Source of the DNA: Candidatus Omnitrophota bacterium
Lineage (GTDB): Bacteria > Ratteibacteria > UBA8468 > B48-G9 > DTJG01
Assembly: GCA_023484085.1 (NCBI GenBank)
Contig: JAMDAS010000017.1
Span: 1,430-65,429, forward strand
Length of the DNA stretch: 64,000 nucleotides
Reading direction: 5' to 3'
Below are positions 1 to 64,000 of this stretch, piece by piece (position 1 is the stretch's first letter; each line of letters begins with the position of its first letter). Position numbers and translations under genes: made by a program. The notes under the pieces were generated by a model. That model had not been told where the DNA came from. It made no database searches and worked only from the letters and a program-made list of their open reading frames with translations.

Positions 1-1344
1 GGAGTCGGCAAGACCACCGTATCTACAGGTCTTATGCTTGCCCTGAAGGAAGCCGGGTTTATTGTCCAGGCTTTTAAAGCCGGTCCTGATTACATAGACC
101 CGGGTTATCATACGAAAATTACAGGGAGGCCATCTTCCAATCTTGATACTTATCTCCTTTCAAGGAAAGCGATTCTTGAGATATTCCATATGAGGGCAAA
201 GGATGCAGACATTTCCATCATTGAAGGTGTTATGGGCCTTTATGACGGATTAGGCAATACAGAAACAGGCTCTACTGCTGAGCTGGCAAAAATTCTAAAA
301 TGCCCGGTAATACTTGTCGTTGATGCAAAAGGATTTTCAAGAAGTGCAGGAGCAATAGTTCTTGGCTATAAGGAATTTGACAGAGACGTAAATATTGCAG
401 CCGTTATTCTTAACAACGCAGGAAGTCAGACTCATTATGAAAATTCAAAAAAATCAATTGAAGAAAAAACAGGTATTCCTGTTGTCGGTTTTTTATCAAA
501 AGAGCCATCCATTGGATTACAGGAAAGACATCTTGGCCTTATACCTGCGGAAGAAAAAAAATTATCCGTTCCGTTTAAGAAAAAACTTCTGAATCTTATG
601 AAAAACGTAAACCTTGAAAAAATTGTTGAGATAAGCAGGAAATCAGAGAAATTGGAAGACGTTCCATTATCTCTTTTCAATTCACAACGTCCTATTAGAG
701 TAAAAATAGCGATAGCAAAAGACAAAGCCTTTAATTTTTATTATCCTGAAAACATTGATATTTTAAAAAATTATGGAGCTGAAATATGTTATTTCAGTCC
801 ACTTAAATCCGTAAGACTTTCAGAATCCATTGATGGAATCTATTTTGGTGGAGGATTTCCTGAATTATTTGCTAAAGAGCTCTCAGTGAACAAAAAAATG
901 AAAGCTCTCCTATCCCAAAAAATAAAAAGAGGCATGCCGGTTTATGCCGAATGCGGCGGACTTATGTATCTTATGGAAAAATTAGTGGATTTTGAAAAAA
1001 GAAAATTCAAAATGCCTGGTGTTTTCAAAGGCAATGTTAAAATGTCAAATAAACTTAATACATTAGGTTATGTTGAAATTAAAACAATCAAGGATAATAT
1101 CCTGAGTAAAAAAGGGGATAAAAACAAGGGACATATCTTTCATTGGTCATATCTTGATAATATCCCTGAAAACACTATGTTTGCTTATAAAATTTCAAAG
1201 AGTAATGGTAAAACGTTTTTTGATGGATTGATTAAAAACAACGTTCTTGCATCATATACACATCTGCATTTTGCATCAAATCCCGAATTTGCAAAAAATT
1301 TTATAAAAAGCTGTGAAAACTATAAAAAAATTAAAAAGACGTAA
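1..1344 (+). CDS. cbiA: Cobyrinate a,c-diamide synthase (CbiA/CobB family), 5' end truncated by window edge
   Basis: Frame-1 ORF runs off the 5' edge. It opens with the P-loop GVGKTTVSTG and continues KAGPDYIDP. The C-terminal region is glutamine-amidotransferase-like (AECGGLMYL). Length ~436+ aa. Confidence 0.65.
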   Translation, partial: GVGKTTVSTGLMLALKEAGFIVQAFKAGPDYIDPGYHTKITGRPSSNLDTYLLSRKAILEIFHMRAKDADISIIEGVMGLYDGLGNTETGSTAELAKILKCPVILVVDAKGFSRSAGAIVLGYKEFDRDVNIAAVILNNAGSQTHYENSKKSIEEKTGIPVVGFLSKEPSIGLQERHLGLIPAEEKKLSVPFKKKLLNLMKNVNLEKIVEISRKSEKLEDVPLSLFNSQRPIRVKIAIAKDKAFNFYYPENIDILKNYGAEICYFSPLKSVRLSESIDGIYFGGGFPELFAKELSVNKKMKALLSQKIKRGMPVYAECGGLMYLMEKLVDFEKRKFKMPGVFKGNVKMSNKLNTLGYVEIKTIKDNILSKKGDKNKGHIFHWSYLDNIPENTMFAYKISKSNGKTFFDGLIKNNVLASYTHLHFASNPEFAKNFIKSCENYKKIKKT

Positions 1345-1412
1345 ATTCAACCAGTCTGTTATGTCAAAAAAAATCCCATCAAAATGAATTCATGATAAAA
1401 TAGATAGTAATC

Positions 1413-1485
1413 GGGCGGTTGGCTCAGCGGCAAGAGCGCTTCCCTCACACGGAAGAAGCCGCAGGTTCAAATCCTGCACCGCCCA
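1413..1485 (+). tRNA. tRNA-Val (anticodon CAC)
   Basis: Cloverleaf folded by hand. Acceptor GGGCGGT/ACCGCCC, D-stem GCTC/GAGC, anticodon stem CTTCC/GGAAG with loop CTCACAC, T-arm GCAGG-TTCAAAT-CCTGC, discriminator A. Confidence 0.85.
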
Positions 1486-1598
1486 GTATTTTACATCTTT
1501 GAAAAAGGATTTGAATAGAGCGAAGTAAGGGAATTGTGAGCGGGCGTAACAATTCCCAGCGAATGGCCGACCCCGAGTGTAGTGGGAGCGGTATATTA

Positions 1599-2771
1599 TT
1601 ACCGGTTAACTGAAGATAGAGAAATAGGATAAACACCAAATTTTTCCCTTGCCTGTTTCATTGCAATCAGATTTTCATGCCTGGTTCCTACAGCCAGGGA
1701 ATGTGTTGCCCCATAAATAAATCCTCCTCCCGGAGCACCCCATTTAATTGCATAATGAGCATCATTGATAACGTCTTCCGGCTTACCCCCGATTAAATTT
1801 TCATTTCTCACACCACCCCACAGGGTTAACCGGCTGCCAACTTTTTCTTTGAGAAGTTTCATGTCCATCCCTGCACTCGCCTGGATTCCTTCATAGGCAT
1901 CATACCCCTCTGTCACAAAATCCTCCACAAAATCCCATGTATATCCGCAGCAGTGTTTAATCATTATCAGTCCAAGACGGTGGGCTTCCTCCATATATTT
2001 TTTATGCCAGGGTAAAACGTATTTTTTGTAAATTTTGGGGTCAGCCAATGGTCCTGTACTTGAGCCTAAATCACCGGGGGTTATAACTGCATCTACACCT
2101 TGTTGTGCCGCATATTTTATTCCGGCAATGGCTCTTTTACCGTTGAGTTCCGCAATCGGTTCATACATTTCAGGATGAAGAATCAGATTGACATAAAAAT
2201 CCTCATCTGTCTGGCCAAAAGATGGCCAAAGAAAATCATCCCAGAAGGTCATAATAAAATGGGTTGATTTTTTTTCCCGGATAATATGTCTTGTAACCTC
2301 CCAGCATGATTCATCAGGTTCAGGAACGCCTTCCCTGTCAATTTTGTCAATTTCTTCTTTTACACTTTCAATAGTTGGCGCAATATAACTTTCCGGATTC
2401 ATTTTATAGGGCATCAGGTCATGTGTGACAGAAGAAATCCTGAAGACATTCCCCTTCTCGTCCTGATAGGTTTCTTCATCAATTTTTTTCATTGGCTTGA
2501 ATTTTTCTTTGATGGAAGGCATCATTGGTGCAACTATCATATCCATGCCAAGTGCATCCACCAGGTCAATTACGTCTTTTTTATAGGAATCTATGATTTC
2601 CTGGCGGCGGCCTTCCCATAATGCTTTTGTAAGTCTGAATTTTCCCTGGACAAAAGTTTTTCTTCCCAAAATATCTTCATAGACATTATAGTCAATGGAA
2701 TGCTCCCCCCATGGTATTATATCAGGTTCCTGATGTTTTAAGGTTTTAAATACTCTTTCTCTTGGTAACAT
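1599..2771 (-). CDS. Uroporphyrinogen decarboxylase (URO-D)-like family protein (MtaA/CmuA-like fold)
   Basis: 390-aa ORF. Overall similarity pattern to the URO-D/methyltransferase family (IIPWGEHSIDY..., GDLGSSTGPL). Family call is from memory and not motif-certain. Confidence 0.5.
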   Translation of the reverse strand: MLPRERVFKTLKHQEPDIIPWGEHSIDYNVYEDILGRKTFVQGKFRLTKALWEGRRQEIIDSYKKDVIDLVDALGMDMIVAPMMPSIKEKFKPMKKIDEETYQDEKGNVFRISSVTHDLMPYKMNPESYIAPTIESVKEEIDKIDREGVPEPDESCWEVTRHIIREKKSTHFIMTFWDDFLWPSFGQTDEDFYVNLILHPEMYEPIAELNGKRAIAGIKYAAQQGVDAVITPGDLGSSTGPLADPKIYKKYVLPWHKKYMEEAHRLGLIMIKHCCGYTWDFVEDFVTEGYDAYEGIQASAGMDMKLLKEKVGSRLTLWGGVRNENLIGGKPEDVINDAHYAIKWGAPGGGFIYGATHSLAVGTRHENLIAMKQAREKFGVYPISLSSVNR

Positions 2772-2793
2772 ATTATTCTCCCATTATACAGCA

Positions 2794-5676
2794 TTAGTGA
2801 ACTGAAACTATAATTGTTTTTATACTATATCCATCAATTTTTAAGCTCATTGTGTTATCTTTTACATTGAGATGTTTAATTCTTCTTTCAAGAATGTCCA
2901 CCTCTGAGGCATCTTTTATTTTTAAAGCATTATTTAGAGTAATAGAAAACTCTGTGTCTTTACCTTCTGTTTCATAAAAACGCAAAACCAGCCCATCCTC
3001 TTTTTCTGCTTTTTTAAAACAGGAAAGTCCAATGTTATCCGCACCTATTTTAAAAAATGAGTATGAGTCAGGTAAATCCCCTTTATGAACCGTTGTCCCG
3101 ATTACCCTGAGCTGATGATTTAGTTCCAATCCCTTTCTTATTGCCTCAAAATTTTTAATCTTCCCTGTAAAGGGGGTAAATGCAATCTTCATTTTATGCT
3201 GCCCTATTTCAGGCAGGATATCAGGGTCATAACTGCTTCTTATAAGGGTAAGAGAAAGTGTGCTATCTTTAAGTGAATACCCATACTTGCAGTCATTTGA
3301 TAGTATAAAACCTGATTCCTGAGCCCCAATATTTCCTGAAACAAAAGCCCAGTTCAGTGCAGGAACCTCCTGTCCCTTGTTTAAATCTCTTTCTATGGAC
3401 CCAAACGGAATTTCATATTTTGCTTTGATATTTTTCAATAAAGATGGAAATGAAATACGAAGAACAGGAACTCCTTTTTGCTCTGTCCCCCTTTCAACCC
3501 ATATTCCTTCTATATCCATATAAAGTGTCGGGTCATCTTTTTTAAGCTGATAGATTACAGTAAAAGTGGATTCATTGTATTTTAGTTTAACTTCAATAGA
3601 TGCAATATAAGGTCCATTGTGTTTTTTATCTATTGATATAACCTGCAGTCTTTCTTTTTTTTCTATGTCGGCTAACGTCCATGCTGTCATACTGTGAGGT
3701 CTTTCAATTTCATAATTAAGAACACCGGAAGGACTATCTTCATCAATCAGGTTGAGCCTGTTCTTTTTATCAAAAACTTTTTTTAATCCGCCTGTCTGGA
3801 TGTCTATTTCCACTGAAATCAAATCATTTTCAAGTCCGGCTTCAAGTCTTTCTATAGGAATATAAGGGCAGATTTTTTCTGTTCCTGTCAGCCATACTCC
3901 TTTTTTATCTTCCAGGGTTTCCTCTTCTACAACAGCATAGGTATTATAACCAAGAGATGGGATTTCAACAGGAAATGCCACTTTTGCGTATAAATGACCC
4001 CAATATCCTCCTGCATCAATCAGCTGGCCGGAAAGTTTTTTCTTGTTTCCATTTATAATACTGAATTTTGTCTCTTTTAATTTGTTTATATCCAATACTT
4101 TTTGAGGGTCATTATCCCAGATTGTTGTGATAACCACATCTTTTCTCTGCCATGGATTTGGATTAAATATAATAAATGGTCTTAATCCTTTACCAATACT
4201 TTGCTCAGCAGATGAAGGAAAACCTTCGCCGGTTCCAAAACCAACCCCTGCTCCAAAAGAGTTTCTTAAAAAAGAAACGGGCTCTTCTATATTCAGATTT
4301 TGGATTTGGATATCTGTATTTATTTTCCCGGCAAGAAATCTCAACGCATTTGTCTCTGCCATTTCTGTAGCCGCAACTGTATCCTGGAACTTTCCATGAC
4401 AATACGTTCTTGTATCATGAACACCGGAACCGGGAAGTATATCATGAAATTGGGAAAAAAGTGTGTCAATCCACCCCTGATAAATATTTTCTCCCGGATA
4501 TTCTTTTTTAGACATTGCCCATACAACTGAAACTGCCACTTCTGCATCATATAGCTGGTTCTCAGCAAAACGATTTGCTCTTTTTATTAATGATTGTGAC
4601 GTATAACAGCCTGTGTTCTCAAAGTTTAATTCACACTCAAGGACAGGCAGGAATTTTTTATTTTCCTCTAAATATTGATAAAAAATCCTTGTTGTAGAAA
4701 ACTTTACATTGGGGAATATCGGCCATTTATCCATCTGATAAGCGCGCAGGATATCCCTTTTTGTCGGACCACCTCCATGGTCACCAACCCCATAGACATA
4801 CATCATCTGTTTCAGGCCGGTCTCTTTTGTAAATAACATAAGTTTTTTACCAATATTTTCGTCTATGACGCCATTATACCCATTAAGTTTGTCATTTCTT
4901 ACTATAATACTTGAGCCATCAGGTCCTTTCCATAAAAAAACCTGTGGTCCTGCTTCTGCCATTCCGTATCTATGTCCGTAATAATACTTAATACCAGCTT
5001 TAGAGATAATTGTGGGGATTGTAAGGGCATGTCCGAAAGTATCAGGAGACCAGTCCACCGAAACATCTTCCGGCTCTAAATCAAAGATTTTTTTAAAGTA
5101 ATTCCTTGTATATAATAAGTGTCTGCAGAGTGCTTCTCCACCGGATAAATTTTTATCACATTCAACCCAGAAACCTGCTGTTACCTCCCATCTGCCTTCT
5201 TTTACCCTTTTTTGTATTTGTTTTAACATATCAGGATTATATTTTTCCACAATTTTATATACGCTTGCCTGACTCTGGGAAAAACAAAAATCAGGAAATT
5301 CCTCCATAAGTTTCAGTACTGTTGTAAAAGTGTCATTTACAACAGCACAGGTTTCCGGATATGACCACATCCAGTTCATATCAATATGCGCATGACCTAC
5401 ACATAATATTGTATGTTCTTTTGCCACTTTTCCAATTGGTTTAAGTATACTTTCCACTTCAGTAATTAAATCATCGGTATGTTTTTTGGAGAGCCCTTTT
5501 TCAACAGATAGTAATGCGGTTTCAATAAGATTATTCCATTCTTTGTTTTTATAAATATCTGCCAATTTTTTTGCAAAATCCATTTCTGCAAACAATCCAA
5601 GCATTTTATCCTGAATTCCAAAAGAAATATTTGAACCTGTTTTTTCTAATTCCTTTATTCTATTTTCCACTGACAT
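2794..5676 (-). CDS. Glycoside hydrolase family 38 (alpha-mannosidase-like)
   Basis: 960-aa ORF. N-terminal VGHAHIDMNWMW is typical of the GH38 catalytic domain start. The size fits bacterial GH38. Confidence 0.6.
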   Translation of the reverse strand: MSVENRIKELEKTGSNISFGIQDKMLGLFAEMDFAKKLADIYKNKEWNNLIETALLSVEKGLSKKHTDDLITEVESILKPIGKVAKEHTILCVGHAHIDMNWMWSYPETCAVVNDTFTTVLKLMEEFPDFCFSQSQASVYKIVEKYNPDMLKQIQKRVKEGRWEVTAGFWVECDKNLSGGEALCRHLLYTRNYFKKIFDLEPEDVSVDWSPDTFGHALTIPTIISKAGIKYYYGHRYGMAEAGPQVFLWKGPDGSSIIVRNDKLNGYNGVIDENIGKKLMLFTKETGLKQMMYVYGVGDHGGGPTKRDILRAYQMDKWPIFPNVKFSTTRIFYQYLEENKKFLPVLECELNFENTGCYTSQSLIKRANRFAENQLYDAEVAVSVVWAMSKKEYPGENIYQGWIDTLFSQFHDILPGSGVHDTRTYCHGKFQDTVAATEMAETNALRFLAGKINTDIQIQNLNIEEPVSFLRNSFGAGVGFGTGEGFPSSAEQSIGKGLRPFIIFNPNPWQRKDVVITTIWDNDPQKVLDINKLKETKFSIINGNKKKLSGQLIDAGGYWGHLYAKVAFPVEIPSLGYNTYAVVEEETLEDKKGVWLTGTEKICPYIPIERLEAGLENDLISVEIDIQTGGLKKVFDKKNRLNLIDEDSPSGVLNYEIERPHSMTAWTLADIEKKERLQVISIDKKHNGPYIASIEVKLKYNESTFTVIYQLKKDDPTLYMDIEGIWVERGTEQKGVPVLRISFPSLLKNIKAKYEIPFGSIERDLNKGQEVPALNWAFVSGNIGAQESGFILSNDCKYGYSLKDSTLSLTLIRSSYDPDILPEIGQHKMKIAFTPFTGKIKNFEAIRKGLELNHQLRVIGTTVHKGDLPDSYSFFKIGADNIGLSCFKKAEKEDGLVLRFYETEGKDTEFSITLNNALKIKDASEVDILERRIKHLNVKDNTMSLKIDGYSIKTIIVSVH

Positions 5677-5828
5677 TTTTCTCTCCTGTTTTTAAATTAA
5701 TCCGTAGTGTTAATTATTGGTGAAAATGAATTTTTATATTTTTATTTTCTGAATTATTATAATATTTTTATTGGGGAATATCAAAAATAAAATTGACAAA
5801 AAATTTTTTCGTGTTTAAATTTAAAAAA

Positions 5829-6377
5829 ATGGAAATGGTTCCTAAAAAAGTTTTTCTTACGAAAGGCGTTGGAAAAGACAGGGAAAAATTGACAAGTTTT
5901 GAAAGGTCATTAAGAAATGCCGGTATTGCCCAATTTAATCTTGTGTCAATATCTTCTATTTTCCCACCTGATTGCAAGCTTATTTCAAAAACAGAAGGCC
6001 TTTCTCTTTTAAAACCAGGTCAGATTCTGTACGTAGTAATGAGCAGAAATTCAACAAATGAACCCCACAGGCTTATTACCTCTTCGGTGGGATTAGCAAT
6101 CCCCAAAAACCCCAACCAGTATGGGTACCTCTCAGAACATGAAAGTTTTGGAGAAACAGAAGAAAAAGCAGGTGATTACGCAGAAGACTTAGCTGCTACA
6201 ATGTTAGCAACAATCCTTGGCGTTGAGTTTGACCCGAATTTATCATATGATGAAAAAAAACAAATCTGGAGAATGTCTTCTGAAATAGTCAAAACAACAA
6301 ATATTACACAGTCCGCCATTGGTGATAAAAATGGATTGTGGACAACCGTCATTTCCTCTGCCGTCTTTATCCTTTAA
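5829..6377 (+). CDS. pdaD: Pyruvoyl-dependent arginine decarboxylase PdaD
   Basis: [15 protein letters not shown]... with the self-cleavage Ser-Ser site (NLVSISSIF). The ORF-track TTG at 5793 is actually a TTGACA -35-like hexamer; ATG 5829 is the likely start. Confidence 0.75.
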
Positions 6378-6381
6378 TAAA

Positions 6382-7248
6382 ATGAACAAGAGTGCCTCAT
6401 ATAATTTTTTGGGGATACAAAATCCTTCTTATGAAAAAACAAAATTTGTCATTCTACCCATACCTTATGAAGCAACTGTTTCATTTGGCAGGGGAACAAG
6501 ATTTGGGCCTGAAGGAATAATCCTTTCTTCAAGATATGTTGAACTTTTTGATGAAGAGACTAAAACTGAACCTTATAGAAAAGGTATATTTACACTCCCG
6601 GAAATACCCATTGAAAGCAATTCTGTACCTGAGATGTTTAAACAAATAGAAAGAACAATACAAAAACATCTCAAAAAGAAAAAATTTATCATAAGTCTTG
6701 GCGGGGAACACTCATTAAGTATTCCAGTAATCCAGTCGCACAGAATATTTTACCCTGACCTCAAGGTTATCCACTTTGACGCCCATGCTGACATGAGAAA
6801 CGTTTATGAAGGAAGCAGGTTTAATCATGCATGTGTTATAAGAAGAGTTACAGAAGCCGGATGCGAAGTATTCAGTTTTGGTATAAGAAGCTTATCAGGA
6901 GAGGAATTTGAATATATTTCATCAAGTAAAATGAATCATGTTTTTTATGATATAGATACTTATGACAAACCTCTTGAAAATTTTATTGATAATATCCCTG
7001 ATGGAAACTATTATTTAACAATTGACCTTGACGTTTTTGACCCATCTGTTGTTCCTGAAGTGGGAACACCTGAGCCGGGGGGATTAAGGTGGTACTCATC
7101 ACTGAAGTTTATCAGAAAGATTATTATGTCAAAAAATATTGTCGGAGTGGATATTGTTGAACTTGCTCCAAAACATCCCTATAGCCCTTCTTGTTTCTTT
7201 TCTGCAAAATTTATATACAAAATAATATCTTATCTTTCTCAGAATTAA
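6382..7248 (+). CDS. speB: Agmatinase (arginase family)
   Basis: Arginase-family Mn-binding motifs (SLGGEHSLS, HFDAHADMR, DLDVFDPS). Lies directly downstream of pdaD, giving an arginine->agmatine->putrescine pair. Confidence 0.8.
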   Translation: MNKSASYNFLGIQNPSYEKTKFVILPIPYEATVSFGRGTRFGPEGIILSSRYVELFDEETKTEPYRKGIFTLPEIPIESNSVPEMFKQIERTIQKHLKKKKFIISLGGEHSLSIPVIQSHRIFYPDLKVIHFDAHADMRNVYEGSRFNHACVIRRVTEAGCEVFSFGIRSLSGEEFEYISSSKMNHVFYDIDTYDKPLENFIDNIPDGNYYLTIDLDVFDPSVVPEVGTPEPGGLRWYSSLKFIRKIIMSKNIVGVDIVELAPKHPYSPSCFFSAKFIYKIISYLSQN

Positions 7249-7916
7249 GGGGTAGCCCATCCACGGGTTTTAAGGTCATAAATCATTCTTTTAGCAACCC
7301 CCTTAAAATCTGTTTTGAGAAGTTTTTGCCATTCTTCCATAGCTTTGTTTATTTCTCCATTTTTTTCATATGCATGGGCAAGAACGTCTCTTACATAACT
7401 GGGACAGGGATACATAACCGCCTGTTTAAGAAACCGGACGGAATTTGAATAGTCCAATCCCTTATTGTAGTATGTCCAGCCTAATTCAAAATACAGGTCA
7501 TATTTATTCGGATTATATGAAACCCCCCTTTTTAAATATTGGACACCCTGCTGATACCAGTAATATTTTCCCTGAACCGTTTTAACGTCAGCAGCAACAT
7601 TATAAGCCATATGCCAGCCTCCAAGTGACCACGCCAGAATCCAATGAGGTTGAAGATATGTAACCATATTAAATAAAGGAATCATTTTAAAATGCTGCCC
7701 TGTATGCCAGTAATTTTCCACGTTAATCCATAAAAGGTCAGCAGCAATTCCCTTGAAACCGGCTAAAACCATATCCCCGGCTTCTCCGGGCATAAGAAGA
7801 AGATTTGTCTGAAGGTCATAAGCAATTGTTTCATAGTTAATCTGATTTTGTATAAAACCCAATGGTATAAATAAAAGAAGAGCGAGCAATAAAATCGGCC
7901 AGATTTTTTGTTTCAT
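7245..7916 (-). CDS. Secreted hypothetical protein (signal peptide, Trp/Tyr-rich)
   Basis: Start chosen at MKQKIWPILLLALLLF (signal-peptide-like). The 4-bp overlap with the upstream permease gene suggests the last gene of an ABC operon. Confidence 0.4.
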   Translation of the reverse strand: MKQKIWPILLLALLLFIPLGFIQNQINYETIAYDLQTNLLLMPGEAGDMVLAGFKGIAADLLWINVENYWHTGQHFKMIPLFNMVTYLQPHWILAWSLGGWHMAYNVAADVKTVQGKYYWYQQGVQYLKRGVSYNPNKYDLYFELGWTYYNKGLDYSNSVRFLKQAVMYPCPSYVRDVLAHAYEKNGEINKAMEEWQKLLKTDFKGVAKRMIYDLKTRGWATP

Positions 7917-8677
7917 ATTTCTCTTGTCCTGAAAAAGTATATCCCTATCAAAAGGGCAATAACTATATACATAATTCCATATCCGGTAACAATTATCACA
8001 TACTGCCATGGTATAGGTATGCCAACCACAACCTTATCTCTTATTGTGAAATTTTGATAATTAGGCAGTATTGTGTACATCATATCTGCAAGCCCTTTTA
8101 CAGCTATATTTTTTGTCATACCTATTATTTGTCTTCCATAGCCTGTAAGATGTCCTATGATATAAATAAAACTTGAAGCTATAATGTTAAATGCATCAGA
8201 AGTGAACGTTGCAAGGGATAAACTAATGGAAGCAATAACAAGAATCTCAACAAATATAAGAAAAAGAGCCTTGAACGTCCCGGAGTCCATTGGAATTTTC
8301 TTGAAATGAAGAAGTCCCACAAAAAAAACTGCCATTATACTAAAATTTATAAGCAGGATAAAAAACATCCCGAGGTATTTCCCCAATACAAAATTTGTCC
8401 TTGTTATAGGTTTTGTAAGAAGAGTATAGATAGTCCTTTTTTCAATTTCAGAGCTCACTGCTGAAATACTTCCAAACATAGCTAATAAAAAACCAAAAAA
8501 TTCTATTACTGCAAAGCTTGTATCAGTTATCATTTTATATTGTTCCGTAGAACTGAGAAATGCAAAAAATTCTGATGAAGCAATCATAATCAAAGCAAAA
8601 AGAACAATAATATAGGTTGTTTTTTTTCTAAAAGATTCCTTTACCGTATTGCATGCCAAAATCCAGATTTTTTTCAT
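7913..8677 (-). CDS. ABC-2 type transporter permease
   Basis: 254-aa polytopic membrane ORF. Translationally coupled to the ABC ATPase gene upstream. Confidence 0.6.
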   Translation of the reverse strand: MKKIWILACNTVKESFRKKTTYIIVLFALIMIASSEFFAFLSSTEQYKMITDTSFAVIEFFGFLLAMFGSISAVSSEIEKRTIYTLLTKPITRTNFVLGKYLGMFFILLINFSIMAVFFVGLLHFKKIPMDSGTFKALFLIFVEILVIASISLSLATFTSDAFNIIASSFIYIIGHLTGYGRQIIGMTKNIAVKGLADMMYTILPNYQNFTIRDKVVVGIPIPWQYVIIVTGYGIMYIVIALLIGIYFFRTREI

Positions 8678-9441
8678 TGAGCAACTCCTTGTGATTTTAT
8701 TTTTTCATCATATTCATTAATTGTTTTGACGAATAAATCCTCAAGATTGGATGATTTGTATTTACTCATCAGCTCATCAAGCCTCCCCAAAGCAAGAAGA
8801 AGACCTCTATGTAAAATGGCTATTCTTGAGCATACCCTTTCAACCTCGGAAAGAAAATGGCTGGAAAGAAGTATTGTTTTACCCATTTCTTTCAATTGAA
8901 TAAGAAGATTTCTTGTATCCCGGCACCCTATAGGGTCCAGGCCGGTGGTAGGTTCATCAAGGATTAAAATTTTAGGGTCATTGATTAAACTTGCAGCAAG
9001 TCCGATTCTTTCAAGCATTCCCTTTGAATAATGTCTCAAACTAAGTTTTTGGGTATTGTGCAGACCAACAAGATTAAGAAGCTCTTCAATCTTTTCATTA
9101 AGGGCGTCTTTATCCATGTCAAAAAGTTTTCCATAAAATATAAGTAATTCTCTACCTGTAAGATATTCGTAATAATAAGGATTTTCAGGAAGGAAACCCA
9201 CTTCTTTTTTCATTGACACGTCATAAGGCGTTTTTCCCATAATATATGCCTCACCTGATGTGGGAAAAAGAGTTCCAAGGAGAAGCTTCAGACAGGTGGT
9301 TTTTCCGGAACCATTTGGGCCCAAAATTCCAAACAATTCCCCTTCTTCTATCTCTAAAGTAAGATGGTCAAGACCGACTACTGTTCTTTTTCTTCCAATC
9401 GTATAAATTTTTGTAAGGTCTTTTGTCTCAATAATTGCCAT
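8674..9441 (-). CDS. ABC transporter ATP-binding protein
   Basis: Walker A GPNGSGKTT, Walker B ILILDEPTTGLD, ABC signature-like YSKGMLERI. Confidence 0.8.
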   Translation of the reverse strand: MAIIETKDLTKIYTIGRKRTVVGLDHLTLEIEEGELFGILGPNGSGKTTCLKLLLGTLFPTSGEAYIMGKTPYDVSMKKEVGFLPENPYYYEYLTGRELLIFYGKLFDMDKDALNEKIEELLNLVGLHNTQKLSLRHYSKGMLERIGLAASLINDPKILILDEPTTGLDPIGCRDTRNLLIQLKEMGKTILLSSHFLSEVERVCSRIAILHRGLLLALGRLDELMSKYKSSNLEDLFVKTINEYDEKIKSQGVAQ

Positions 9442-9647
9442 AATACCCCCTTTTATTATATATAAGTTTATATCACATAATTTAAAAAATGTAAATATTC
9501 CAGGTATAATTTACTTACCTGAAGTAGGAAATAAGTTCCGGATTGCTCTTCTCATCTTTGTAAAAACTTTCTTTCAAACAAAGTCTCAAAGACAATCCAA
9601 ACTTATTTCAAACTCCGTTCACTAAGTATTTACAAAAAATCAAAATT

Positions 9648-10739
9648 TCAATGAATATAAATCTTTTTCAGTCTTTCTTTTCCAAGATTACATAATATCT
9701 CATGGGGAACAGTTTTGCAAATCTCTGCCATGTTTTCTATATTCAGTTCATCATCAAGAAATATACATTCATCACCCTGTTTAACATCTAAATCCTGTGG
9801 AATTTCAACAACTATCTGGTCCATGGAGATGTTACCCCTTGCAGACAGAATCCTGTCTTTTATTTTTACAAAAATCCTGTTTGAAAGACTTTTATTCAAT
9901 CCATCCCCGTAACCAATACCCACCAAAACAATTCTTGTATTTTTTTTACATGTATAAGTCCTTCCATATCCAATTGAGGCCCCAGCCGGAAGATTTTTTA
10001 TAAGAAGTACTTTTGCTTTTCCTGTAAGTGCAGATTTAATAAACGGCTTTCTTTTAAAGGTTCTTAAAAAAAGACCGGGATATACACCATAAAGAAGCAA
10101 CCCGGAACGGACCATAGAAAAATCCTTATAACTTTCCGGTAGATTTATTATTGCCCCGGAATTAGCAATGTGTGTAACGTATTTATTAGGGTGGAATTTT
10201 TTTAAAATATTTTTAAAAACATTGAGCTGCTCCATGGCAAAATTTTTATCAGGGTCTTCAGAGGTGGCAAGATGAGAAAAAACACCTTCTACGTTTATGT
10301 TTTTTGATGAATGGATAATATTTAACACCTCTTCTGCGGACTGAGGCATTATTCCGAGTCTGCCCATACCCGTATCAAATTTTATATGAGCGGAAATCCT
10401 GGTTTTTATACTTCCGGATACGTATTTAAAAAATTCAAGAGAGCCTATGGTAACAATAAGATTATATTTACTGATATATTCAACATCATCCTGTAATATC
10501 TGCCCAAGAATAAGAACAGGTTTTTTGATTTTTCCTTTTCTTAATTGAATGGCTTCCTCTATAGTTTCCACTCCAAAATAATCCACATCCTCCTCTATGA
10601 ACCTGCTTAAATAAGGAGCACCCATTCCGTATGCATTACATTTAACAACCGCAAGAAATAATTTTTTCGTAAATTTTTTTATACCTGCAATATTACTTTT
10701 TATATTGCTGATATTGATTTCAATAATTCTGTCATCCAT
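9648..10739 (-). CDS. alr: Alanine racemase
   Basis: PLP-lysine motif AVVKCNAYGMG. Length 363 aa. Confidence 0.8.
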   Translation of the reverse strand: MDDRIIEINISNIKSNIAGIKKFTKKLFLAVVKCNAYGMGAPYLSRFIEEDVDYFGVETIEEAIQLRKGKIKKPVLILGQILQDDVEYISKYNLIVTIGSLEFFKYVSGSIKTRISAHIKFDTGMGRLGIMPQSAEEVLNIIHSSKNINVEGVFSHLATSEDPDKNFAMEQLNVFKNILKKFHPNKYVTHIANSGAIINLPESYKDFSMVRSGLLLYGVYPGLFLRTFKRKPFIKSALTGKAKVLLIKNLPAGASIGYGRTYTCKKNTRIVLVGIGYGDGLNKSLSNRIFVKIKDRILSARGNISMDQIVVEIPQDLDVKQGDECIFLDDELNIENMAEICKTVPHEILCNLGKERLKKIYIH

Positions 10740-10740
10740 A

Positions 10741-11427
10741 TTATTGTTCTAATAGTTGTATTATATTTTTAACGGCTTTTACAGGTTCACTGCTTTCAAT
10801 AACAGGTCTGCCCACAACAATAAAATCAGCACCAAAAGATACAGCCTGCTTTACACCCCCTACCCTTTTATGGTCATCTGCATATTCTGTTGTCCTGATA
10901 CCCGGGCATACCATAATAAATGGTTTTGGAAATATTGTCCTTAAGAAATCAAGGTCACTTACTGAACAGACGATTCCGTTCATCTTTTTTTCATATGCCA
11001 TGCTTGCAAGAAACATTGTTTCTTCTTTTAAGCTTCTCTTGATGCCCAGCATGGTAATGTCTTCATCTGAAAAAGACGTAAGAATTGTAACACCAAGAAC
11101 AATAGACCTGCTTTTGTTTTTTTCTTTTTCATTAAGAACAGCCTCAAGCATTCTTTCACCTGCCAACAGATGTATATTAAACATGTCTATGTTATATTCA
11201 AAAACAATTCTTGAGGCATTAGCAATAGTATTGGGTATGTCAAAAAATTTAAGGTCTAAAAATATTTTTTTCCCCTTTTTCTTTAGATATTCAATAATAG
11301 AGGGCCCGAATTTCAAAAATGGAATAATTCCGAGCTTAAACCAGTTGACGTATTTTTCTGTTACGTTAATAATCTCTTTTATCTTTTTTTCTTCATATAT
11401 ATCCAGACTTAATATTAATTCACACAT
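10741..11427 (-). CDS. pyrF: Orotidine 5'-phosphate decarboxylase
   Basis: LDLKFFDIPNT active-site motif. Start chosen at MCELILSLD. Confidence 0.8.
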   Translation of the reverse strand: MCELILSLDIYEEKKIKEIINVTEKYVNWFKLGIIPFLKFGPSIIEYLKKKGKKIFLDLKFFDIPNTIANASRIVFEYNIDMFNIHLLAGERMLEAVLNEKEKNKSRSIVLGVTILTSFSDEDITMLGIKRSLKEETMFLASMAYEKKMNGIVCSVSDLDFLRTIFPKPFIMVCPGIRTTEYADDHKRVGGVKQAVSFGADFIVVGRPVIESSEPVKAVKNIIQLLEQ

Positions 11428-12481
11428 TTTTTCTCCCTGTGCTTTCAAGAATAATAACACATATCAGTATAAGAATTATCTGGAAAATTACAAGAGAGCC
11501 TTCAAAGATATTAAGACTGCCAAGAAACAGGACAGGTATTCCGCAACAAAAAGTCAGGAGATAACAAAAAAGTATAGCCTGTTTTTTTGTCATTCCAAGA
11601 CGCATCAATCTATGTGATATATGATTTTTATCACCCTGGAAAATGGATTTTTTGTTTTTGAGCCGTATAATAACAACACCTATTGTATCAAAGAACGGGA
11701 CAGAAAGTATAATCAACGGGCTGAAAACAGGTAAAAAGCTTTTAGAGGGCTGGTAATGATAATATGTTCCCATAATTGCAATTATTCCAAGAAAGTATCC
11801 TATAAAGCTGCTTCCTGATTCACCCATAAAAATATTTGCGGGAGGGAAATTATAATATAAAAATCCTGCCATGGAACCTATAAAACAGGCAGAAAGAGTT
11901 GCAATAAATAATTGGCCCCGCATTACCGCAAAAATAAAAAATATTACGCCTGCTATCAATGCCACACCTGAAGAAAGTCCATCCATATGGTCCAAAAGAT
12001 TAAAGCTGTTCATACACAGGACCACCCAGAAAACAGTTAACAAAAAAACTATTCCCGGAACAGGTATAAAATTAACGCTAAAACCCATAAAAAACGTAAT
12101 AACACCGCAGATGAGCTGAAAAAAAAGTTTTTGATAGGAGCGAAAGTGATAAACGTCATCCAATAATCCAAAAAAAACAACAATTCCGGATACTATAACA
12201 ATATCAAAAATTTTTGGAAGTACTGACATAATCCCGTTATAATAGCTTGAAAGATGTATAAAGAAGAACCTTTTTAAAACAAGTCCTAAAAGTATGGTAA
12301 AAAGTATTGAAAAATACATACCCAGTCCACCGAGAAGCGGCATAGGCTTTAAATGAACCTTTTTCTGGGAGGGAAAATCCAGTACGTTAATGGAAAAAGC
12401 GAGCTTTTTTGAAACAGGAACCAATAAAAATGTAAATAATAAACTGGTAAAGAAAACCCCTGCATATACGTAATACCACAT
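11420..12481 (-). CDS. Glycosyltransferase family 4 (MraY/WecA-type polyprenyl-phosphate sugar-1-phosphate transferase)
   Basis: Polytopic membrane protein with NLLDHMDGLSSG motif. Start moved to ATG (MWYYVY), which is preceded by AGGAA. Confidence 0.65.
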   Translation of the reverse strand: MWYYVYAGVFFTSLLFTFLLVPVSKKLAFSINVLDFPSQKKVHLKPMPLLGGLGMYFSILFTILLGLVLKRFFFIHLSSYYNGIMSVLPKIFDIVIVSGIVVFFGLLDDVYHFRSYQKLFFQLICGVITFFMGFSVNFIPVPGIVFLLTVFWVVLCMNSFNLLDHMDGLSSGVALIAGVIFFIFAVMRGQLFIATLSACFIGSMAGFLYYNFPPANIFMGESGSSFIGYFLGIIAIMGTYYHYQPSKSFLPVFSPLIILSVPFFDTIGVVIIRLKNKKSIFQGDKNHISHRLMRLGMTKKQAILFCYLLTFCCGIPVLFLGSLNIFEGSLVIFQIILILICVIILESTGRKNV

Positions 12482-12494
12482 ATTATTCCTAATG

Positions 12495-14045
12495 TTATTT
12501 GGCAACTTCAATGTGCCTTTTTTCTCTTATCACAGTAACTTTTACCTGCCCGATATACGTCAAAGTTTTTTCTATCTCACGGGCTATATCCCGTGCCAAA
12601 AGAGACGCCTGCTGGTCACTTATTTCCTCAGGCTTTACAATAATCCTTACTTCCCTTCCGGCAGATATTGCATACGCCTGGTCCACTCCTTTAAAAGAAG
12701 AGGCGATTTTTTCCAGTTCCTCAACCCTTTTCAAATAGCTTTCAAGTGTATCTCTCCTTGCACCCGGTCGCGTTGCGGATAAAGCATCAGCAACCTGGAC
12801 AAGTACCGTATATGGTGATGAAATATCCAGGTCCTTGTGATGATTCATTGCTGCATCTATAACGTCTTTTTTTTCATTATACTTTTTTAATATATCAGCA
12901 CCAATTTCCGGATGGCTTCCTTCAACCTCCTGGTCAATTGCTTTTCCTATATCATGTAAAAGAGCAGTTCGTTTTGCAATCCCGGGGTCTAATCCTATTT
13001 CAGAAGCAAGCATACCTGCAAGAAAAGCGGATTCTTTTGTATGTTGGAGAACATTCTGCCCGTAGCTTGTCCTGTATTTAAGCCTTCCGATAAGCTTAAT
13101 CAATTCAGGATGAAGATTTTCCACACCAACCTCAAATGTTGCATTTTTACCTTCCTCATCTATTTTTTCTTCAATTTCCTGTTTAACCTTACTCACGACT
13201 TCTTCTATCCTGCCGGGATGGATTCTTTCATCAGCAATAAGTCTTTCAAGGGCAATCCTTGCTATTTCTCTCCTTAAGAAGCTAAAAGACGATATTGTAA
13301 TTGCCTGGGGTGTATCATCAACTATCAGGTCAACTCCGGTTACCGCCTCAAATGCTCTTATGTTTCTTCCTTCTCTTCCTATAATCCTGCCCTTGATTTC
13401 ATCATTTGGAAGGCTAACGACGGAAATTGTTGTTTCACTGGCTGTGTCAGAAGCAAGTCTTTGCATGGAAGTCAGAAGAATTTCTCTTGCTTTTTTATTC
13501 CCGATTTCTTTTGCCTCCTCTTCTATTTTACGAATAATGTTTATTCCATCGGTTCTTGCTTCCTGCTCCATCATTTTAATGAGAATGTTTTTGGCTTCCT
13601 CCCGTGAGACTGTTGAAATACCTTCCAATCTTTTCTTTTCTTCTTCAATTACGGATGAAAGCTCCTGTTGTTTTTTAGCAAGAACGTTTTCTTTTTCCAG
13701 AAAATTTGATTCCCTGTTTCTAAGCTCCCCTTCTTTTTTATCAATAATCTCGGATTTTCTTTCAATAAGAATTTCTCTCTGGTTTAACCTCTTTTCAAGA
13801 AACTGTAACTCTTTTCTTTTATTTCTTGTTTCCTTGTCAAATTCCGACCTTAACCTGTACAGGGTTTCTTTTGACTGGATGTCAATTTCCTTTTTCTTCA
13901 TGGAAGAAAGATTTTCTGCATCCCTGATAATTTCTTTGGCTCTTTCTTCAGCAGATTTTACCGTTCTTTCTCCAATATACCTTCGCCATAAATAGCCAAA
14001 AATAACACCAATACATATACTAAAAACACTTATAGGTATAATCAT
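12495..14045 (-). CDS. rny: Ribonuclease Y
   Basis: N-terminal TM helix, long coiled-coil, KH domain (IGREGRNIRAFE), HD domain (LLHDIGKA). Confidence 0.85.
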   Translation of the reverse strand: MIIPISVFSICIGVIFGYLWRRYIGERTVKSAEERAKEIIRDAENLSSMKKKEIDIQSKETLYRLRSEFDKETRNKRKELQFLEKRLNQREILIERKSEIIDKKEGELRNRESNFLEKENVLAKKQQELSSVIEEEKKRLEGISTVSREEAKNILIKMMEQEARTDGINIIRKIEEEAKEIGNKKAREILLTSMQRLASDTASETTISVVSLPNDEIKGRIIGREGRNIRAFEAVTGVDLIVDDTPQAITISSFSFLRREIARIALERLIADERIHPGRIEEVVSKVKQEIEEKIDEEGKNATFEVGVENLHPELIKLIGRLKYRTSYGQNVLQHTKESAFLAGMLASEIGLDPGIAKRTALLHDIGKAIDQEVEGSHPEIGADILKKYNEKKDVIDAAMNHHKDLDISSPYTVLVQVADALSATRPGARRDTLESYLKRVEELEKIASSFKGVDQAYAISAGREVRIIVKPEEISDQQASLLARDIAREIEKTLTYIGQVKVTVIREKRHIEVAK

Positions 14046-14132
14046 TATTAAAACCTCCCGTATGTATAGACAGGCAAGAAAGAAAACAGGCAGGTAAAAA
14101 AACAGAATATTATTCTCAGAACACTTCAGTTT

Positions 14133-15710
14133 CTAACATCGGACAAGTTTAATCCGCCATATTCCGGAAAATTTTTCTATTTCTTTTATTGTTTGTTTGT
14201 CAATTTCTGAATCAAGATTCAAAACAGTAATTGCCTGACCTCCCTTTTCCTTTCTTCCAAGCGTCATAGAAGCAATATTTACGTTCTTTTTTCCAATAAT
14301 AGTGCCTATATAACCCATTAAACCGGGTTTATCATCATTTAAACAAATAAGCAGATAACCCTGTGGTATGGCTTCAACGTCAAAATCATTAATCTTTACG
14401 ATTTTAAGTTTTTCTGATACGACGGTTCCTGTAACAGAAATAGACTCGTTTGAATATTTTGCCTCTAATCTAATAGTAGTAAAAAATTCCCCTGCTGATT
14501 TATTTTTTATCTCATTCAGTTTAATACCCTTTTCTCTCAATATAAGCGGCGCATTTACATAAGTTACAGGACAAAATCTTTCCAAAAATCCTTTTAAAAC
14601 ATACGCCCGCAACGGACTGACGTCATAATTAACAATTTCACCTGCATATTCTATTATCAGGGATTCAGGAATATCATCCAATAACTGGCTTAAAAATATA
14701 CCAAGTTTTTCAGAAAGAGTCAGATACCCTTTCATTTTTTCATACAATTTTTCATCCATCGTCGACATATTTATGGCATTTCTTATGATTTTTTTCTGTA
14801 TTGCCTCTATAATCTGCTGGCATATATCCCTTGCAACGTTTACCTGCGCCTCCCTTGTGGAAGCACCAAGATGAGGAGTAACAACTGCATTATCTAATTT
14901 TAACAGTTCACTTTCAAGTGGAGGCTCTTTCTCAAAAACATCCAAAGCAACCCCCCTGACCTTTCCATTTTTAATGTATTTTATAAGAATGTCCTCATCT
15001 ATAAGTCCCCCTCTCGCCACGTTTACAATCATCACCCCATCCTTCATGATAAAAAACTGTTTTTCTGAAAGAAGGTGTTTTGTTTCAGGTACAAGTGGTG
15101 TATGAACAGAAATAATATCAGACTGCATACACAACCCTTCAAGAGTCATGAGACTTATGTTTAACGACAGGGCATCCTCTTCTGTCATGTATGGGTCATA
15201 ACCAAGAACCTTCATTCCAAGGGAATGAGCAATAGATGCAACTCTTTTTCCAATTCTTCCCAGTCCGATAATACCAATAATCTTCCCGAATAATTCAGTT
15301 CCCATAAATCTGTTTCTTTCCCATTTCCCGGTTTTCAATGAAGCATCAGCCTGGGGAATGTTTCTTGCAAGAGAAAGAATAAGCCCGATAGTATGCTCTG
15401 AGGCTGAAAGCGTATTGCCTTCCGGCGCATTCATAACAAGAATACCTTTTGCAGTGGCGGTTTTCACGTCAACATTATCAACACCAACACCCGCCCTGCC
15501 GATAATTTTAAGATTATCAGCCTTTTCTATGACAGAAGATGGAACCCTGGTTCCGCTCCGGACAATAAGAACGTCATACCTGCCTATAATTTTTTCAAGT
15601 TCCTCAACAGAAAGTTTACCCTTTTCATCAACCTCAAAATTTGCTTTCTTTAAAATAGAGGTGCCTTCCTGCTCCAAATTGTCTGTTACAAGTACCTTTG
15701 TATTTCCCAT
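14133..15710 (-). CDS. serA: D-3-phosphoglycerate dehydrogenase
   Basis: 2-hydroxyacid dehydrogenase NAD-binding GLGRIGKRVA. Length 525 aa with C-terminal ASB/ACT-type extension. Confidence 0.85.
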   Translation of the reverse strand: MGNTKVLVTDNLEQEGTSILKKANFEVDEKGKLSVEELEKIIGRYDVLIVRSGTRVPSSVIEKADNLKIIGRAGVGVDNVDVKTATAKGILVMNAPEGNTLSASEHTIGLILSLARNIPQADASLKTGKWERNRFMGTELFGKIIGIIGLGRIGKRVASIAHSLGMKVLGYDPYMTEEDALSLNISLMTLEGLCMQSDIISVHTPLVPETKHLLSEKQFFIMKDGVMIVNVARGGLIDEDILIKYIKNGKVRGVALDVFEKEPPLESELLKLDNAVVTPHLGASTREAQVNVARDICQQIIEAIQKKIIRNAINMSTMDEKLYEKMKGYLTLSEKLGIFLSQLLDDIPESLIIEYAGEIVNYDVSPLRAYVLKGFLERFCPVTYVNAPLILREKGIKLNEIKNKSAGEFFTTIRLEAKYSNESISVTGTVVSEKLKIVKINDFDVEAIPQGYLLICLNDDKPGLMGYIGTIIGKKNVNIASMTLGRKEKGGQAITVLNLDSEIDKQTIKEIEKFSGIWRIKLVRC

Positions 15711-15784
15711 TTTTATCCTGTAATCAGTCTAAAAGACAAATTATATCCTATAGAATTTCTTCCGTCAAAAATTGGGTGTTATTT

Positions 15785-16546
15785 TTACACATCTACTGTC
15801 ATTCCATCATAAGCGGCAATTACATCCACACCTGTTTTTTCTTTCATTTCCTCTTCTTTTTCCCATATTTTGTTTTTTAACATTGACATCCCGAAATGGG
15901 TTAAAACCGCTTTTCCCGGTTTTATTGCAGATATTATGTTCAATGCTTCAGAAAGGCACATATGAAGAATCCCTTCCCTCTTTTCATAAAAAACCACGCT
16001 GATTATCAAAATATCGGTATTTTTATAATAATCAACAAGATGTGGAAAATATTCAGTATCAGGAATATAAGATATTACAGGAATTTTTTCTGAATAAATT
16101 TTAAAACCATAGGTTTCACAACCATGATTTTGTCCAATTCCTGTTTCAATTTCAACATTATTAATTTTATATCTGACGCCAGGTATCAAAATTTCAATTT
16201 TATCAAGAAATTTACGGGTATATTGAAAAACAACAGGGTCATCTTTTAAAGCATCTTCAGGGCATAAAAGGGTTCCCCTTTTCTTGAAACCCCCGTCTGT
16301 CATTACTTCAATCATTACGTTTACATCGCCTGAATGATCAAGGTGCCTGTGTGAAAGATATATGGCGTCAAGGTTATCCAGGGGAAGTTTTGGCCTGGTT
16401 TTATTAACCCTTACGATTGTCCCCGGTCCAGGGTCTACGATAAAATTTGTCCCATGGAGAGAAAACCATATTCCGGCAGATGCCCGTAATTGTTTTATCA
16501 TAACAAAACGGGCGCCTGCGGTACCAAGAAATTTTATGAAGTCCAA
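15785..16546 (-). CDS. MBL-fold metallo-hydrolase
   Basis: HRHLDHSGD metal-binding motif. Confidence 0.6.
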   Translation of the reverse strand: MDFIKFLGTAGARFVMIKQLRASAGIWFSLHGTNFIVDPGPGTIVRVNKTRPKLPLDNLDAIYLSHRHLDHSGDVNVMIEVMTDGGFKKRGTLLCPEDALKDDPVVFQYTRKFLDKIEILIPGVRYKINNVEIETGIGQNHGCETYGFKIYSEKIPVISYIPDTEYFPHLVDYYKNTDILIISVVFYEKREGILHMCLSEALNIISAIKPGKAVLTHFGMSMLKNKIWEKEEEMKEKTGVDVIAAYDGMTVDV

Positions 16547-16549
16547 TTT

Positions 16550-17791
16550 TTAAGAGAAGTTTAGTTTTTCCAAAAAGGATTTTAATTTATCAATCTTGGG
16601 GGAACGTTTAAGTTTTAACACTGCCTTGCTTTCAATCTGTCTTATTCTTTCCCGGGTAAGGTCAAAATATTTACCAACCTCTTCAAGAGTCCTTGGGTAT
16701 CCCTCTTCATCCAGGCCAAATCTCAGTCTTAAAATTTTTTCCTCTCTCTCATCAAGAATTTCAAATGCTTTTTCAAATTCCTCCCGTAATAAACTTATGT
16801 TTGTATAGCTAAGTGGAGTTGCATTCTCCGCATCCCGGATAAAGTCACCTATAGTTGCTCTTTCCTCATCACCAACAGGCATATCAAGAGATATGGGTTC
16901 AGGTCTCATTGAACGACGTATTTTTTTTATCTTATCAAGACTTATGTTTACTGCTTCAGCAACCTCCTCATCTGTAGGGTCCCTGTCAAGATCCTGGAAT
17001 AAAACCCTTGAAACCTTATTCACTTTATTAATCTTCTCAATCATATGAACGGGTATTCTTATAGTTGCCGAATGGTCAGCAATAGCCCTCGTTATTGCCT
17101 GGCGTATCCACCATGTGGCATAAGTGCTGAATTTAAATCCTTCCTTGTATCTGAATTTTTCAACCGCTTTCATTAATCCAATGTTTCCCTCCTGGATAAG
17201 GTCCCTTAAAGATAATTTTGGATTTGTATATTTTTTTGCAATACTTATTACAAGTCTTAGATTTGCCTGGATAAGTTTATTCCGTGAAACATTAAAATCT
17301 TCTTCAGCCAACATAATCTCTGCATCTATTCTGTGGTCCCCATTACTTTTTTTTATCAGGGAGTTCATTCGCTTTTTCTTGTTTTCCATTTCCTTTGCAA
17401 GTGTTACCTCTTCAGCAGATTTTAAAAGAGCATAGCTTCCTGCATCTTTCAGATAAGACTTCAGAGGATTACGAACGTCATCAAGGTCTATCTTGGCTTC
17501 TTCCTCTTTCTCAATCTCTTCAGTCTGTTCAATATTTTCTTCAATATCTATTCCAAAATCTTCCAATTCATCAAATAATTCATCAATTCTTTCCCCGGGT
17601 GTATCAATGGGTAAAAACTGGTTAATTTCATCCAATGAAATAGTTTTTTTCTTTTTCCCCAGGGCAAAAATCTCATCTCTTGCCTCGCTGAATCTTTCTT
17701 CAAATATATATTCCTTGTTTTTCTTTTTGGGTTTATTAAACGACCCTTTTTGTTCTATCACTTTATTTTTCAACAACCCTTTCTTTGCCAT
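16550..17791 (-). CDS. rpoD: RNA polymerase sigma-70 factor RpoD
   Basis: Regions 2-4 conserved ([31 protein letters not shown]). Acidic N-terminal region 1. Confidence 0.9.
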
Positions 17792-19654
17792 TTAAACTCC
17801 TCCACCTCTTAAGCGGTAATATAATGTTTGTATTTCATTTAGCTCCAAATCAATGGATTCCTGGTTTTCCTCTTTATGTTTGATTGTTTTTTTAAGTTCA
17901 TCAATTTTTTTAGTATATACGGTTTTTGACATTACGGATACGCACTCATTAAAAATTTTTTCTTTTTTTTCCTTGTTAATTTCCTCGGATGCAAATGCAA
18001 ACTGTGATATAAAATTTATTGTATTCTCTTCCTGGAACTGTGAAACAAACGTTGAAAATTTAACACCTGATTCCCTGTTTTGTAAAGAAAATTCCAAAAA
18101 GTTTTTTATGTTCTCTGATAAAATATCCTTTCTGTTTATGATATTATTATAGAAACCAGGCTCCTGAAGAATAATCTCTATCAACAGTTTTTCTGCAACG
18201 TTATAAGACGAAACTTTTTTTACCGGCTTTTTTTCTTCCCTGTCTGGATCATTTACTTTAAGAGATTTTATCCTGTCAAATAAATCTTTTTCCTCTATGT
18301 TTAACATTTCCGACATTTTTTTGACATATATTTTCTGTTCAATCGTGTCAGGAATAAGTTCTATCAGTCTTAAGATTTCTGCAGCAAGTTTTGCCTTCCC
18401 TTTTGCACTTCCCGTATCATAAACCTGGGACCCAAGGGCTATTTTATATTCAACAAAATCTTTTGCTTCATTGATAAAATTCCTGAATGCATTTATGCCA
18501 TAGTTGTCAACAAAAGTATCAGGGTCAAAACCCATGGGGATAGGTACTATTTTAACATCAAACCCATTTCTAAGAATAGGCTCTAAACTTCTCAATGTTG
18601 CAGAACTACCAGCCTGGTCAGGGTCAAAACCCATGGGGATAGGTACTATTTTAACATCAAACCCATTTCTAAGAATAGGCTCTAAACTTCTCAATGTTGC
18701 AGAACTACCAGCCTGGTCAGGGTCAAAAACAAGAAGTATTTTTTCTGTCCATCTTTTAAGGGCTTTTAAATGAAAATCCGTCAGGGCCGTACCGAGAGGA
18801 GCAACAACGTTTTCAAGCCCATTGATATGAAGTTTCAGAAGGTCAAAATATCCTTCCACAATAATTACGAATCCCTGTTTCTTTATACTTTCCTTTGCCC
18901 AGTTTAAACCATAAAGAACCTGTCCCTTTTTAAATACATCATTTTCTGCAGTATTAAGATATTTGGGCTGAACGTTTTCATCTAAGGCTCTTCCCCCAAA
19001 ACCAATGACGTTATCCTTTATGTCAAATATCGGGATAATAAGTCTGTTCCTGAAATAATCCGTCAATTTCCCGGATTGGGGTTCATCCCTGGAAAAACTT
19101 TTTAAAATAAGCCCTGCTGAAATAAATTTTTCATAAGGGGCATCCTTTTCATCCAAATAACGTAAAAAACTATTACCTCCCGGGGCATATCCAAAAGAAA
19201 AACGTTTAAAACTTTCCTCTGAAAATCCACGTGAAGAAAGATACTCTAAAGAATTTTTATTTTGTCCAAGATTTTCAGAAAAAAATCTGACTGACAGCCT
19301 GTTCACTTCTAAAATATCATTCCTTTTTTTATTTTCCCCTGCCGTAATGCCCGGGATATATGCAAGTTTTATACCTGCAGTATTAGCAGCATTATAAACA
19401 GCCTCTGAAAAATCAGTATTTTCAATTTTCATGAGAAAATTTATAACGTTCCCCCCTGCTCCACATCCAAAACAATGAAAAATCTGTTTTTCAGGGCTTA
19501 CTAAAAAAGATGGGGTCTTTTCTTCATGAAAAGGACAGTTGGCTTTATAATTTCTGCCGGATTTTTTGAGAGTAATATATTTTGATACTACCTCATAAAT
19601 ATCTAATTTTTCAATTATTTCTGTAATTTTGCTCTGCGGAATCAATCGCTCCAT
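17792..19654 (-). CDS. dnaG: DNA primase DnaG (contains in-frame 33-aa tandem duplication)
   Basis: Zn-ribbon CPFHEEKTPSF...HCFGCGAGGN; TOPRIM motif LLVFDPDQAG. Immediately upstream of rpoD in the conserved dnaG-rpoD arrangement. Confidence 0.9.
   Translation of the reverse strand: MERLIPQSKITEIIEKLDIYEVVSKYITLKKSGRNYKANCPFHEEKTPSFLVSPEKQIFHCFGCGAGGNVINFLMKIENTDFSEAVYNAANTAGIKLAYIPGITAGENKKRNDILEVNRLSVRFFSENLGQNKNSLEYLSSRGFSEESFKRFSFGYAPGGNSFLRYLDEKDAPYEKFISAGLILKSFSRDEPQSGKLTDYFRNRLIIPIFDIKDNVIGFGGRALDENVQPKYLNTAENDVFKKGQVLYGLNWAKESIKKQGFVIIVEGYFDLLKLHINGLENVVAPLGTALTDFHLKALKRWTEKILLVFDPDQAGSSATLRSLEPILRNGFDVKIVPIPMGFDPDQAGSSATLRSLEPILRNGFDVKIVPIPMGFDPDTFVDNYGINAFRNFINEAKDFVEYKIALGSQVYDTGSAKGKAKLAAEILRLIELIPDTIEQKIYVKKMSEMLNIEEKDLFDRIKSLKVNDPDREEKKPVKKVSSYNVAEKLLIEIILQEPGFYNNIINRKDILSENIKNFLEFSLQNRESGVKFSTFVSQFQEENTINFISQFAFASEEINKEKKEKIFNECVSVMSKTVYTKKIDELKKTIKHKEENQESIDLELNEIQTLYYRLRGGGV
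18519..18730. repeat. Perfect 99-bp direct tandem repeat (2 full copies + ~12 bp) inside dnaG
   Basis: Unit agggtcaaaacccatggggataggtac...cagcctggtc is repeated identically. It duplicates DPDQAGSSATLRSLEPILRNGFDVKIVPIPMGF in frame. Confidence 0.9.
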
Positions 19655-19757
19655 GTTTTATAATTTTCCTTTGATGTTAAATAAAGTTATACAAAGTTAT
19701 ACCTATAAATTTTAAAATTGTCAATAGAGCGATGTAGTTGATAAAACATCCAGAGTT

Positions 19758-21215
19758 TTATCCCAGAAATTTTCTCAAACTTGCTGCTCTTAGAACATAC
19801 TCTCCCAAATCTTCCAATTTGTTTTCTCTTAATAAATACGCAATACGATTGGTTATTTCTTTATGTTCTTCATCTGATTGAAAATCTACTGGAAAATCTC
19901 TAATTTTTACTTCAATGTCTTTTGATAAAAAACCAGTATCCGGATTAAGATATTTGATAGCATCCCTTAAATCCTCTTCAAAATTTACATAAACTTCTTT
20001 GATGAATCGAATGTCATCTTCACTCAAAGCATTCAAACCAAGAATTTCAGGTGGTAAACCTATGGAATAAAGAGCCGACGTAAATGTTATTGCCCTTGGT
20101 AATATAATCCCTCCTATATTACGTGAATAACCAAATAATCCTATATGTAATTTTCTTTTTCTTCTACCTGGAACATACCTTGCAATTTTATTAATCACTG
20201 GCGCTAATATTGTCAGTTTATTTTGATATTCCCGGGTATATTTCCTTATTATCTCCATGCATCTCTTTTCATCTACTTCCTGGGGTAAACCAGTTTTTCT
20301 TTTTTGCAGTTTTTTTATACCTTCCCTAACTTCATCGGGAGGATTGTCATATTTGAATGCAGATTGAATGGTAAATGTATAAGCACTTGGATATTCTTCT
20401 GCAATTCTTTCCACTGTTTTTGGCTTGAGATTGCCTCTGAAAGGGGCTGAACCCACACCAACAATAGGATATATTTTAACGCCAATATCTTCTGATAATC
20501 TTTGAAACCTCTTAAGCGCAATTTTATTCAACAGAACTGCACTAATTAATCCATAGTTCATTGCCGGATCGGACCTCGCCAGAAAAACCCTTTGATATTC
20601 CACATTTTTATCCTGCAAGTATTTCCTTGTTATGTTGTCAGCATCAAGCATGTGTTCTATATCTTCAAACAAAGGAATAACATTGATTTTTTCAGGCTTG
20701 AAGTCTCCAATCCATTCAGCAATCGTTATATCCCCATTTCTGAATGGTTTATTACGTTTTCCTATGACAAAATCGCAATAGTACCTGTAGATTCTATCAA
20801 TACACTTATAAGAAGCGGTCATTGGTAATATAACTTCAAATATCGGGGGTATATCGTCTTTATAAAATAGATTGGCAGCGTCAAATGATCTAGGTATACT
20901 TTCCAATGTTTCCAATAAAATTTTCGCTTCTGCTTTCTCTACGGTTGGATTTGGAACCCTTAAAGTTATAAACACATCCCTGCCTAATCTTTTTTCTCTG
21001 AAAAACAGTTCATATTTTGTCAATAATTTTTTAACCACAAAATTATCAACTTCCTTTCCTTCACAATCCCACATTTGTTCATCACAATCTAAATAAGAAA
21101 AAGTATAGTATGCTTCCTGTATCTCATCTTCTCCCCCCAAATTCAGTGTTTTCGCAAAAAACGGGGAATTTACATTATCAGGATGCTGAGTACTCATACA
21201 TCTTGGTATTTTCAT
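19758..21215 (-). CDS. ppcA: Archaeal-type phosphoenolpyruvate carboxylase (PpcA, PEPcase_2 family)
   Basis: N-terminus MKIPRCMSTQHPDN is the hallmark start of ~480-500 aa archaeal-type PEPC. Length 485 aa. Confidence 0.7.
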   Translation of the reverse strand: MKIPRCMSTQHPDNVNSPFFAKTLNLGGEDEIQEAYYTFSYLDCDEQMWDCEGKEVDNFVVKKLLTKYELFFREKRLGRDVFITLRVPNPTVEKAEAKILLETLESIPRSFDAANLFYKDDIPPIFEVILPMTASYKCIDRIYRYYCDFVIGKRNKPFRNGDITIAEWIGDFKPEKINVIPLFEDIEHMLDADNITRKYLQDKNVEYQRVFLARSDPAMNYGLISAVLLNKIALKRFQRLSEDIGVKIYPIVGVGSAPFRGNLKPKTVERIAEEYPSAYTFTIQSAFKYDNPPDEVREGIKKLQKRKTGLPQEVDEKRCMEIIRKYTREYQNKLTILAPVINKIARYVPGRRKRKLHIGLFGYSRNIGGIILPRAITFTSALYSIGLPPEILGLNALSEDDIRFIKEVYVNFEEDLRDAIKYLNPDTGFLSKDIEVKIRDFPVDFQSDEEHKEITNRIAYLLRENKLEDLGEYVLRAASLRKFLG

Positions 21216-21228
21216 AATTTTCCTTTAT

Positions 21229-21603
21229 TTATTTTTCAATTATTTTTTCAACTATCCATTCGTTTGAAATCCATAAACCAATTATCCGGACAAAAGGGAT
21301 TAAATTTTTCAACCTATCTACTGCAATACCAATATCTTTCTTGTGAGATTTATCATCAACCGGATTGCCTGCACAATCATAATGTCCTGCTAAAAAAAGA
21401 ATAGATGAATTATGTTTTTCAATGGAAATCTCTATTTTCAAAAGAATATTATTTATATCTTTATTTTCATTTGCTAAAATACCATCCATTCCAGGATCTG
21501 TAATCATATCAACATAATCAATACCATAATTCTTCTTTATCCAATTAATTACTGGTATCTGTACTCTTCCATCAATACAATTCAAACAGGTGGCAAATCC
21601 CAT
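21229..21603 (-). CDS. Small beta-carbonic-anhydrase-like zinc-site protein (hypothetical)
   Basis: C-x-D-x-R (CIDGR) then H-x-x-C (HYDCAG) ~66 aa later, matching beta-CA zinc ligand/dyad spacing. Only 124 aa. Sits 14 bp upstream of ppcA on the same strand. Confidence 0.35.
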   Translation of the reverse strand: MGFATCLNCIDGRVQIPVINWIKKNYGIDYVDMITDPGMDGILANENKDINNILLKIEISIEKHNSSILFLAGHYDCAGNPVDDKSHKKDIGIAVDRLKNLIPFVRIIGLWISNEWIVEKIIEK

Positions 21604-21818
21604 AAAAATCCTCCTTTTATATTATACTATATTTATCTCAAGGAAAACTAATATTCTGTGAACCACTGAGCTCTCCCCAAAAAATCAGACAGTCCTGATA
21701 GGTGTATTTTAACATAATCAGGGACTAATTTTCCCCGGAAATTATTTGACACAACAGGGGGGCTTGAAAAAAATTCATATCTGATGTAATATGTTGGTTT
21801 TGAAATAAAGGGGGGGAA

Positions 21819-21953
21819 ATGTCTGTTACTTACAAACCAAGCAATCTGCGAAGAAAAAGAACACATGGCTTTAGAAAAAGAATGAAGACCAGAGATGGTC
21901 AAAAGGTATTAAGCAGAAGAAGAAAAAAGGGAAGAAAAAGACTTACCGTATGA
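21819..21953 (+). CDS. rpmH: 50S ribosomal protein L34
   Basis: Hand translation [44 protein letters not shown]. Below the 60-aa ORF-track cutoff. ATGA overlap with rnpA. Confidence 0.9.
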
Positions 21954-22249
21954 GAAACCTATACAGGCTCAAAAAAACGGCTAAAAAACTTGTTATGCCG
22001 TCTTTTAACATGTATTATATCCCGGAAAAGCATGGCAAACCCAAAATAGGTTTTATAATAAGCAAAAAAATTTGTAAAAAAGCAACGGAAAGAAATAGAA
22101 TCAAGAGAAAAATCAGAGAATTCATAAGGAATAATTTTATATCAGGTGATTTTTCAATATTGTTAAAAAATTCCTCTGTTGAAGAAATACTGACCGGACT
22201 GAAAAATGTTATTGAAAAAAATATTAATTTTTTTAATCAGATTATATAA
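21950..22249 (+). CDS. rnpA: RNase P protein component
   Basis: Small basic protein immediately after rpmH in the conserved order. Confidence 0.8.
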
Positions 22250-22436
22250 AGGGATTATATCGCCTTTTGGAGGACAGCACTGCCGTTTTTATCCATCCTG
22301 CTCTTCCTATTCAATTGAGGCAATTGAAAAATTCGGATGTTGCAGGGGAATGTTGCTTTCAATTAAAAGAATATTAAGATGTAACATGTTTAATCCCGGC
22401 GGATTTGACTCTGTCCCGGAAAGGATAAAAAAATGA
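22206..22436 (+). CDS. yidD: Membrane protein insertion efficiency factor YidD
   Basis: Conserved motif [23 protein letters not shown]. Confidence 0.75.
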
Positions 22437-23992
22437 AAGACGAATCCAGATTAATTATTGCATTTATCCTGTCAATTGTCGTTATTGTATTTTTCAGTAT
22501 TTACCAGGGTAAAAAAATGACAGCACAGCCTGTCAGAAAATCTGCTGTCCGGCAAACTCCCACGCAGACTTTACCTGTTTCCCAAATACCCGCTCCACAA
22601 ACGCAACCTTTACAAACTACTGCGGAAAAACAGATTAAGTTTTCAAATAAAAAAATTATCTTTCAGAACAGGCTTTTTTATTCAATGATAGACCCTCTTG
22701 GTGGCAAAATAAAATATTTTGGATTGAAAAATTTTACAAGAGCAGGGAAAAAACGATTTACATTTTTTAATTCAGGCTGGACCTTTGTGGATTTTTATCC
22801 GTGGCAAACCAGTCAGATTCCTTATCAGCAGGTACTGTCAAAAAAAACCGCTCAAATTGTTTTGAAAACATCCTCATCTTCATATTTGCTGGAAAAAACA
22901 TTCCAGTTTCATCCTGATAAATACAAATTCAGATTTAATCTCAGTATAACGAATACGACAGGAAAATCAGTTAAATTTCCCGGAGCAATTATTGAGCTCG
23001 GTAAAATGAATTCTGTAGTGGAACATTTTTCAAACCAGCTCTTCCCTGAATTCACTGTCCTTACAAATGGCAGTAATGTTCAAAAATTTAACCTTGAGGG
23101 AATAAACCAAAAACAAAAAACAACGGGCAGAGCACTTGCCGTCCAGAACAGATTCCAGTTATATTACTTCAGGTTTAAAAAACCCGTTGAAATATATGCG
23201 GAAAATAATGGGAAGGACATTATCTGGTGGATATCCCTGCCGCAAAAAGACATTAAAAGCAAAGATACATATCAATTCCCCATAACTGCATATATTGGCC
23301 CATCAGATTATTTTATTGCCAAAAAAGAAATCTCTTCAACATGGGTACTGGGAACAGGACCATTTGCATCCATAGGAAGATTTGTTTTCCAGGTATTAGG
23401 TGGTATACATAAAATACTGCCAAACTGGGGATGGGCGATTATTATCCTTACAGTTCTTGTAAAAATTATTTTCTTTCCACTCACAAAGAATGGCGTCAGG
23501 TCAATGAAACAGATACAAAAATTAAGACCTTATCTTAAAGACATACAGACAAAATACAAGGATAATCCCCAAATGATGCAAAAAGAACTTATGAATCTTT
23601 ACAGAACATATAAAATAAATCCTTTTGGAGGATGTCTGCCTTTTCTTATCCAGATACCAATTTTTATAGGATTTTTCATTGCATTGAAAAATTCCATATT
23701 TTTAAGAGGGAGTCCCTTTATTCTATGGATAAAAGACCTTTCCATGCCGGATACAATTTTTCATATTGGCACAATCCCGGTTAATATTCTTCCATTCATT
23801 ATGTTTGTTACTTATTTTTTCCAGCAAAAAATGATGCCACAGATGGACCCGTCAGCAAAATACATGAATTATTTAATACCTTTTGTAATGTTATTCCTGT
23901 TTTATAATTTCTCCTCAGGCTTACTGCTGTACTGGGTGGTAATGAGTGGCCTCGGACTTGCTGAACAGTGGTATATTGGAAAAGGAGCATAA
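22433..23992 (+). CDS. yidC: Membrane protein insertase YidC
   Basis: 519 aa. Periplasmic domain plus C-terminal 5-TM 60-kDa insertase region. rpmH-rnpA-yidD-yidC synteny. Confidence 0.85.
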
Positions 23993-24004
23993 GCAGGAAA
24001 TCTC

Positions 24005-24652
24005 CTATATTAGTTTCATTCTCCTCAGAAAATCTACGGATGCCTTGATTTCTGCATCCTTTTTGGTGGTTCCCTTTCCTTTTCCTGCAGTTTGTTTTCT
24101 ATCAACCTCCACCCTGACATAAAAAGTTTTTCCATGAGGGGGACCTTCCTCTCTTTCAAGAATATAATGGACATTCGCTTTATATTTTTCCCATACAATT
24201 GTCTTGAGAATGTTTTTATAGTCCAAAAGCGGCTCAATCTTTTTTTTAAGAATAAATTTTTTTATAAATTTCTCGGATGCATGCATTCCACCATCAAGAT
24301 AAAGCGCACCTATAATTGATTCAACTATCTGGTCCAATCTATATGCTGTAAGTCCTTTTGCCGCGACAAAATCCTGTAGTTTCAGATTTTCTCCAACAGC
24401 CTGTAAAAAATTCTTGTTTATATAAGCTGCCTTCATATCCGTAAGAAAAGCTTCATTTTTTTCAGGCATCTGGATAAACACGTGTATGGCGATTACAACG
24501 TTTAAAATGGCATCTCCAAGAAATTCAAATCTTTCATAAGAAGCTCTATTTTCAGGATAAGCATAAGAGGAATGCGTTAATGCCTGGTTGAGAAGTTCCT
24601 TGTTTTTAAACTGGTAACCGAGTATCTTTTCTAATCTTATCAATTTCTCCAT
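24005..24652 (-). CDS. rnc: Ribonuclease III
   Basis: ERFEFLGDA signature plus C-terminal dsRBD. Confidence 0.9.
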   Translation of the reverse strand: MEKLIRLEKILGYQFKNKELLNQALTHSSYAYPENRASYERFEFLGDAILNVVIAIHVFIQMPEKNEAFLTDMKAAYINKNFLQAVGENLKLQDFVAAKGLTAYRLDQIVESIIGALYLDGGMHASEKFIKKFILKKKIEPLLDYKNILKTIVWEKYKANVHYILEREEGPPHGKTFYVRVEVDRKQTAGKGKGTTKKDAEIKASVDFLRRMKLI

Positions 24653-26072
24653 ATATAATCACCACCATTAAAATAAAAAATATAAAAGCAAGAGGTATGT
24701 TTCCCCATCTTGTATAAAAAGAAATCCTGTTTACAGGGAAAACGTCTGCTTTTATCACGCCTGCCGTAAAAAGCCGTTTAGTCCCTTTATGAAAAACCTT
24801 TTCAATCTTACCACCCGGGGATACCAGCCCTGTAATCCCGGTGGTTGAAACCTGTAAAACGTATCTTCTGTTTTCTATAGCACGAAAAACGTTTTGTGTA
24901 AAATGCTGCCATGGACCAAAAGATTTCCCAAACCATGAATCATTCGTAAGAGTGATAAGAAACTGACTGCCGGCAAGAACCTTTTTTCTGCTTATACCCG
25001 GGAAAATGTTTTCATAGCAGATAAGCGGGGAAAATCTATAACCATCCAGGGAAAACATTTCATCTTTTTTACCCGGTGAAAGGTCGGGTATAAAATGATA
25101 TGGGTTTTCTTTTTTATATATATCCCTGAACCACTTAAATCTTTTGCCGGGAAGATATTCTCCATACGGAACAAGATGCAGTTTATGATACACGGCATAT
25201 TTGTCCCTGTTTAAAAAAAATGCCGCATTAAAAAATTTATTATCCTTACTATCTATTGAGCCAAAAAGTATTGGCTGTGTTCTTGAAAATTTTAAAAGTT
25301 TATTCCATAAAGAAGGGTATTCCTTAATAAGAGAGGGAAAACTGCTTTCAGGCCAGATTATTAGATCAGCCTTTCCTTTAAGAGGTTTACTCATCTCCCA
25401 GTATTTATAAAAAGATTCCCTGGGGGGTTCTCCAACAAAACCTGCATCAGCCTGAACAGCATATATTCTTATCTTATTTTTACGGGCATTTAAAGACATT
25501 TTCCAATGCGGGACAAAAAACATTATGGCTGCGACAATAATTAAAAAAGATAAAAATTCCCATGCTCTTTTCTTCCGGAACAAAGACGTAATAGAAAAGT
25601 TTGATAATAAAACAAGGCAGGATATACCATATACACCTGTGAGAGAAGCAAACTGGTTTATGGAGCTGTCATTCCACTGGGAAAATCCAATTAAAAGCCA
25701 TGGAAATCCTGTCAAAAGATGGGTAATTATAATCTCAATAAAAAACCATAAAGGTATGCCGAGATATATTCTTTTGGCGGGCGGGAATGAAAAAACAATA
25801 CAGGTAAACGTTCCCCACCATAAAGCAAAATACAGGCAGAGGAAAAGATAGGCAAATCCTGCAACATTGAAAATCCATGAAAGCCCGATTGTATAAAAAA
25901 CAAAACCTGCAATGCATCCTTTGAAAAAATTTAAAGCATTATCTTTCTCTTCAAGAGAAAAAAAAAGCGGTATAAACCCAATAAATGCCAAATACCACAG
26001 GTTAAATGGTGGAAATGATATTGATAAAATAATACCGCTTAAAACAGCCAGTAAAAATTTTACACTTCTCAA
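24606..26072 (-). CDS. lnt: Apolipoprotein N-acyltransferase
   Basis: N-terminal polytopic membrane domain plus nitrilase-type domain with catalytic Cys in LICYENIFP. 47-bp overlap with rnc. Confidence 0.8.
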   Translation of the reverse strand: MRSVKFLLAVLSGIILSISFPPFNLWYLAFIGFIPLFFSLEEKDNALNFFKGCIAGFVFYTIGLSWIFNVAGFAYLFLCLYFALWWGTFTCIVFSFPPAKRIYLGIPLWFFIEIIITHLLTGFPWLLIGFSQWNDSSINQFASLTGVYGISCLVLLSNFSITSLFRKKRAWEFLSFLIIVAAIMFFVPHWKMSLNARKNKIRIYAVQADAGFVGEPPRESFYKYWEMSKPLKGKADLIIWPESSFPSLIKEYPSLWNKLLKFSRTQPILFGSIDSKDNKFFNAAFFLNRDKYAVYHKLHLVPYGEYLPGKRFKWFRDIYKKENPYHFIPDLSPGKKDEMFSLDGYRFSPLICYENIFPGISRKKVLAGSQFLITLTNDSWFGKSFGPWQHFTQNVFRAIENRRYVLQVSTTGITGLVSPGGKIEKVFHKGTKRLFTAGVIKADVFPVNRISFYTRWGNIPLAFIFFILMVVIIYGEIDKIRKDTRLPV

Positions 26073-26087
26073 GAATTTCCTTTTCTT

Positions 26088-26561
26088 TTATCTTGTCAGA
26101 TTTTCAAAATCCTCTTCGTGGTCCACTTCCTCCTGGAGAATATGACACGCTAACTGGTACGTAAGATGGTCTTTTCCCTGGCATAATTCTGCAATTTTCT
26201 GGTAAACGTCTATAGCAGTTCTTTCTGCATTAATGACCACATTAATTATTTTATTATCATCCATATCTTCCGGTGGATAAGGATATGGAGCGTTGGCATT
26301 ATCTCCCCACTTTTTAGGGTCTGCCACTGGAGTTCCTCCAAGCTCTACAATTCTTTTTGCAAGCTCATCAGCATGTTCTAATTCTTCCTTGGCTGTCTCT
26401 TCAAGCATCTCTGACATATCCTCAGTAGCCTTTCCCACTGTATTCTGAGCCATATAATGATAAGAATGGTATGCAAGCCATTCATCACAATATGCTTTTT
26501 TTAATTCGTCAATCACTTTCCCCGCGTCCATCTTTATAATTTCTTTAGCTTTCTTACCCAT
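26088..26561 (-). CDS. Ferritin-like (bacterioferritin/Dps-like) diiron protein
   Basis: E-x-x-H ferroxidase-type motifs (EELEHADE, EEVDHEED). Start moved to the ATG preceded by GGAGGA (MGKKAKEI). Confidence 0.55.
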   Translation of the reverse strand: MGKKAKEIIKMDAGKVIDELKKAYCDEWLAYHSYHYMAQNTVGKATEDMSEMLEETAKEELEHADELAKRIVELGGTPVADPKKWGDNANAPYPYPPEDMDDNKIINVVINAERTAIDVYQKIAELCQGKDHLTYQLACHILQEEVDHEEDFENLTR

Positions 26562-26676
26562 TTGTTCCTCCTGTGTTGACCAACTTTTTATCGTATCAAT
26601 TCTAAAGCAGTTAAACAAGTCCGGGTTTTCATTTTCCACTTTATATCACTAATAAAGATTGAAAATAAAACTCAAC

Positions 26677-27861
26677 TTATTCTTTTATTCTCGGTATTAT
26701 CTCTTCTGTTAATTTATTTTTTAATTCCTCTATCTCTTTGTCTGTTGGTTTAAATTTAACATAAAAACCAGGGGCAATCAAATCAAAAGATGCATTTTGG
26801 ACAAACCCTTCAAGTTTTTCAAAAGCATTTTTTGCCCATCCATAAGAGCCTGTACACCATGCTTTTCTGTTTGAAAATTTAAGCCCTGAAAGATATACAA
26901 GAACCTTTCCCATTGTTGGAAGAATCTGGTTATGCAGTATAGGAGAGGCAAAAACAATAAATTTAGCATCAAGAATTTCAGTGGGAATATCTGAAATGTC
27001 TCTCTTTGAAACGTTAAAGAGCTCTGTTTTTATTCCTGACCCGGATAATTGCTGGTAGCATGTATCTGCTAAAATTTCTGTAGACCCCCACATTGTATCA
27101 TAAACTATCAAAGCTTTATCACCCGGGGTATGTTTTGCCCATTTTGTATAGTCAGAAATAATAAGTTCAATATCCTGTTTTCTTCTCCATATCATACCAT
27201 GGGCAGGCGCAATCATTTTAATGTCCAGTCCTTTTAAAGCATCCAGTGCCTTTATAATTGACGTACCATAAGGTGTAAGTATGTTTGCATAATATTTTGC
27301 TGCTTCTTTTAAAACAATGTCAATACCTGCCTCATCTGCAAACATACAACTTTTTCCATAGTGCTGCCCAAAGCCATCATTGGAAAAAAGAATATTTTCC
27401 TCCTTGAGATACGTCACCATGGAATCAGGCCAGTGGACAAGAGGCGTATGAAAAAATTTTAACGTTTTTGTACCAGTTGATAACTCCTCTGTATTTCCAA
27501 CAACCCTGTACTTTGCAGGAAGAATACCATATTTTTCAAGATTTTCTTTCCCATGTGGAGAGCAAAGAAGCACGGCATTTGGTGCCTTCTCCATAATGTT
27601 AATAATTGCCCCTGAATGGTCTTTTTCTGCATGATTTGAAACAACGTAGTCTATTTTTTCAACGGGTATAATGGACGATAGGTTATTTATCATCCGGCTT
27701 ACAAACGTGCAGGAATTCTTCACCGTATCAACAAGCGTAATTTTATTGTCAATTAAAAGATAGGCATTATAGGTTGTGCCTCCAGATGTATGATATCCAT
27801 GAAAATCCGTCAAATTCCAATCCACCACTCCAACAGAATAAATATTTTTTGCAATCTTCAT
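26677..27861 (-). CDS. Flavodiiron protein (FprA/ROO-type; MBL domain + flavodoxin domain)
   Basis: N-terminal metallo-beta-lactamase-like diiron domain (HAEKDHSG), C-terminal flavodoxin-like domain. Length 394 aa. Confidence 0.75.
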   Translation of the reverse strand: MKIAKNIYSVGVVDWNLTDFHGYHTSGGTTYNAYLLIDNKITLVDTVKNSCTFVSRMINNLSSIIPVEKIDYVVSNHAEKDHSGAIINIMEKAPNAVLLCSPHGKENLEKYGILPAKYRVVGNTEELSTGTKTLKFFHTPLVHWPDSMVTYLKEENILFSNDGFGQHYGKSCMFADEAGIDIVLKEAAKYYANILTPYGTSIIKALDALKGLDIKMIAPAHGMIWRRKQDIELIISDYTKWAKHTPGDKALIVYDTMWGSTEILADTCYQQLSGSGIKTELFNVSKRDISDIPTEILDAKFIVFASPILHNQILPTMGKVLVYLSGLKFSNRKAWCTGSYGWAKNAFEKLEGFVQNASFDLIAPGFYVKFKPTDKEIEELKNKLTEEIIPRIKE

Positions 27862-27966
27862 ATATTCTCACCATCCACATTAACTGAAATTCTCACATAA
27901 GAAAAAAGAATAAGTTTGGATTGTCTCTTACTTTAAGCCAGTGTAAATATTTCTTAGGTCAGAATT

Positions 27967-28125
27967 TTAATTTATAAGCTCAAACTCTTCTTTTGGCGCA
28001 CCACATTCAGGACATAGCCAATCATCAGGCAGTGCTTCAAAATCTGTTCCCGGATTTATCCCCTGTGTACTATCACCAACTGCAGGGTCATATATGTATT
28101 CACAAACCTTGCATTTATATTTCAT
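27967..28125 (-). CDS. Rubredoxin
   Basis: Hand-found 52-aa ORF absent from the track: [18 protein letters not shown]...[19 protein letters not shown], with two CxxC knuckles. Confidence 0.8.
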
Positions 28126-28626
28126 TTATTCACCATAAACCCCATAAAATTTTGTTTTTAGTATTTCTTCCAATATAGACTTATGTTTTCTTTCTTCTCC
28201 TGTGATTTTTTCAAGAATAATCTTTGTATGTTCATCTTTTATCATTTTTTGATAGAATGAAAAAAGTTCAATGCTTTTTATTTCAATATAAATTCCAAAT
28301 TCAATGACATCTTTAACTTTTTTAAATAACGTCCAGTCATACCTGCCCTCAAAAACTCCAAAATTCATCATCTGATAAATATTATCTTCATCTATATTTT
28401 CAGGTTTTGGAATATTCTTCTGCATATTCTTGAATGTTTCATAATGTTTGACTTCTGCTTTTTTAAGAGTTTCCATAATATCTTTTGTCCCTTTATCTTC
28501 TATGATTTCCGCAAAATGCCCATAGAATTTTTCACCATGTTGCTCAATATTACAGGCAATCTCAAAAGCCACCCATGGATTAAAATCCACTATATCAATT
28601 TTTCCTTCAGTTTTGGTTATCTTCAT
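28126..28626 (-). CDS. Rubrerythrin/erythrin-like ferritin-fold protein
   Basis: Two E-x-x-H diiron motifs (EVKHYE, GEERKHKS). No C-terminal rubredoxin domain. Start uncertain. Confidence 0.5.
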   Translation of the reverse strand: MKITKTEGKIDIVDFNPWVAFEIACNIEQHGEKFYGHFAEIIEDKGTKDIMETLKKAEVKHYETFKNMQKNIPKPENIDEDNIYQMMNFGVFEGRYDWTLFKKVKDVIEFGIYIEIKSIELFSFYQKMIKDEHTKIILEKITGEERKHKSILEEILKTKFYGVYGE

Positions 28627-30049
28627 TTTTTCTGAATATTTTTTCAGCAACCTCCTTATCTATTGCCTTTAAATTTCTTCCGCCATCATACACTTTCTCC
28701 CAGATAGGGTCCCACATGGAATGGAGCTCTTTTGAGTAATTATCAAGAAAATCAGCTATATTATCTTTAAGAAGACTTTCTGCCCCGGGATGTGTTGATT
28801 TTGCCCCGCTTTCTGTTACAATCTGTCTTAAAACTTCAGGTTCATCTATAATCATACATGGGCACATAAGATTTTTGGAATATGGCTGTTTTGATTTTAT
28901 CATCTTAAATAGTTTGCTGTTAAGGGCATCTTTCAGGGAAGTCTTTGTTATGTTATCCAGGGCAAAATGTGTGAAAACACATGGTTCAATGTCCCCGTTT
29001 ACGTTTATGTGGAAATATACCCTTCCCCCGGCAATACAACCGCAGGCAAGATGTCCATCATTCCAGAAATCAGCAAGAATTATTGGCTTTGTATCCCTGA
29101 TAACCTGTAATCTTTCTCTTACATAGTGTCTCTGTTTAGGGGTTGCCATAAGATGAATATCCGGCTCCCTTCCTATAGGTATATACTGAAAATACCAGCC
29201 AAAAATAGCACCATTTTCAATCATAAAATCAATGAACTCATCGCTGTAGATTAATTCCGCGTTCAGTCTTGTACACGTTGCTGAAAAACCAAAAAGAACC
29301 TTATTTTCTCTTAAAAGGCCCCATGTTTCCTGTATTCTTTTAAAAATACCCGACCCTCTCCTGAAATCCGTTTCTTTTTCAAAACCTTCCAGGCTGATTG
29401 CAGGAGCAACGTTTCCCATACGACCAAGCCTTTCTGCAATCTTTTTATCTATCAACGTCCCATTGGTATATACAAGAAAATACATGTCACTGTGCTTTTC
29501 CCACAGGTCAAGAAGGTCTTTTCTGTAAAAAGGCTCCCCACCGCTTACGGTTATAAAATATATGCCCAGCTCTTTTGCCTGGGTAAAAAGATTATCAATT
29601 GTTTCTGTTGTTAAAACGTCTGCTTTTGTATAATCGGCTGCATAACAACCGATACATTTCAGGTTGCATCTCATTGACGGGCTGATAACAAAGAAAAACG
29701 GGGGCTTCCACCCTTCCTCCTGGTATATCCTGTTTCTTTTCCGTGTACCCAAAAACATCGCATTTATAAAAAGATTCTGCGCCATTTTTTCTTTTGTCTG
29801 CGGAGAAACTTTTCTTGCAATCCGCCTTGCAAGTTCAAGAGATGGATGACCATTTTCAAATTTTTCCCGGACAACCTTTACTCTTTCTTTTTGTGCCTCA
29901 TTGGCTACAATATATTCTGCAAATTTTGTCAGACGGACAATATTGGCATCTGATAGATGAGAAAGTAAGCTTAAGATACCTTTTATAGTCTGTTTGGTGC
30001 CATAATTTTTTATACCCTGCCTGATATCAGTTAAAGTAATATTTTCCAT
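28607..30049 (-). CDS. Radical SAM protein with SPASM-like C-terminal Cys cluster
   Basis: CNLKCIGCYA (CxxxCxxC) plus downstream ACGCIAGG...CVFTH Cys-rich region. Start at MENITLT, preceded by GGAGG. Confidence 0.6.
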   Translation of the reverse strand: MENITLTDIRQGIKNYGTKQTIKGILSLLSHLSDANIVRLTKFAEYIVANEAQKERVKVVREKFENGHPSLELARRIARKVSPQTKEKMAQNLFINAMFLGTRKRNRIYQEEGWKPPFFFVISPSMRCNLKCIGCYAADYTKADVLTTETIDNLFTQAKELGIYFITVSGGEPFYRKDLLDLWEKHSDMYFLVYTNGTLIDKKIAERLGRMGNVAPAISLEGFEKETDFRRGSGIFKRIQETWGLLRENKVLFGFSATCTRLNAELIYSDEFIDFMIENGAIFGWYFQYIPIGREPDIHLMATPKQRHYVRERLQVIRDTKPIILADFWNDGHLACGCIAGGRVYFHINVNGDIEPCVFTHFALDNITKTSLKDALNSKLFKMIKSKQPYSKNLMCPCMIIDEPEVLRQIVTESGAKSTHPGAESLLKDNIADFLDNYSKELHSMWDPIWEKVYDGGRNLKAIDKEVAEKIFRKNEDNQN

Positions 30050-30132
30050 CGCAACCTCCTTATTAAAATAAATATACCTTATCTTAATATACCTGAAAAA
30101 GGCTACAATTGTAATCAGCAATACCGAAAAAT

Positions 30133-30492
30133 TTATTCCACCAATTCAATGGTTTTGTTGTTATCTTTCAGCCTGATGGATTTTTTCTTCCAGTCTTTTG
30201 CCTCTTTTTCATCTATAATACAGCTTGAAAGGACTATAATATTGTCTCCTATTTCAAAAAATCTTGATGCAGGACCATTTAAGGATATTTCACCTGAACC
30301 GGATTCACCTGGGATAATATAGGTTGTTATCCTGGCTCCATTGTTAACGTTTAATACGTCCACCATCTCACCAGGCACCATTCCGGATTTTTCAATAATA
30401 TCCATGTCAATCTTTATACTTCCCTGATAGTATAATTCCTTTCCTGTAACAACTCCATTTGAAATTTTCGATTTACACATTATATAAAACAT
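30133..30492 (-). CDS. panD: Aspartate 1-decarboxylase
   Basis: MFYIMCKSKISNGVVTG...YQGSIKID matches the PanD N-terminus, including the pyruvoyl-forming G-S. Confidence 0.8.
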   Translation of the reverse strand: MFYIMCKSKISNGVVTGKELYYQGSIKIDMDIIEKSGMVPGEMVDVLNVNNGARITTYIIPGESGSGEISLNGPASRFFEIGDNIIVLSSCIIDEKEAKDWKKKSIRLKDNNKTIELVE

Positions 30493-30499
30493 TTTTCCT

Positions 30500-31342
30500 T
30501 TACTCCCAGAGTATATTATCAATAAGTCTTATATTCTCCACTCTTATGGCACCGAGAATACCTGTACCTTTTACAATTTCTTTTACCGGTTCAAGTGTCA
30601 ATAAACTTACAGCCTCAAGGTAATCAATAATTACAGATTCTTTTAAAATAATCTTTTTGCCCGAATTCAGCAAAATTCCCGTATCCCTTACGCCAGAATA
30701 TTCTACCATTTCATATATTTTATGTAAAGAATTATAAAGTGACGTGGCCTTTTTTCTTCCTCCAGGTGAAAGATAAACGTTCCTTGAGCTTAATGCCAGC
30801 CCATCTTTATCTCTTACTGTGGGCATTCCTACTATGTCAATGGACAGATTTAGTTCTTCAGCCATTTTTTTTATAATTATCAGCTGCTGGGCATCTTTCC
30901 ATCCAAAGTATGCCATGTCAGGCTGGATTATGTTAAAAATTTTTGCAACAATCGTACATACGCCCTTGAAATGGCATTGTCTGAATTTACCTTCAATCTT
31001 TTCTGAAAGTTTTTCTACGTTAACCCATGTGCCAAAATTTTCCGGATACATTTCTTCCGGAGCAGGTATAAATACAACGTCAATATTTTCATTCCGTAGA
31101 ATTTTTATATCTTTTTCTATCTGTCGCGGATATTTTTCATAATCCTCACCGGGTCCAAACTGTGATGGATTGACAAAAATACTTACCACGGCAAATCCAC
31201 AATCCTCCACTGCTTTTTTTACAAGAGAAATATGACCTCTATGTAATGCCCCCATTGTAGGAACAAGTCCAATCCGCTTATCCTGTTTCCCTGCCTGTCT
31301 TATTATGCTTTTTACTTCCTGGATTTTTGAGGTTATGAACAT
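30500..31342 (-). CDS. panC: Pantoate--beta-alanine ligase
   Basis: LVPTMGALHRGH motif. Confidence 0.9.
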   Translation of the reverse strand: MFITSKIQEVKSIIRQAGKQDKRIGLVPTMGALHRGHISLVKKAVEDCGFAVVSIFVNPSQFGPGEDYEKYPRQIEKDIKILRNENIDVVFIPAPEEMYPENFGTWVNVEKLSEKIEGKFRQCHFKGVCTIVAKIFNIIQPDMAYFGWKDAQQLIIIKKMAEELNLSIDIVGMPTVRDKDGLALSSRNVYLSPGGRKKATSLYNSLHKIYEMVEYSGVRDTGILLNSGKKIILKESVIIDYLEAVSLLTLEPVKEIVKGTGILGAIRVENIRLIDNILWE

Positions 31343-31793
31343 TAATGTTTCTCCATAACTGTTTTATTGACTTGCCTATAACAGGATGTTTCTTTAAAGG
31401 CGCAATATCTAAAAGCCCTTTCAGGACAAAATCCCTGCAATGAAGCCGTGGATGTGGAATTTGAAGCCCTTTTTTATTAATCCTTATATCGCCATAAAAT
31501 AAAATATCAAGGTCAATGGTCCTGGCTTCTCCCTTGTTATGCCCGGATTTCCTTCCCAATTTTTCTTCAATCTTCTGTAGAAACAAGGCAATTTCCCACG
31601 GTGAATCTTCTGTTTCCCCTTTTACAACACAATTTATAAAATATCCCCCTTGTACCCCTTCCTGTGGAGGATTCTTATAAAAACGTGAGACATTGTCAAT
31701 ATTAATTCTTTCAGACATTAGCTCCAGGGTCTTGTTTATATTCTCTTCCCTTTTACCAATATTGCTGCCTATTCCAATAAAAACCTCAGCCAT
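31278..31793 (-). CDS. folK: 6-hydroxymethyl-7,8-dihydropterin pyrophosphokinase
   Basis: IGIGSNIG ... TIDLDILFYGD motifs. Confidence 0.8.
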   Translation of the reverse strand: MAEVFIGIGSNIGKREENINKTLELMSERINIDNVSRFYKNPPQEGVQGGYFINCVVKGETEDSPWEIALFLQKIEEKLGRKSGHNKGEARTIDLDILFYGDIRINKKGLQIPHPRLHCRDFVLKGLLDIAPLKKHPVIGKSIKQLWRNINVHNLKNPGSKKHNKTGRETG

Positions 31794-31807
31794 AAATATA
31801 AGTAAAA

Positions 31808-33097
31808 TTATTTTAGTTTTTTAAATATTTTATCTATGTGCCTTAAATACCATTGGACGTCAAAGGTTTTTTCTATTTCCTCTTCTGACAGGTATTTCCG
31901 GACATCATTATCCTCAAGAAGAAGTTTTTTAAAATCTTTTTCCCCATCATAACATTTAAGGGCATTCCTCTGGACAATAGAGTATGCATCCTTTCTTGGA
32001 AGCCCCTTGCGACATAATTCAAGAAGGACCTTTTGTGAAAAAACAAGACCTCTCGTAAGAAATATGTCAGCTTTCATCTTTTCCGGCTCTACGTTTAAAT
32101 TTTCAAAAATATTTACACTCAAGTCCAAAATATAATCCAAAAGTATCGTACTTTCAGGGAAAATTATTCTTTCAGCTGATGAATGACTTATATCTCTTTC
32201 ATGCCATAGAGCAACATTTTCAAGTGCCACACCTGTATTATTTTTTATAACCCTTGCAAGCCCGCAGATTTTTTCACACAGCACCGGATTTTTTTTGTGA
32301 GGCATTGCAGAAGAACCTTTCTGCCCCTCTTCAAAAGGCTCTGACGCCTCGGATAACTCTGTCTGTTGAAGGAGCCGTACCTGCAGAGCAAATTTCTCCA
32401 GGGAAGCAGCAATAATACCCAGTGTAGAGATAAAAAATGCATACCTGTCTCTTGATATTATCTGCGTGGAAAAATTCTCTGCCTTCAGATTGAACTTTTT
32501 ACATACGTAATCCTCTATTTCAGACTCAAGGTGTGCATAGGTTCCAACTGCTCCGGAAATTTTGCCAACCCTGACTTCCTCAATGGCATCTTCCATTCTT
32601 TTTACGTTTCTTTCCATCTCAAAATACCAGCCGGCAATCTTAAACCCGAAAGTCAAAGGCTCTGCATGGATGCCATGGGTCCTGCCTATCATGGGAATGT
32701 TTTTATATTCAATGGATTTTTTCTTCAGGACGTCTTTTAGTTTTTTCATATCAACAAGAAGAATCTTTCCCGCCTCCATAAGAATAACATCCAGGGCCGT
32801 ATCAAGAATATCTGAAGAAGTAACGCCATAATGCAGATAACTGCCTGCATCTCCAACCGTAGAGCCTATCTGCTCAATAAATGCTATAACGTCATGTTTT
32901 GTTTTTATTTCAATCTCTTCAATTCTTTTTACGTCAACGCACGCTTTTTCTTTAATGTCTTTTAATGCCTTATCAGGTATTACGCCGAGTTTATTCCATG
33001 CCTCGCATACTGCTATTTCTATTTCCAGGAATTTCCTGAATTTATTCTCATCTGACCAGACAGCCGCCATTTCCTTCCTTGTATATCTTGGTATCAT
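31808..33097 (-). CDS. purB: Adenylosuccinate lyase
   Basis: 429-aa fumarate-lyase family protein. MIPRYTRKEMAAVWSDENKF start typical of PurB; SSAMPHKKNP signature. Confidence 0.85.
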   Translation of the reverse strand: MIPRYTRKEMAAVWSDENKFRKFLEIEIAVCEAWNKLGVIPDKALKDIKEKACVDVKRIEEIEIKTKHDVIAFIEQIGSTVGDAGSYLHYGVTSSDILDTALDVILMEAGKILLVDMKKLKDVLKKKSIEYKNIPMIGRTHGIHAEPLTFGFKIAGWYFEMERNVKRMEDAIEEVRVGKISGAVGTYAHLESEIEDYVCKKFNLKAENFSTQIISRDRYAFFISTLGIIAASLEKFALQVRLLQQTELSEASEPFEEGQKGSSAMPHKKNPVLCEKICGLARVIKNNTGVALENVALWHERDISHSSAERIIFPESTILLDYILDLSVNIFENLNVEPEKMKADIFLTRGLVFSQKVLLELCRKGLPRKDAYSIVQRNALKCYDGEKDFKKLLLEDNDVRKYLSEEEIEKTFDVQWYLRHIDKIFKKLK

Positions 33098-33098
33098 A

Positions 33099-33338
33099 TC
33101 ATTTCCTTGTTATAGATTCTGCTGCTTCCAAACGTTCTGCCACCCAGATTTTAATGATAGATTGCCGTGGCACACCAAGCCGCATGGCTTCTTTATCCAG
33201 TAAGCGGACCATCCAATCAGGAAAATCTACGTTGACTCTTTTCTGCTCCTGCATTGGTCGTCTCGCTTTTGATATATCCAGGTATTTCTTAACGTTTTTC
33301 CCTTCATCAAAATACTTATCAAATACCTTTGCCTTCAT
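33099..33338 (-). CDS. brnA: BrnA antitoxin (ribbon-helix-helix)
   Basis: C-terminal VNVDFPDWMVRLLDKEAMRLGVPRQSIIKIWV motif. Overlaps brnT. Confidence 0.6.
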   Translation of the reverse strand: MKAKVFDKYFDEGKNVKKYLDISKARRPMQEQKRVNVDFPDWMVRLLDKEAMRLGVPRQSIIKIWVAERLEAAESITRK

Positions 33339-33588
33339 AAACCTCCACCTCCTCCTGCCGAGAACGGCGTACAGATATAATTCGTATTTTTTCACCGCGA
33401 TGCACAATAACTCCGGACCAGTGCCTATTGAGGATTTTACCAATTACCAGAAATCCTGGTTCATCACTTGTCCTTGCCGGAATCTCAATTAAATCAGGAT
33501 CTTCCCATAATGCCTGGGCTTCAGTAAAATCCATCCCATGTTTTCTTTTGTTTACTTCACTTTTACCGGGGTCGTATTCAAAATCCAT
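33319..33588 (-). CDS. brnT: BrnT toxin (ribonuclease toxin of BrnTA type II TA system)
   Basis: MDFEYDPGKSEVNKRKHGMDF...IRIISVRRSR pattern of BrnT. Confidence 0.65.
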   Translation of the reverse strand: MDFEYDPGKSEVNKRKHGMDFTEAQALWEDPDLIEIPARTSDEPGFLVIGKILNRHWSGVIVHRGEKIRIISVRRSRQEEVEVYEGKGI

Positions 33589-33723
33589 GGTATATAAATT
33601 ATACCTTAAAGATATATAATGTCAACCTTTCAGTAATAGATAAGTGAACTACCCCACCCTGTCAAACTGGGACTTCCCAGCAATTAGTTTAAAAATCTTT
33701 TTCTATTATGATAAAATACATAC

Positions 33724-34725
33724 ATGGGGAAAAATACAAAGGCAATAGGTCTTTTATCAGGAGGACTGGATTCCACTGTTGCACTTAAACTTATGCTTAT
33801 GCAGGATATAGACGTTCTTGCAGTAAAATTTTCTTCCATATTCTGCCTATGCGACAGAGAAAATGGCTGCGGAGCCGGTAGTGTCGTAAAAAATTTTGAC
33901 ATCCCGCTTAAACACGTTGCCAAAGGAAATGATTATCTTGAAGTCATAAAAAATCCTGAGTTCGGATATGGACAGGGATTAAATCCATGTATTGACTGCA
34001 GAATCTATATGTTTAAAAAAGCAAAAGAGCTTATGGACGAAGAACAGGCGGATTTCATTTTTACAGGCGAGGTTGTAAACCAGAGACCATTTTCCCAGAA
34101 AAAACACATAATGGACCTGATTGATAAAAAATCCGGACTGCAGGGAAAAATATTAAGGCCCCTGTCTGCAAAGCTCCTGCCACCAACAGAAGCAGAAAAA
34201 AACGGCATTGTTGACAGGGAAAAACTTCTTGACATAAAAGGAAGAAGAAGGAAGACGCAGTATGACTTTGTTGAAAACTTCAAGATAAAAGGATATGCAT
34301 GCCCATCAGGAGGATGTCTTCTTACGGATAAAATATTCAGTAAAAAGATGAAAGAGATGTTTAAAATAAATCCCGGATGTACTTTTTCTGACATCAATCT
34401 ATTAAAACATGGAAGAGTTTTCTGGCAGGACAGGAATTTAATCGTGGTGGGAAGAAATAAGGAAGAGAATGAAATTCTGAAAAAGCTCTGCAGGAAAAAC
34501 GACGTTTTTATTATTCTTCAAAATACCCCGTCTCCTGCAATACTTATAAGAGGTGAAAACATTGACAGGGAAATCATAGAGAAGGGTAAAAATCTCGTTT
34601 TAAAATATACAACCAAAAAAATAGATGGTCCGCCTGTTTTTACAATCTTATATACAGACACAGAGGCACAGATGAAAAACAATAACGTTATACCTGAAGA
34701 ATCTGGTGTGAATAGTCCAGGATAA
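33724..34725 (+). CDS. PP-loop ATP pyrophosphatase, ThiI-like domain protein (no THUMP domain)
   Basis: LLSGGLDSTVA PP-loop plus NPCIDCR Cys motif. 333 aa. Confidence 0.5.
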   Translation: MGKNTKAIGLLSGGLDSTVALKLMLMQDIDVLAVKFSSIFCLCDRENGCGAGSVVKNFDIPLKHVAKGNDYLEVIKNPEFGYGQGLNPCIDCRIYMFKKAKELMDEEQADFIFTGEVVNQRPFSQKKHIMDLIDKKSGLQGKILRPLSAKLLPPTEAEKNGIVDREKLLDIKGRRRKTQYDFVENFKIKGYACPSGGCLLTDKIFSKKMKEMFKINPGCTFSDINLLKHGRVFWQDRNLIVVGRNKEENEILKKLCRKNDVFIILQNTPSPAILIRGENIDREIIEKGKNLVLKYTTKKIDGPPVFTILYTDTEAQMKNNNVIPEESGVNSPG

Positions 34726-35752
34726 TATTTTTATACTCAGGCTTCATTTGTAAGCGGACCAAATCCTTTTCTGCATCTTTTACAAGGATGTTTATCTGTT
34801 CTTTGGCATATTCCAGTGCACCTGTATTTATAAGAATTTCACGCATTTTTAACAGGTCTTTATATAATACTATCCTTTTATTGAAAATATTTCTGATTGT
34901 TTTTTTCTGGGATAATGAGGCATTATTATATCCAAACCATATAAGTATTGTTTTCTTCTCTTCTTTTAAGTCTGTAAAAGAGGATTTTCCCGTCCCGCTT
35001 TCTTCGCCAAATATACCAAGAATATCATCTTTTATCTGAAAAGCCCTGCCAAGCAAAAGCCCGCAATTAAATAAAGCATCCACCTGCTTTTGATTTGCTC
35101 CGGCAAGAACAGCCCCGATAGATAATGGATAGGCAAAAGTATAATATGCAGTCTTCATGGTATATACCTGGTAAATATCCTGCAGGGTAATCTTATCAAC
35201 GGGTTTCAGTCCGTAAATCAATTCCAGGAATTCTCCCAACTCAGTCCAGACCGCACTTTCAATGAATTTTTTAAGAGCTCTTTCTTTATTTAATTTTTTC
35301 TCTTCTATTGATAAAAAAGAATCTATTGCCAATGCATATAAAATATCCCCTGCTATTATGGCAAGGTCCTCTCCATTAAATTTTTTGTTTTGCCTGTTTA
35401 CAAATGCAGACTCAAGAATCTTATGCATGGATGGTTTTCCTCTCCTGATAAAAGCCTTATCAATAATATCATCATGAACAAGAAGAAAATCATGAAGAAA
35501 TTCAAAAGAGACAGCGGTGGTATATAATCTTTTTTTAGCCTTTTCAGCAAAACCCAGGTATGAAATAATAAAAAGAACAGGCCTTAATCTTTTACCTTTT
35601 CTCAGTAAAAAATCTTCTATACTATCAAATAAAACAGGCTCTATTTTTTTCCCTGAAAACCTGCTCTTTATTGATTTAAGGAATTCAGCAAGCTCTTTTT
35701 CTATTTTATCCTGAATTGTTAAAAGAATCCCTGAAGAAGAAAAATGTTTCAT
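34688..35752 (-). CDS. Polyprenyl diphosphate synthase (trans-isoprenyl diphosphate synthase family)
   Basis: First Asp-rich motif LLVHDDIID and second IKDDILG. Confidence 0.75.
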   Translation of the reverse strand: MKHFSSSGILLTIQDKIEKELAEFLKSIKSRFSGKKIEPVLFDSIEDFLLRKGKRLRPVLFIISYLGFAEKAKKRLYTTAVSFEFLHDFLLVHDDIIDKAFIRRGKPSMHKILESAFVNRQNKKFNGEDLAIIAGDILYALAIDSFLSIEEKKLNKERALKKFIESAVWTELGEFLELIYGLKPVDKITLQDIYQVYTMKTAYYTFAYPLSIGAVLAGANQKQVDALFNCGLLLGRAFQIKDDILGIFGEESGTGKSSFTDLKEEKKTILIWFGYNNASLSQKKTIRNIFNKRIVLYKDLLKMREILINTGALEYAKEQINILVKDAEKDLVRLQMKPEYKNIILDYSHQILQV

Positions 35753-35793
35753 AATTTTTATATTTTAAACAAATTACATAAACCTGCAAAATT

Positions 35794-35839
35794 TTCTCAT
35801 TATTTACTGTTAAGTGTTTTTATGATTATAATATCTTAT
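35794..35839. repeat. 46-bp direct repeat copy 1 (contains TTACTG-17-TATAAT promoter-like sequence)
   Basis: Identical to 36682..36727. Confidence 0.85.
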
Positions 35840-35894
35840 CTGACAGGAATTTCAGACGACAGACTTACTTTCTTCTTGACTATATGTATCAAAT

Positions 35895-36296
35895 ATGATA
35901 CATTTTTATAGGATAAAAATGGCGATGTTAACTCATTATGAAAACTTTCTAATTTATACCGGGGAGTATTATTCCGTATATTTTCATGCGGAAAAAAAAG
36001 ATTGTTCCAGTGTATATGATTATTTTGAAAAATGCAACAAGATTATCCAGACTAATTTATTATTTCTTGTAAAAAGAATGGCTGATTTTGGCCGTATTTA
36101 TGATGAAACAAAATTTCGTTTGGAAGATAAACAAAATAAAATTTATTGTTTTAAGCCGAAAAACAAACGGTTTTTCTGTTTCTTTTTTGCGGGTAAAAAA
36201 ATAATAATCACTTCAGTCTATACTAAGAAAAAACAGAAATTGGATCAAGGTGAACTTAAAAAAGCGATTAAAATTAGAAAAGAATATTTTGCTTAA
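35895..36296 (+). CDS. Type II toxin, RelE/ParE superfamily (phage Gp49-like/HigB-like)
   Basis: Small basic ORF immediately upstream of, and overlapping, an XRE-HTH ORF. Gp49-like pattern. Confidence 0.5.
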   Translation: MIHFYRIKMAMLTHYENFLIYTGEYYSVYFHAEKKDCSSVYDYFEKCNKIIQTNLLFLVKRMADFGRIYDETKFRLEDKQNKIYCFKPKNKRFFCFFFAGKKIIITSVYTKKKQKLDQGELKKAIKIRKEYFA

Positions 36297-36312
36297 AAAC
36301 TGTGGGGGGAAA

Positions 36313-36582
36313 ATGAAAAAATCTATATTTGATAAAAAAATGGAAGATAAAAAATTCAGGGCCATTTATGAAGAAGTATCAGCAAAGATGAGCGTTGGAG
36401 AACAAATAGCTAAATATAGGTATGAAGCAAAAATCAGTCAGGCAGAATTGGCAGAAAAAGCCAAAACCAGCAGAACTGCCATAGCACGATATGAAAGAGG
36501 AAACTATGACAAATATAACATAACCACTCTAAAGAAGATTGCTCATGCTCTAAATAAAAACCTGACTATATCCATTACATAA
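36313..36582 (+). CDS. XRE-family HTH antitoxin
   Basis: HTH SQAELAEKAKTSRTAIARYERG. Start at the ATG after GGGGGG. Confidence 0.6.
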   Translation: MKKSIFDKKMEDKKFRAIYEEVSAKMSVGEQIAKYRYEAKISQAELAEKAKTSRTAIARYERGNYDKYNITTLKKIAHALNKNLTISIT

Positions 36583-36681
36583 AAAATCCCGTTGTGCCAT
36601 AATAAATCCACCCAAAACTAAGGTAATCTATTAGCGTTAAAAAGTAAATTTATATTTTCCTTCTCCTTGAGGGGAAAGGGC

Positions 36682-36727
36682 TTCTCATTATTTACTGTTA
36701 AGTGTTTTTATGATTATAATATCTTAT
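36682..36727. repeat. 46-bp direct repeat copy 2 (promoter-like, immediately upstream of hydrogenase maturation protease gene)
   Basis: Identical to 35794..35839. Confidence 0.85.
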
Positions 36728-36731
36728 ACAT

Positions 36732-37205
36732 ATGGAAACATGGACAAAAAAGCTGTCTAAAAAAATCATGGGATGGAAGAAAATATGCATTCTTGGCGTC
36801 GGCAGCATAGAAAAAGGTGATGATGGCATTGGGGTGTACTGTGCAGAAGAATTAAAAAAACGTATGAACATTCCCAGAATACTTGTTATTGATGCAGGTA
36901 ATGTTCCTGAAAGCTGGACAGGAAAAATCAGAGCTTTTTCACCTGACTGGACAATAATCATAGATGCCTGCAAGAAAGGAGAAAAACCAGGCTCTATATT
37001 TATCGTTGATAAAAATGCGATTTCCTATAGCGACGTTTCAAGCCATAGAATTCCTCTTTCAGTGGTAATGTCCTTTCTTGAACAAACAATAAAAACAAAG
37101 GTAATATTTATCGGGATTGAGCCTGAAAACATGGATGGAGAGAATCTATCGGAAAACATAAAACATTCAGGTGAAAAGATAGTAGAGTTCCTTAGCATTC
37201 TATGA
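36732..37205 (+). CDS. [NiFe] hydrogenase maturation endopeptidase (HycI/HybD/FrhD family)
   Basis: ILGVGSIEKGDDGIG motif typical of hydrogenase maturation proteases. Length 157 aa. Confidence 0.75.
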   Translation: METWTKKLSKKIMGWKKICILGVGSIEKGDDGIGVYCAEELKKRMNIPRILVIDAGNVPESWTGKIRAFSPDWTIIIDACKKGEKPGSIFIVDKNAISYSDVSSHRIPLSVVMSFLEQTIKTKVIFIGIEPENMDGENLSENIKHSGEKIVEFLSIL

Positions 37206-37261
37206 TAACAGGTTGTCTCTCATGATGTTTGCTGGACGAAATCCGAACTTTTCTCAAAGTA

Positions 37262-37806
37262 TCAGTCAGGTTTTCTCATTATAAACAAATACTTAAATCC
37301 TCTCAAATAAAAATTAAATTGCCTTGCTCGATTATGCCAAATTCCCGTGTTTGATGTTTGATTATGCCTTGTTAAACAAACAATATCAACAGGTACAAAA
37401 TATTTTTCCAATCTCTGCCACATTAAAAATCCTACCGCTGTGAATTTCTTTTTTATCCATTGGTCCGCAATAACCCAAGCCATTACTTTACCGGGCTTCA
37501 AAATTCTTGTAATTTCTGAAACAGTTTTTTCTAATTCATCATAAAATTTTGTTTTCTCACAAGAATGTTTCCATTTACAACCTGCAATCCTAATGCTCTA
37601 ACCTCGTCGGTGATAATATACTCAATCAATTTTTCAAGGTTTTTACCCTTGAAAGCACGCCAAGATTGTTCGTGGTCGTTTCCGCTAAAATCTTTTCTAT
37701 GCTGTTCTTTAGCTTCTTTCAAAACATTTGAAATATGACGATATGCTTGCATGCCATATTTTTTCTTTTTTGTTTCGTAAATTTTGATGAGATCGTCTAT
37801 GGTCAT
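37262..37806 (-). pseudogene. Frameshifted ORF pair downstream of the methyltransferase; possible restriction endonuclease remnant
   Basis: Two adjacent ORFs (91 aa and 79 aa) in different frames, 30 nt apart. Context only; no motif recognised. Confidence 0.25.
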
Positions 37807-37810
37807 AGTT

Positions 37811-39213
37811 TTATTTTTCCATTATTAATATATATTCTGTTGGATAAACAAAAATTTTATTTTTATCGCTTATCCCGGCAAACTTTCCGGTTTTTTCATC
37901 TCTGACAGACGGCAAATTTTTTGAGGGTATTTCTCTTTTAATAACATTCACAATTTTCAACCCTAAATTTTGTAATTGTTCTGCAAAAACTTCGGCATTT
38001 AATACCTCAACACCCTTTAAGCTGGTATTACCGATAACAATACAAGTTTTTCCACCCTTTTTTAGCATTCTCTTTTCATTTCAACAAAAACTTGGTTCAT
38101 TTCGCTGAAATAGGTTGATACTTCTTCGGCGGTTTTTTTATCTTTTTTCAGCAATTCATTTCTTATTTTTTCTGCAATCTCACTATTCAAAACTAAATCT
38201 TTTTTGCTGTAATAGGAAGTGCCAATAAATCTTTTACGAAAATAGCTTAAGTCTTTTGTGTATTCTAACCACAAAGCAGTCAGCTGGTGTAAATCAGTAT
38301 ATTCGTAAGATGTAACATAAGGTGGTGAAGTAACAATCAGACTAACAGAATTATCTTTAACGGGAATTGTTCGTGCATCTGTGCAATAAACTTGACTGGG
38401 TATTCCTATATGATTTTTTTCTTTTAATAATTTGTAAAATTGAGTATTTCCTCTAATCATCATTTTTATCTGTTTGTAAAAAGTCAGTATTGTATCAGAA
38501 AGTTTTTTATTTAGGTCCCTTGTTGGTTTATTGCTTTTCTGCAATCAAATAGAATAATTTTTCAATATATTAGAAAATCCGCAATAGAAAAAATCTCTAA
38601 TATCCTGATCTTTCAGTTTTGAAATTTCATTAAAGATAAAAGCAAGTTTTTTTTTCTCCTCAAGCTTAAACCAATAATCAATTCTTTCATGTTCGGAGAC
38701 TTTTACTTTTGTATCTTTGTTGTATGTGTTTAATTTTGCTTTCAGGGCAATAAATGACTTTTCTATTTTTTGAGGGTTAATCGGGGTGATTTTTGCTTTT
38801 GTGATTAAAACAGCTACCGGGTTTATATCAACTCCGACTGAAGGCCGTCCCATAACCTTTGATTCAACAAGCGTTGTTCCGCAACCGCCAAAAGGGTCAA
38901 CAATTAAATCCCCTTTCTTTGTGTATTTTTCAGCCAAACGAGAAACTATTTGAGGGATAAATTTTGCAGGATAGCGGTGATATCCATGAGTAATATAAGC
39001 TGTGTCTTTTCTGGTTTTGTCAGAAAAAGACCACGAATAGTCAATTTTTGTTTTTGAAAACAGTGTTGTTACTTGGCTCATATTATTTTGCCCTGCCAAT
39101 TTTATTAAACCATATCTTTTATTCATGTCAATAGCAATTTTTACTTGCTCTCTCACTGCAAAAAACATGAGGAAAGTTTCTTTTTCCATACTTTTATCAA
39201 GGTTGCCTCTCAT
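37811..39213 (-). pseudogene. N4/N6 DNA methyltransferase disrupted by an in-frame TGA and a frameshift
   Basis: Motif I IVDPFGGCGTT in the 222-aa piece and motif IV TSPPY in the 160-aa piece. The pieces are in the same frame separated only by TGA at 38545-38547. The third piece (85 aa) is in another frame. Confidence 0.6.
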
Positions 39214-39235
39214 GGAGCAGACCGGAGTTGAACCA
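39171..39235 (-). repeat. Direct repeat of the 3' 22 nt of tRNA-Ala plus ~37 nt of its downstream flank (att-site-like remnant)
   Basis: ...tttttccatac(c)tttatcaaggttgcctctca(a)tggagcagaccggagttgaacc is present at 39171-39235 and 39310-39375. The first copy lacks the 5' two-thirds of the tRNA. Confidence 0.7.
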
Positions 39236-39353
39236 CCAACCGTCGCATTCGCTTCGCTACGCTCCTTAAGGGGGAACAGGTTCCCCCTTAATCTTCCCCC
39301 TACTACATGGAAAAAGCCTCTTTTTCCATACCTTTATCAAGGTTGCCTCTCAA

Positions 39354-39425
39354 TGGAGCAGACCGGAGTTGAACCGGCAACCTTCCGCATGCGAAGCGGA
39401 CGCTCTCCCATTGAGCCACTGCCCC
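39354..39425 (-). tRNA. tRNA-Ala (anticodon CGC)
   Basis: Hand fold. Acceptor GGGGCAG/CTGCTCC with the G3:U70 Ala identity pair. Anticodon loop TTCGCAT. T-arm GCCGG-TTCAACT-CCGGT. Confidence 0.85.
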
Positions 39426-39580
39426 ATCATCCGTTCCTAGTTTATCATTTTTCAATCAATCCATAAAATTTAGCTAACCTCGCCGGGAAGTCCCCTTCCG
39501 TAAGGTGGGAATGAAAGACGAATACTTGATTTTATTTTCAGTTATGAAATAATATCTTAGAAATTCAAAATACAAAAAAA

Positions 39581-41911
39581 ATGAATTCACTTTTATGGTA
39601 TGAAAAACCCGCTTCAGTATGGACAGATGCTCTGCCGGTTGGAAATGGCGTTATTGCAGGGATGGTTTTTGGAGGAATAAAACAGGAACGGCTTGCTTTG
39701 AACCATGAATGGTTGTGGCGTGCAAATCATCGTAACAAAGACATAGAAGTAAAAGATCGTTCCCTGGAAGAAATCAGAAAACTTTTTTTTGAAGGCAGGA
39801 CTTTTGAAGCCGGAATATTGGCTAATGAAAAGTTAGGAGGCTCAGGTGGGCTAAGCGGCAAAAAAAACCGGGTTGACCCTTACCAGCCGCTTGGAGACCT
39901 TTTCATGAATTTTTCTCATGGCTCAGTTTCTAATTACAGGCGTCAGCTGGACATGGAGAAAGCCATTGTCTCTGTTTCATATAATGCAGATGGCGGACAG
40001 TTTACAAGAGAAATCATGGCGCATTCTTTCTATAAAGCAATCATTATCCGCATTCGTGCTTCAGAAAGAAAAATAAACACTACAATTTTCCTTTCAAGAA
40101 TTGAGGACAGTGAATGTAAAATAAAATCATGGGCAGAAAAGAACTCTTTAGGTTTTATCGGAGAATTTACTGAAGGGATAACGTTTGCAGTTGAAACAAA
40201 AATATTTCTTAAGGAAGGAAGCTCCATAATTCCTTCTAAGGATAAATCCCGTATAACGATAGAAGATGCACCTGAAGTTGTCCTTGTTCTTTCAGCGTCA
40301 GTTGCTCTGGATGGTCAGGACCCGCTCGTAAACTGCAGAAAACAGATTGATGCGGTGCCGGCTTCTACGTTCAACGCTCTTGTTAAAACACACGTTGAGG
40401 AATACCAGAAGACCTATAACAGAGTACATTTTATGATTGGAAAGCCCCAGGATGACGTTCCAACAGACAGGCGTCTTTCAGATCTTCGCAATGTAAGTGG
40501 GAATGAATCCATTTATGCCCTGTATTTTAACTTTGGCAGATATCTCCTGATTTCAAGCTCCCTGGGTGCAGAACTCCCGGCAAATCTGCAGGGAAAATGG
40601 AATGAGGAACTTAATCCACCATGGGATTGCGACCTTCACCAGGACGTAAATCTCCAGATGAATTACTGGCCCGCGGAAGTCTGTAATCTTTCTGAATGCA
40701 TGGAGCCATTTTTCAGACACGTGGAAAGATTTATTCCTCATGGAAAAATTGCAGCAAAAAAACTCTATGATTGTGAAGGTATATGGCTGCCAATTCAAAT
40801 AGACCCATGGGGTCGTGCAACGCCGGAATCCAGGGGATGGGACGTATGGACCGGAGCAGCAGCCTGGCTCAGCCAGCATTTCTGGTGGCATTATGAATAT
40901 ACCCTGGATAAGACTTTTCTACGTGAAAGATGTTATCCGCTGCTGAAAGAAGTTGCTGCATTTTATGAAACGTATCTTGTTCCGGATAAAGAAGGCTACC
41001 TTGTTCCTGTTCCTTCCCAGTCTCCTGAGAATCAATTTATCGGTGGAACATCCCCTGTTTCACTTTGCATTGGTGCAACAATGGACATGGAACTTATTCA
41101 GGAAGTGCTTACCCATGCCATTTTGGCTACGGAAATTCTTGGAATAGACAGGGAAAAGAAAAAAGAATGGGCAGATATTTTAAAAAAACTTCCGCCGCTG
41201 AAAACCGGCAGGTATGGTCAATTGCAGGAATGGCTTTGTGATTATGATGAAGTTGAACCCGGGCATAGACACATCTCTCATCTTTATGCACTATTTCCAG
41301 GGGAAGCCATTACTCTTGAAAAAACGCCGGAGCTTGCCAGAGCGTCGGAAGTCTCTCTTGAACGCAGACTTGCATATGGAAGCGGATATACAGGTTGGAG
41401 CAGTGCATGGTTTGTTTGTTGTTTTGCACGACTCGGTAAAGGAGAACGTGCTCTCCAGAGTCTGTACAGTCTTTTAACGAAATCCACTACAGACTCGTTT
41501 CTTGATTTGCATCCTCCGCATATCTTTCAGATAGATGGAAATTTCGGAGGAACAGCAGGAATTGCTGAAATGCTTCTACAATCCTATGATGGAATTATCA
41601 GAATTCTGCCTGCGCTTCCTTTTTCATGGAGCGATGGTGAAATTACCGGTCTGTGCAGCCGCGGCGGGTTTGAAATAAGCATTTCATGGAAAAACAGGCT
41701 GCCCAAAAAAATAACCATTCTTTCCAGACTTGGAGGAACCTGCCGATGCAGACTTCCCGCCCCAATGAACGTGGTTGTTACGTATAAAAATAAAATTCTA
41801 CTGAAACCTGATACTGCAGTAGAGAACATTCAATTGGAAACCAAAGCAGGCTGTCGGTACGATGTAAAAACAATGGGTCAGTTGAAAAAGAAGATATATG
41901 ACAAAATGTGA
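39581..41911 (+). CDS. Glycoside hydrolase family 95 (alpha-L-fucosidase-like)
   Basis: N-terminal WTDALPVGNGVIAGMVFGG...LALNHEWLW pattern of GH95. Length 776 aa. Confidence 0.65.
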   Translation: MNSLLWYEKPASVWTDALPVGNGVIAGMVFGGIKQERLALNHEWLWRANHRNKDIEVKDRSLEEIRKLFFEGRTFEAGILANEKLGGSGGLSGKKNRVDPYQPLGDLFMNFSHGSVSNYRRQLDMEKAIVSVSYNADGGQFTREIMAHSFYKAIIIRIRASERKINTTIFLSRIEDSECKIKSWAEKNSLGFIGEFTEGITFAVETKIFLKEGSSIIPSKDKSRITIEDAPEVVLVLSASVALDGQDPLVNCRKQIDAVPASTFNALVKTHVEEYQKTYNRVHFMIGKPQDDVPTDRRLSDLRNVSGNESIYALYFNFGRYLLISSSLGAELPANLQGKWNEELNPPWDCDLHQDVNLQMNYWPAEVCNLSECMEPFFRHVERFIPHGKIAAKKLYDCEGIWLPIQIDPWGRATPESRGWDVWTGAAAWLSQHFWWHYEYTLDKTFLRERCYPLLKEVAAFYETYLVPDKEGYLVPVPSQSPENQFIGGTSPVSLCIGATMDMELIQEVLTHAILATEILGIDREKKKEWADILKKLPPLKTGRYGQLQEWLCDYDEVEPGHRHISHLYALFPGEAITLEKTPELARASEVSLERRLAYGSGYTGWSSAWFVCCFARLGKGERALQSLYSLLTKSTTDSFLDLHPPHIFQIDGNFGGTAGIAEMLLQSYDGIIRILPALPFSWSDGEITGLCSRGGFEISISWKNRLPKKITILSRLGGTCRCRLPAPMNVVVTYKNKILLKPDTAVENIQLETKAGCRYDVKTMGQLKKKIYDKM

Positions 41912-43997
41912 ATTCCGTGGTGTGATGTATGACCTTGCCAGGGGGAATTACGACTCTATTGATTCCCTGAAAAGATTTATCAGGTTTGTTTCAGAATGCG
42001 GACTGAACGTTGTTATTTTTTACATGGAAGACCTGTGGCGGTATAAAACACATCCACAGATTTCAAACCCTAATGCTTACAGCATGGAAGACATGCGAGC
42101 TCTTGCAGAATATGCAGAAGATTATGGTACAACCTTAATTCCATCACTGACCACGTTAGGTCATTCCCATCATATACTGGATAAACCCGGTTACAGACAT
42201 CTTGCATTTCCAGGGGAGCATGGAGATTTTGATGTTTTAAATTCTAAGGTATATAAGTTATTTACTGAACTTTTTAATGAAGTGATGCCTTATTTCACAA
42301 GTCCATACGTTTTTATCAATGGTGATGAGGTTAATTTATCGCATCTCAGTGCAGGGGCGGGAAAGAAAGCAGAACAGGATGGTCTTGGATATCTTTATGG
42401 TATGGGTATGAAGAAAATGGCAGAAATGATTATATCCTGTGGAAAAAGGCCTGTTATGTGGCATGATATGCTTCTCCACCACCCTGAAAGTATGGAGCTT
42501 ATTCCCAAAGAAACGATTATTGCATACTGGTATTATGATTACCAGAGTGCTTTTCCTGCCATATCCTTTTTTTGTTCAAAAGGCTTTGATGTAGTGGCAT
42601 GCCCGGGATTATTAAGACATAATTATAAGCCTGACTATGCGAGGGCCTTACCAAATATAGAAGGGCAGGTCATGGAATGCATAAAACAGATAAAAACAAA
42701 TACAAAAAACAAGAACATACCCGGAAATTGTTTAGGCGTATTACTCACCATATGGGAAAAATTAAAATGGGAAAATTCCATACTTGCAATATATGCCCTG
42801 GGGGAAAAAATAAAAAAACCGGGGTTGTCACATAATGAAATTCTGCATAATTTTGCACAGGATGTTTTTGGTATGAAAAACCCTGAATACGGGCACTTAT
42901 GGGAAAAAATGTCATTGCAGTACGGTAAAATATCCCTGCTTTCAGATACTCTAATAATGAGTCATTCTTCAAAAGAAAAACGTCTTATTGAAAATATCCA
43001 TAGAGCCACAATACAAAAGCTTGATTATTTAGCAGATAAATTATCCGGCGGGAAACCTGTACGTAATATTATGTTATATGCCAAATCAAAAAATCTTATT
43101 AATGAAATGCTAAAATTCAAATCAGTTGTACATCTTAAAAAATCCGGCGTTGAAAATTTTAGTAGGGATAATCCATTCATACCCTCCTTAGTGGACGGAA
43201 CGTCTCAAAAATGCAGGATTATAGAAACAAAAACACCTTATGGCCACAGACTTTTGGTTTTAACCAATGGGCTCATTGCAATTGCCATTCTTCCTGAATT
43301 TGCTGCAACAATGATAGAATGGGTTTTAATAAAAGGCAAGAACTTCTTTTCTTTTTTGACGAATGAATACAGTGAATGGGCAGATAAAGAACGTAGAACA
43401 CCCGGCGATATTGCTCTTGGCTCTCCATGGGGGGCAGTTGATATTGGAGGCTGGAGAGAAACCATATTTTACAATGCCCGCCTGAACCCTTCTTCATTGT
43501 GGGGAAGACCTTTTGATGTTAGTTCCGCCTGCCGGGATGAACAGGAAGCTGTCGTAGTTTGCAGAGGGAAAAACGAGGTTGCAGAAATCAGAAGGATTAT
43601 CTCAATTAAAAAAGGTGAAACCATGATAAAGATTGATATTACCGCCACAAATCTTCTTGGTGAATGCACCCTTGCAATTCAGCCAAACCCTGTTCATGTT
43701 TTTCCCGGGACAAGTCCTGCGATTTTACAATTACTTGAAAAAAAGGATAACATTTATACAAAACGGTCAATAATTGACTATAATGGGACAAAACTTTTTT
43801 CTCCGAATGGAAATTCTGTCCGTATTTCATCACCTTTAAATAAACGTTTTCTTGACCTTTCATTTTCAAAAAAGGAAATTGAATTTATTTTTACAGACGT
43901 TTTCCGGAAAGGTTTCACATTGGAACCATTTGGAAAAATGGTCAAACGTAAAAAGTATGAAACCGTTCATATGATGCTTCAATATGAATTAGGTTAA
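41898..43997 (+). CDS. Glycoside hydrolase, GH20-like (beta-N-acetylhexosaminidase-like catalytic domain)
   Basis: RGVMYDLARGNY and INGDEVN (D-E catalytic pair region) resemble GH20. The rest of the protein is unrecognised. Confidence 0.45.
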   Translation: MTKCEFRGVMYDLARGNYDSIDSLKRFIRFVSECGLNVVIFYMEDLWRYKTHPQISNPNAYSMEDMRALAEYAEDYGTTLIPSLTTLGHSHHILDKPGYRHLAFPGEHGDFDVLNSKVYKLFTELFNEVMPYFTSPYVFINGDEVNLSHLSAGAGKKAEQDGLGYLYGMGMKKMAEMIISCGKRPVMWHDMLLHHPESMELIPKETIIAYWYYDYQSAFPAISFFCSKGFDVVACPGLLRHNYKPDYARALPNIEGQVMECIKQIKTNTKNKNIPGNCLGVLLTIWEKLKWENSILAIYALGEKIKKPGLSHNEILHNFAQDVFGMKNPEYGHLWEKMSLQYGKISLLSDTLIMSHSSKEKRLIENIHRATIQKLDYLADKLSGGKPVRNIMLYAKSKNLINEMLKFKSVVHLKKSGVENFSRDNPFIPSLVDGTSQKCRIIETKTPYGHRLLVLTNGLIAIAILPEFAATMIEWVLIKGKNFFSFLTNEYSEWADKERRTPGDIALGSPWGAVDIGGWRETIFYNARLNPSSLWGRPFDVSSACRDEQEAVVVCRGKNEVAEIRRIISIKKGETMIKIDITATNLLGECTLAIQPNPVHVFPGTSPAILQLLEKKDNIYTKRSIIDYNGTKLFSPNGNSVRISSPLNKRFLDLSFSKKEIEFIFTDVFRKGFTLEPFGKMVKRKKYETVHMMLQYELG

Positions 43998-44060
43998 GTG
44001 GTAGGATAATATGAAGAGTATCTTAGCAGGAGATGTTTTGTTGGACGGGAGAATATTATT

Positions 44061-44283
44061 ATGAAATTTAAATGGGGTATATTAGGAACCGGAGGTATTT
44101 GTAAAACTTTTGCTGAAAGTATAAAAAATTCAGAAACAGGAGAAGTGATAGTGTGTACTATCCCAACCATTTCCAATATTTGCCCTTATTGGTCCATCTA
44201 CAATATCTGAAACAAATGAATCCTTAAGGGCACTTGAAACCCAGTTAACAGATGAAGAAATAAAATATCTTGATTTGAAATAA
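44061..44283 (+). pseudogene. Oxidoreductase gene remnants: Gfo/Idh/MocA-type N-terminus (~31 aa) joined out of frame to an aldo-keto-reductase-like C-terminal tail
   Basis: MKFKWGILGTGGICKTFAESIK... then stop. In the +1 frame it reads ...NESLRALETQLTDEEIKYLDLK*. Confidence 0.4.
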
Positions 44284-44388
44284 TATAAGTGAGGACCACA
44301 TCATAACATGAAATATATCCTGGTATGCAATAATAAGACTTTGCCATCTAAAGTTTTATTAGCCAAAGATATTGCTGCATGATAACTA

Positions 44389-44637
44389 TTAACAAAAGAC
44401 AATCGTTTCTATTCCGAATTTATTCACAATACACGGAATCAATTTTTTCTGAACTTGATTAATATCTTCTTCGTTTACCATATCCATATGGTCCCAAAAT
44501 CTTTGGCTGTTAAAAACCGATTTCGGATACCCCCATAATCTACGCAATATTGTTGAGTCATACCACTTCCCGATTTGCACTTTGCCGGTCGGATCAAGAA
44601 CCCTGCTTATTGCAGCAAGTAATATGTAATGTCCCAC
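44389..44637 (-). other. Short orphan ORF, possibly a transposase fragment
   Basis: 82 aa, no start context. Weak resemblance to IS transposase N-termini. Confidence 0.2.
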
Positions 44638-44843
44638 ATATGTTTTATTAAAATAGAGTAATACAAATACAGATGCGCTTAAAATCTTGCAGAGAAAGGA
44701 TTATAAACGAAAAAAAATAAATTTTTACTTAAAGCGGAAACTCAGACTAAATAATTCTATCAAAAAAAAGTAAAAATTTTTTTGACATTTAAAAGAATAT
44801 ATATTAAAATCTGTATATAAAAAATACACAGAAGGGGGTAAAA

Positions 44844-45176
44844 ATGAAAAAAGAAAGAAGCAGTTTTATTGCACGGCGCAGTAAACTTGTTAAGAAATTA
44901 TCAAGGGATTATGAAATGATTTGTGGGTTATATAGTATCCATAGGCGGTGCGGAAAAGCCGGATGCAAATGTCAGAAGATAAAAAATTACAAACATAATC
45001 CGGTATGGTGTTTTCATTATAAAGAAGGAGGAAAAACCAAAGCTGAATATATACCGGCAAAATACGCAGAGAGGGTAAAGAAACAAGCGCAGCAATACAA
45101 AGATTATAAAACAATTAGTCTGGAAATTTGCAATATTAATAGAGAACTATTAAAGATGGAAATTAAGAAAGGTTAA
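44844..45176 (+). CDS. Hypothetical small basic protein with Cys-rich (CxxxxC-x-C) zinc-ribbon-like motif
   Basis: 110 aa, RRCGKAGCKCQK motif. Good RBS GGGGG before ATG. Confidence 0.4.
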   Translation: MKKERSSFIARRSKLVKKLSRDYEMICGLYSIHRRCGKAGCKCQKIKNYKHNPVWCFHYKEGGKTKAEYIPAKYAERVKKQAQQYKDYKTISLEICNINRELLKMEIKKG

Positions 45177-45466
45177 TAAAAGACAGAGAAAAATGGCAAA
45201 CGTAACAACTGATATTGTAAAGAAAAAAACAAAAAAAGGGAAGAAAAAAGTAGTGGACAAAAAGAATATGGGTTACTGAACTTTTTAATGAGGCAATTCG
45301 AAATATTGCTTTTTATATTGTTTTTAATCTACAATATCATGGGAATATGAAGAAATAAAACATCCGAGTAAAGATTTTACTAATTCAAATATAATAGAAG
45401 AATATGCCAATAAACATCGTAAATGGAATTGTATACATTTTAGTTAAAAAATCAATAAAATAAAAT

Positions 45467-48400
45467 TTGCGAAGTGCAATAATGAATAATCAACAGTTGC
45501 TAAAGCAGATTAATAATCTTTCGTCTGGGTACAGGCCGATTTCGTTTTGGTTTATCAATCATTTTTTACGGTCAGATGAGTTACGTCGGCAAATCCGGGA
45601 AATGGCGGAAAAAGGATTGGGTGGGTTTATATTTCATGGTCGCGATGGTTTACGCTCAAAATATCTTGAGAATGAATGGGAACAGGGTTTACGTTTTGCG
45701 ATTGAAGAGGCAGACCTTCTTGGTTTACATATCTGGCTATATGATGAAAATCATTATCCCAGTGGTATTGCCGGCAGCAAAGTGTTTGAGAAATATCCTA
45801 ACAGGTTTATGAAATCTCTGGCAGCAGATAGAGAACTGATAATTGAACCTGGATGCAATATAAATATTACAATATCTGAAAATATCCGTTATGTATTGTG
45901 CTGTCCTGTTGGAGATAAAGATACCGTTCCATTGCAGGATATTTTACCTCTCACTAAAGAACGAAAATTAAAGTGGACAAACTCCGGTTGCGAACCTGTA
46001 AGAATACTTGTTCTCAGAGAAGACAATTATCATCCTGGTTCCGGCAACCTTTTTGAATATTATCCGGACTATCTTGACCCCGAAGTGTCAAAGGAATTTA
46101 TAAATCTTACTCATGAATGGTATAGTAAAAAATTTAGTTGTTATTACAGTCGGTTAATTAAAGGTATATTTACTGATAATGCCTGCGCTAACTTCGGTCA
46201 TATCCGTAGAGCAATTCCATGGAGCCGCAGATTGGCACAGCGATTTAAAAAAAAGACAGGCTGCGATATCCGCGATGTTCTGCCAGGACTGTTTTATAGA
46301 GTTCGTGGTTATCGGGAAAACCGTCTTTTATTTTGGCGTTTTCTAAACGATGAATTTCTTAATTCATACGTTACCGCCATTCTCAGGCATTGTAATAAAA
46401 GTGGAATTTATAGCACAGGACATTATTGTCTGGAGGATGGATTAAGCGAACATATACGCCAGATAGGTGACTATTTTCAGGTTATGAAAAACCAATCGCT
46501 TAATGCGGTTGATCAGCTTGGACCATCATTGAAAGGTGGCCCCCTATTTGGAAATTTTCACGGAGAAAATGTTACCGCATCTATTAAGAACACGGTTTCT
46601 GCAGCTGCTCTGTATGGTTCACCGCGGGTTATGTGCGAAAGTTTCGGTTTGGCGAGCGGATGGGATTTTGACCTGCAGGAATTACGGCGTCTCAGCGGCT
46701 ATCTGTCTGCTCTGGGCGTAGATCTATTTGTGCCCCATGGATTTTACTATTCTATTGCCGGTAGCCGTAAATATGAATGCATCCCGGATCATTTTCACAA
46801 TCCCATGTGGAAATATTACAGAAAATGGACTGACTGGATTAGCCGTTTGTGTTGGCTAAGTGCCGGTTCTGATTCATTGGCAGAAGTTGCAGTTTTGCAT
46901 CCTACTACCACTCTACAGGCTTACATGGAGCTGGGAGCGCAACATTCCGGAAAATCTGACAGTTCTGACCATGGTGAGGTATGCGAAAAGGTGGACTCCA
47001 TATTTAAAAATGTAGTAGAAACGCTGATAAAAAATCATATCAACTGTGAAATTCTTCCGGAAGAGGCGTTGCAACGTTCCAAGCTTGAAAAAGCGATATT
47101 GAAAGTTCCCACCCAACGCAGTAGACCCTGGCGGATCAAGGTTTTAATTTTACCTTATACCAAAGTACTGGAACAAAAAACCATTGATGTTATTCTTGCC
47201 TTTATCCGTAATGGTGGTAAAGTGTTTTGTGTGGGGCAATCGCCTGAAATTGGTTATGACATTAAATCCCGTAAATTGATTCCTTTGACTGAATATACTT
47301 TGTCTGAACTATCAGCAAAATGTATAGTACTCAGCAGTACCGATTCGCAACAAGATTATAATGATATATTATCTTGCCGAGTAAAAGATGAAGTTATTCA
47401 GCCGTTTATTGTTAAAGAAAACAATGGAAAACTTATTTCCAGAGTATGGGAAAAAGCAGGATGCCGGTTTTATCTGTTGCATAATTGTACCAACAAGATG
47501 ATTAACAATATCTCACTAACTTTTTATGATAAAAATGAACCTGTACTTTTTAATCTTGATAAACCTCAATTTATGAAGACAGACGGTATACGTTATAGCG
47601 ATTGGTTTTATTGTAAGGTTAGTCTGCCTCCTGCCAATACCCTGCTGTGGGTAACAGGCAGTAATATTAAATCTGATTCAGGAATTATCCGTTTATCAAT
47701 AAAACCTATCCATTCAATGGAGATTAAAACCCCCTGGATTTTTTCTACTGCAACCCCAAATTTATTACCGTTGCGCAACGGTAATATCGTATATGAGGAA
47801 GAAAAATATCGTTGTGATTTCAAATTTTTTGTTAAAGGACACATTTCAAATATTATACTGCTTATTGATGTAGAAATGACCAGAGCCGAACTGATATGTA
47901 ACACATACAACTCTAACCTTAGTATTGTTTTGAATGGAAAATCTATTTCCTCTCCCCGACCTGGACGTTTGCTTGATACATGGATATTTGAGACCGATAT
48001 GTCATCAGCAATTAAATCTGGTGAAAACAATCTGCGGATTCAGCACGGGAGCGCTTATTTGGTTCAGGGCCGAATGTGGAATCCATATCTTGCCGGTAAT
48101 TTTTGCATCATTGAAAACACAGGAAAGTTTATCCTTAGCGCCCCATCAGATCATTTATTAACCGGGGACTGTACCAGTCAAGGTTATCCGTTTTACGCTG
48201 GAGAATATTGTTACCTGCAAACATTGCGTCTGCCCGGGGAATGCATGGGACGCACCGTCTGGTTGGACCTCGGAGAGGTATTTAATGCCGCAGAAGTGTT
48301 TGTAAATGGTAAATCGTTAGGCAGACGCATTCTGCCGCCATGGAAATATAAACTGCCTGAATTAACAAAAAAAGGCACATTTAATCTGGAAATTAGAATA

Positions 48401-48478
48401 ATAAATACCCCTCAAAATCTTTATGGTAAAAAACGTGTAAAATCAGGACTCCTGGGACCTGTACGATTTCTCTGGTAA
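45467..48478 (+). CDS. Large putative glycoside hydrolase (family uncertain)
   Basis: 1003 aa. N-terminal RPISFWFINH...GLGGFIFHGR...LYDENHYPSG pattern resembles TIM-barrel glycosidase families. Start may be at MNNQQLL (45482). Confidence 0.4.
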   Translation: MRSAIMNNQQLLKQINNLSSGYRPISFWFINHFLRSDELRRQIREMAEKGLGGFIFHGRDGLRSKYLENEWEQGLRFAIEEADLLGLHIWLYDENHYPSGIAGSKVFEKYPNRFMKSLAADRELIIEPGCNINITISENIRYVLCCPVGDKDTVPLQDILPLTKERKLKWTNSGCEPVRILVLREDNYHPGSGNLFEYYPDYLDPEVSKEFINLTHEWYSKKFSCYYSRLIKGIFTDNACANFGHIRRAIPWSRRLAQRFKKKTGCDIRDVLPGLFYRVRGYRENRLLFWRFLNDEFLNSYVTAILRHCNKSGIYSTGHYCLEDGLSEHIRQIGDYFQVMKNQSLNAVDQLGPSLKGGPLFGNFHGENVTASIKNTVSAAALYGSPRVMCESFGLASGWDFDLQELRRLSGYLSALGVDLFVPHGFYYSIAGSRKYECIPDHFHNPMWKYYRKWTDWISRLCWLSAGSDSLAEVAVLHPTTTLQAYMELGAQHSGKSDSSDHGEVCEKVDSIFKNVVETLIKNHINCEILPEEALQRSKLEKAILKVPTQRSRPWRIKVLILPYTKVLEQKTIDVILAFIRNGGKVFCVGQSPEIGYDIKSRKLIPLTEYTLSELSAKCIVLSSTDSQQDYNDILSCRVKDEVIQPFIVKENNGKLISRVWEKAGCRFYLLHNCTNKMINNISLTFYDKNEPVLFNLDKPQFMKTDGIRYSDWFYCKVSLPPANTLLWVTGSNIKSDSGIIRLSIKPIHSMEIKTPWIFSTATPNLLPLRNGNIVYEEEKYRCDFKFFVKGHISNIILLIDVEMTRAELICNTYNSNLSIVLNGKSISSPRPGRLLDTWIFETDMSSAIKSGENNLRIQHGSAYLVQGRMWNPYLAGNFCIIENTGKFILSAPSDHLLTGDCTSQGYPFYAGEYCYLQTLRLPGECMGRTVWLDLGEVFNAAEVFVNGKSLGRRILPPWKYKLPELTKKGTFNLEIRIINTPQNLYGKKRVKSGLLGPVRFLW

Positions 48479-48807
48479 TCTTTTTAGACAGAAAGGAAAT
48501 TGTCGTAATCAACCAAAGCTAATACCATGTTTTTAGAGGAATAAAAAAAATAATTCAGAATTTTTTTTCATATCAGGAATAGATTATGTAAATATTCAGT
48601 AAAAGGTATTCCAGTAAATAAAAATTTTTTACCGAACACCGAAATTTATAAATTAAATTCCATCTAAATTTTATTACATTCCTTTGCAAACTGTCAAAAA
48701 TTATTAACTACTATTATTCTATCCCCCTATTTTTTGTCAAGTATTTAGCAATCCATTGATACAAGCGGTTTTCAGAGGTTTTGAAAAAACCCGATTATAC
48801 CCAATCT

Positions 48808-49137
48808 TCATAATGACGCGTAAATTGTTTCCCTTTGCATGGTTGGAATAGGGTTGATTTCGTTCTGAATACTGTCACCCAAACGATCTTTTTCTTTTTC
48901 CAGATCATATTTTGATTGCAAGTTAAGCCAAAATCTCTCAGAGAGATTAAAATAATGCGCGAGACGAAGGGCTGTATCCGCACTGATAGACCGAGTTCCT
49001 AAAACAATTTCGTTAATACGTCTTGGCGGCACATGGATATCCTTTGCCAACCTGTATTGGCTAATACCGAGGGGTTTCAAGAATTCTTCAAGCAATATTT
49101 TTCCCGGAGATACTGGTTGTGTTTTTTTTTGTCTCAT
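48808..49137 (-). CDS. higA: HigA antitoxin (XRE-HTH)
   Basis: SPGKILLEEFLKPLGISQYRLAKDI...RLAHYFNLSERFWLNLQSKYDL pattern. Confidence 0.75.
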   Translation of the reverse strand: MRQKKTQPVSPGKILLEEFLKPLGISQYRLAKDIHVPPRRINEIVLGTRSISADTALRLAHYFNLSERFWLNLQSKYDLEKEKDRLGDSIQNEINPIPTMQRETIYASL

Positions 49138-49151
49138 AATAATTTCTCCTT

Positions 49152-49433
49152 TTAGTGATAATCAAGAATTTCAACGTTATAAGCGTTTCCGTTATGCCAC
49201 CTGAAACATATACGCCATTGGTCATTAATGCGAATACTATATTGGTTCGCCACACCATGGTGCAGTTTTTCCAAGCGGTTGCCTGGCGGAACGCGTAAAT
49301 CATCAAGTGTATCCGAGGCGTCCAAAACTAAAAGTTTTCGCAATGCGATTCGTTGTAAATCCGCAGAGAATCGTTTTGTAGCCTGTCGTTGAAAAACCCT
49401 CTCTGTTTCCCTGCAACGAAAACTTTTAATCAT
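49152..49433 (-). CDS. higB: HigB toxin (RelE/ParE family)
   Basis: MIKSFRCRETERVF...LRVPPGNRLEKL...QYSIRINDQWRICFRW...VEILDYH pattern. Confidence 0.75.
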   Translation of the reverse strand: MIKSFRCRETERVFQRQATKRFSADLQRIALRKLLVLDASDTLDDLRVPPGNRLEKLHHGVANQYSIRINDQWRICFRWHNGNAYNVEILDYH

Positions 49434-49645
49434 TTGTCATAATGATAACGCATACCGTTATTATTGTCAAGACCTCAAATTGCCTCAATTAAATCTGTAG
49501 TTGATAGCAACTGTTATTGTCAAGTCAAAAGTTTCAAAGAGATGAGAAGCGGATAATAAATATCCGATGTTTTCTCAAATGGCAGACCCGCAGTTTTAAG
49601 TGCAGTTTTCAGACGACGACAATTATATTTGACACAACGCGAAAT

Positions 49646-49676
49646 ATTTGACAAAATAAAAATATAGTTTTAAAAT
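49646..49676 (+). promoter_or_regulatory. Promoter-like box ATTTGACAAAATAAAAATATAGTTTTAAAAT upstream of hydrogenase module 1
   Basis: TTGACA ... TAAAAT with ~17-nt spacer. Near-identical box at 59959..59988 upstream of module 2. Confidence 0.45.
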
Positions 49677-49840
49677 GTTTTAAATAGATTCAATCATGAC
49701 GTATTTTTTCATCGGAATTTTTTTTGTAATATTTTGTGATTAAATTCACAATATACTACAAATATGATAATTTTAGTAATAATTCATAGACTTAAATGCA
49801 GCACAGGGCTATTTCAAACACACAATAAGGATTGTTTAAG

Positions 49841-51328
49841 ATGAATAATGTGAATTTTTTCACACTTTTAACAATTTTTGTTCCGATTATAGGCTCATTC
49901 ACTGTGCCTGTTATCTCTTTTTTTTCAAAAAGGCTTAGTACATACTGGGCATGTACAATTGCATTTTTTACGGCTCTATCACCTTTTTTTCTTATTCCTT
50001 ATGTAATATCAGGAGTCCAGTTCGTCTTTGGAAAGCATCTCTATGGGGGAATAAATTGGACACTTAGCGTTGATGCCCTGTCAGTTTTTGTCTCAATAGT
50101 CTCAAGCCTTATATCTGCCTTTATTGTCCTTTATTCCCTGCACTATATAAAAGAAACAGATAACCAGACTGAATACTATTTTATGGTGCTTCTTTTTATT
50201 GGTTCAATGATGGGTCTTGTTTATTCTGCAAATCTTATATTCTTATATGTTTTCTGGGAAATTGCCGCAATATGTTCATGGAGACTTATAGGATTTTACA
50301 GGGTAAGAGAATTTGTCATAAAGGCAGATAAGGCATTTCTCATGACATTTTTGGGAGCGGTTTTGATGCTTATCGGATTCCTGCAGATTTACCATACAAC
50401 ACATACATTTGACATAACGAAGATGAAAGGGACAGGGATACCAATCTCTGCATTTCTGCTTATTCTTGCAGGAATGCTTTCAAAGTCTGCTACATTTCCC
50501 CTTCACTCATGGCTGCCGGATGCAGGTGTCGCACCATCAACTGTAACAGCCCTTCTCCATGCAGCAGTACTTGTAAAAATAGGTGTGTACGTTGCTGCAA
50601 GACTGTTCTGTGATACGTTTGTTCTCCCGCACATATCCTATCCCCTGATAGCAATTATCGCGGTATTTTCAAGTTTAATTGCTGCAGGAGCTGCAGCAGT
50701 TGATTATGACATGAAGAGGATTCTTGCCTATTCTACAATAAGTCAGATTGGGTATATTTTTATTGGGTTTGCGGTTATGAATCCTCTTGGATTTGCAGGA
50801 GCTACCTTTTATATTCTTGCCCATGGATTTTCAAAAGCGGGCTTGTTTTTATGCGCGGGCATTATTGAGCATAATACCCACACAAAGGATATAAGAAAAC
50901 TTGGCGGATTGATAAAAACCATGCCGCTTACGGCTGTAGCATTTCTTATGTGCGCTTTTGCAACGATTGGACTGCCTCCTTTCAGCGGATTTTTTGCAAA
51001 ATTCATGGTTATTATGGGTGCGGTAAAAGCCGGGGAAACAGGGCTTGCTGCACTTGCATTGTTTATTGCGCTTCTTACGATGTTTTATCTTTTCAGGATG
51101 TTTCACGCCATATTTTTGGGAAATCCGAACCATGAGGCAAATCTGCCGGTTGTAGTAAAAGAAAGAACACCTCTTATGGTCTCCACTGTCATTGCATTTT
51201 CATTTTTTGCTCTTCTTACAGGAGTATTTGTCAGGTATCCGATGAAGATAGTACACTCTGCCACCTACGGTATGTTACATATAAATACTATAACAAAAAC
51301 AAAATTTACAGGAGTAGCGGAAAGATAA
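49841..51328 (+). CDS. Complex I NuoM/N-like (Mrp MrpD-like) antiporter-type membrane subunit
   Basis: Proton-antiporter family motif WLPDAGVAPSTVTALLHAAVLVKIGVY. 14-TM-like. ATG 49841 after AAGGA. Confidence 0.75.
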   Translation: MNNVNFFTLLTIFVPIIGSFTVPVISFFSKRLSTYWACTIAFFTALSPFFLIPYVISGVQFVFGKHLYGGINWTLSVDALSVFVSIVSSLISAFIVLYSLHYIKETDNQTEYYFMVLLFIGSMMGLVYSANLIFLYVFWEIAAICSWRLIGFYRVREFVIKADKAFLMTFLGAVLMLIGFLQIYHTTHTFDITKMKGTGIPISAFLLILAGMLSKSATFPLHSWLPDAGVAPSTVTALLHAAVLVKIGVYVAARLFCDTFVLPHISYPLIAIIAVFSSLIAAGAAAVDYDMKRILAYSTISQIGYIFIGFAVMNPLGFAGATFYILAHGFSKAGLFLCAGIIEHNTHTKDIRKLGGLIKTMPLTAVAFLMCAFATIGLPPFSGFFAKFMVIMGAVKAGETGLAALALFIALLTMFYLFRMFHAIFLGNPNHEANLPVVVKERTPLMVSTVIAFSFFALLTGVFVRYPMKIVHSATYGMLHINTITKTKFTGVAER

Positions 51329-51332
51329 AAAA

Positions 51333-53195
51333 ATGGTAAATAATAATTTACTTCTTCCAATCTGGGTTCCTGTTGTCTTTGCATTTGGCGTTTTTGTTTT
51401 CAACGGGAAAAAATGGCTCAGGGAAATATTTGCAGTTTTGGGCACCCTGATTTTTCTGTTTATAACGTGGAATCTTTTTTCTATCAGGGCCATGGACGTT
51501 TATTATAGGGTTCCATGGGCTGGTTTTGGTATGAGTTTTGATTTAAGGCTTTACTCTTTCAGCGGGTTCATTCTCCTATGGCTTGGCATCTTTACTTTGA
51601 TTGTTACACTTTTTTCAACTGTAAAACTTGTTAACCACCCAAGGGCAAATCTTTATTATACCTATATATTTTTGACAGCATGTTTTGGCAGCGGCGCGGT
51701 TCTTTCAAATAATTTTGTCCTTATGGTCTTTTTCTGGGAAGGGCTTTTACTTACTTTATATGGGTTTATCTGTCTTGGTGGCGAAAATTCTTACAGGACA
51801 GCGGTTAAAAGTCTGATTATAGTCGGCTTATGTGATTTTTCCATGATTCTTGGTATAGGAATTATATGGTTTCTTACCGGAACGTTTACAATGTCTAAAA
51901 TATCACTGGTTCCATCCGGTCCGGCAGCAGCTGCGTTTTTCCTTATGATGGCAGGGGCACTCGGAAAAGCAGGCGCTGTTCCTTTTCATACATGGATACC
52001 GGATGCTGCAGATGATGCGCCTGTAACCTTTATGGCTCTTATTCCTGCATCTATTGACAAGCTGATTGGCATTTATCTTCTTGTCAGACTCTGCCTGGAT
52101 TTTTTTGTCCTCAGGCTTAATGACCCTTTCAGTATTACGTTGATGGTAATAGGCGGCCTTACAATTTTAATTACAGGATTCATGGCTTTTATCCAGGATG
52201 ATTTTAAACGGATTCTTTCCTATTCCACAGTAAGCCAGGTGGGTTATATGATTCTCGGAATTGGAACTTTTCTGCCCGTTGGAATAACCGGCGGGTTATT
52301 CCTTATGCTTAATCATTCAATATATGAAAGCGGACTTTTTTTAAGTGCAGGGTCTATTGAACATAAAACAGGAACAACCCGGCTTAATAAGCTTGGAGGA
52401 CTGGGAAAACGTATGCCTGTTACTGCAGTATGTTTTATTATATTTGGTCTTTCAATTTCAGGTATATGGCCGTTTAACGGGTTTATTTCAAAAGAAATGA
52501 TTATTCATAGTTCTATAAATACAGGATGGACTATATTTGCATTATCGGCCTATATAGGAGCAATACTTACAGTTGCTTATATGCTTAAGGCAGGCCATAG
52601 TATATTTTTTGGTCCCGAACCATCAGGAACCAAACAGGTAAAAGAAAGTGAATCCTTATTGCTTATTCCTATGATCATTCTTGCATTTTTATGCATACTT
52701 TTCGGGCTTGATAGTAAGATGCCAATCAAGTTTTCCATCGCTCCTATTTTAAAGAGTCACTTTCCATTAGTAAATCTGAACTTCTACAGTCATGCTCTGT
52801 CAGTTTTTACTCCTGCTGCAGGAATTACCATACTGTGCATTATCATCGCCATTGCAATGTATTTTCTTGGCTGGAAAAAGAGCGGGGGAAAAGCCTCTGT
52901 TTCCTCTGAATCTTTGCGTTATGCCTTGATATTCAAGACGCTGTATGACATGGCTGAACGAAAGTTTTTTGATATTTATGAACAGGGAATAGTATTCCTG
53001 TCCGCTCTTTCAGAAGCTGTTTCCATTGTTTTTGACAGGGGAATGGATTATATTTATGAAACAGCGTTTGTTAATACAGGGAAGAAGATAACTTCTTTGT
53101 TGAAAAGTGCGCATAACGGGAAATATGCCAACTATCTTGCGTGGCTGATTGGAGGCTTGTTTATCGTGGCATGGATATTAATACTGAAATTCTGA
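51333..53195 (+). CDS. Complex I NuoL-like (MrpA-like) antiporter-type membrane subunit
   Basis: 620 aa. HTWIPDAADDAPVTFMALIPASIDKLIGIYLLVR motif. Confidence 0.75.
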   Translation: MVNNNLLLPIWVPVVFAFGVFVFNGKKWLREIFAVLGTLIFLFITWNLFSIRAMDVYYRVPWAGFGMSFDLRLYSFSGFILLWLGIFTLIVTLFSTVKLVNHPRANLYYTYIFLTACFGSGAVLSNNFVLMVFFWEGLLLTLYGFICLGGENSYRTAVKSLIIVGLCDFSMILGIGIIWFLTGTFTMSKISLVPSGPAAAAFFLMMAGALGKAGAVPFHTWIPDAADDAPVTFMALIPASIDKLIGIYLLVRLCLDFFVLRLNDPFSITLMVIGGLTILITGFMAFIQDDFKRILSYSTVSQVGYMILGIGTFLPVGITGGLFLMLNHSIYESGLFLSAGSIEHKTGTTRLNKLGGLGKRMPVTAVCFIIFGLSISGIWPFNGFISKEMIIHSSINTGWTIFALSAYIGAILTVAYMLKAGHSIFFGPEPSGTKQVKESESLLLIPMIILAFLCILFGLDSKMPIKFSIAPILKSHFPLVNLNFYSHALSVFTPAAGITILCIIIAIAMYFLGWKKSGGKASVSSESLRYALIFKTLYDMAERKFFDIYEQGIVFLSALSEAVSIVFDRGMDYIYETAFVNTGKKITSLLKSAHNGKYANYLAWLIGGLFIVAWILILKF

Positions 53196-53196
53196 C

Positions 53197-53356
53197 ATAA
53201 GTTATGGATTTTTCTTTACTCCGCCTAAAAGATTGGCGGACTATCGTGCTTTGAAAAAAACCACGACGCCTGTTTTTACCATATAGGTAGTTGCTTTCCA
53301 AAGAAGGCGGAGAGTATGCACAGGTAGTGCATGTTCTGTGCATAATCCAAACTTAT
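53197..53356 (+). repeat. Structured intergenic repeat, copy 1 (~160 bp)
   Basis: Near-identical to 54849..55008 and 59268..59426. Contains nested hairpins and terminal inverted repeats. Confidence 0.9.
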
Positions 53357-53385
53357 CATGGGTAAAGTTCAAATTATTTATAAAA

Positions 53386-54846
53386 ATGTTTATATTTATT
53401 GTTTTTCCTCTTGTAGGTGCAGGGATTATGCCCCTGCTCGGGAAATTATCAAAAAAGAAATGGCCTGATATTCTTTCTGCCATGGTACTTCTTATTCTAT
53501 TGGTATGTTCAGTCGTTATTTTTTCCCCTTCCCTTAAAGAACCGTGGCAGTATATCCAAAATGTGCATTTTTTAAATGAGCCTGTTCATATTAATCTTGC
53601 CCTTGACAGTTTTAACGGGCTTTTCCTTATTCTTATATCTTTTATCAGTTTTACTATCAGTCTTTTTTCCATAGACTATATGGAAATCTACGGGTCAAAG
53701 CAAATATATTATGCACTGCTTCTTGTTATTGTCGCAGCCCTGAATGGGCTGGTCCTTTCAAAAGACTTATTTGGCATATACATTTTTCTTGAGTCTGCCG
53801 CTATTGCATCATTTGGACTTGTTGCATTTAGCTTAGAAGCAGAAGCACTGGAGGGCGCCTATAAATATCTTTTGTTATCTGTAATTGCATCCGGATTTAT
53901 TCTTCTTGGTATAGTACTGTTGTTTGCCATAACAGGAAGTCTTTCCCTTGATGGAGTAAAAAAGGTAATGGAGATTGTTAATAACAAGTCTGTTATTACA
54001 CTCTGTTCTATTTTGTTTATCGTGGGTTTTGGACTGAAAACCGCCCTAGTTCCATTTCATTCATGGATGCCGGATGCATATACAAAAGCACCTGCAACGT
54101 TTCCTGCAATAAGTTCAGGGCTGATTATAAAAATTACAGGAATTTATGTTTTGGCAAGAATATTTTTTAATATGTTTCAAATAAATGCAGGGGTTTCTTC
54201 CGCTCTTCTGTTTTTGGGGATGTTTTCCATTATTGTGGGCACTTTTCTTGCATTAGGTCAGAAAGATATAAAAAGAATGCTTGCATATTCCTCTATAAGC
54301 CAGGTGGGATATATTATAGCAGGCTTTGGGGTTGGTACGGCTCTTGGCGTAATTGCAGCAATTTTCCAGCTTTTCAATCATTCAATATTCAAATCCCTGC
54401 TTTTTCTTAATGCAGGCTCACTGGAAAAATCAACAGGGACACAATCGCTTGATGAGATGGGGGGATTGGAGAAAAAAATGCCTGTTACAGCAACAACAAA
54501 TGCAGTTGGTCTGCTTTCTACTGCAGGTGTTCCTCCTTTGAACGGATTCTGGAGCAAACTGCTTATTATTATGGCGCTGCTCCAGGCGAAATTATATATT
54601 TATGCCATTATTGCAATCTTTATGAGTGTTCTTACCCTGTGGTATTTCCTGATTGTTCATCGTCAGGCGTTTTTTGGAAAATTAAATGAGAAATGGAGTA
54701 GCGTCAGGGAAGCACCCTTCTGGATGTCTCTCTCAATGATTATATTGGCCCTGGCGTGTTTTGTCATAGGTATTGCTTTTTACATTGTGCTTAAACGTTT
54801 TATCATACCGGCATCAGTACCGCTGGCTGGTTTTATTATGAAATAG
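53386..54846 (+). CDS. Complex I NuoM/N-like antiporter-type membrane subunit
   Basis: HSWMPDAYTKAPATFPAISSGLIIKITGIY motif. The ORF-track start at 53338 lies inside the repeat, so the start was moved to MFIFIVFPLVG. Confidence 0.7.
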   Translation: MFIFIVFPLVGAGIMPLLGKLSKKKWPDILSAMVLLILLVCSVVIFSPSLKEPWQYIQNVHFLNEPVHINLALDSFNGLFLILISFISFTISLFSIDYMEIYGSKQIYYALLLVIVAALNGLVLSKDLFGIYIFLESAAIASFGLVAFSLEAEALEGAYKYLLLSVIASGFILLGIVLLFAITGSLSLDGVKKVMEIVNNKSVITLCSILFIVGFGLKTALVPFHSWMPDAYTKAPATFPAISSGLIIKITGIYVLARIFFNMFQINAGVSSALLFLGMFSIIVGTFLALGQKDIKRMLAYSSISQVGYIIAGFGVGTALGVIAAIFQLFNHSIFKSLLFLNAGSLEKSTGTQSLDEMGGLEKKMPVTATTNAVGLLSTAGVPPLNGFWSKLLIIMALLQAKLYIYAIIAIFMSVLTLWYFLIVHRQAFFGKLNEKWSSVREAPFWMSLSMIILALACFVIGIAFYIVLKRFIIPASVPLAGFIMK

Positions 54847-54848
54847 AA

Positions 54849-55008
54849 ATAAGTTATAGATTTCTCTTTACTCCGCCTAAAAGATTGGCGGACTATCGTG
54901 CTTTGAAAAGAACCACGACGCCTGTTTTTACCATATAGGTAGTTGCTTTCCAAAGAAGGCGGAGAGTATGCACAGGTAGTGCATGTTCTGTGCATAATCC
55001 AAACTTAT
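54849..55008 (+). repeat. Structured intergenic repeat, copy 2
   Basis: See copy 1. Confidence 0.9.
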
Positions 55009-55027
55009 TATAATTTAAGGAAAGTAT

Positions 55028-55498
55028 ATGACTATATTTATTCTTATATTGCTGATAATTTTTTCAATTCTTGCTGTGTTTTTAAGGGACCTTTTAAAGG
55101 CTGCATTAAGTCTTGCAGCAGCAAGTATATGCCTAACAATTATATTTTTCCTACTTCATGCTTTTTATGCGGGGGTTTTTGAAATATCCGTTGTTGCAGG
55201 GCTCATAATAGTTCTTTTTGTAACAACGATTTCACTTACCAGGTCGGAAACACCTGTTAAAGAATCTCTGATGGCGTATTTTTTCTTTCCTATATTTTTT
55301 ATCCTTATTATAGGGGTTGATTTGATGATATATAAAAGATTTTCTATGGGTATCCCATCTGTTACCGGGACTATTTTCCATGGAAACTTTGGTGATGTTT
55401 TCTGGGGAAAAAGGTCTTTTGACCTGATTGGACAGGTTTGCATAATCTTTGCCGGGGTTTTTTCTGTTCTAACTCTTTTCAGGAGGAAAAATGAGTAA
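55028..55498 (+). CDS. NuoJ-like membrane subunit
   Basis: AALSLAAASICLTIIFFLLHAFYAGVFEISVVAGLIIVLFV resembles the NuoJ core (..A.F.A..e..VYaGAi.VLF). Confidence 0.5.
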   Translation: MTIFILILLIIFSILAVFLRDLLKAALSLAAASICLTIIFFLLHAFYAGVFEISVVAGLIIVLFVTTISLTRSETPVKESLMAYFFFPIFFILIIGVDLMIYKRFSMGIPSVTGTIFHGNFGDVFWGKRSFDLIGQVCIIFAGVFSVLTLFRRKNE

Positions 55499-55829
55499 TC
55501 CAGCAGGCTCGTTAACGTTATTAAACAGCCAGTGGCTTCTATACATGGGAATTGTCATTATTCTTGTATTTATTGGCATATATTGTCTTTTAACAATGAA
55601 AAATATTATAAAACTTTTAATCGGGATAGAGGTTTTTTCCAAAGGGATTTCTCTTGCAATCATTGCAACCGGGTTTGCAAAAAAGAACATCCTGCTTGCA
55701 CAGGGTATAATGATTACTTTTATCGTCATTGAAGTGGCCGTCATTGCAGTGGCTCTTGGTATAGTAATAAATATTTATAACAAGACAGGAAGTCTTGACA
55801 TAAGAAAGATAACCAAACTAAAAGGATAA
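55491..55829 (+). CDS. NuoK/MrpC-like membrane subunit
   Basis: 112 aa, 3 TM. LLIGIEVFSKGISLAIIATG resembles the NuoK signature. Confidence 0.65.
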   Translation: MSNPAGSLTLLNSQWLLYMGIVIILVFIGIYCLLTMKNIIKLLIGIEVFSKGISLAIIATGFAKKNILLAQGIMITFIVIEVAVIAVALGIVINIYNKTGSLDIRKITKLKG

Positions 55830-55831
55830 AA

Positions 55832-56167
55832 ATGGATAATAGTATAAAAATATTGCTTTCTCCGCCACTGGCATTTTTGTTTTTTTTATGTGTCTCTGCC
55901 GGAATATATAAAATTGCCGGTAAATTTTCCGCAAAGGGAAAACCATCACAGGGGAAACTAAAAACATATGTTGGCGGTGAGGACATACAGGGATATAAAA
56001 TACAGTTTGGATACAAATCCTTTTTCTTTGTCGCGATTTTCTTTACAATGATAGAAGTGTCAACTCTGGTTATTGCTACTATCCATAGCAGGTTTGTTCT
56101 TCTTGGAATGTTTTATCTTGCAATGATTTTTCTTGCAATTTTTGCGTTAATAACAAGGGAAACATAA
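55832..56167 (+). CDS. Small membrane subunit, NuoA-like
   Basis: 111 aa. TYVGGEDIQGY...FFFVAIFFTMIEVSTLVI resembles NuoA (pYEcG...flaiLFllFDvE). Confidence 0.4.
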   Translation: MDNSIKILLSPPLAFLFFLCVSAGIYKIAGKFSAKGKPSQGKLKTYVGGEDIQGYKIQFGYKSFFFVAIFFTMIEVSTLVIATIHSRFVLLGMFYLAMIFLAIFALITRET

Positions 56168-56170
56168 AAA

Positions 56171-56599
56171 ATGATAGAGAAAATTATTAAATGGTCACGA
56201 TTAAAATCTCCATGGGTTCTTCATCTTAACACAGGAGGATGCAATGCCTGTGATATTGAACTGCTTGCGGCGCTGATGCCCCGGTTTGACGTTGAAAGAT
56301 TCGGAATACTGTCAAAAGCCACACCCCGGCATGCGGATGTGCTTGTTTGTATAGGACCTTTGACACGTCAGACAAAAGACAGGGTGGTAAGAATATACGA
56401 ACAGATGCCTGAACCAAAATTTGTCATCGCTGTGGGTGCATGTGCAATGTCCGGCTGTGTGTACAGAGGGGCTTATAATATCGTAGGTGGTGTAGACCAG
56501 GTTCTTCCTGTAGATATGTATGTACCGGGATGTCCTGCAAGACCGGATGCAATAATTGATGGAATAGTAAAATTATTAACAAAGATTGGAAAGGGGTAA
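56171..56599 (+). CDS. [NiFe] hydrogenase group 4 small subunit (NuoB homologue)
   Basis: GGCNACDIE, GACAMSGC and PGCPARP proximal [4Fe-4S] Cys motifs. Confidence 0.85.
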   Translation: MIEKIIKWSRLKSPWVLHLNTGGCNACDIELLAALMPRFDVERFGILSKATPRHADVLVCIGPLTRQTKDRVVRIYEQMPEPKFVIAVGACAMSGCVYRGAYNIVGGVDQVLPVDMYVPGCPARPDAIIDGIVKLLTKIGKG

Positions 56600-57073
56600 A
56601 TGATGGAAAAGTCTCTTATAAGCAGGTTAAAAGAATTTTTAGCGGAAAAAATAGTTGAATCAGCAAATCCATCCAAAAGGAGAATATTCATAAAGGTGTT
56701 GCCTGAAAATCTTCCGGATACCATACAAATTTTGAAAGAAAAGACAGGTTTTACACATTTATCAACTATTACAGGCGTGGATAAAGGGGAAACGTTTGAA
56801 ATCCTGTATCATTTTGCCAATAAAATTGCTGTGCTGACAGTCAGGACAGAAGTCCCTGCAGGTAAACCGGAAATAAAAACAATTACGAAGATTATTCCAG
56901 GGGCAATTCTGTATGAAAGAGAACTCCAGGATATGTTTGGAATAAAGGTAATGGAAATTCCTGACCCGAGGCCACTTATCCTGCCTGATGGATGGCCTGA
57001 AGGTAATTATCCATTAAGAAAAAACTGGAAATACCAGAGGCCTGAGGAAATAATACCTGGAGGGGGAAAATAA
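56600..57073 (+). CDS. NuoC-like (30 kDa) hydrogenase subunit
   Basis: ERELQDMFGI...PDPRPLIL motif of the NuoC/HycE-N family. Confidence 0.75.
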   Translation: MMEKSLISRLKEFLAEKIVESANPSKRRIFIKVLPENLPDTIQILKEKTGFTHLSTITGVDKGETFEILYHFANKIAVLTVRTEVPAGKPEIKTITKIIPGAILYERELQDMFGIKVMEIPDPRPLILPDGWPEGNYPLRKNWKYQRPEEIIPGGGK

Positions 57074-58278
57074 TGTCTATAACCATACCCATTGGGCCAC
57101 AGCATCCTGCTCTAAAGGAGCCTATAAGCTTAAAGATGACGTTTGATGGGGAAATCATAAAAGATGCTGACATAAGACTCGGCTACAATCATAGAGGTCT
57201 TGAAAAGCTTTTTGAGGGTAAAAGTTATGTCCAAAACATTTATGTTACAGAAAGAATATGCGGGATATGTTCCCATTCCCATACAACCTGTTTTGTCAAT
57301 GGCGTTGAAAAACTTCTGGGTATTGAAATACCCAAACGGGCTTCGTACATAAGAATGCTTATTGGTGAACTTGAAAGGGTCCATAGCCATCTTTTATGGC
57401 TTGGTGTGGCTGGCCATGAAGCAGGGTTTGAATCATTTTTTATGTATACATGGAGGGACAGGGAGATTGTAATGGACATTCTTGAAGAATCTTCCGGCAA
57501 CAGGGTTCACTATGCCATAAATACCATCGGCGGGGTAAGAAGGGATATTGATGAAACACAAAGGACAAGAATCCTAAATTCCCTGAAAATCCTGAAAGAA
57601 AGAACAGACTATTATAAAAATCTGGGAACTACAGAGCCCAGTTTTGTAGCAAGACTGTCAGGCATAGGAATTCTTCCCAGGGAACAGGCTCTTTCTTTAT
57701 GCTCCGTAGGACCAACCCTTCGCGCCTCAAATATTGACATGGACGTAAGAAAAGATGACCCTTATCTTGCATATGATGAGGTTCCGTTTGAGGTATCTAC
57801 TGCTGATACATGCGATGTCCTTGGCAGAACAGTGGTAAGAATAAAAGAATTATTCCAGTCATACAATATTATAGAATATATTCTCAGGAACCTGCCTGCC
57901 GGGGATATAAAAGCAAAGGTGCCAAGAAAGGTTCCTGCAGGTGAGACTGTCAGCAGATATGAGGCTCCAAGGGGTGAAAACATCCACTATATAAAAAGTA
58001 ATGGAACAGAAAAACCGGAAAGACTGAAGGTAAGGGCTCCAACACTCGCCAATTATCCTGCTACGGTTGCAATGTTAAAAAATGGCTTTATTGCTGACAT
58101 ACCGCTTATATTTGCCGCCATAGACCCATGTATATGCTGTGCTGAACGAATGGTAGAGGTAAAAGATACAAAAACAGGAAGAGCGGAAATAAAGACATTT
58201 GATGAATTAAAAAAATATTCCAGGGATTTTTATAAAAACCACAAAAAAATAAAAAAGGATACCGTATGGCCATTCTAA
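57073..58278 (+). CDS. [NiFe] hydrogenase group 4 large subunit (NuoD homologue, Ni-binding Cys retained)
   Basis: N-terminal L1 motif RICGICSHSH and C-terminal L2 motif DPCICCAER are both present. Confidence 0.85.
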   Translation: MSITIPIGPQHPALKEPISLKMTFDGEIIKDADIRLGYNHRGLEKLFEGKSYVQNIYVTERICGICSHSHTTCFVNGVEKLLGIEIPKRASYIRMLIGELERVHSHLLWLGVAGHEAGFESFFMYTWRDREIVMDILEESSGNRVHYAINTIGGVRRDIDETQRTRILNSLKILKERTDYYKNLGTTEPSFVARLSGIGILPREQALSLCSVGPTLRASNIDMDVRKDDPYLAYDEVPFEVSTADTCDVLGRTVVRIKELFQSYNIIEYILRNLPAGDIKAKVPRKVPAGETVSRYEAPRGENIHYIKSNGTEKPERLKVRAPTLANYPATVAMLKNGFIADIPLIFAAIDPCICCAERMVEVKDTKTGRAEIKTFDELKKYSRDFYKNHKKIKKDTVWPF

Positions 58279-59234
58279 AAACATTTTTTTATCTTTTGGT
58301 ATATCCGGGGTTAGTGTTTCTAATTGTATATTCTCTTTTTTGTGAATGGTTTGACAGGAAAACGTATGCGCGTCTGCAAAACAGGAGAGGTCCCCTGCAT
58401 ACAGGAAAAGCAGGACTGCTGCAGCCTGCAGCAGATTTAATAAAGCTTTTTTCCAAAGAGGACATTGTCCCTGAAAAAGCAGACAGGATTATGTTTACGG
58501 CACTTCCTGTTTTTGGTCTTGCAATAATTTTAACTTCCGCCATGTACCTGCCCATCTGGAATTATTCCATGACAAAAACAGGTTTTAATTCTTTTCCCGG
58601 GGACATTATAGTGCTTATATACCTTTTAAGTCTTCCCACAATAATACTATTTCTTGCAGGATGGCATTCAACAAGCTTTTTCTCAACTATCGGAGGGGTA
58701 AGGGTGATAACAATGTTTTTTGGCTATGAAATCCCTTTGCTTTTATCTGTCCTGAGTCCTGCTATCCTTGCAGGCTCATGGCGTCTTGCTGAAATTGCAC
58801 AATTTTTTCAGGCTAATCCCGGACTGCTTTCTGTCAACGTTATAGGGTTTTTTATTGCTCTTGCAGCACTCCAGGCAAAGCTTGAAAGAACCCCGTTTGA
58901 CATACCCCATGCAGAAACTGAAATCGTTGGAGGCACATTTACAGAATATACAGGAAGGAAACTTGCATTTTTCAGGCTTATAACCGACATAGAAATGGTT
59001 GTAGGCAGCGGTCTGATTGCAACAGTTTTTCTTGGTGGCTTTCCAGGCGGGATATTCTCATCTTTTATCTGGTTTATTATAAAAACACTTTTTGTCATAT
59101 TTCTGCTTTCTGTAATAAAAGCGGCATTTTCAAGGCTCAGGATTGACCAGATGGTCAGGTTCTCATGGTATATTCTTGCTCCATTGGGAATACTGCAGAT
59201 TTTTATAACGTTGCTTGTTAAACTGAAATTCTGA
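58266..59234 (+). CDS. NuoH-like membrane subunit (HycD/EchB/MbhM homologue)
   Basis: RRGPLHTGKAGLLQPAADLIKLF N-terminal region and 8-TM pattern of NuoH. Confidence 0.8.
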   Translation: MAILKTFFYLLVYPGLVFLIVYSLFCEWFDRKTYARLQNRRGPLHTGKAGLLQPAADLIKLFSKEDIVPEKADRIMFTALPVFGLAIILTSAMYLPIWNYSMTKTGFNSFPGDIIVLIYLLSLPTIILFLAGWHSTSFFSTIGGVRVITMFFGYEIPLLLSVLSPAILAGSWRLAEIAQFFQANPGLLSVNVIGFFIALAALQAKLERTPFDIPHAETEIVGGTFTEYTGRKLAFFRLITDIEMVVGSGLIATVFLGGFPGGIFSSFIWFIIKTLFVIFLLSVIKAAFSRLRIDQMVRFSWYILAPLGILQIFITLLVKLKF

Positions 59235-59267
59235 TATAAGAAATATGGACAATGAACAAAGTAAGAG

Positions 59268-59426
59268 ATAACTTTGGGTTTCTCTTTTCTCCGCCTAAAA
59301 GATTGGCGGACTATCGTGCTTTGAAAAGAACCACGACGCCTGTTTTTACCATATAGGTAGTTGCTTTCCAAAGAAGGCGGAGAGTATGCACAGGTAGTGA
59401 TTGTTCTGTGCATAACCCAAAATTAT
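59268..59426 (+). repeat. Structured intergenic repeat, copy 3 (most diverged; changes fall in loops or are compensatory)
   Basis: See copy 1. Confidence 0.9.
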
Positions 59427-59468
59427 CATGGGAAAGACAATCCAAATTTATCGGAAAGGAGTATTTTA

Positions 59469-59891
59469 ATGGGAAAGAAATTAGGATTTTTTATACCGGA
59501 ACTCTGGAGGCATATTTTTAAAAAACCGGCAACGGTTGACTATCCTTTTGAAAAGCTCAAAGTACCAAAAGGATTCAGAGGTTTACCGGTATTAAACACG
59601 GAATTATGTATTGTATGCAAAGCCTGTGAAAGGGATTGTCCTGCTGAAGCCATTGAAATCAGAACTATTTTGGAAGAAGAAAAAAAATTCCAGATGACCA
59701 TTCATAATGACAGATGTGTACATTGCGGCCAGTGTGCAGACGTATGTCCTACAAATGCCATGACACTAAACAATGAATTTGAACTGTCTGAGCCTTCACG
59801 ATGGAATATGAAGTTTAGATATGCATATACAAGACAATTAAGAAAAAAATCTGATAGGAACGTAGATGAAAAAGATAAAGAAATATTATAA
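59469..59891 (+). CDS. NuoI-like 2x[4Fe-4S] ferredoxin subunit (MbhN/EchF homologue)
   Basis: CIVCKACERDCP and CVHCGQCADVCP motifs. Start at MGKKLGFF after GGAAAGGAG. The ORF-track start at 59361 is inside the repeat. Confidence 0.8.
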   Translation: MGKKLGFFIPELWRHIFKKPATVDYPFEKLKVPKGFRGLPVLNTELCIVCKACERDCPAEAIEIRTILEEEKKFQMTIHNDRCVHCGQCADVCPTNAMTLNNEFELSEPSRWNMKFRYAYTRQLRKKSDRNVDEKDKEIL

Positions 59892-59958
59892 TATCAGTAA
59901 TATTTGTTCATTATTTCACAAAGTATATTTTTTTATAAAAAAATTTATTTATTAAAAA

Positions 59959-59988
59959 ATTTGACAAAATAAAATATAGTGTTAAAAT
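59959..59988 (+). promoter_or_regulatory. Promoter-like box ATTTGACAAAATAAAATATAGTGTTAAAAT upstream of hydrogenase module 2
   Basis: Near-identical to the box at 49646..49676. Confidence 0.45.
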
Positions 59989-60123
59989 TAAAATTAACAA
60001 TCTGAATTACCCTTGATAATTCAGATATAAAAGACTTATGGCAGTGAATGCAACATAAAAGTAAAAACAGATAATTTTTAAAAAAAATAAATTTTTTTAG
60101 ATATATTGTGAGTGTGTTCACAA

Positions 60124-61215
60124 ATGGATACATATTTCATAAATAAAAAAGAATGGAATAAATATATCGGGGAAAAAAGTGCGGAAATAAAAACTTATGC
60201 TCCATATGAAAGTACTGAACCTCTGCTCTCAAATGGAACACAATTTGTAAAAACGGACAACAACCAATCTTCCTCACTGTTTTGGAAAACAGTTAATCCT
60301 GAAAATGTTGATAATGTAGTCTATGACAGGATGCATCCTGTTGCACCATTAAAGATTTTTTTCTTTCCATTCAAGGAGAGAATACTTCCTGCAATAGGCA
60401 ATGTAGAACCTTTTATCATTATTGGGGCAACAAACTGCGACCTTCTTGCACTTGATACAACAGATAAGGTTTTCATAAACAATGATTATAAAGACCCGAC
60501 ATATGGTTTGAGGAGAGAACAAGCCACCATTATCTCCATTGACTGCCAGAAACCCGATGAATATTGTTTTTGTGAGTTATGGGGCAACAGAACATACCCT
60601 GAGAAGAACTTTGACCTGAATCTTACATATATGGAAGATGGTTTTATTGTGGAAATCGGCTCAGAAAAAGGTGAAAAAATAATCAGGGGGATTGCTAAAA
60701 AGGAAAAGACTGCTGAGAACAGTATGAAAATCAGGGAATCTATCAGAAAACAAACAAAAAATATTGTCCAGGCAAATAATTCTAAATATAAATTATGTGA
60801 AATGGGACACATAAGAAATGACATACCCGCCTGCATGGAAAATAAGATTGAATCCCCCGGATGGAAATCAGGGGCATTTGACTGCGTCCAGTGTGGAGCA
60901 TGTAACGCATCCTGTCCTACATGTGTATGTTTTTTACTTGAAGATTTTAGTTCACGGGTGTCTTTTTCAAAGACAAAAATATGGGACTATTGTCTTTATC
61001 AGTCTTATGCAAAAATGGCATCAGGTGTTTCCCCCAGGTCGCTTTTATGGGAAAGGTATGCCAACAGGCTTCTCTGTAAATACAGGTACATGGTAAAGAA
61101 TTTGGGAATAGTGGGCTGTACCGGATGCGGCAGATGTATTTCAGGCTGCCCCGGGAAAATAGATAAAAGAAAAATTCTTGAAGAGGTATTTAAAGAAAAT
61201 GGAGAATATATATAA
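60124..61215 (+). CDS. Fe-S subunit, sulfhydrogenase beta (HydB)/anaerobic sulfite reductase AsrA-like
   Basis: CVQCGACNASCPTC and CTGCGRCISGCP ferredoxin-type motifs plus additional Cys (CQKPDEYCFC). ~360 aa. Confidence 0.6.
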   Translation: MDTYFINKKEWNKYIGEKSAEIKTYAPYESTEPLLSNGTQFVKTDNNQSSSLFWKTVNPENVDNVVYDRMHPVAPLKIFFFPFKERILPAIGNVEPFIIIGATNCDLLALDTTDKVFINNDYKDPTYGLRREQATIISIDCQKPDEYCFCELWGNRTYPEKNFDLNLTYMEDGFIVEIGSEKGEKIIRGIAKKEKTAENSMKIRESIRKQTKNIVQANNSKYKLCEMGHIRNDIPACMENKIESPGWKSGAFDCVQCGACNASCPTCVCFLLEDFSSRVSFSKTKIWDYCLYQSYAKMASGVSPRSLLWERYANRLLCKYRYMVKNLGIVGCTGCGRCISGCPGKIDKRKILEEVFKENGEYI

Positions 61216-62029
61216 ACCGGTAAAATGCGAGGTTTCAGACGTTTTTAAGGAATCATCCACTATAAAAACAGTACGTCTTACACCCGTGGAGCAGTTTTCT
61301 TTCCAGGCGGGCCAGTTTATTTCTTTTACTGTCCCTGGAGTCGGGGAAGCTCCTTTTACACCGTCTTCTTCCCCTTTTGAAAAAAATTATATTGATGTAA
61401 CCGTCATGAAAACAGGCAGGGTAACAGGTGCAATCCATGAACTTAAAAAGGGGGATATAACAGGTATAAGAGGACCCTATGGGAAGCCCTACCCTCTTGA
61501 AAAATTTAACAATAAGAATATTTTGCTTGTAGGCGGAGGTGTAGGTCTTGCTCCTCTTCGTGCTTTATTTTATGCACTTGTTGAAACACTTGATAACTAT
61601 AAATCCATTGTTTTTTGCTGTGGAGCAAAAACACCTGATGACTTTATCTTTAAACAGGAGGTTTTTGAAACCTGGCTGTCAGAAAAATGGCTTTCATCCA
61701 GGGGGCAGGTTTGTTTCCGTATTACCGTTGATAAAAAAGACGCAGGATGGAATTACGGCGATGGTGTGGTAACAAAAACACTCGACGGATTGCCCTGCAG
61801 CCCGGAAAATGCCATCGTATGCGGACCTCCCATTATGATGAAGTTTACGACACTGAAACTGTTGGATGTGGGATATAAACCTGAAAATATTTATCTGTCA
61901 ATGGAAAGAAAGATGTATTGTGCAATCGGCCAGTGCAGGCATTGTCTTATCGGAGACAAGTTTGTGTGCAAAGACGGACCTGTGTTTACGTACGAGGAAA
62001 TAAAAGGACAGCCAAAAATATGGGCATAA
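61199..62029 (+). CDS. FAD/NAD(P)H-binding [2Fe-2S] oxidoreductase subunit, sulfhydrogenase gamma (HydG)/AsrB/PyrK-like
   Basis: Ferredoxin-reductase-type FAD domain (RLTPVEQFSFQAGQFISF), NAD(P)-binding LLVGGGVGLAPL, C-terminal 2Fe-2S CAIGQCRHC...C. Alternative start at 61178. Confidence 0.65.
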   Translation: MENIYKPVKCEVSDVFKESSTIKTVRLTPVEQFSFQAGQFISFTVPGVGEAPFTPSSSPFEKNYIDVTVMKTGRVTGAIHELKKGDITGIRGPYGKPYPLEKFNNKNILLVGGGVGLAPLRALFYALVETLDNYKSIVFCCGAKTPDDFIFKQEVFETWLSEKWLSSRGQVCFRITVDKKDAGWNYGDGVVTKTLDGLPCSPENAIVCGPPIMMKFTTLKLLDVGYKPENIYLSMERKMYCAIGQCRHCLIGDKFVCKDGPVFTYEEIKGQPKIWA

Positions 62030-62078
62030 TGAATTCATAACAATGCAAGAAATAGATTAAAAGAAGTAGTGAAACAAG

Positions 62079-62570
62079 ATGAAAAAATTATACATAGATT
62101 ACGAAAAATGTCAGTCATGTCCAAAGTGTGTTGTAAATTGCAGATATCCATATCACCCGGATAACAATGGAATAAAATATCTGCATGAGCTTATATCCTT
62201 TGAGTTTGTCTGCCGCAGGTGTAAGGACCATCCATGTGTAAATGCATGTGTTTATAATGCCCTGAAAAGAGAAAATGATGTTATCGTGAGAAGCAAATTA
62301 AGGTGCGTTTCATGTAAAAGCTGTGCCATGGCATGTCCATTTGGCACAATATTTTATGATTCAATACCATATATCGTAAGTAATTGCGATTTCTGTATTG
62401 AAAACCTGCAGACTGAGCAATTGCCTTTATGCGCAAAGAAATGCCCTGAATACGCAATAAGGTATATAGATGAGGAAGAAATAAAAAATGAGAAATATCT
62501 TGAAAGACTTGGACAGCATCTTATCGTAAAGGTGTTTAACTGGCTCAAATTCCAGGAAATAAAAAAATGA
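62079..62570 (+). CDS. Polyferredoxin (HycB-like, ~4 [4Fe-4S] motifs)
   Basis: CQSCPKCVVNC, CRRCKDHPCVNAC, CVSCKSCAMACP, CDFC...CAKKCP. Confidence 0.7.
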   Translation: MKKLYIDYEKCQSCPKCVVNCRYPYHPDNNGIKYLHELISFEFVCRRCKDHPCVNACVYNALKRENDVIVRSKLRCVSCKSCAMACPFGTIFYDSIPYIVSNCDFCIENLQTEQLPLCAKKCPEYAIRYIDEEEIKNEKYLERLGQHLIVKVFNWLKFQEIKK

Positions 62571-63472
62571 ATATTTTAAACGTTGTTCTATTGTCTATCG
62601 TATGGTCTATTTTTCTTATAGCAGCTGGATTGCTTATACTTGGAGTTGAAAGAAAAATTACGGCAAGACTGCAGTGGCGGGTCGGACCACCATGGTGGCA
62701 GAATTTTACTGATATTATAAAACTTTCAGCCAAGGAAACGTCCATACCTGAACGTGCGAACAGGTTTATTTTTATTTTTGCCCCGATTGTTTCTTTTTTG
62801 GGAGCACTTGCTGCAGGCGTTATCATAATTTTTTCTCTTCTGTATGGAATAAGTTTCCGGGGAGACTTGATTACCGTTATTTTTCTTTTGACATTACCGT
62901 ATTCAGGTCTTATTCTTGGCGGCAGTTCTTCAGGAAATGCTCTCGCCTCTGTGGGCTCATCAAGAGCGCTTAAACTCACTCTTGCCTGTGAACTACCCTT
63001 TATTGCATCGCTGGTTCTGATTATTTTAAAATCAAATCTTTCAACGTCTATCTATAATATCGTGAACATGCAAAAAAATACGGGCATTAATTTCTTCTCA
63101 GTATCAGGGTTCATTGCATTTTTTGTAGCATTCTGGGGAAGCATAGGAAAACTCGGGATTGTCCCTTTTGACCTTGCTGAAGCGGATACGGAAATTGCAG
63201 GAGGGGCACTTTTTGAATATTCGGGAATTCTTCTTGGCTTTTTCAAACTGACAAAAGCTGTTTTGTTTATCGTGGTACCACTTTTACTCATTGCATCTTT
63301 TTTTGGAAGTTTTAACGTATTGGCATGGATTTTGGAATATCTTGTCATATTTTTACTCCTGATTATCGTAAAAAATACGAATCCAAGACTCAGGATTGAC
63401 CAGTCGCTTCGTTTTTTCTGGAAAGTAATAATAATACTTATAATTGCAAGTTTTGTTTTTATGAAAATATAA
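62567..63472 (+). CDS. NuoH-like membrane subunit, second copy
   Basis: LGVERKITARLQWRVGPPWWQNFTDIIKL N-terminal region of the NuoH/HycD family. Confidence 0.75.
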   Translation: MNILNVVLLSIVWSIFLIAAGLLILGVERKITARLQWRVGPPWWQNFTDIIKLSAKETSIPERANRFIFIFAPIVSFLGALAAGVIIIFSLLYGISFRGDLITVIFLLTLPYSGLILGGSSSGNALASVGSSRALKLTLACELPFIASLVLIILKSNLSTSIYNIVNMQKNTGINFFSVSGFIAFFVAFWGSIGKLGIVPFDLAEADTEIAGGALFEYSGILLGFFKLTKAVLFIVVPLLLIASFFGSFNVLAWILEYLVIFLLLIIVKNTNPRLRIDQSLRFFWKVIIILIIASFVFMKI

Positions 63473-63473
63473 A

Positions 63474-63890
63474 ATGAATATTAAAACAAGAGCTTTAAAA
63501 AAATCCTTGTGGGTATATCATCTTTCCACTGGTTCATGTAACAATTGCGACATAGAGATTCTTGATTGTCTCAGTCCAAGATTTGACATTGAAAGGTTCG
63601 GGATGGTTCTTGTGGGAAGTCCAAAGCATGCAGACGTTCTTCTTATAACAGGTATCGTAACAAAAAAGAACCTTGAAAGAGTAAAAGAGGTTTACCATGA
63701 GACACCAAAACCTTGTTTTGTCGTTGCCGTAGGAACATGCGCCTGCTCAGGAAATATGTTCAGGTCTGGATATAATATGGCAGGACCGCTAAAAAACGTT
63801 ATTCCCGTAGACGTTTTTATACCGGGATGCCCTCCCGGTCCTGCAGCAATAATATCAGCCGTAGTAAAACTTTTAAATAAACTGAAGTGA
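63474..63890 (+). CDS. [NiFe] hydrogenase group 4 small subunit (NuoB homologue), second copy
   Basis: TGSCNNCDIE, GTCACSG, PGCPPGP. Confidence 0.8.
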   Translation: MNIKTRALKKSLWVYHLSTGSCNNCDIEILDCLSPRFDIERFGMVLVGSPKHADVLLITGIVTKKNLERVKEVYHETPKPCFVVAVGTCACSGNMFRSGYNMAGPLKNVIPVDVFIPGCPPGPAAIISAVVKLLNKLK

Positions 63891-63907
63891 GGAGAATAAG
63901 GAAAAAT

Positions 63908-64000
63908 ATGAAACTTAACGTTTTGCTAAAAGAAAATTTAGGGAATATGGTGAAAAAGTTTGAAGAGCCTGCTGATAAAAGAATATATATCACAATTGAC
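63908..64000 (+). CDS. NuoC-like subunit, second copy, 3' end beyond window
   Basis: ATG after GGAGAATAAGGA. Position after the NuoB homologue mirrors module 1. Only 31 aa visible. Confidence 0.4.
   Translation, partial: MKLNVLLKENLGNMVKKFEEPADKRIYITID

Follow-up and report, generated by a model that had tools for sequence, protein, structure and literature searches.

The 64,000-nucleotide window analyzed here, the whole stretch of DNA taken from a Candidatus Omnitrophota bacterium, raises the question of what enzyme is encoded by a set of genes that resembles complex I and yet carries a hydrogenase active site. Eleven ORFs, all in the same direction, occupy the whole interval from 49832/49841 to 59891 on the plus strand, and Pfam and NCBIfam family assignments confirmed the 11-gene complex-I-like set that a sequence-only reading had placed at 49841-59891. 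Three antiporter-like genes are followed by homologues of NuoJ, K, A, B, C, D, H, and I, such that, as that reading had stated, the nuoA-N order is not followed and homologues of NuoE, NuoF, and NuoG are absent from the module. A candidate promoter is located within a ~400-bp noncoding stretch 5′ of the first gene. For comparison, 80 loci with related large subunits were collected, and the gene order was conserved in ~60 of them, spread over different species and phyla (species-level MAGs of Aminicenantes/Acidobacteriota, WOR-3, Ratteibacteria, TA06, Lentisphaerota, Edwardsbacteria, Bacteroidales, Bacillota, Actinomycetota, and Omnitrophota). Because the order is kept in these loci and the NiFe motifs in all 80 large subunits, a chance arrangement is excluded. 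We conclude that the operon probably encodes, with a probability of roughly 0.7, an energy-converting [NiFe] hydrogenase of eleven subunits that is bound to the membrane and follows the plan of complex I (Nuo).

Table. Coordinates of the operon and of associated features within the window
Feature	Position	Strand	Remarks
HycI-family hydrogenase maturation endopeptidase, 157 aa	36732..37205	+	Pfam PF01750 1.9e-19
Candidate sigma-70-type promoter, TTGACA-17-TAAAAT	49648..49676	+	11/12 consensus matches; function inferred
Antiporter-like subunit 1, 495 aa	49841..51328	+	Pfam PF00361 3e-68 + PF00662
Antiporter-like subunit 2, 620 aa	51333..53195	+	Proton_antipo_M 2.5e-55; full-length NuoL matches
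166-nt repeat copy 1	53194..53359	+	Spacer between antiporter-like genes 2 and 3
Antiporter-like subunit 3, 486 aa, MrpD/NuoN/HyfF-like	53386..54846	+	Pfam PF00361 7e-71
166-nt repeat copy 2	54846..55011	+	97% identical to copy 1
NuoJ-like, 156 aa, unsplit	55028..55498	+	Pfam Oxidored_q3 33.8 bits, MbhD 25.1 bits
NuoK/MrpC/MbhG-like, 112 aa	55491..55829	+	Pfam Oxidored_q2 1.4e-18
NuoA/ND3-like, 111 aa	55832..56167	+	Pfam PF00507 (Oxidored_q4) 22.0 bits, just below cutoff 23.3
Hydrogenase small subunit/NuoB-like, 142 aa, one [4Fe-4S]	56171..56599	+	Pfam PF01058 (Oxidored_q6) 2e-31
NuoC-like, 157 aa, separate from large subunit	56600..57073	+	Pfam PF00329 (Complex1_30kDa) 3e-30; NCBIfam FpoC/NuoC
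[NiFe] large subunit/NuoD-like, 401 aa	57073..58278	+	Pfam PF00346 + PF00374 (Complex1_49kDa + NiFeSe_Hases)
NuoH/ND1-like membrane anchor, 322 aa	58266..59234	+	Pfam PF00146 (NADHdh) 2.7e-84
166-nt repeat copy 3	59264..59429	+	90-93% identical
NuoI-like 2x[4Fe-4S], 140 aa	59469..59891	+	Pfam Fer4 families; two CxxCxxCxxxCP motifs

Orthologue alignments agreed with ATG 49841 as the start of the first gene, and they moved the starts of two others, from GTG 53338 to ATG 53386 for the third gene and from TTG 59361 to ATG 59469 for the NuoI-like gene. The earlier gene calls included spurious N-terminal extensions because a 166-nt repeat has inserted in three intergenic spacers. The three copies within the operon spacers are MITE-like (family D1; fold z-scores of −4.1 and −5.6), and the spacer in which copy 1 sits is ~10 bp in orthologous loci.

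The large subunit contains both of the NiFe motifs previously quoted, L1 (RICGICSHSH) at residues 61 to 70 and L2 (DPCICCAER) at residues 351 to 359. Both motifs were found in 80/80 related large subunits, with the four cysteines kept in all, and C63, C66, C353, C356, E16, and R359 were invariant across 13 diverse homologues, a pattern that marks the NiFe site as being under purifying selection. Consistent with a group 4-type [NiFe] hydrogenase that retains its metal site, unlike complex I NuoD, the best PDB matches were MbhL (299.6 bits) and HycE (280.6 bits), ahead of Nqo4 (220.6 bits), and identity by blastp was 41% to MbhL, 36% to HyfG, and 29% to E. coli NuoD. Higher scores still, 392 to 460 bits versus 300 for MbhL, came from the Nuo-type clusters found in Methanoregula, Bathyarchaeota, and Asgard archaea. 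In the alignment, the quinone ligands His38 and Tyr87 of complex I Nqo4 are replaced by Lys15/Glu16 and the L1 Cys-Gly, respectively; a complete NiFe ligand set sits at the place where complex I binds quinone. Moreover, L2 is followed by a 42-aa C-terminal peptide that aligns with the tail removed from HycE by HycI, and a tail of 29 to 48 aa was present in 80/80 related large subunits. A HycI-type protease gene lies 12.6 kb upstream of the operon, and its product shares 42% identity with the protease encoded in 50/80 related loci, where the gene is directly 3′ of the 11-gene cluster. Maturation would thus proceed by Ni insertion and then cleavage of the C-terminal peptide by the HycI-type protease; hyp genes were absent from the window.

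The remainder of the peripheral arm is made up of NuoB-, NuoC-, and NuoI-like subunits. The small subunit best matched MbhJ in the PDB (160.6 bits, 52% identity), and where complex I and NDH have the tandem CC of cluster N2, it has instead a hydrogenase-type CxxC in the motif GGCNACDIE, which was kept in 77 of the 78 loci scored. The NuoI-like subunit matched NuoI (61 bits) and HyfH (59 bits) about equally by blastp and is the presumed docking site of the electron donor.

The membrane anchor and the small membrane subunits had two kinds of affinity. The NuoH-like anchor matched Nqo8 (160.8 bits), E. coli NuoH (145.9), and NdhA (139) far better than MbhM (84.5), HycD (64), or MbsM (47). The 111-aa ORF, earlier read as NuoA rather than as an Mrp/Mbh subunit, matched only NuoA/ND3/NdhC proteins: these made up 24 of 24 PDB profile hits (best E value, 4e-4), NCBIfam NuoA was matched at 1.3e-4, and hhalign gave 81% to E. 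coli NuoA, 96.5% to a PF00507 protein of Bathyarchaeota, and 98.8% to one of Asgard archaea that is itself a confident Pfam NuoA match. A conserved Y-x-C-G-E loop motif was found in all of the NuoA-like ORFs, 73 in number, that the 80 loci yielded. The assignment of the 156-aa ORF to NuoJ likewise held. It aligned with E. coli NuoJ over 128 columns (hhalign, 95.7%), nearly all of that protein, and it is unsplit, whereas the equivalent in Mbh is divided into MbhD and MbhE; in PDB profiles, MbsD (1.2e-11) and MbhD (2.9e-11), the nearest relatives of its N-terminal half, preceded E. coli NuoJ (1.6e-7). The NuoK-like subunit scored highest with MbsG and MbhG (~50 bits), then NdhE (34) and Nqo11 (29), and has both membrane glutamates, one aligned with NuoK E36 and the second near E72. 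Homologues of MrpE/F/G/B (MbhA/B/C/F) were found by Pfam and NCBIfam neither in the operon nor in the 80 related loci. Thus, the complex is a mosaic in sequence similarity, with a complex I-type NuoH and NuoA next to large, small, J, and K subunits that are closest to Mbh/Mbs, and the identities of NuoA, NuoH, and NuoJ suggest that the membrane arm would attach as in complex I and not in the rotated manner of Mbh.

All three antiporter-like subunits have an intact Glu/Lys/Lys charge chain. The first gene had been called NuoM/N-like, but its core is NuoL/HyfD-like: HyfD and NuoL were the best NCBIfam matches, blastp scores were 195 and 196 bits, respectively, and the protein clustered with both in a neighbor-joining tree. 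Subunit 1 retains TM5 Glu140, TM7 Lys215, and TM12 Lys387 and has a Proton_antipo_N domain without the C-terminal lateral helix. Subunit 2 has the NuoL/MbsH′-type C-terminal extension, which comprises lateral helix HL and the last transmembrane helix, and aligned over its length with NCBIfam NuoL (33-617 against 34-610 of 615), PRK08668 (14-614 against 10-610 of 613), and M. smegmatis NuoL 8e9g_L (36-615 against 47-623). It retains Glu136, Lys212, and Lys387 as well as D168 and E388, the equivalents of NuoL-specific D178 and D400, and its blastp scores were about equal for NuoL and HyfB. Subunit 3, with Glu136, Lys218, and Lys391, best matched PRK08376 (MrpD-type) and then NuoN in NCBIfam, and scored 165 bits with HyfF and 130 with NuoN by blastp. 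We conclude from the neighbor-joining tree that the three subunits do not correspond one to one with NuoL, M, and N.

Most likely, the complex would act as a ferredoxin:H+ oxidoreductase with ion translocation, where it is the missing input module that points to ferredoxin as the donor. Conserved FDH, CODH, or NuoEFG neighbors were absent from the flanks of related loci, as expected if ferredoxin donates directly, as in Mbh and Ech. Reduced ferredoxin derived from fermentation would dock at the NuoI-like subunit, electrons would run via three clusters to the NiFe site for reduction of 2H+ to H2, and the free energy would drive translocation of H+ (or Na+) via the NuoH/A/J/K channel and the antiporter-like subunits in what is probably a reversible reaction. 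Calculated from standard potentials, transfer from ferredoxin to H2 yields only ~15 to 40 kJ per 2e−, which makes the 4 H+/2e− of complex I impossible against a normal membrane potential, so either fewer ions are pumped or part of the arm works as an exchanger. The three antiporter-like subunits and the NuoH/A/J/K channel look oversized for this driving force, a puzzle that E. coli Hyf poses as well.

One way in which so large an arm could be used is in the opposite direction, in an H2-oxidizing, gradient-consuming ferredoxin reductase like Eha/Ehb or the Ech of methanogens and some acetogens. Several ions would enter per electron pair and push electrons from H2 uphill to ferredoxin, and on general thermodynamic grounds a high ion-to-electron ratio is better suited to reverse electron flow than to forward pumping. 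Reversibility is general among group 4 enzymes (PMC6349859), and close relatives occur in Methanoregula, Methanobacteriota, Thermoplasmata MAGs, and Bathyarchaeota, groups that need ferredoxin reduction for anabolism. However, CO2 fixation genes do not adjoin the operon, and the carriers are mostly fermentative sugar degraders (Aminicenantes, Omnitrophota, and WOR-3). The window is rich in glycoside hydrolases, encoding GH38, GH95, and GH20 along with one flavodiiron and one ferritin/rubrerythrin-like protein, a gene content that makes the host context anaerobic and sugar degrading. We consider the reverse direction unlikely, though the most credible of the alternatives.

Less probable again is a partner other than free ferredoxin, either an F420-type module or the AsrA/AsrB-like NAD(P)H-type module at 60112-62570, which begins 220 bp 3′ of the operon. 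Complexes of 11 subunits resembling complex I have been proposed as docking platforms for various donors (PMC11238625), and the cluster of one Bathyarchaeota relative (L087) terminates in an FrhB/FpoF-like gene for an FrhB_FdhB-domain protein. Against such a partner, the AsrA/AsrB-like genes adjoin the cluster in none of the other 80 loci, the downstream module includes NuoH- and NuoB-like genes of its own as well as a promoter-like site (59961-59988), and the flanks of related loci show no conserved partner.

The best solved-structure matches of four subunits (MbhL, MbhJ, MbsD/MbhD for the N-terminal half of J, and MbsG/MbhG), together with the label "membrane-bound hydrogenase subunit alpha" that JGI gives to many homologues, could indicate an ordinary Mbh/Mrp-type (group 4d) enzyme whose small ORFs were overread as NuoA and NuoJ. 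That very improbable reading is already largely refuted by the lack of MrpE/F/G/B, the unsplit NuoJ, the NuoA homologue, the preference of NuoH for Nqo8, the closer Nuo-type relatives of a large subunit with so modest an identity to MbhL, and the presence of three antiporter-like subunits versus one in MBH (PMC8165549). A nickel-free, quinone-reducing enzyme, which might be expected from eleven Nuo homologues without NuoEFG, a composition shared with the 11-subunit enzymes in the review PMC11238625, from the complex I-type NuoH and NuoA, and from NuoD being the top NCBIfam model of the large subunit (342.6 bits; cutoff, 360), is just as improbable given the four Cys, catalytic Glu, and Arg invariant across 80 loci, the cleavable tail and linked HycI protease, the missing quinone-ligating His and Tyr, and the CxxC in place of the N2 tandem CC.

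The favored energy-converting hydrogenase bears on the earlier proposal of an architecture intermediate between energy-converting hydrogenases and complex I. The eleven core homologues, the NiFe site, and the lack of an Mrp module uphold the proposal in part, and the architecture is indeed intermediate; its novelty and its mapping onto L, M, and N do not stand, and it is further qualified by the nearness of the large, small, J, and K subunits to Mbh/Mbs instead of Nuo. The premise that group 4 enzymes have one or two antiporter-like subunits was mistaken, as HyfB, HyfD, and HyfF make three in E. coli Hyf, with HyfD the best or near-best E. coli match of subunit 1 and HyfF that of subunit 3. 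Nor is the idea of a complex-I-like hydrogenase new: such enzymes were modeled in Asgard archaea in 2024 (PMC11291895; bioRxiv 10.1101/2024.07.04.601786), and Korarchaeia were described in 2023 as having Nuo-linked "group 4g" clusters (PMC10667645). We conclude that complex-I-shaped hydrogenases are common among uncultured anaerobes and that the operon would represent a natural in-between form, with the eleven core parts of complex I and the NiFe site that complex I lost.

Eleven co-directional open reading frames (ORFs) with short or overlapping junctions were identified between 49841 and 59891 by ORF calling and Pfam/NCBIfam assignment. The set, here called module 1, contains homologues of all eleven complex I core subunits (NuoA, B, C, D, H, I, J and K plus three antiporter-like proteins, which we call Ant1, Ant2L and Ant3 in gene order). 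Module 1 resembles a group 4 hydrogenase operon in that a NuoH-like anchor, a 2x[4Fe-4S] NuoI-like subunit and at least one antiporter-like subunit are encoded together. A non-coding stretch of roughly 400 bp upstream contains a strong promoter-like site, and the two-gene pair on the minus strand and glycoside hydrolase genes also lie upstream. The rest of the window encodes ordinary anaerobe housekeeping functions (RpoD, DnaG, RNase Y, RNase III, YidC, a flavodiiron protein, GH38, GH95 and GH20). No further complex I-like module was found upstream within the window, and only module 2, a group-4-type set that follows module 1, has NuoH and NuoB paralogues.

Coordinates and properties of module 1, module 2 and associated features in the window
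Feature	Coordinates	Strand	Size	Family or remark
Gp49-like/HTH pair	35895-36582			Adjoins the HycI gene; probably toxin-antitoxin
HycI-family protease	36732-37205	+		Stand-alone; Pfam 1.9e-19; 42% identical to cluster-linked proteases
Two-gene pair	48808-49433	-		Directly upstream of promoter region; putative toxin-antitoxin from ORF size and arrangement alone
Promoter-like site	49648-49676			TTGACA-17-TAAAAT
Module 1	49841-59891	+	11 genes	
Ant1	49841-51328	+	495 aa	Proton_antipo_M; first; size after start correction
Ant2L	51333-53195	+	620 aa	Proton_antipo_M; second
Ant3	53386-54846	+	486 aa	Proton_antipo_M; third; size after start correction
NuoJ-like (J)		+	156 aa	Oxidored_q3/MbhD; fourth
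NuoK-like (K)		+	112 aa	Oxidored_q2; fifth
NuoA-like (A)		+	111 aa	Weak Oxidored_q4; sixth
Small subunit (B)		+	142 aa	NuoB-like; seventh
NuoC-like (C)		+	157 aa	Separate protein; eighth
Large subunit (D)		+	401 aa	Both Complex1_49kDa and NiFeSe_Hases; ninth
NuoH-like (H)		+	322 aa	NADHdh (NuoH); tenth
NuoI-like (I)		+	140 aa	2x[4Fe-4S]; eleventh
166-nt element, copy 1	53194-53359	+	166 nt	Begins at upstream stop codon
166-nt element, copy 2	54846-55011	+	166 nt	Begins at upstream stop codon
166-nt element, copy 3	59264-59429	+	166 nt	Begins 30 nt after upstream stop codon
Module 2 promoter-like site	59961-59988			
Module 2	60112-64000	+		Group-4-type; runs past window end
Module 2 AsrA-like			367 aa	Fer4_22
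Module 2 AsrB-like			283 aa	FAD/NAD/2Fe-2S
Module 2 ferredoxin			163 aa	Fer4_11
Module 2 NuoH-like			301 aa	32% identical to module 1 H
Module 2 NuoB-like			138 aa	52% identical to module 1 B, 56% to MbhJ

A scan of one genome per species returned 595 relatives, the best 80 of which were compared by an ORF/blastp script. Among those 80, the identical order (three antiporter-like genes followed by J-K-A-B-C-D-H-I) was present wherever the contig was long enough, in Aminicenantes/Acidobacteriota, WOR-3, Ratteibacteria, TA06, Lentisphaerota, Edwardsbacteria, UBP2, Bacteroidales, Bacillota, Actinomycetota and Omnitrophota, and large subunits from loci with this order were 58 to 75% identical. A variant order, J-K-L-M-N-A-B-C-D-H-I, was found within the same 80 in Syntrophomonadaceae, Methanobacteriota and Thermoplasmata MAGs. 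Because gene order is conserved in many phyla, the arrangement is not due to chance. Large-subunit homologues at about 70% identity number in the thousands, from Aminicenantes and other phyla, and the enzyme type is abundant in uncultured anaerobes. The large subunit itself is 100% identical to an NCBI MAG protein named [quoted passage not shown] Near-identical proteins are variously named "NADH-quinone oxidoreductase subunit D," "membrane-bound hydrogenase subunit alpha," "Ni,Fe-hydrogenase III large subunit" and "nickel-dependent hydrogenase large subunit," so that pathway callers will assign the enzyme to a partial complex I in some cases and to the hydrogenases in others; MAG studies may score such genes as "partial complex I" (PMC10290634).

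The large subunit carries both ligand motifs of group 4 [NiFe] hydrogenases (RxCGxCxxxH and DPCxxCxxR/H). Motif L1 is RICGICSHSH at residues 61 to 70, and motif L2 is DPCICCAER at residues 351 to 359, followed by a 42-residue tail. The four cysteines, Glu16 and Arg359 were invariant in 13 homologues, and Glu16 is the proton-relay glutamate of group 4 enzymes. L1 and L2 were kept in 80/80 large subunits of the best 80 of 595 relatives, each of which also ended in a C-terminal tail of 29 to 48 aa. Complex I NuoD lacks the NiFe ligands and has a quinone-binding histidine in the beta1-beta2 loop and a tyrosine; in the module 1 protein, alignment placed Lys15 (with Glu16 next) at Nqo4 His38 and Cys63-Gly64 at Asp86-Tyr87, such that the quinone-ligating residues are replaced. 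The small subunit (GGCNACDIE...GACAMSG...GCP) aligns to MbhJ and has the CxxC of the group 4 type with a single proximal [4Fe-4S] cluster. Its CNAC contains a three-residue insertion relative to the CC of NdhK, and the tandem cysteines of the complex I N2 site are absent. The motif G-x-C-x-x-C-D-I-E was present in 77 of the 78 loci scored within the best 80.

The large subunit matched MbhL best (299.6 bits, 41% identity), followed by HycE (280.6), Nqo4 (220.6) and MbsL (179), and was 36% identical to HyfG and 29% identical to E. coli NuoD; the small subunit matched MbhJ (160.6 bits, 52% identity) better than NdhK (133) or complex I PSST (127). These best matches, with the hydrogenase-type CxxC, indicate that the catalytic pair is hydrogenase-like. 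Moreover, the large-subunit tail aligns with the tail of HycE, a peptide that is removed by HycI. A HycI-family protease gene was the commonest conserved neighbor of the family: neighbor clustering of the best 80 relatives put it next after the cluster, on the same strand, in 43 loci, and blastp found it in 50 of those 80. It is also present in a Methanoregula relative, and in most related genomes it directly follows the NuoI-like gene. The tail and the HycI-family gene of the window are those of group 4 subgroups matured by a C-terminal endopeptidase. HycI is the sole maturation gene present, as no hyp genes were found among the window ORFs scanned or near HycI, and no conserved formate dehydrogenase (FDH), CODH, NuoEFG or other input module was found in the flanks of related loci. 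The ORFs, domain families, motifs and conserved gene order thus confirm the sequence-only reading of an 11-gene complex-I-like set built around a NiFe large subunit, and we conclude that module 1 has a predicted working hydrogenase site.

Assignment of two small membrane ORFs, of 111 and 156 aa, to Mrp/Mbh small subunits would have counted against the sequence-only reading. A profile of 15 orthologues of the 111-aa ORF matched 24 distinct PDB sequences, all of which were NuoA, ND3 or NdhC (best E value, 4e-4), with no MBH or MBS chain among the matches. In hhalign comparisons it scored 81% against E. coli NuoA, 96.5% against the Bathyarchaeota equivalent and 98.8% (E value, 6e-17) against a 108-aa Asgard protein with a confident PF00507 assignment. 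We conclude that the 111-aa ORF is a genuine, divergent NuoA. Its Y-x-C-G-E aligns to the "YECG" loop of ND3 and was present in 73/73 NuoA-like proteins recovered within the best 80 loci. The N-terminal half of the 156-aa ORF matched MbsD/MbhD best (about 1e-11) and E. coli NuoJ next (1.6e-7), its C-terminal end matched MbsE/MbhE weakly, and hhalign aligned it to NuoJ residues 27 to 162 at 95.7%; by sequence, it is an unsplit NuoJ with Mbh-like sequence. The earlier assignment of both ORFs to Nuo families rather than to Mrp/Mbh small subunits therefore holds. Consistent with this, a Nuo-type family explains every ORF from 49841 to 59891, and neither additional small membrane genes nor homologues of the Mrp/Mbh sodium module (MrpE/F/G/B, equivalent to MbhA/B/C/F) were found in the cluster or the best 80 of 595 relatives. 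An ordinary Mbh-type (4d) enzyme would have MbhD split from MbhE, a single antiporter-like subunit and no NuoA, none of which applies to module 1.

The affinities of the module 1 subunits are mosaic. K matched MbsG/MbhG (about 50 bits) better than NdhE (34), and it keeps the membrane glutamates of NuoK. H matched Nqo8 (160.8 bits), E. coli NuoH (145.9) and NdhA (139) far better than MbhM (84.5), HycD (64) or MbsM (47). Thus, to judge from sequence, NuoH and NuoA, which are partners in the quinone and coupling region of complex I, are both of the complex I type. The TM5 glutamate, the TM7 lysine and the TM12 lysine are conserved in each of the three antiporter-like subunits. Ant2L also keeps equivalents of the NuoL-specific D178 and D400, and its full-length alignments to NCBIfam NuoL, PRK08668 and Mycobacterium smegmatis NuoL take in the C-terminal extension, which indicates that it carries the lateral helix (HL) and the last transmembrane helix.

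Among E. coli proteins, Ant1 scored about equally with HyfD (195 bits) and NuoL (196 bits), Ant2L scored similarly with NuoL (135 bits) and HyfB (130 bits), and Ant3 matched HyfF best (165 bits; NuoN, 130 bits). In a rough neighbor-joining tree (few references, no support values), Ant1 grouped with NuoL/HyfD despite having no HL extension, Ant2L formed a separate HL-bearing clade, and Ant3 was N-like. In the same rough tree, the antiporters of three variant loci (L071, L072 and L080) mapped one-to-one to L, M and N. Accordingly, the count of three antiporter-like genes was right, but a strict identity with NuoL, NuoM and NuoN is not borne out by this tree for loci with the identical order. The proposal of an architecture intermediate between energy-converting hydrogenases and complex I survives in part: eleven Nuo families do occur with a NiFe site, but E. 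coli Hyf already has three antiporter-like subunits, related complexes have been described in archaea, and a one-to-one L/M/N mapping is not seen for module 1 in the rough tree.

Module 1 is interrupted by three copies of a 166-nt element that are 90 to 97% identical, lie in the same orientation and each occupy an intergenic spacer; orthologous spacers elsewhere are about 10 bp. The element has terminal inverted repeats of about 13 to 14 nt (ATAAGTTATGGATT / AATCCAAACTTAT), folds far better than shuffled sequence (z scores of -4.1 and -5.6) and gave no meaningful Rfam match. All three copies in the 64-kb window are inside module 1, with none in the other 54 kb and none in the best 80 of 595 relatives, and JGI metagenome contigs searched with an exact 29-mer and a structure-based degenerate pattern gave no match. 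The element causes false N-terminal extensions of the ORFs at 53338 and 59361. It looks like a miniature inverted-repeat transposable element (MITE) of the Correia/ERIC kind and may affect mRNA processing or relative subunit expression. Module 2 begins 220 bp downstream of module 1 with a promoter-like site of its own. Its gene order matches the Atribacteria "hun" operon (bioRxiv 10.1101/536078) and the enigmatic AsrAB-linked hydrogenase of Saganbacteria/Omnitrophica (PMC6349859), and it adjoined module 1 in 0 of the best 80 of 595 relatives.

A wider search with the large subunit covered 1.84 billion representatives, in which the nearest clusters outside the family were 45 to 54% identical. 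The nearest named neighbors were Nuo-linked enzymes of Methanoregula, Bathyarchaeota, Anaerolineae (48 to 51% identity) and Asgard archaea. The Methanoregula MAG relative (L086; 53%) is organized as J-K-(1094-aa antiporter fusion)-490 aa-A-B-C-D-H-I-HycI. The Bathyarchaeota relative (L087; 51%) has the canonical nuo order, NuoA-B-CD-H-I-J-K-L-M-N, followed by an FrhB/FpoF-like gene, and keeps the NiFe cysteines. The Promethearchaeota/Hodarchaeota protein (45%, 396 bits) is found with NuoA-B-CD-H-I. To judge from these gene contexts, Nuo-type NiFe hydrogenases form a broad set, of which module 1 is the bacterial branch. Two of the scaffolds merit separate description. L086 (Methanoregula-like JGI scaffold Ga0117941_1000151, 1-13015) contains two tandem hydrogenase clusters: a short B-C-D(359 aa)-I set, then a Nuo-type cluster in the order J-K-L-M-N-A-B-C-D-H-I in which NuoJ is split (87 + 80 aa), two antiporter genes are fused and HycI is next. 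L087 (ENA ERZ23491060, 7848-18896) has a 649-aa L and an FrhB/FdhB-domain (FpoF-like) gene last; its fused NuoCD contains ERICGICNVAH, DPCFACTDR and a C-terminal tail, and the locus is otherwise Fpo/Nuo-like throughout and still hydrogenase-looking.

Predicted archaeal complexes are among the described systems closest to module 1. Valentin-Alvarado et al. (2024, PMC11291895) predicted a "complex I-like NiFe-hydrogenase" with an HL helix and two antiporters in Freyarchaeia/Atabeyarchaeia. Appler et al. (2024, bioRxiv 10.1101/2024.07.04.601786) predicted that Heimdallarchaeia groups 4j, 4m, 4p and 4q (within the set 4j-4q) are complex I-like with NuoBCDI and no NuoEFG, ferredoxin docking on NuoI and a membrane arm shorter than that of complex I. 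Module 1 has the features of this Asgard-type class, which itself consists of predictions only. [quoted passage not shown] Module 1 differs in being bacterial, in having NuoC unfused to NuoD, in its eleven contiguous genes and their order, and in having three antiporter-like subunits, whereas the shorter Asgard arm lacks one or more.

Nuo-linked clusters of the "4g" type in uncultured archaea and bacteria are also close. In Korarchaeia, NuoLM-like genes are reported to lie alongside those of HydDB "4g" enzymes (PMC10667645). MAG papers on Omnitrophota, Cloacimonadota and Armatimonadota describe "4g" hydrogenases as well as "partial Nuo" complexes, and similar MAG clusters have been reported as a polyphyletic "4g" (PMC11291895, PMC10667645 among sources). 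Such clusters, L086 and L087 included, have large subunits 51 to 53% identical to that of module 1 and co-located J/K/L/M/N/A/H genes, but L086 and L087 have other gene orders, and their antiporters correspond one-to-one to L, M and N, unlike those of the module 1 family in the rough tree. No published account of the bacterial 11-gene cluster as such was found, the literature searched giving only generic "group 4" or "4g" mentions in MAG work and the archaeal descriptions, and no published biochemical work was found on any member of the family.

In common with module 1, the 11-subunit enzymes without NuoEFG (NDH-1, Fpo-like and Desulfitobacterium Nuo11; PMC11238625) have the same eleven families, NuoH and NuoA of the complex I type and a lateral helix like that of NuoL, and their donor is ferredoxin or unknown. 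However, their substrate is quinone or methanophenazine, their NiFe ligands are gone and their N2 cluster is of the tandem-cysteine type, whereas module 1 has a NiFe site, a CxxC small subunit, a cleavable tail and a HycI protease. E. coli hydrogenase 4 (Hyf, group 4a, FHL-2) likewise has three antiporter-like subunits (HyfB, D and F) and NuoH-like and NuoK-like proteins around a NiFe subunit with a HycE-like cleavable tail. HyfD and HyfF are the best or near-best E. coli matches of Ant1 and Ant3, and Hyf, too, pairs a low-energy reaction with a large membrane arm, which is thermodynamically as puzzling as in module 1. Hyf differs in that it has no NuoA homologue, its large subunit includes a fused NuoC domain, a HyfA/HycB ferredoxin-like subunit connects it to formate dehydrogenase H, and its anchor is much less NuoH-like (HyfC against NuoH, 63 bits; module 1 H, 151 bits); module 1 contains no HycB-like gene, its NuoC is separate and its relatives' flanks contain no conserved FDH.

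Pyrococcus furiosus MBH (4d; PDB 6CFW) and MBS (6U8Y) share the ferredoxin-dependent logic without an input module. Among solved structures, theirs come closest for the large subunit, the small subunit, K and the N-terminal half of J. PRK08668 ("NADH dehydrogenase subunit M," 613 positions), to which Ant2L aligns full-length, has the same name as, and a length similar to, the 618-aa MBS chain 6u8y_X, which we take to be MbsH'. MBH has one antiporter-like subunit and MBS two, and both have an Mrp-type Na+ module (A/B/C/F) and a split NuoJ (PMC8165549), none of which was found in module 1. Their anchors MbhM and MbsM are distant from module 1 H when set against Nqo8. We conclude, from sequence comparison, that module 1 is a bacterial, full-length form of the recently recognized Nuo-type NiFe hydrogenases.

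The subunit set, cofactor ligands, maturation signature and conserved ion-pathway residues were observed directly in module 1, and a working scheme can be proposed around them. Reduced ferredoxin would deliver electrons at the NuoI-like subunit, three [4Fe-4S] clusters would relay them to the NiFe site for H2 formation, and the energy would pass through NuoH/A/J/K to the antiporter-like subunits tied by the lateral helix. By our calculation from standard potentials, ferredoxin at about -500 mV against H+/H2 at -414 mV (1 bar) to about -296 mV (10 Pa) yields roughly 17 to 39 kJ per 2e-, which at about 14.5 kJ per H+ (150 mV) corresponds to about 1 to 2.7 ions per 2e- and not 4. The shortfall might be met if not every module pumps at each turnover, if part of the arm exchanges Na+ for H+ or if the enzyme often runs in reverse. 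On a tentative reading to which we give roughly one chance in three, module 1 would be a complete complex I-type coupling machine, attached in the complex I orientation, that combines a channel of ND1-, ND3-, ND6- and ND4L-like subunits with a lateral helix and three antiporter-like pumps. Proton reduction at the NiFe site would drive it in place of quinone chemistry.

The consensus view is that complex I arose from an 11-subunit ancestor common with membrane-bound hydrogenases (PMC11238625). In the 11-subunit enzymes studied to date, the NiFe site is already gone. The structurally known hydrogenases, MBH and FHL, have membrane arms that are short and differently attached. Module 1 fills that gap, as it combines a predicted hydrogenase site with all eleven Nuo-type subunits, among them the ND3-like and ND1-like proteins on which current coupling models center. 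Its structure and ion-to-electron stoichiometry would bear on whether complex I-type long-range coupling needs quinone chemistry and on why three antiporter-like subunits are found in low-energy hydrogenases such as Hyf. If the coupling-machine reading is true, the full membrane arm and the ND3/ND1 coupling loops would have been assembled before the NiFe site was lost. The family would then offer a quinone-free natural system for how redox chemistry at a NiFe site drives distant pumps, and a handle on how many ions such an arm moves with only about 15 to 40 kJ per electron pair.

Follow-up and report, generated by a model that had tools for sequence, protein, structure and literature searches.

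Three copies of a repeat in a hydrogenase operon

The window, a 64-kb stretch of DNA from an uncultured Omnitrophota bacterium, contains an operon of the group-4 [NiFe]-hydrogenase/complex-I-like type with an 11-cistron transcript. Three gaps between its genes are occupied by copies of one repeat, all on the + strand. Copy 1 (53197..53356) has a core of 160 nt and lies between the NuoL-like and the NuoN-like gene; copy 2 (54849..55008), also with a 160-nt core, lies between the NuoN-like and the NuoJ-like gene, and copy 3 (59268..59426) possesses a core of 159 nt and separates the NuoH-like from the NuoI-like (4Fe-4S) gene. All three were detected by a repeat search and a covariance model. The boundaries of the covariance model fell exactly on these positions, which agrees with the original prediction, and the flanking genes named there were supported by Pfam. 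The direct-repeat search returned units of 166 nt (97% and 90% identity, all + strand). The core of copy 2 is 98% identical to that of copy 1, the core of copy 3 96% identical to the other two, and a core 22-mer occurred three times in the sequence versus zero times expected from shuffles. With its extensions, the unit measures about 200 nt instead of about 160 nt. Neither the other 58 kb of the window nor the 6.8 kb beyond it revealed a further full-length copy. The sole open reading frame spanning the core (60 aa, minus strand) had no homologue among 5.8 billion proteins.

No terminator was found within the copies. A weak promoter-like match (9/12) is located in the 3' hairpin of the element; apart from it, no promoter or terminator delimiting the element was detected. 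Because the copies contain no terminator, they are almost certainly transcribed within the operon mRNA and fold there. The termini of copy 1 are 13-nt inverted repeats (ATAAGTT[A]TGGATT / AATCCAAACTTAT) enclosing four or five internal hairpins, with ATAAGTTaTGGATT pairing with AATCCAAACTTAT in the terminal helix. Internally, TCGTG can pair with CACGA, ATGCACAG with CTGTGCAT, and CTCCGCC with either GGCGGA or GGCGGAG. Thus, all helices that had been proposed exist, but CTCCGCC...GGCGGAG encloses 80 nt and not about 95 nt, and the energy minimum favours the local CTCCGCC/GGCGGA hairpin. Compared to shuffled sequences, the fold reached z = -4.9 on the + strand and z = -4.3 on the minus strand, so that both strands are nearly equal in this respect. 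A search of the element against Rfam 15 matched no family, the best scores being 15-16 bits versus thresholds of 60-64; across the window, two tRNAs alone passed the gathering score.

Base pairing of the terminal inverted repeats is complete in copy 1 (13/13), while copies 2 and 3 retain 12 of the 13 pairs each. In copy 2, one terminal pair is broken by a G to A substitution. Copy 3 has the variant termini ATAACTTTGGGTT / AACCCAAAATTAT, for which a joint change preserving the end pairing had been postulated. This is correct for one pair, compensated from A-U to G-C, but a second pair was altered on both sides and became a C.A mismatch, and the bulge was lost. The four substitutions in the termini of copy 3 are concentrated on two pairs (p about 0.005 under random placement), hence some constraint couples both ends. 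Such paired changes are equally expected for inverted repeats recognised by one transposase. The assumption that substitutions between the copies fall in loops applies to some of them, but about seven of the about 11 variable columns belong to the terminal helix. Altogether, one compensated pair in the terminal helix (versus two broken ones) and one in the 3' hairpin were counted. The covariation that had been suggested as a test of the alignment was not significant: the covariation term of RNAalifold was +0.45 and the observed score was reached in 163 of 500 shuffles.

Flanking sequences and short relatives of the repeat

The similarity of the copies is not confined to the cores. Upstream, copies 1 and 3 have 13-19 nt in common (CTGAAATTCTGA[C/T]ATAAG), downstream about 25 nt (CATGGG[T/A]AAAG...TTAT). 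The 5' extension of copy 1 (53183..53196, + strand; CTGAAATTCTGAC) encodes L-K-F-stop of the NuoL-like gene, contains stop codons in all three frames and is common to copy 3 and to the short relative M2 described below. The 3' extension (53357..53381, + strand; CATGGGTAAAGTTCAAATTATTTAT) is also found at copy 3 and terminates in a second, degenerate right-end motif. Copy 2 is preceded by a degraded 5' extension (54838..54848, + strand; ATGAAATAGAA), which encodes M-K-stop of the NuoN-like gene and shows weak homology (about 15/20 by eye) to its counterpart at copies 1 and 3. The upstream mosaic at copy 3 (59222..59267, + strand) consists of the 5' extension CTGAAATTCTGATATAAG, encoding L-K-F-stop of the NuoH-like gene, followed by the 32-nt piece ATAAGAAATATGGACAATGAACAAAGTAAGAG. 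The piece resembles the left portion of a short, older element within which the 159-nt copy is nested. In the downstream mosaic (59427..59451, + strand; CATGGGAAAGACAATCCAAATTTAT), the last 19 nt correspond to the right end of the short relative M1 at 18 of 19 positions. The common flank of copies 1 and 3 thus reaches into the upstream gene, whose last three codons and stop it contains, so that the proposed description of the repeat as strictly intergenic holds for the 160-nt core but not for the extensions, including that of copy 2. The cores and the flanks also differ in their relationships, copy 1 being nearest to copy 2 by its core and nearest to copy 3 by its flanks.

Two short relatives, M1 and M2, are located elsewhere in the window, so that the claim of no other copy is valid for full-length copies but not for derivatives. 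M1 (9531..9606, + strand) comprises 76 nt (ATAAGTTCCGGATTG...CAATCCAAACTTAT) with the ends of the full copies and forms a single long hairpin (z = -6.9). It lies between two minus-strand genes, encoding an ABC ATPase and an alanine racemase. M2 (27883..27970, + strand; 88 nt) has a left-end motif (AATAAGTTTGGATTGTCTCTTAC) enclosed between the 5' extension motif CTGAAATTCTCACATAAG and the inverted counterpart CTTAGGTCAGAATTTTAA of the latter; it separates a flavo-diiron-type gene from rubredoxin-like/rubrerythrin genes, which are all encoded on the minus strand. The ends of M1 and M2 match the full copies at 18/18 and at 18-21 of 19-23 nt (blastn-short E = 7e-5 to 0.013). With up to two substitutions, the right-end motif occurred five times in the 64-kb window versus once in 1.4 Mb of relatives. 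The window thus harbors three full copies and two short relatives, all of them intergenic or at gene ends, and because M1 and M2 occur in unrelated intergenic regions, the family is not restricted to the hydrogenase operon.

The operon in a sister species and in relatives

The orthologous operon of a sister species (86% amino acid identity in the adjacent antiporter-like subunit) was available from ten independent assemblies, which agree on junction lengths of 4, 13 and -4 nt versus 190, 181 and 234 nt in the window. About 70 further relatives are compact at these junctions as well, and the sites are empty in nearly all of them. Due to the compact junctions in the sister species and in these relatives, the three copies are lineage-specific insertions. 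At the NuoH|NuoI junction, the insertion of copy 3 replaced an ancestral ATGA overlap, and therefore the translational coupling of these two genes has certainly changed. The empty sites of the sister species are too diverged for a base-by-base alignment with the filled sites.

No true homologue emerged from genome, metagenome and viral collections, which were scanned for exact and degenerate matches. The covariance-model search of 1.4 Mb of relatives yielded none either, apart from a single fragment in the sister species, located away from the three junctions. The fragment (81 nt, about 80% identity, 30 bits) adjoins a tRNA-Leu gene and is polymorphic, being present in four assemblies and absent from five that are 99.7-99.97% identical. 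The insertion is of the form A-X-A, its 76-nt duplication being perfect, and shows the microhomologies GGCGG and TAAT at its joints, which looks like template switching and not like cut-and-paste. In the fragment, the 10-bp 3' hairpin is retained with one compensatory change while five of about 12 loop bases differ, and the internal helix GCCTGT/ATAGGT is broken at three of six pairs.

Other repeats have entered the same operon elsewhere. Many junctions of the orthologous operon in WOR-3-like relatives carry palindromic repeats of unrelated families, the same family occurring at different junctions from species to species, and therefore the operon junctions are general landing sites. In one relative (L012), the orthologous operon contains units composed of TGTAG and a hairpin, which are of the REP/BIME type.

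Origin and possible role of the repeat

Several known repeat systems were compared with the element. Palindrome-associated elements derived from IS200/IS605 lack terminal inverted repeats and have subterminal hairpins that resemble each other at the two ends. The element does not belong to them, as it possesses terminal inverted repeats and its subterminal hairpins CTCCGCC/GGCGGA and ATGCACAG/CTGTGCAT are mutually unrelated. REP/BIME sequences, which are GTAG-tagged and mobilised by RAYT, are likewise structured extragenic repeats between operon genes and can stabilise upstream mRNA. Membership was rejected, since REPs are single GTAG/CGTC hairpins of 20-40 nt without terminal inverted repeats (PMC3733652) and the element is a multi-branched structure of 160 nt bounded by inverted repeats. 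The ERIC/IRU sequences of Enterobacteriaceae, imperfect palindromes measuring about 127 bp, share terminal inverted repeats and have TA at each terminus. They occupy intergenic regions that are transcribed, frequently in operons or at gene 3' ends, and fold in mRNA, and ERICs of Yersinia modulate mRNA decay and can alter the stability of the upstream segment (PMC3184786). By contrast, the element stems from another phylum, is longer and multi-branched, and overlaps the upstream coding sequence at its end; the extended element had no match in 5,426 ERIC-carrying E. coli genomes (blastn, word size 11). Correia elements of Neisseria (CREE/NEMIS) are 100-157 bp long and have terminal inverted repeats and TA-type flanks. 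They are co-transcribed with their neighbours, may supply promoters at their ends, and form an RNA hairpin that RNase III can bind or cleave (PMC2649163, PMC3184786). Compared by description, they differ in their 26-bp inverted repeats and an IHF site from the element with its 13-nt repeats and weak promoter-like match. A further counterpart is the MITE Chunjie of Geobacter uraniireducens Rf4 (Chen et al. 2008), which has 178-235 bp and terminal inverted repeats. According to a summary, Chunjie is also non-autonomous, resides within an operon that is left intact, and exists as full-length, shorter and partial intergenic copies, but unlike the element, with three copies in one operon, it has clear terminal direct repeats and dozens of genomic copies (PMC10969869). 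The two seem to have no sequence similarity.

On this evidence, the repeat probably represents a new MITE family which is non-autonomous, is co-transcribed with the operon and could incidentally influence expression. Terminal inverted repeats bound this small non-coding unit, and both empty orthologous sites and a presence/absence polymorphism were found; mosaic or nested sites and size variants resemble those of the Chunjie and QMITE families (PMC10969869). A structured MITE family had been among the candidates listed originally, and it is now favoured by the empty sites and by derivatives with the same termini. The view that the copies reflect selected RNA structure and not a decaying MITE was not supported, in the light of empty sites in relatives, lacking covariation, folding of both strands and derivatives outside the operon. 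A transposase encoded elsewhere would mobilise the element in trans, and the three copies would have landed at cistron boundaries of an ancestrally compact operon. The insertions are probably tolerated there because the left end, with its stops in every frame, terminates the upstream gene after two to three new codons, and because sites 2 and 3 keep the downstream ribosome-binding site. Direct repeats flanking ATAAG...CTTAT were absent from the three copies. If the ends are drawn as AGTT...AACT, TA flanks every copy, but TA is then an invariant part of the repeat; the target duplication would be TA, and a cognate insertion sequence would have ends matching ATAAGTTTGGATT. Transposase families had no match in 20 open reading frames of the window around the operon and the short relatives, and inverted pairs of the end motif at the spacing of an insertion sequence were found neither in the window nor in 1.4 Mb of relatives.

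Against the MITE reading, three full copies within 6 kb, all in transcribed orientation, are more clustered than random transposition predicts, and the flanks shared by copies 1 and 3 beyond the inverted repeats could reflect copying by recombination instead of transposition. Such a spread without transposase, by recombination or by replication template switching as duplicative copy-paste of a hairpin-rich segment, would render the inverted termini merely structural and resemble what has been proposed for some REP/BIME-like or tRNA-linked repeats. It would also accommodate the conflict between core and flank similarity, which suggests gene conversion, the missing clear target-site duplication and transposase, and the sister-species insertion with its 4-5-nt microhomologies at both joints. 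Nevertheless, this origin is improbable, because 13-nt inverted repeats common to M1, M2 and the full copies despite different interiors are a classic signature of transposase ends. Moreover, the 5' extension and its inverted partner in M2 make this stretch more likely a part of the element than host flank, and REPs are much smaller and consist of a tagged single hairpin that is missing here (PMC3733652). Even more remote is an independent small RNA gene or ribozyme triplicated by chance. The multi-branched fold (z about -4.9), which no known family accounts for, would be compatible with it, but there are terminal inverted repeats and truncated derivatives, no delimiting promoter or terminator beyond the weak match, and no conservation outside the lineage in the collections and relatives searched.

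It is also conceivable, though rather unlikely, that the repeat was exapted as a cis-acting RNA module, i.e. a folded element retained for its usefulness to the operon whatever its origin. Such a module could divide the 11-cistron transcript into segments that are stabilised or processed separately, by entry of RNase III/E or as a barrier to 3' exonucleases, or could uncouple translation of adjacent subunits, thereby tuning their stoichiometry. The common transcribed orientation without internal terminator, the strong predicted structure, the 3' hairpin kept in the sister species despite loop divergence, the compensated terminal pair of copy 3 and the altered coupling at NuoH|NuoI are in line with this idea, as are the precedents of ERIC and Correia elements, which influence mRNA decay or serve as RNase III substrates (PMC3184786, PMC2649163), and the relatives whose junctions were independently filled with other structured repeats. 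On the other hand, the sister species and about 70 relatives lack the element at these junctions, so that the operon does not need it to function, covariation is not significant, the GCCTGT/ATAGGT helix is disrupted in the sister-species fragment and the terminal helix in copy 2, the minus strand folds nearly as well, and the short relatives are antisense to their neighbouring genes.

The three repeats are thus a real finding, but most likely of an ordinary kind and not a conserved regulatory RNA, and an effect on stability, processing or translational coupling would be a by-product and not the reason for their existence. Should the elements nonetheless have been co-opted as intra-operon RNA punctuation in such membrane-bound hydrogenase operons of great length, retained for breaking translational coupling and setting segment-specific mRNA stability, which is doubtful, it would become understandable that unrelated hairpin repeats settled independently at junctions of this operon in several lineages, namely the present Omnitrophota genome and the WOR-3-like relatives. 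Less likely still, the left part of the family may derive from the 5' region of tRNA-Leu and have spread by template switching; in that case, the repeat would be a bacterial SINE-like element.

Insertions into a compact hydrogenase operon

A repeat search of the window returned three direct repeats of ~160 nt on the same strand, at 53194-53359, 54846-55011 (97%) and 59264-59429 (90%). A covariance model built from the copies set their cores exactly at 53197-53356 (copy 1), 54849-55008 (copy 2) and 59268-59426 (copy 3), which are the boundaries of the original prediction, and a core 22-mer occurred three times in the window compared to zero times in shuffles. The operon context was likewise borne out by Pfam, which revealed a group-4 [NiFe]-hydrogenase/complex-I-like operon with three Proton_antipo_M subunits, followed by NuoJ-, K-, A-, B-, C-, D- and H-like subunits and a 4Fe-4S NuoI-like protein. 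Its NuoN-like protein has the same sequence as MCL5674683.1, and a second module begins near 62.1 kb.

The orthologous operon was compared in 80 species representatives. In the nearest one, a sister species with 83% identity in the NuoD-like and 86% in the NuoN-like subunit, the three junctions measure 4, 13 and -4 nt, compared to 190, 181 and 234 nt in the window. Ten independent assemblies of the sister species have the same compact junctions and nearly all other relatives are compact at these three positions. Thus, the copies are insertions particular to the lineage of the window and no ancestral part of the operon. Ancestrally, NuoH and NuoI overlap at ATGA, and the terminal part of NuoH contains the ribosome-binding site; in the window, the NuoH C-terminus was replaced through the insertion, which moved the AAGGAG site to a position downstream of the element.

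Upstream of copies 1 and 3, an additional 13-19 nt are common to both (AACTGAAATTCTGA[C/T]ATAAG) and supply the upstream gene with its final three codons and its stop (L-K-F-stop). This left extension contains stop codons in all three frames; at copy 2 it is degraded (ATGAAATAGAA) and encodes M-K-stop. Downstream, copies 1 and 3 share ~25 nt (CATGGG[T/A]AAAG...TTAT). At the site between NuoH and NuoI (site 3), the 159-nt copy looks nested. It is flanked on the left by a 32-nt piece (59236-59267) and on the right by another (59427-59451), whose final 19 nt match the right end of a short relative, M1, at 18 of 19 positions.

M1 (9531-9606) has the same termini as the element (ATAAGTTCCGGATTG...CAATCCAAACTTAT) and forms a single long hairpin (z = -6.9). 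A further relative, M2 (27883-27970), contains the left extension motif, its inverted partner and a left-end motif, the latter being the exact reverse complement of the M1 right end (18/18). Both short relatives are flanked by minus-strand genes that have no relation to the hydrogenase. The family is therefore restricted neither to the hydrogenase operon nor to its orientation, and it occurs in several sizes. With up to two substitutions allowed, its end motif was found five times in the 64-kb window versus once in 1.4 Mb of related loci.

The window contains other repeats as well. A perfect 99-nt tandem duplication (two copies of 33 codons, 18519-18716) lies inside a 620-aa minus-strand ORF (17792-19654). 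Around a small Gp49-like (toxin-type) gene directly upstream of the gene for the HycI hydrogenase maturation protease, a perfect 46-nt direct repeat (35794-35839 and 36682-36727, 888 nt apart) may delimit a small cassette that was inserted there. A 48-nt repeat of 88% identity (39165-39212 and 39305-39352, weaker copy at 49839-49886) borders on tRNA-Ala(CGC) at 39353-39426, and one of its copies extends over the beginning of a DNA methylase ORF that looks truncated. The cumulative GC skew has its minimum at ~36000-39000, where the genes switch from mostly minus (left) to mostly plus (right), as expected around a replication origin.

Homologues and the tRNA-Leu locus of the sister species

Rfam gave no match to the element at gathering and permissive thresholds. 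Exact searches for a 22-mer in the genome, metagenome and viral collections yielded 0 matches, and blastn with the extended element as query was equally empty for the plasmid, phage and E. coli collections. A degenerate pattern derived from the two known lineages (CTTTCCAAAGAAG N5-10 TATGCNCAG) gave nine metagenome matches, all of which were discarded as coding sequences without a hairpin or further similarity; they belong to ribosomal protein L2 genes ('LLSKEG.YAQV') and to a membrane protein of no relation. Over 37 nt at 53290-53330, also present in copies 2 and 3 (AGTTGCTTTCCAAAGAAGGCGGAGAGTATGCACAGGT, reading LLSKEGGEYAQV), the element resembles a conserved part of the ribosomal protein L2 genes in two metagenome contigs (L083, L084) at 82-86% identity; this likeness to rplB was taken for a probable artefact of the pattern used and not for homology. 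The 20 ORFs scanned around the operon and the short relatives included no member of a transposase family, and 6.8 kb past the window, available from one Logan contig, contained no further copies. One Logan contig stops 20 nt into copy 3; since other contigs of that assembly end without the repeat, this is no sign of a high copy number.

Outside the window, blastn and the covariance model identified a single relative, an 81-nt fragment in the sister species that shares ~80% identity with the element's 3' half. Run across the window plus 80 related loci (1.4 Mb), the model found only the three copies and this fragment, whose 'full-length' alignment is unconvincing across the 5' half. The fragment adjoins tRNA-Leu(CAG) outside the operon and is flanked by a perfect 76-nt direct repeat consisting of the tRNA-Leu(CAG) upstream region and the first 13 nt of the tRNA. 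Four assemblies carry the resulting 157-nt A-X-A structure (L094:14676-14908, also L002:9809-10041) and five carry the simple A-tRNA allele (L093:14676-14751). As filled and empty alleles coexist among assemblies that are 99.7-99.97% identical, the polymorphism is real and recent and no assembly artefact. At the joints, microhomologies (GGCGG and TAAT) were found, from which we infer that a double template switch fits better than cut-and-paste transposition.

The fragment has kept the 10-bp 3' hairpin with one compensatory change (ATGCACAG/CTGTGCAT to ATGCGCAG/CTGCGCAT) and a diverged loop, while three of the six pairs of the internal GCCTGT/ATAGGT helix are broken. The duplicated segment upstream of the tRNA (L002:9843-9884) holds ATAAGATATAGATT, which agrees at 13 of 14 positions with the left end of copy 2 (54849-54893), and TGGCGGA follows 22 nt past it, compared to 23 nt past the left end in the element. 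The local alignment of this upstream region with the 5' part of the element is marginal, its score being reached by 9/500 shuffles for copy 2 and by 154/500 for copy 1. The likeness could be what is left of a solo end, could mean that the left part of the element originated from a tRNA, or could be due to chance. On the 3' side of the same tRNA, a second direct repeat (L002:10089-10152 and 10217-10280, 64 nt, 78% identity) takes in the last 24 nt of the tRNA, much like an attachment-site scar left by an integrative element, and has a terminator-like hairpin between its two copies.

RNA structure and the nature of the element

Every helix named in the original prediction is present in the copies. 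The plus strand of the element folds with -52.2 kcal/mol (z = -4.9 compared to shuffled controls) and the minus strand nearly equally well (-50.9 kcal/mol, z = -4.3). The suggested covariation test across copies was run and yielded one compensated pair, but no excess over shuffles: the RNAalifold covariation term was +0.45 kcal/mol with this single pair among 54, for three near-identical copies that provide almost no power, and in a four-sequence alignment of the copies with one fragment the observed score was reached by 163 of 500 shuffles. In the terminal helix, copy 2 has one broken pair, while copy 3 has one compensated pair, one pair altered on both sides to a C.A mismatch, and a lost bulge. 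Four substitutions falling on two pairs of this helix correspond to a p of about 0.005, which indicates that the two ends of the element do not evolve independently. Coupled ends are, however, also expected if one transposase recognises both inverted repeats or if repair is templated by the hairpin, and neither they nor the near-equal folding of both strands single out RNA. The proposed selection on RNA structure is thus unsupported, with covariation tests that are negative at almost no power, coupled ends that are explicable otherwise, and folding of both strands.

A terminator or attenuator role was dropped as well, because no terminator-like site was found in or beside the copies. A weak promoter-like match (TGCACA-18-CATAAT, 9/12) lies within the 3' hairpin. 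ORFs of 60, 71 and 201 aa run across the copies on the minus strand (53161-53343, 54780-54995 and 58808-59413), and one minus-strand frame, starting from an ATG in the 3' hairpin, is open through the whole element in 3/3 copies. A search with the 60-aa peptide for copies called as genes gave no candidates in the protein collection. The ORF is probably spurious, though gene callers will pick it up.

Of the features that define MITEs, the element shows inverted ends, a small non-coding size and empty sites, and within the window it is also dispersed. It is best read as a new family of MITEs from an uncultured lineage of Omnitrophota, a real finding of an ordinary kind: probably a non-autonomous element with terminal inverted repeats that is mobilised in trans. 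Three insertions would have occurred at gene boundaries of the compact operon, where they are tolerated because, with the left end in place, the upstream gene stops after a few codons. Sites 2 and 3 keep the downstream ribosome-binding site; site 1 has no obvious Shine-Dalgarno sequence, which also applies to its empty counterpart in the sister species. The copies are almost certainly transcribed with the operon and should then fold in the mRNA. By analogy with ERIC and Correia (PMC3184786, PMC2649163), effects on mRNA decay or translational coupling are plausible, and it is conceivable, if unlikely, that the element has been exapted to act as RNA 'punctuation'. It is quite unlikely that the element spreads without any transposase, by recombination or template switching, although the flanks common to copies 1 and 3 and the tRNA-Leu event of the sister species support this reading. 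An independent small RNA or ribozyme is highly improbable. Strand-specific insertion of the IS200/IS605 type was rejected due to the terminal inverted repeats and, further, because M2 lies across the GC-skew minimum and yet has the same orientation.

Among known systems, the Chunjie MITE of Geobacter (PMC10969869) is, by description, similar in its location within an operon and its full and partial copies. The MITE proposed here would also work like ERIC and Correia, palindromic units that are co-transcribed and whose inverted ends are flanked by TA. It has no sequence match to ERIC (blastn, E. coli collection), and it probably belongs to neither Chunjie nor Correia by sequence. It likewise does not show the features by which REPs (PMC3733652) and palindromic elements derived from IS200/IS605 are defined.

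Other repeat families at the junctions of the operon

In WOR-3-like relatives, many junctions of the orthologous operon are longer by 90-280 nt, at least 6 of 10 in one locus (L012). The spacer repeats of these and of some Aminicenantes relatives are palindromic families without sequence kinship to the element of the window. One family with long AAATCCGAAATCCGAAAT... inverted ends occupies D|H and H|I in L010, K|A in L009, and the gene junction M1|L as well as H|I in L012. Another is located at B|C in L012 and at D|H in L008 and L040. REP/BIME-like 'TGTAG + hairpin' arrays are present in L012, and a further element among the junction inserts has the ends CCTGGATCATTCA...TGAATGATCCAGG. The inserts were mapped to 3610-3790, 7138-7429, 9221-9509 and 12255-12509 in L012, and to L010:1198-1324 and 2279-2467, L009:8296-8572, L008:11192-11338, L040:10669-10816 and L079:6267-6492. 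An apparent 87-nt indel in a public MAG (L098:15490-15500) was excluded, as it is a scaffolding gap of 10 N with duplicated flanks and no element. Since one family is found at differing junctions in differing species, these repeats behave like mobile elements, and the cistron boundaries of the hydrogenase operon are recurrent landing sites for repeats.

As a MITE family, the element has its main weight in annotation, as it creates spurious ORFs and breaks short-read assemblies. It also rewrites the final codons of three hydrogenase subunit genes and abolishes a gene overlap that was ancestral. Of moderate interest are the grouping of three copies within a single operon, the stops supplied by the element, the loss of the overlap and the recurrent colonisation of junctions. 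Recently active small mobile DNA is hereby recorded in Omnitrophota, a phylum known almost solely from metagenomes. In several candidate phyla, unrelated palindromic repeats repeatedly enter the junctions of one conserved 11-gene operon, and this colonisation is a natural comparative system in which to learn whether the insertions are simply tolerated or serve to tune polycistronic expression.

What the first reader, a model, noticed from the sequence alone, without database searches (positions are those of the whole stretch)
60124..64000. Module 2: sulfhydrogenase-type NAD(P)H/FAD/Fe-S subunits encoded in line with membrane-bound group-4 hydrogenase subunits
Module 2 starts 220 bp after module 1, behind its own copy of the shared promoter box. 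It encodes a HydB/AsrA-like Fe-S protein, then a HydG/AsrB/PyrK-like protein with FAD and NAD(P)-binding motifs and a C-terminal 2Fe-2S site, then a HycB-like polyferredoxin. NuoH-like, NuoB-like (all proximal-cluster Cys present) and NuoC-like genes follow and run off the window. In known systems the beta-gamma pair partners with soluble group-3b hydrogenases, while NuoH/B/C homologues belong to membrane-bound group-4 enzymes. Having them in one apparent operon suggests a membrane-bound, ion-translocating hydrogenase that couples directly to NAD(P)H, with the beta-gamma pair standing in for NuoEFG. I do not recognise this architecture as described.
Basis: partly seen in the sequence, partly recalled or inferred. 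Interest (0 to 1): 0.7.

Follow-up and report, generated by a model that had tools for sequence, protein, structure and literature searches.

The report
NAD(P)H-type module on membrane hydrogenase
This Omnitrophota operon joins the NAD(P)H/FAD-binding subunit pair of soluble "sulfhydrogenases" to a membrane-bound nickel-iron hydrogenase, a gene arrangement conserved in many uncultured bacterial phyla whose enzymes are routinely assumed to use ferredoxin; this particular copy has lost the ion-pumping genes its relatives carry.

Summary
Window 60124-64000 encodes, tightly packed on the + strand, a sulfhydrogenase-type beta subunit, a gamma subunit (FAD/NAD(P)/2Fe-2S), a 16-Cys HycB-like polyferredoxin, then NuoH-, NuoB- and NuoC-like genes. 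An identical public contig supplies the rest. It shows a NuoD-like large subunit with both Ni-ligand Cys pairs, a HycF-like 2x[4Fe-4S] protein, a HypA-like protein and an Rrf2 regulator. No antiporter-like gene follows.

The gene order is not chance. 54 of 56 species-representative genomes with enough flank keep beta-gamma-HycB-NuoH-B-C-D. All 48 with longer flank continue into Mrp antiporter genes. The window copy is therefore a derived, Mrp-deleted member.

The most likely function is a membrane-anchored [NiFe] hydrogenase wired to NAD(P)(H), built like formate hydrogenlyase with beta-gamma in place of formate dehydrogenase. Relatives are probably ion-coupled; this copy probably is not.

The literature files such Omnitrophota and Cloacimonadota enzymes as uncharacterised "group 4g, ferredoxin-coupled (putative)". 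Only one paper, on Saganbacteria in 2019, noted adjacent AsrA/AsrB-like genes. I rate it a new variant of a known kind, with no biochemical test yet.

The parts
59955..59988 (+). Promoter-like site of module 2 (TTGACA-16-TAAAAT with extended TG), lying inside the box shared with module 1 (49642-49661).
   Evidence: repeat D10; 11 of 12 consensus matches; two zero-mismatch matches to the box; 5 matches at up to 3 mismatches against 0.42 expected; alignment of the two upstream regions.
60000..60026 (.). Perfect 10-bp inverted repeat with a 7-nt spacer (ATCTGAATTA-N7-TAATTCAGAT), just downstream of the -10 element. Candidate operator or 5'-UTR hairpin; function not tested.
   Evidence: 12-pair stem; only match in the window; 0.01 expected.
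60124..61215 (+). Beta subunit, 363 aa, homologue of HydB/ShyB/AsrA. Multi-cluster Fe-S protein with 15 invariant Cys.
   Evidence: Fer4_22, E 1e-24; P. furiosus sulfhydrogenase-1 beta, 9nez_B, E 3e-42; HydB/ShyB/AsrA hits, all far below the equivalog cut-offs; Cys conservation.
61199..62029 (+). Gamma subunit, 276 aa, homologue of HydG/ShyC/AsrB. FAD- and NAD(P)-binding domains plus a C-terminal [2Fe-2S] site. Its start overlaps the beta stop by 17 nt.
   Evidence: three Pfam domains; 9nez_C, E 7e-52; next best NfnA 4ylf, 5e-18; the four 2Fe-2S Cys are 100% conserved; GGVGxxP and GExPF..SS are at least 90% conserved in 78 sequences.
62079..62570 (+). HycB-like polyferredoxin, 163 aa, 16 Cys (up to four [4Fe-4S] clusters). 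No Tat or signal sequence was seen on reading the N-terminus (no predictor was run), so probably cytoplasmic. Proposed connector between beta and the HycF-like subunit.
   Evidence: Fer4_11; best hits are the AOR polyferredoxin 8c0z_C, HDCR HycB3/HycB4 7qv7 and FHL HycB 7z0s_B; 12 Cys invariant; the first CxxCxxC is present in about 55% of relatives.
62567..63472 (+). NuoH/MbhM/HycD-like integral membrane subunit, 301 aa. Its start overlaps the HycB-like stop by 4 bp. It is the only membrane subunit in this operon.
   Evidence: NADHdh, E 9e-60; no terminator at the junction.
63474..63890 (+). NuoB-like hydrogenase small subunit, 138 aa, with the four Cys of the proximal [4Fe-4S] cluster.
   Evidence: Oxidored_q6, E 4e-31; C22, C25, C89 and C119 are 100% conserved; NCBI protein MCL5674696.1, Candidatus Omnitrophota MAG.
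63908..64000 (+). 5' part of the NuoC-like gene, which runs off the window. The operon continues on the identical contig L001 (window coordinate = L001 coordinate + 60989): NuoC-like 63908-64330; [NiFe] large subunit 64332-65516; HycF-like 2x[4Fe-4S] protein 65513-66136; HypA-like 66160-66429; Rrf2 regulator 66426-66866.
   Evidence: 0 mismatches in 3011 bp; best hits MbhL 6cfw_L, 1e-90, and HycE 7z0s_E, 2e-86; HycF 7z0s_F is the best hit.

Best explanation
[quoted passage not shown] Its cytoplasmic electron wire ends in a sulfhydrogenase-type NAD(P)H/FAD module.

The inferred path is: NAD(P)H <-> FAD and [2Fe-2S] in gamma <-> Fe-S clusters of beta <-> three or four [4Fe-4S] clusters of the HycB-like protein <-> two [4Fe-4S] clusters of the HycF-like protein <-> the proximal cluster of the NuoB-like subunit <-> the Ni-Fe site in the NuoD-like subunit. 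The complex sits on the NuoH-like membrane subunit. In architecture it is a formate hydrogenlyase in which beta-gamma replaces formate dehydrogenase.

In nearly all relatives an Mrp antiporter block lies between the large-subunit gene and the HycF-like gene. The family enzyme is therefore probably an ion-coupled NAD(P)H:H+ oxidoreductase. It could use the ion gradient to push H2 formation from NAD(P)H, or conserve energy during H2-dependent NAD(P)+ reduction.

In this Omnitrophota genome the whole Mrp block has been cleanly deleted. This copy is therefore most likely a membrane-anchored but uncoupled NAD(P)(H)-linked hydrogenase, functionally close to a soluble group-3b enzyme. It is transcribed from a promoter box shared with the neighbouring 11-subunit hydrogenase (module 1).

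Shown here: gene content, cofactor ligands, homologies, operon packing, conserved synteny and the absence of Mrp genes. Inferred: physical assembly, NAD(P)H as the substrate, direction of the reaction, and coupling.
For: - Gene content and domains.
- Beta and gamma are true homologues of P. furiosus sulfhydrogenase-1 beta and gamma. The FAD, NAD(P) and 2Fe-2S motifs and 15 beta Cys are conserved in about 70 orthologues.
- The large subunit keeps the L1 and L2 Cys motifs. L1 is 100% and L2 97% conserved in 64 sequences. It is closest to MbhL and HycE. A HypA-like gene follows.
- The connectors resemble the FHL connectors. The HycB-like protein hits HycB/HycB3/HycB4. The NuoI-like protein has HycF as its best hit, including the C-terminal CxxC...CxxC.
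- The genes are packed with overlaps of 4 to 17 bp and there is no terminator above chance expectation.
- Synteny: 54 of 56 GTDB species-representative loci keep beta-gamma-HycB-NuoH-B-C-D, and 48 of 48 with at least 7 kb of flank continue into Mrp genes. The record titles name Omnitrophota, Ratteibacteria, Cloacimonadota, Planctomycetota, Marinimicrobia/Fidelibacterota, Elusimicrobia, Chloroflexota, Caldisericota, Latescibacterota and others.
- In the full operon the first gene (beta) and the last gene (HycF-like) belong to the same electron wire and flank the Mrp genes. This argues for a single complex.
- Beta-gamma is a portable module. More distant homologues sit with group-3b delta-alpha (L087) or with HdrABC-MvhD (L086).
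- Mrp deletion in this copy: compared with L002 (beta 75% identical) and L088 (HycF-like 77% identical), both of which retain Mrp.
Against: - There is no biochemical, structural or transcript evidence for any member.
- NAD(P)H-driven H2 formation is endergonic under standard conditions (about -320 mV against -414 mV; textbook values). The physiological direction is therefore unclear.
- NADH versus NADPH preference could not be read from the sequence.
- Beta and gamma score far below the NCBIfam equivalog cut-offs, so their substrate could differ from that of sulfhydrogenase.
- Ferredoxin could still dock on the HycB-like or HycF-like clusters, as the literature assumes for group 4g.
- No known group-4 hydrogenase works without an antiporter-like subunit (my own knowledge; the library search gave no example). 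The Mrp-less copy may therefore be impaired, or may depend on genes elsewhere in the genome that I could not see.
Confidence: 0.55

Rival explanations
1. It is a ferredoxin-dependent Mbh-type hydrogenase, as current MAG annotations assume. Beta-gamma-HycB would then be a separate soluble oxidoreductase, for example an NAD(P)H:ferredoxin or NAD(P)H:acceptor enzyme, that is only co-transcribed with it.
For: HydDB lists group 4g as "ferredoxin-coupled (putative)" (PMC5037454). Omnitrophota and Cloacimonadota clusters are annotated EC 1.12.7.2. The HycF-like and HycB-like clusters could accept ferredoxin directly.
Against: The gene order is invariant across phyla. The HycB-like stop overlaps the NuoH-like start. 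HycB-type proteins are built-in connectors in FHL and HDCR. Beta and the HycF-like gene bracket the Mrp genes in the full operon. The cited annotations list only MbhJ/K/L and do not mention the upstream genes.
Confidence: 0.18
2. It is an electron-confurcating or dual-donor enzyme. [quoted passage not shown]
For: The Fe-S wire is long and branched, with room for two entry points. It would solve the thermodynamic problem of making H2 from NAD(P)H. The gamma family includes NfnA, part of a bifurcating enzyme.
Against: In Nfn the bifurcating flavin sits on the other subunit, NfnB, which is absent here (established knowledge of NfnAB). No second flavoprotein is encoded in the operon.
Confidence: 0.1
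3. It is a sulfur- or polysulfide-linked enzyme. Beta-gamma would act as in "sulfhydrogenase" or AsrAB, passing electrons from H2 or NAD(P)H to S0, polysulfide or sulfite rather than simply exchanging with NAD(P).
For: Beta and gamma hit HydB/ShyB/AsrA and HydG/ShyC/AsrB. P. furiosus sulfhydrogenase reduces S0 in vitro (cited in PMC9723716).
Against: No AsrC-type siroheme subunit and no sulfur-handling gene is in the operon. The large subunit keeps its Ni ligands, unlike the sulfur-reducing MBS/Mbx.
Confidence: 0.07
4. In this genome module 2 is a decaying remnant, inactive after loss of its Mrp module.
For: Every informative relative keeps Mrp. The HypA-like gene is truncated to 89 aa and lacks the C-terminal Zn-site Cys.
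Against: All the operon genes are intact open reading frames. All cofactor ligands are present, the NuoD/HycF-like junction is a neat 4-bp overlap, and a strong promoter-like site is retained.
Confidence: 0.08

Closest known systems
Formate hydrogenlyase-1 of E. coli (group 4a; PDB 7z0s)
   Same: The soluble wire is built the same way: a substrate module, then a HycB-type polyferredoxin, a HycF-type 2x[4Fe-4S] protein, a NuoB-like small subunit and a NuoD-like Ni-Fe subunit on a NuoH-like membrane subunit. HycF is the best structural-database hit of the NuoI-like protein, and HycB is among the best hits for the polyferredoxin. HycE is the second-best hit for the large subunit.
   Different: The substrate module is beta-gamma (FAD/NAD(P)) instead of the molybdenum formate dehydrogenase FdhF. 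The NuoC-like and NuoD-like genes are separate here. There is no HycC-type antiporter-like subunit in this locus, and relatives carry an Mrp block instead.
Mrp-Mbh of Pyrococcus furiosus (group 4d; PDB 6cfw)
   Same: The large subunit is closest to MbhL (E 1e-90). Homologues of MbhJ/K/L/M/N are present. Relatives have the Mrp-type membrane module.
   Different: MBH takes electrons from free ferredoxin and has no beta, gamma or HycB-type subunits. The window copy lacks the whole Mrp module.
Soluble group-3b sulfhydrogenase SHI/SHII (alpha-beta-gamma-delta; PDB 9nez)
   Same: Beta and gamma are its closest solved homologues (E 3e-42 and 7e-52). The Fe-S, FAD and NAD(P) motifs are the same.
   Different: The hydrogenase partner is a group-4 NuoB/NuoD-type pair on a membrane subunit, reached through two extra ferredoxin-like proteins, not the group-3 delta/alpha pair. 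A genuine group-3b cluster is shown in L087.
HydDB [NiFe] group 4g, and the Saganbacteria RX5A/RX6A clusters (Matheus Carnevali et al. 2019, PMC6349859)
   Same: Omnitrophota and Cloacimonadota hydrogenases with MbhJ-K-L next to Mrp are classed as 4g. Saganbacteria RX5A has AsrA/AsrB-like + CooF-like + Mrp-Mbh genes, described as a possible "oxidoreductase module". RX6A has one cluster with the module but without Mrp, plus a separate Mrp-Mbh, which is the same split seen in this window.
   Different: The Saganbacteria clusters also carry an FdhH-like molybdopterin protein, absent here but present in L079 and L080. The 4g assignment of this particular large subunit was not tested, because HydDB is not available here.
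Respiratory complex I (Nuo)
   Same: Homologues of NuoB, C, D, H and I carry an NAD(P)H-oxidising flavoprotein module at the tip of an Fe-S wire.
   Different: The flavoprotein is FNR/PyrK-type gamma with FAD, not NuoF with FMN. The acceptor site is Ni-Fe (protons) rather than quinone. This copy has no NuoA/J/K/L/M/N partners.

Membership tests
Group 4 (energy-converting) [NiFe] hydrogenase | NuoD-like large subunit with the two N-terminal (L1, RxCGxCxxxH) and two C-terminal (L2, DPCxxC) Ni-Fe ligand Cys. | tested here: met
   L001 3343-4527 has RICGICSNSH and DPCYCCTER. L1 is 100% and L2 97% conserved in 64 orthologues. Pfam NiFeSe_Hases + Complex1_49kDa.
Group 4 (energy-converting) [NiFe] hydrogenase | NuoB-like small subunit with one proximal [4Fe-4S] cluster, plus NuoC-like, NuoI-like and NuoH-like subunits. 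| tested here: met
Group 4 (energy-converting) [NiFe] hydrogenase | At least one antiporter-like (NuoL/M/N, MrpA/D) subunit encoded with the enzyme. | tested here: not met
   None lies between beta and Rrf2 or in the 3.9 kb beyond. It is present in 48 of 48 relatives with enough flank and in all informative metagenome loci.
Group 4 (energy-converting) [NiFe] hydrogenase | H2 turnover coupled to ion translocation. | not testable with these tools
   Needs membrane or proteoliposome assays.
HydDB subgroup 4g | Large subunit falls in the 4g sequence cluster of the HydDB classifier. | not testable with these tools
   No HydDB is available here. This is inferred only from published 4g calls for Omnitrophota and Cloacimonadota MbhJ-K-L-Mrp clusters.
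Group 3b sulfhydrogenase (alpha-beta-gamma-delta) | HydB-type beta and HydG-type gamma subunits. | tested here: inconclusive
   They are clear homologues, but score 158 and 185 bits against equivalog cut-offs of 750 and 650. They form a sister clade, not orthologues.
Group 3b sulfhydrogenase (alpha-beta-gamma-delta) | Group-3 delta small subunit and alpha large subunit directly following beta-gamma; a soluble enzyme. | tested here: not met
   The partners are NuoB/NuoD-type subunits with a NuoH-like membrane subunit. Compare L087, a true 3b cluster.
Formate hydrogenlyase (group 4a) | FdhF molybdopterin formate dehydrogenase, and a fused NuoCD-type HycE. | tested here: not met
   There is no molybdopterin gene in the operon, and NuoC-like and NuoD-like are separate genes. 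The variants L079 and L080 do have a degenerate molybdopterin-like gene and a fused NuoCD.
Anaerobic sulfite reductase AsrABC | AsrC siroheme catalytic subunit next to AsrA and AsrB. | tested here: not met
   Every gene of the operon is assigned to another family. The AsrA and AsrB models are hit below their cut-offs.

The most novel reading that the evidence does not exclude
The conserved beta-gamma-HycB-Mbh-Mrp operon encodes a reversible, Na+/H+-translocating NAD(P)H:proton oxidoreductase. In effect this would be a "complex I that reduces protons". It would give anaerobes a third route, besides confurcating [FeFe] hydrogenases and Rnf+Ech, to make H2 from NAD(P)H, or to make NAD(P)H from H2 with energy conservation.

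It would also be an independent recruitment of an NAD(P)H module by a complex-I ancestor. Some lineages even add a NuoG-like molybdopterin-fold subunit.

In this genome the Mrp-less arm might instead share the membrane arm of the adjacent, co-regulated 11-subunit hydrogenase.
Probability: 0.3. Interest if true: 0.85.

Novelty: new variant of a known kind. Interest (0 to 1): 0.62.

Why it matters
Group 4g hydrogenases are reported in many uncultured anaerobic phyla and are routinely entered into metabolic models as ferredoxin-dependent, H2-evolving ion pumps. No member has been characterised (PMC5037454, PMC7886697).

If the conserved beta-gamma-HycB module makes them NAD(P)(H)-linked, redox and energy budgets inferred for Omnitrophota, Cloacimonadota, Marinimicrobia/Fidelibacterota, Ratteibacteria and others would change. 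A direct, gradient-coupled NAD(P)H/H2 link would be a new bioenergetic solution, and a useful comparison for how complex I acquired its NADH module.

The Mrp-deleted copy in this window is a natural "minimal" version. It could show what the peripheral arm does without the pump.

Tried and rejected
- An Rfam scan of 48000-64000 found nothing relevant.
- NCBIfam gave no equivalog-level assignment for beta or gamma.
- The genome-contig scan did not recover the source genome or any relative closer than 48% identity. It therefore gave no taxonomy for the window. Exact-sequence look-up did: a Candidatus Omnitrophota MAG, proteins MCL5674687-698.
- I tested whether the antiporter-like genes of module 1 are the relocated Mrp block of module 2. 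They are not. They are only 38-46% identical to the Mrp proteins of the closest relative, whereas beta is 75% identical. Module 1 also has a Nuo-type (A/J/K/L/M/N) arm rather than an Mrp-type arm.
- Mbx/Ehr-like (non-hydrogenase) reading: rejected, because the Ni ligands are intact.
- A periplasmic orientation of the HycB-like protein is unlikely. I saw no Tat or signal motif at its N-terminus (MKKLYIDYEKC...) on reading the sequence; no predictor was run.
- Literature searches found no paper describing an NAD(P)H-dependent Mrp-Mbh other than the Saganbacteria note.
- The paper behind PDB 9nez was not in the library.
- NADH versus NADPH specificity could not be decided from the alignment with sulfhydrogenase-1 gamma.

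Full report
**What is in the window.** On the + strand, 233 bp after the last gene of module 1 (stop at 59891), six genes follow one another with overlaps or gaps of at most 49 nt.
- Beta: 60124-61215.
- Gamma: 61199-62029.
- HycB-like polyferredoxin: 62079-62570.
- NuoH-like: 62567-63472.
- NuoB-like: 63474-63890.
- NuoC-like: starts at 63908 and runs off the window.

Pfam assigns Fer4_22 to beta. It assigns FAD_binding_6 + NAD_binding_1 + DHODB_Fe-S_bind to gamma, Fer4_11 to the polyferredoxin, NADHdh to the NuoH-like protein and Oxidored_q6 to the NuoB-like protein.

A promoter-like site, TTGACA-16-TAAAAT with an extended TG, lies at 59961-59988. It sits inside a 20-nt box, AAAWATTTGACAAAATAAAA, that recurs only upstream of module 1 at 49642. 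The scan found 5 matches at up to 3 mismatches against 0.42 expected, and the two zero-mismatch matches are these two sites. No terminator-like site above chance lies inside the gene row. The HycB-like stop overlaps the NuoH-like start by 4 bp.

**What lies beyond the window.** An exact-protein look-up of the NuoB-like protein returned a 9.8-kb public contig, L001. It is identical to window 60990-64000, with 0 mismatches in 3011 bp. It continues with five more genes:
- a NuoC-like gene;
- a 394-aa large subunit carrying RICGICSNSH and DPCYCCTER, so both pairs of Ni-Fe ligand Cys are present;
- a 207-aa 2x[4Fe-4S] protein;
- an 89-aa HypA-like protein;
- an Rrf2-family regulator.

Unrelated sugar-metabolism genes come next. 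No antiporter-like gene follows. The source is a Candidatus Omnitrophota MAG (NCBI proteins MCL5674687-698, contig of 87,939 bp).

**Homologies.** Beta and gamma have as their best solved relatives the beta and gamma subunits of P. furiosus sulfhydrogenase 1 (9nez, E 3e-42 and 7e-52). For gamma the next best hit is NfnA, at 5e-18. NCBIfam places both nearest HydB/ShyB/AsrA and HydG/ShyC/AsrB, but far below the equivalog cut-offs. They are a sister clade, not orthologues.

The large subunit is closest to MbhL (6cfw, 1e-90) and HycE (7z0s, 2e-86). The polyferredoxin resembles HycB-type connectors: the AOR polyferredoxin, HDCR HycB3/HycB4 and FHL HycB. The NuoI-like protein's best hit is HycF, including its C-terminal Cys pairs. 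The soluble arm is therefore built like that of formate hydrogenlyase, with beta-gamma where FdhF would sit.

**Is the linkage meaningful?** A profile of 55 beta homologues retrieved 80 loci from species-representative genomes. I annotated them by blastp against the module-2 proteins and the Mrp proteins of the closest relative.
- 54 of 56 loci with at least 5 kb downstream have gamma, HycB, NuoH, NuoB, NuoC and NuoD in that order. The other two have a fused NuoCD gene.
- 48 of 48 loci with at least 7 kb downstream continue into Mrp-type genes.
- The record titles name Omnitrophota, Ratteibacteria, Cloacimonadota, Planctomycetota classes, Neomarinimicrobiota/Fidelibacterota, Elusimicrobia, Anaerolineales, Caldisericota, Latescibacterota, KSB1, Eisenbacteria, Fermentibacteria and others.

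A metagenome scan with the HycF-like protein showed the full canonical operon. Its order is beta, gamma, HycB, NuoH, NuoB, NuoC, NuoD, then Mrp (A, MbhD, B, C, D, E, F...), then HycF-like, with HypA and Rrf2 sometimes following. A minority variant has NuoD, HycF-like, then Mrp. The first and last genes of the operon thus belong to one electron wire that brackets the Mrp genes.

Cofactor ligands are conserved across about 70 orthologues.
- Beta: 15 Cys.
- Gamma: four 2Fe-2S Cys, plus the GGVGxxP and GExPF..SS motifs.
- HycB-like: 12 Cys.
- NuoB-like: four Cys.
- Large subunit: the L1 and L2 motifs.

More distant beta-gamma pairs sit with a genuine group-3b delta/alpha pair (L087) or with HdrABC-MvhD (L086). 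Beta-gamma therefore behaves as a portable NAD(P)H module.

**What is special about this copy.** The two closest relatives keep Mrp. In L002 beta is 75% identical, and in L088 the HycF-like protein is 77% identical, with the order MrpF, HycF-like, HypA.

The window lineage therefore lost the entire Mrp block. What remains is a neat NuoD/HycF-like junction with a 4-bp overlap. The antiporter-like genes of module 1 are not the missing block. They are only 38-46% identical to the relative's Mrp proteins. Module 1 has a Nuo/Fpo-type layout: three antiporter-like subunits, then NuoJ-, K- and A-like, then B, C, D (Ni-Fe), H and I. The claim that module 2 is ion-translocating is therefore unsupported for this locus, although it is plausible for the family.

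**Mechanism.** The best-supported reading has electrons passing in this order: NAD(P)(H), FAD and [2Fe-2S] in gamma, the beta clusters, the HycB-like clusters, the HycF-like clusters, the NuoB-like cluster, and finally the Ni-Fe site, all on a NuoH-like anchor. Physical assembly, substrate, direction and coupling are inferred, not shown. NAD(P)H-driven H2 formation is uphill under standard conditions. In Mrp-containing relatives the ion gradient could drive it, or H2 oxidation could pump ions. The Mrp-less copy would behave like a membrane-tethered group-3b enzyme.

The rivals are:
- a ferredoxin-dependent Mbh with an unrelated co-transcribed soluble enzyme;
- a dual-donor or confurcating enzyme;
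- a sulfur-linked enzyme;
- a decaying remnant.

Each is scored in the rival-explanations section.

[quoted passage not shown] Loh et al. state that no 4g enzyme has been characterised (PMC7886697). Omnitrophota and Cloacimonadota studies list MbhJ/K/L "adjacent to Mrp" as group 4g, EC 1.12.7.2, without mentioning beta or gamma (PMC8542988; PMC10066038).

Only Matheus Carnevali et al. 2019 describe AsrA/AsrB-like and CooF-like genes, plus an FdhH-like gene, next to an "enigmatic" Mrp-Mbh in Saganbacteria RX5A. They also describe a split arrangement in RX6A (PMC6349859). Other searches found no description of an NAD(P)H-dependent Mrp-Mbh. Most subscription journals are not covered by the library.

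**Verdict.** It is a new variant of a known kind: a modular group-4 hydrogenase with a new input module. The variant is widespread but overlooked, and functionally untested. The local copy is an atypical member without Mrp.

Noticed in passing
window 53194-53359, 54846-55011, 59264-59435 (+ strand): A 166-172-nt repeat is present in three copies (93-100% identical). Each sits in an intergenic gap inside the module 1 operon. It folds into a multi-hairpin structure (-50 to -57 kcal/mol) and has no Rfam match. It also produces spurious minus-strand ORFs beginning MHRTCTTCAYSPP... It may be a MITE/REP-like insertion or an intra-operon RNA element.
   Followed up: partly
window 49832-59891: Module 1 has the 11-subunit Nuo/Fpo-type layout: three antiporter-like subunits, then NuoJ-, K- and A-like, then B, C, D, H and I. 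Its NuoD-like subunit keeps the Ni-Fe ligands (RICGICSHSH...DPCICCAER). This resembles the "Hfo" Fpo-like hydrogenase proposed for Bathyarchaeia (PMC7886697) and the complex-I-like hydrogenases of Asgard archaea (bioRxiv 10.1101/2024.07.04.601786), here in a bacterium.
   Followed up: partly
L001 5171-5440 (equivalent to window coordinates 66160-66429, beyond the window): The HypA-like gene after module 2 is only 89 aa. It keeps the N-terminal MHE Ni-binding start but matches HypA profiles only over positions 1-63, and it lacks the C-terminal Zn-site Cys pairs.
   Followed up: no
window 60000-60026: A perfect 10-bp inverted repeat with a 7-nt spacer lies just downstream of the module 2 promoter-like site. 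It is the only match in the window. It is a candidate operator, perhaps for the Rrf2 regulator encoded at the end of the operon, or a 5'-UTR hairpin.
   Followed up: partly
L079 about 11700-13326 and L080 about 5990-7600: In a Phycisphaerae MAG and an Anaerolineales MAG the operon carries an extra gene of about 535 aa between gamma and HycB. It is a degenerate molybdopterin-oxidoreductase-like (FdhH/NuoG-like) gene. These loci also have a fused NuoCD large subunit, like the Saganbacteria RX5A cluster in the literature.
   Followed up: partly
L004 / L009, 13688-16216: In a Ratteibacteria MAG about 2.5 kb of unrelated genes (two Amidase_3 and one Tricorn-like) is inserted between the NuoB-like and NuoC-like genes of the otherwise intact operon.
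   Followed up: no
L086 3284-9859: A more distant beta-gamma pair (about 30% identity) is encoded directly after HdrC/B/A-like, MvhD-like and ferredoxin-like genes. This suggests the same NAD(P)H module also serves heterodisulfide-reductase-type complexes.
   Followed up: no
L029: A contig titled Vermiphilus sp. (Dependentiae, normally reduced intracellular bacteria) carries the full beta-gamma-HycB-Mbh-Mrp operon. This could be mis-binning or horizontal transfer.
   Followed up: no
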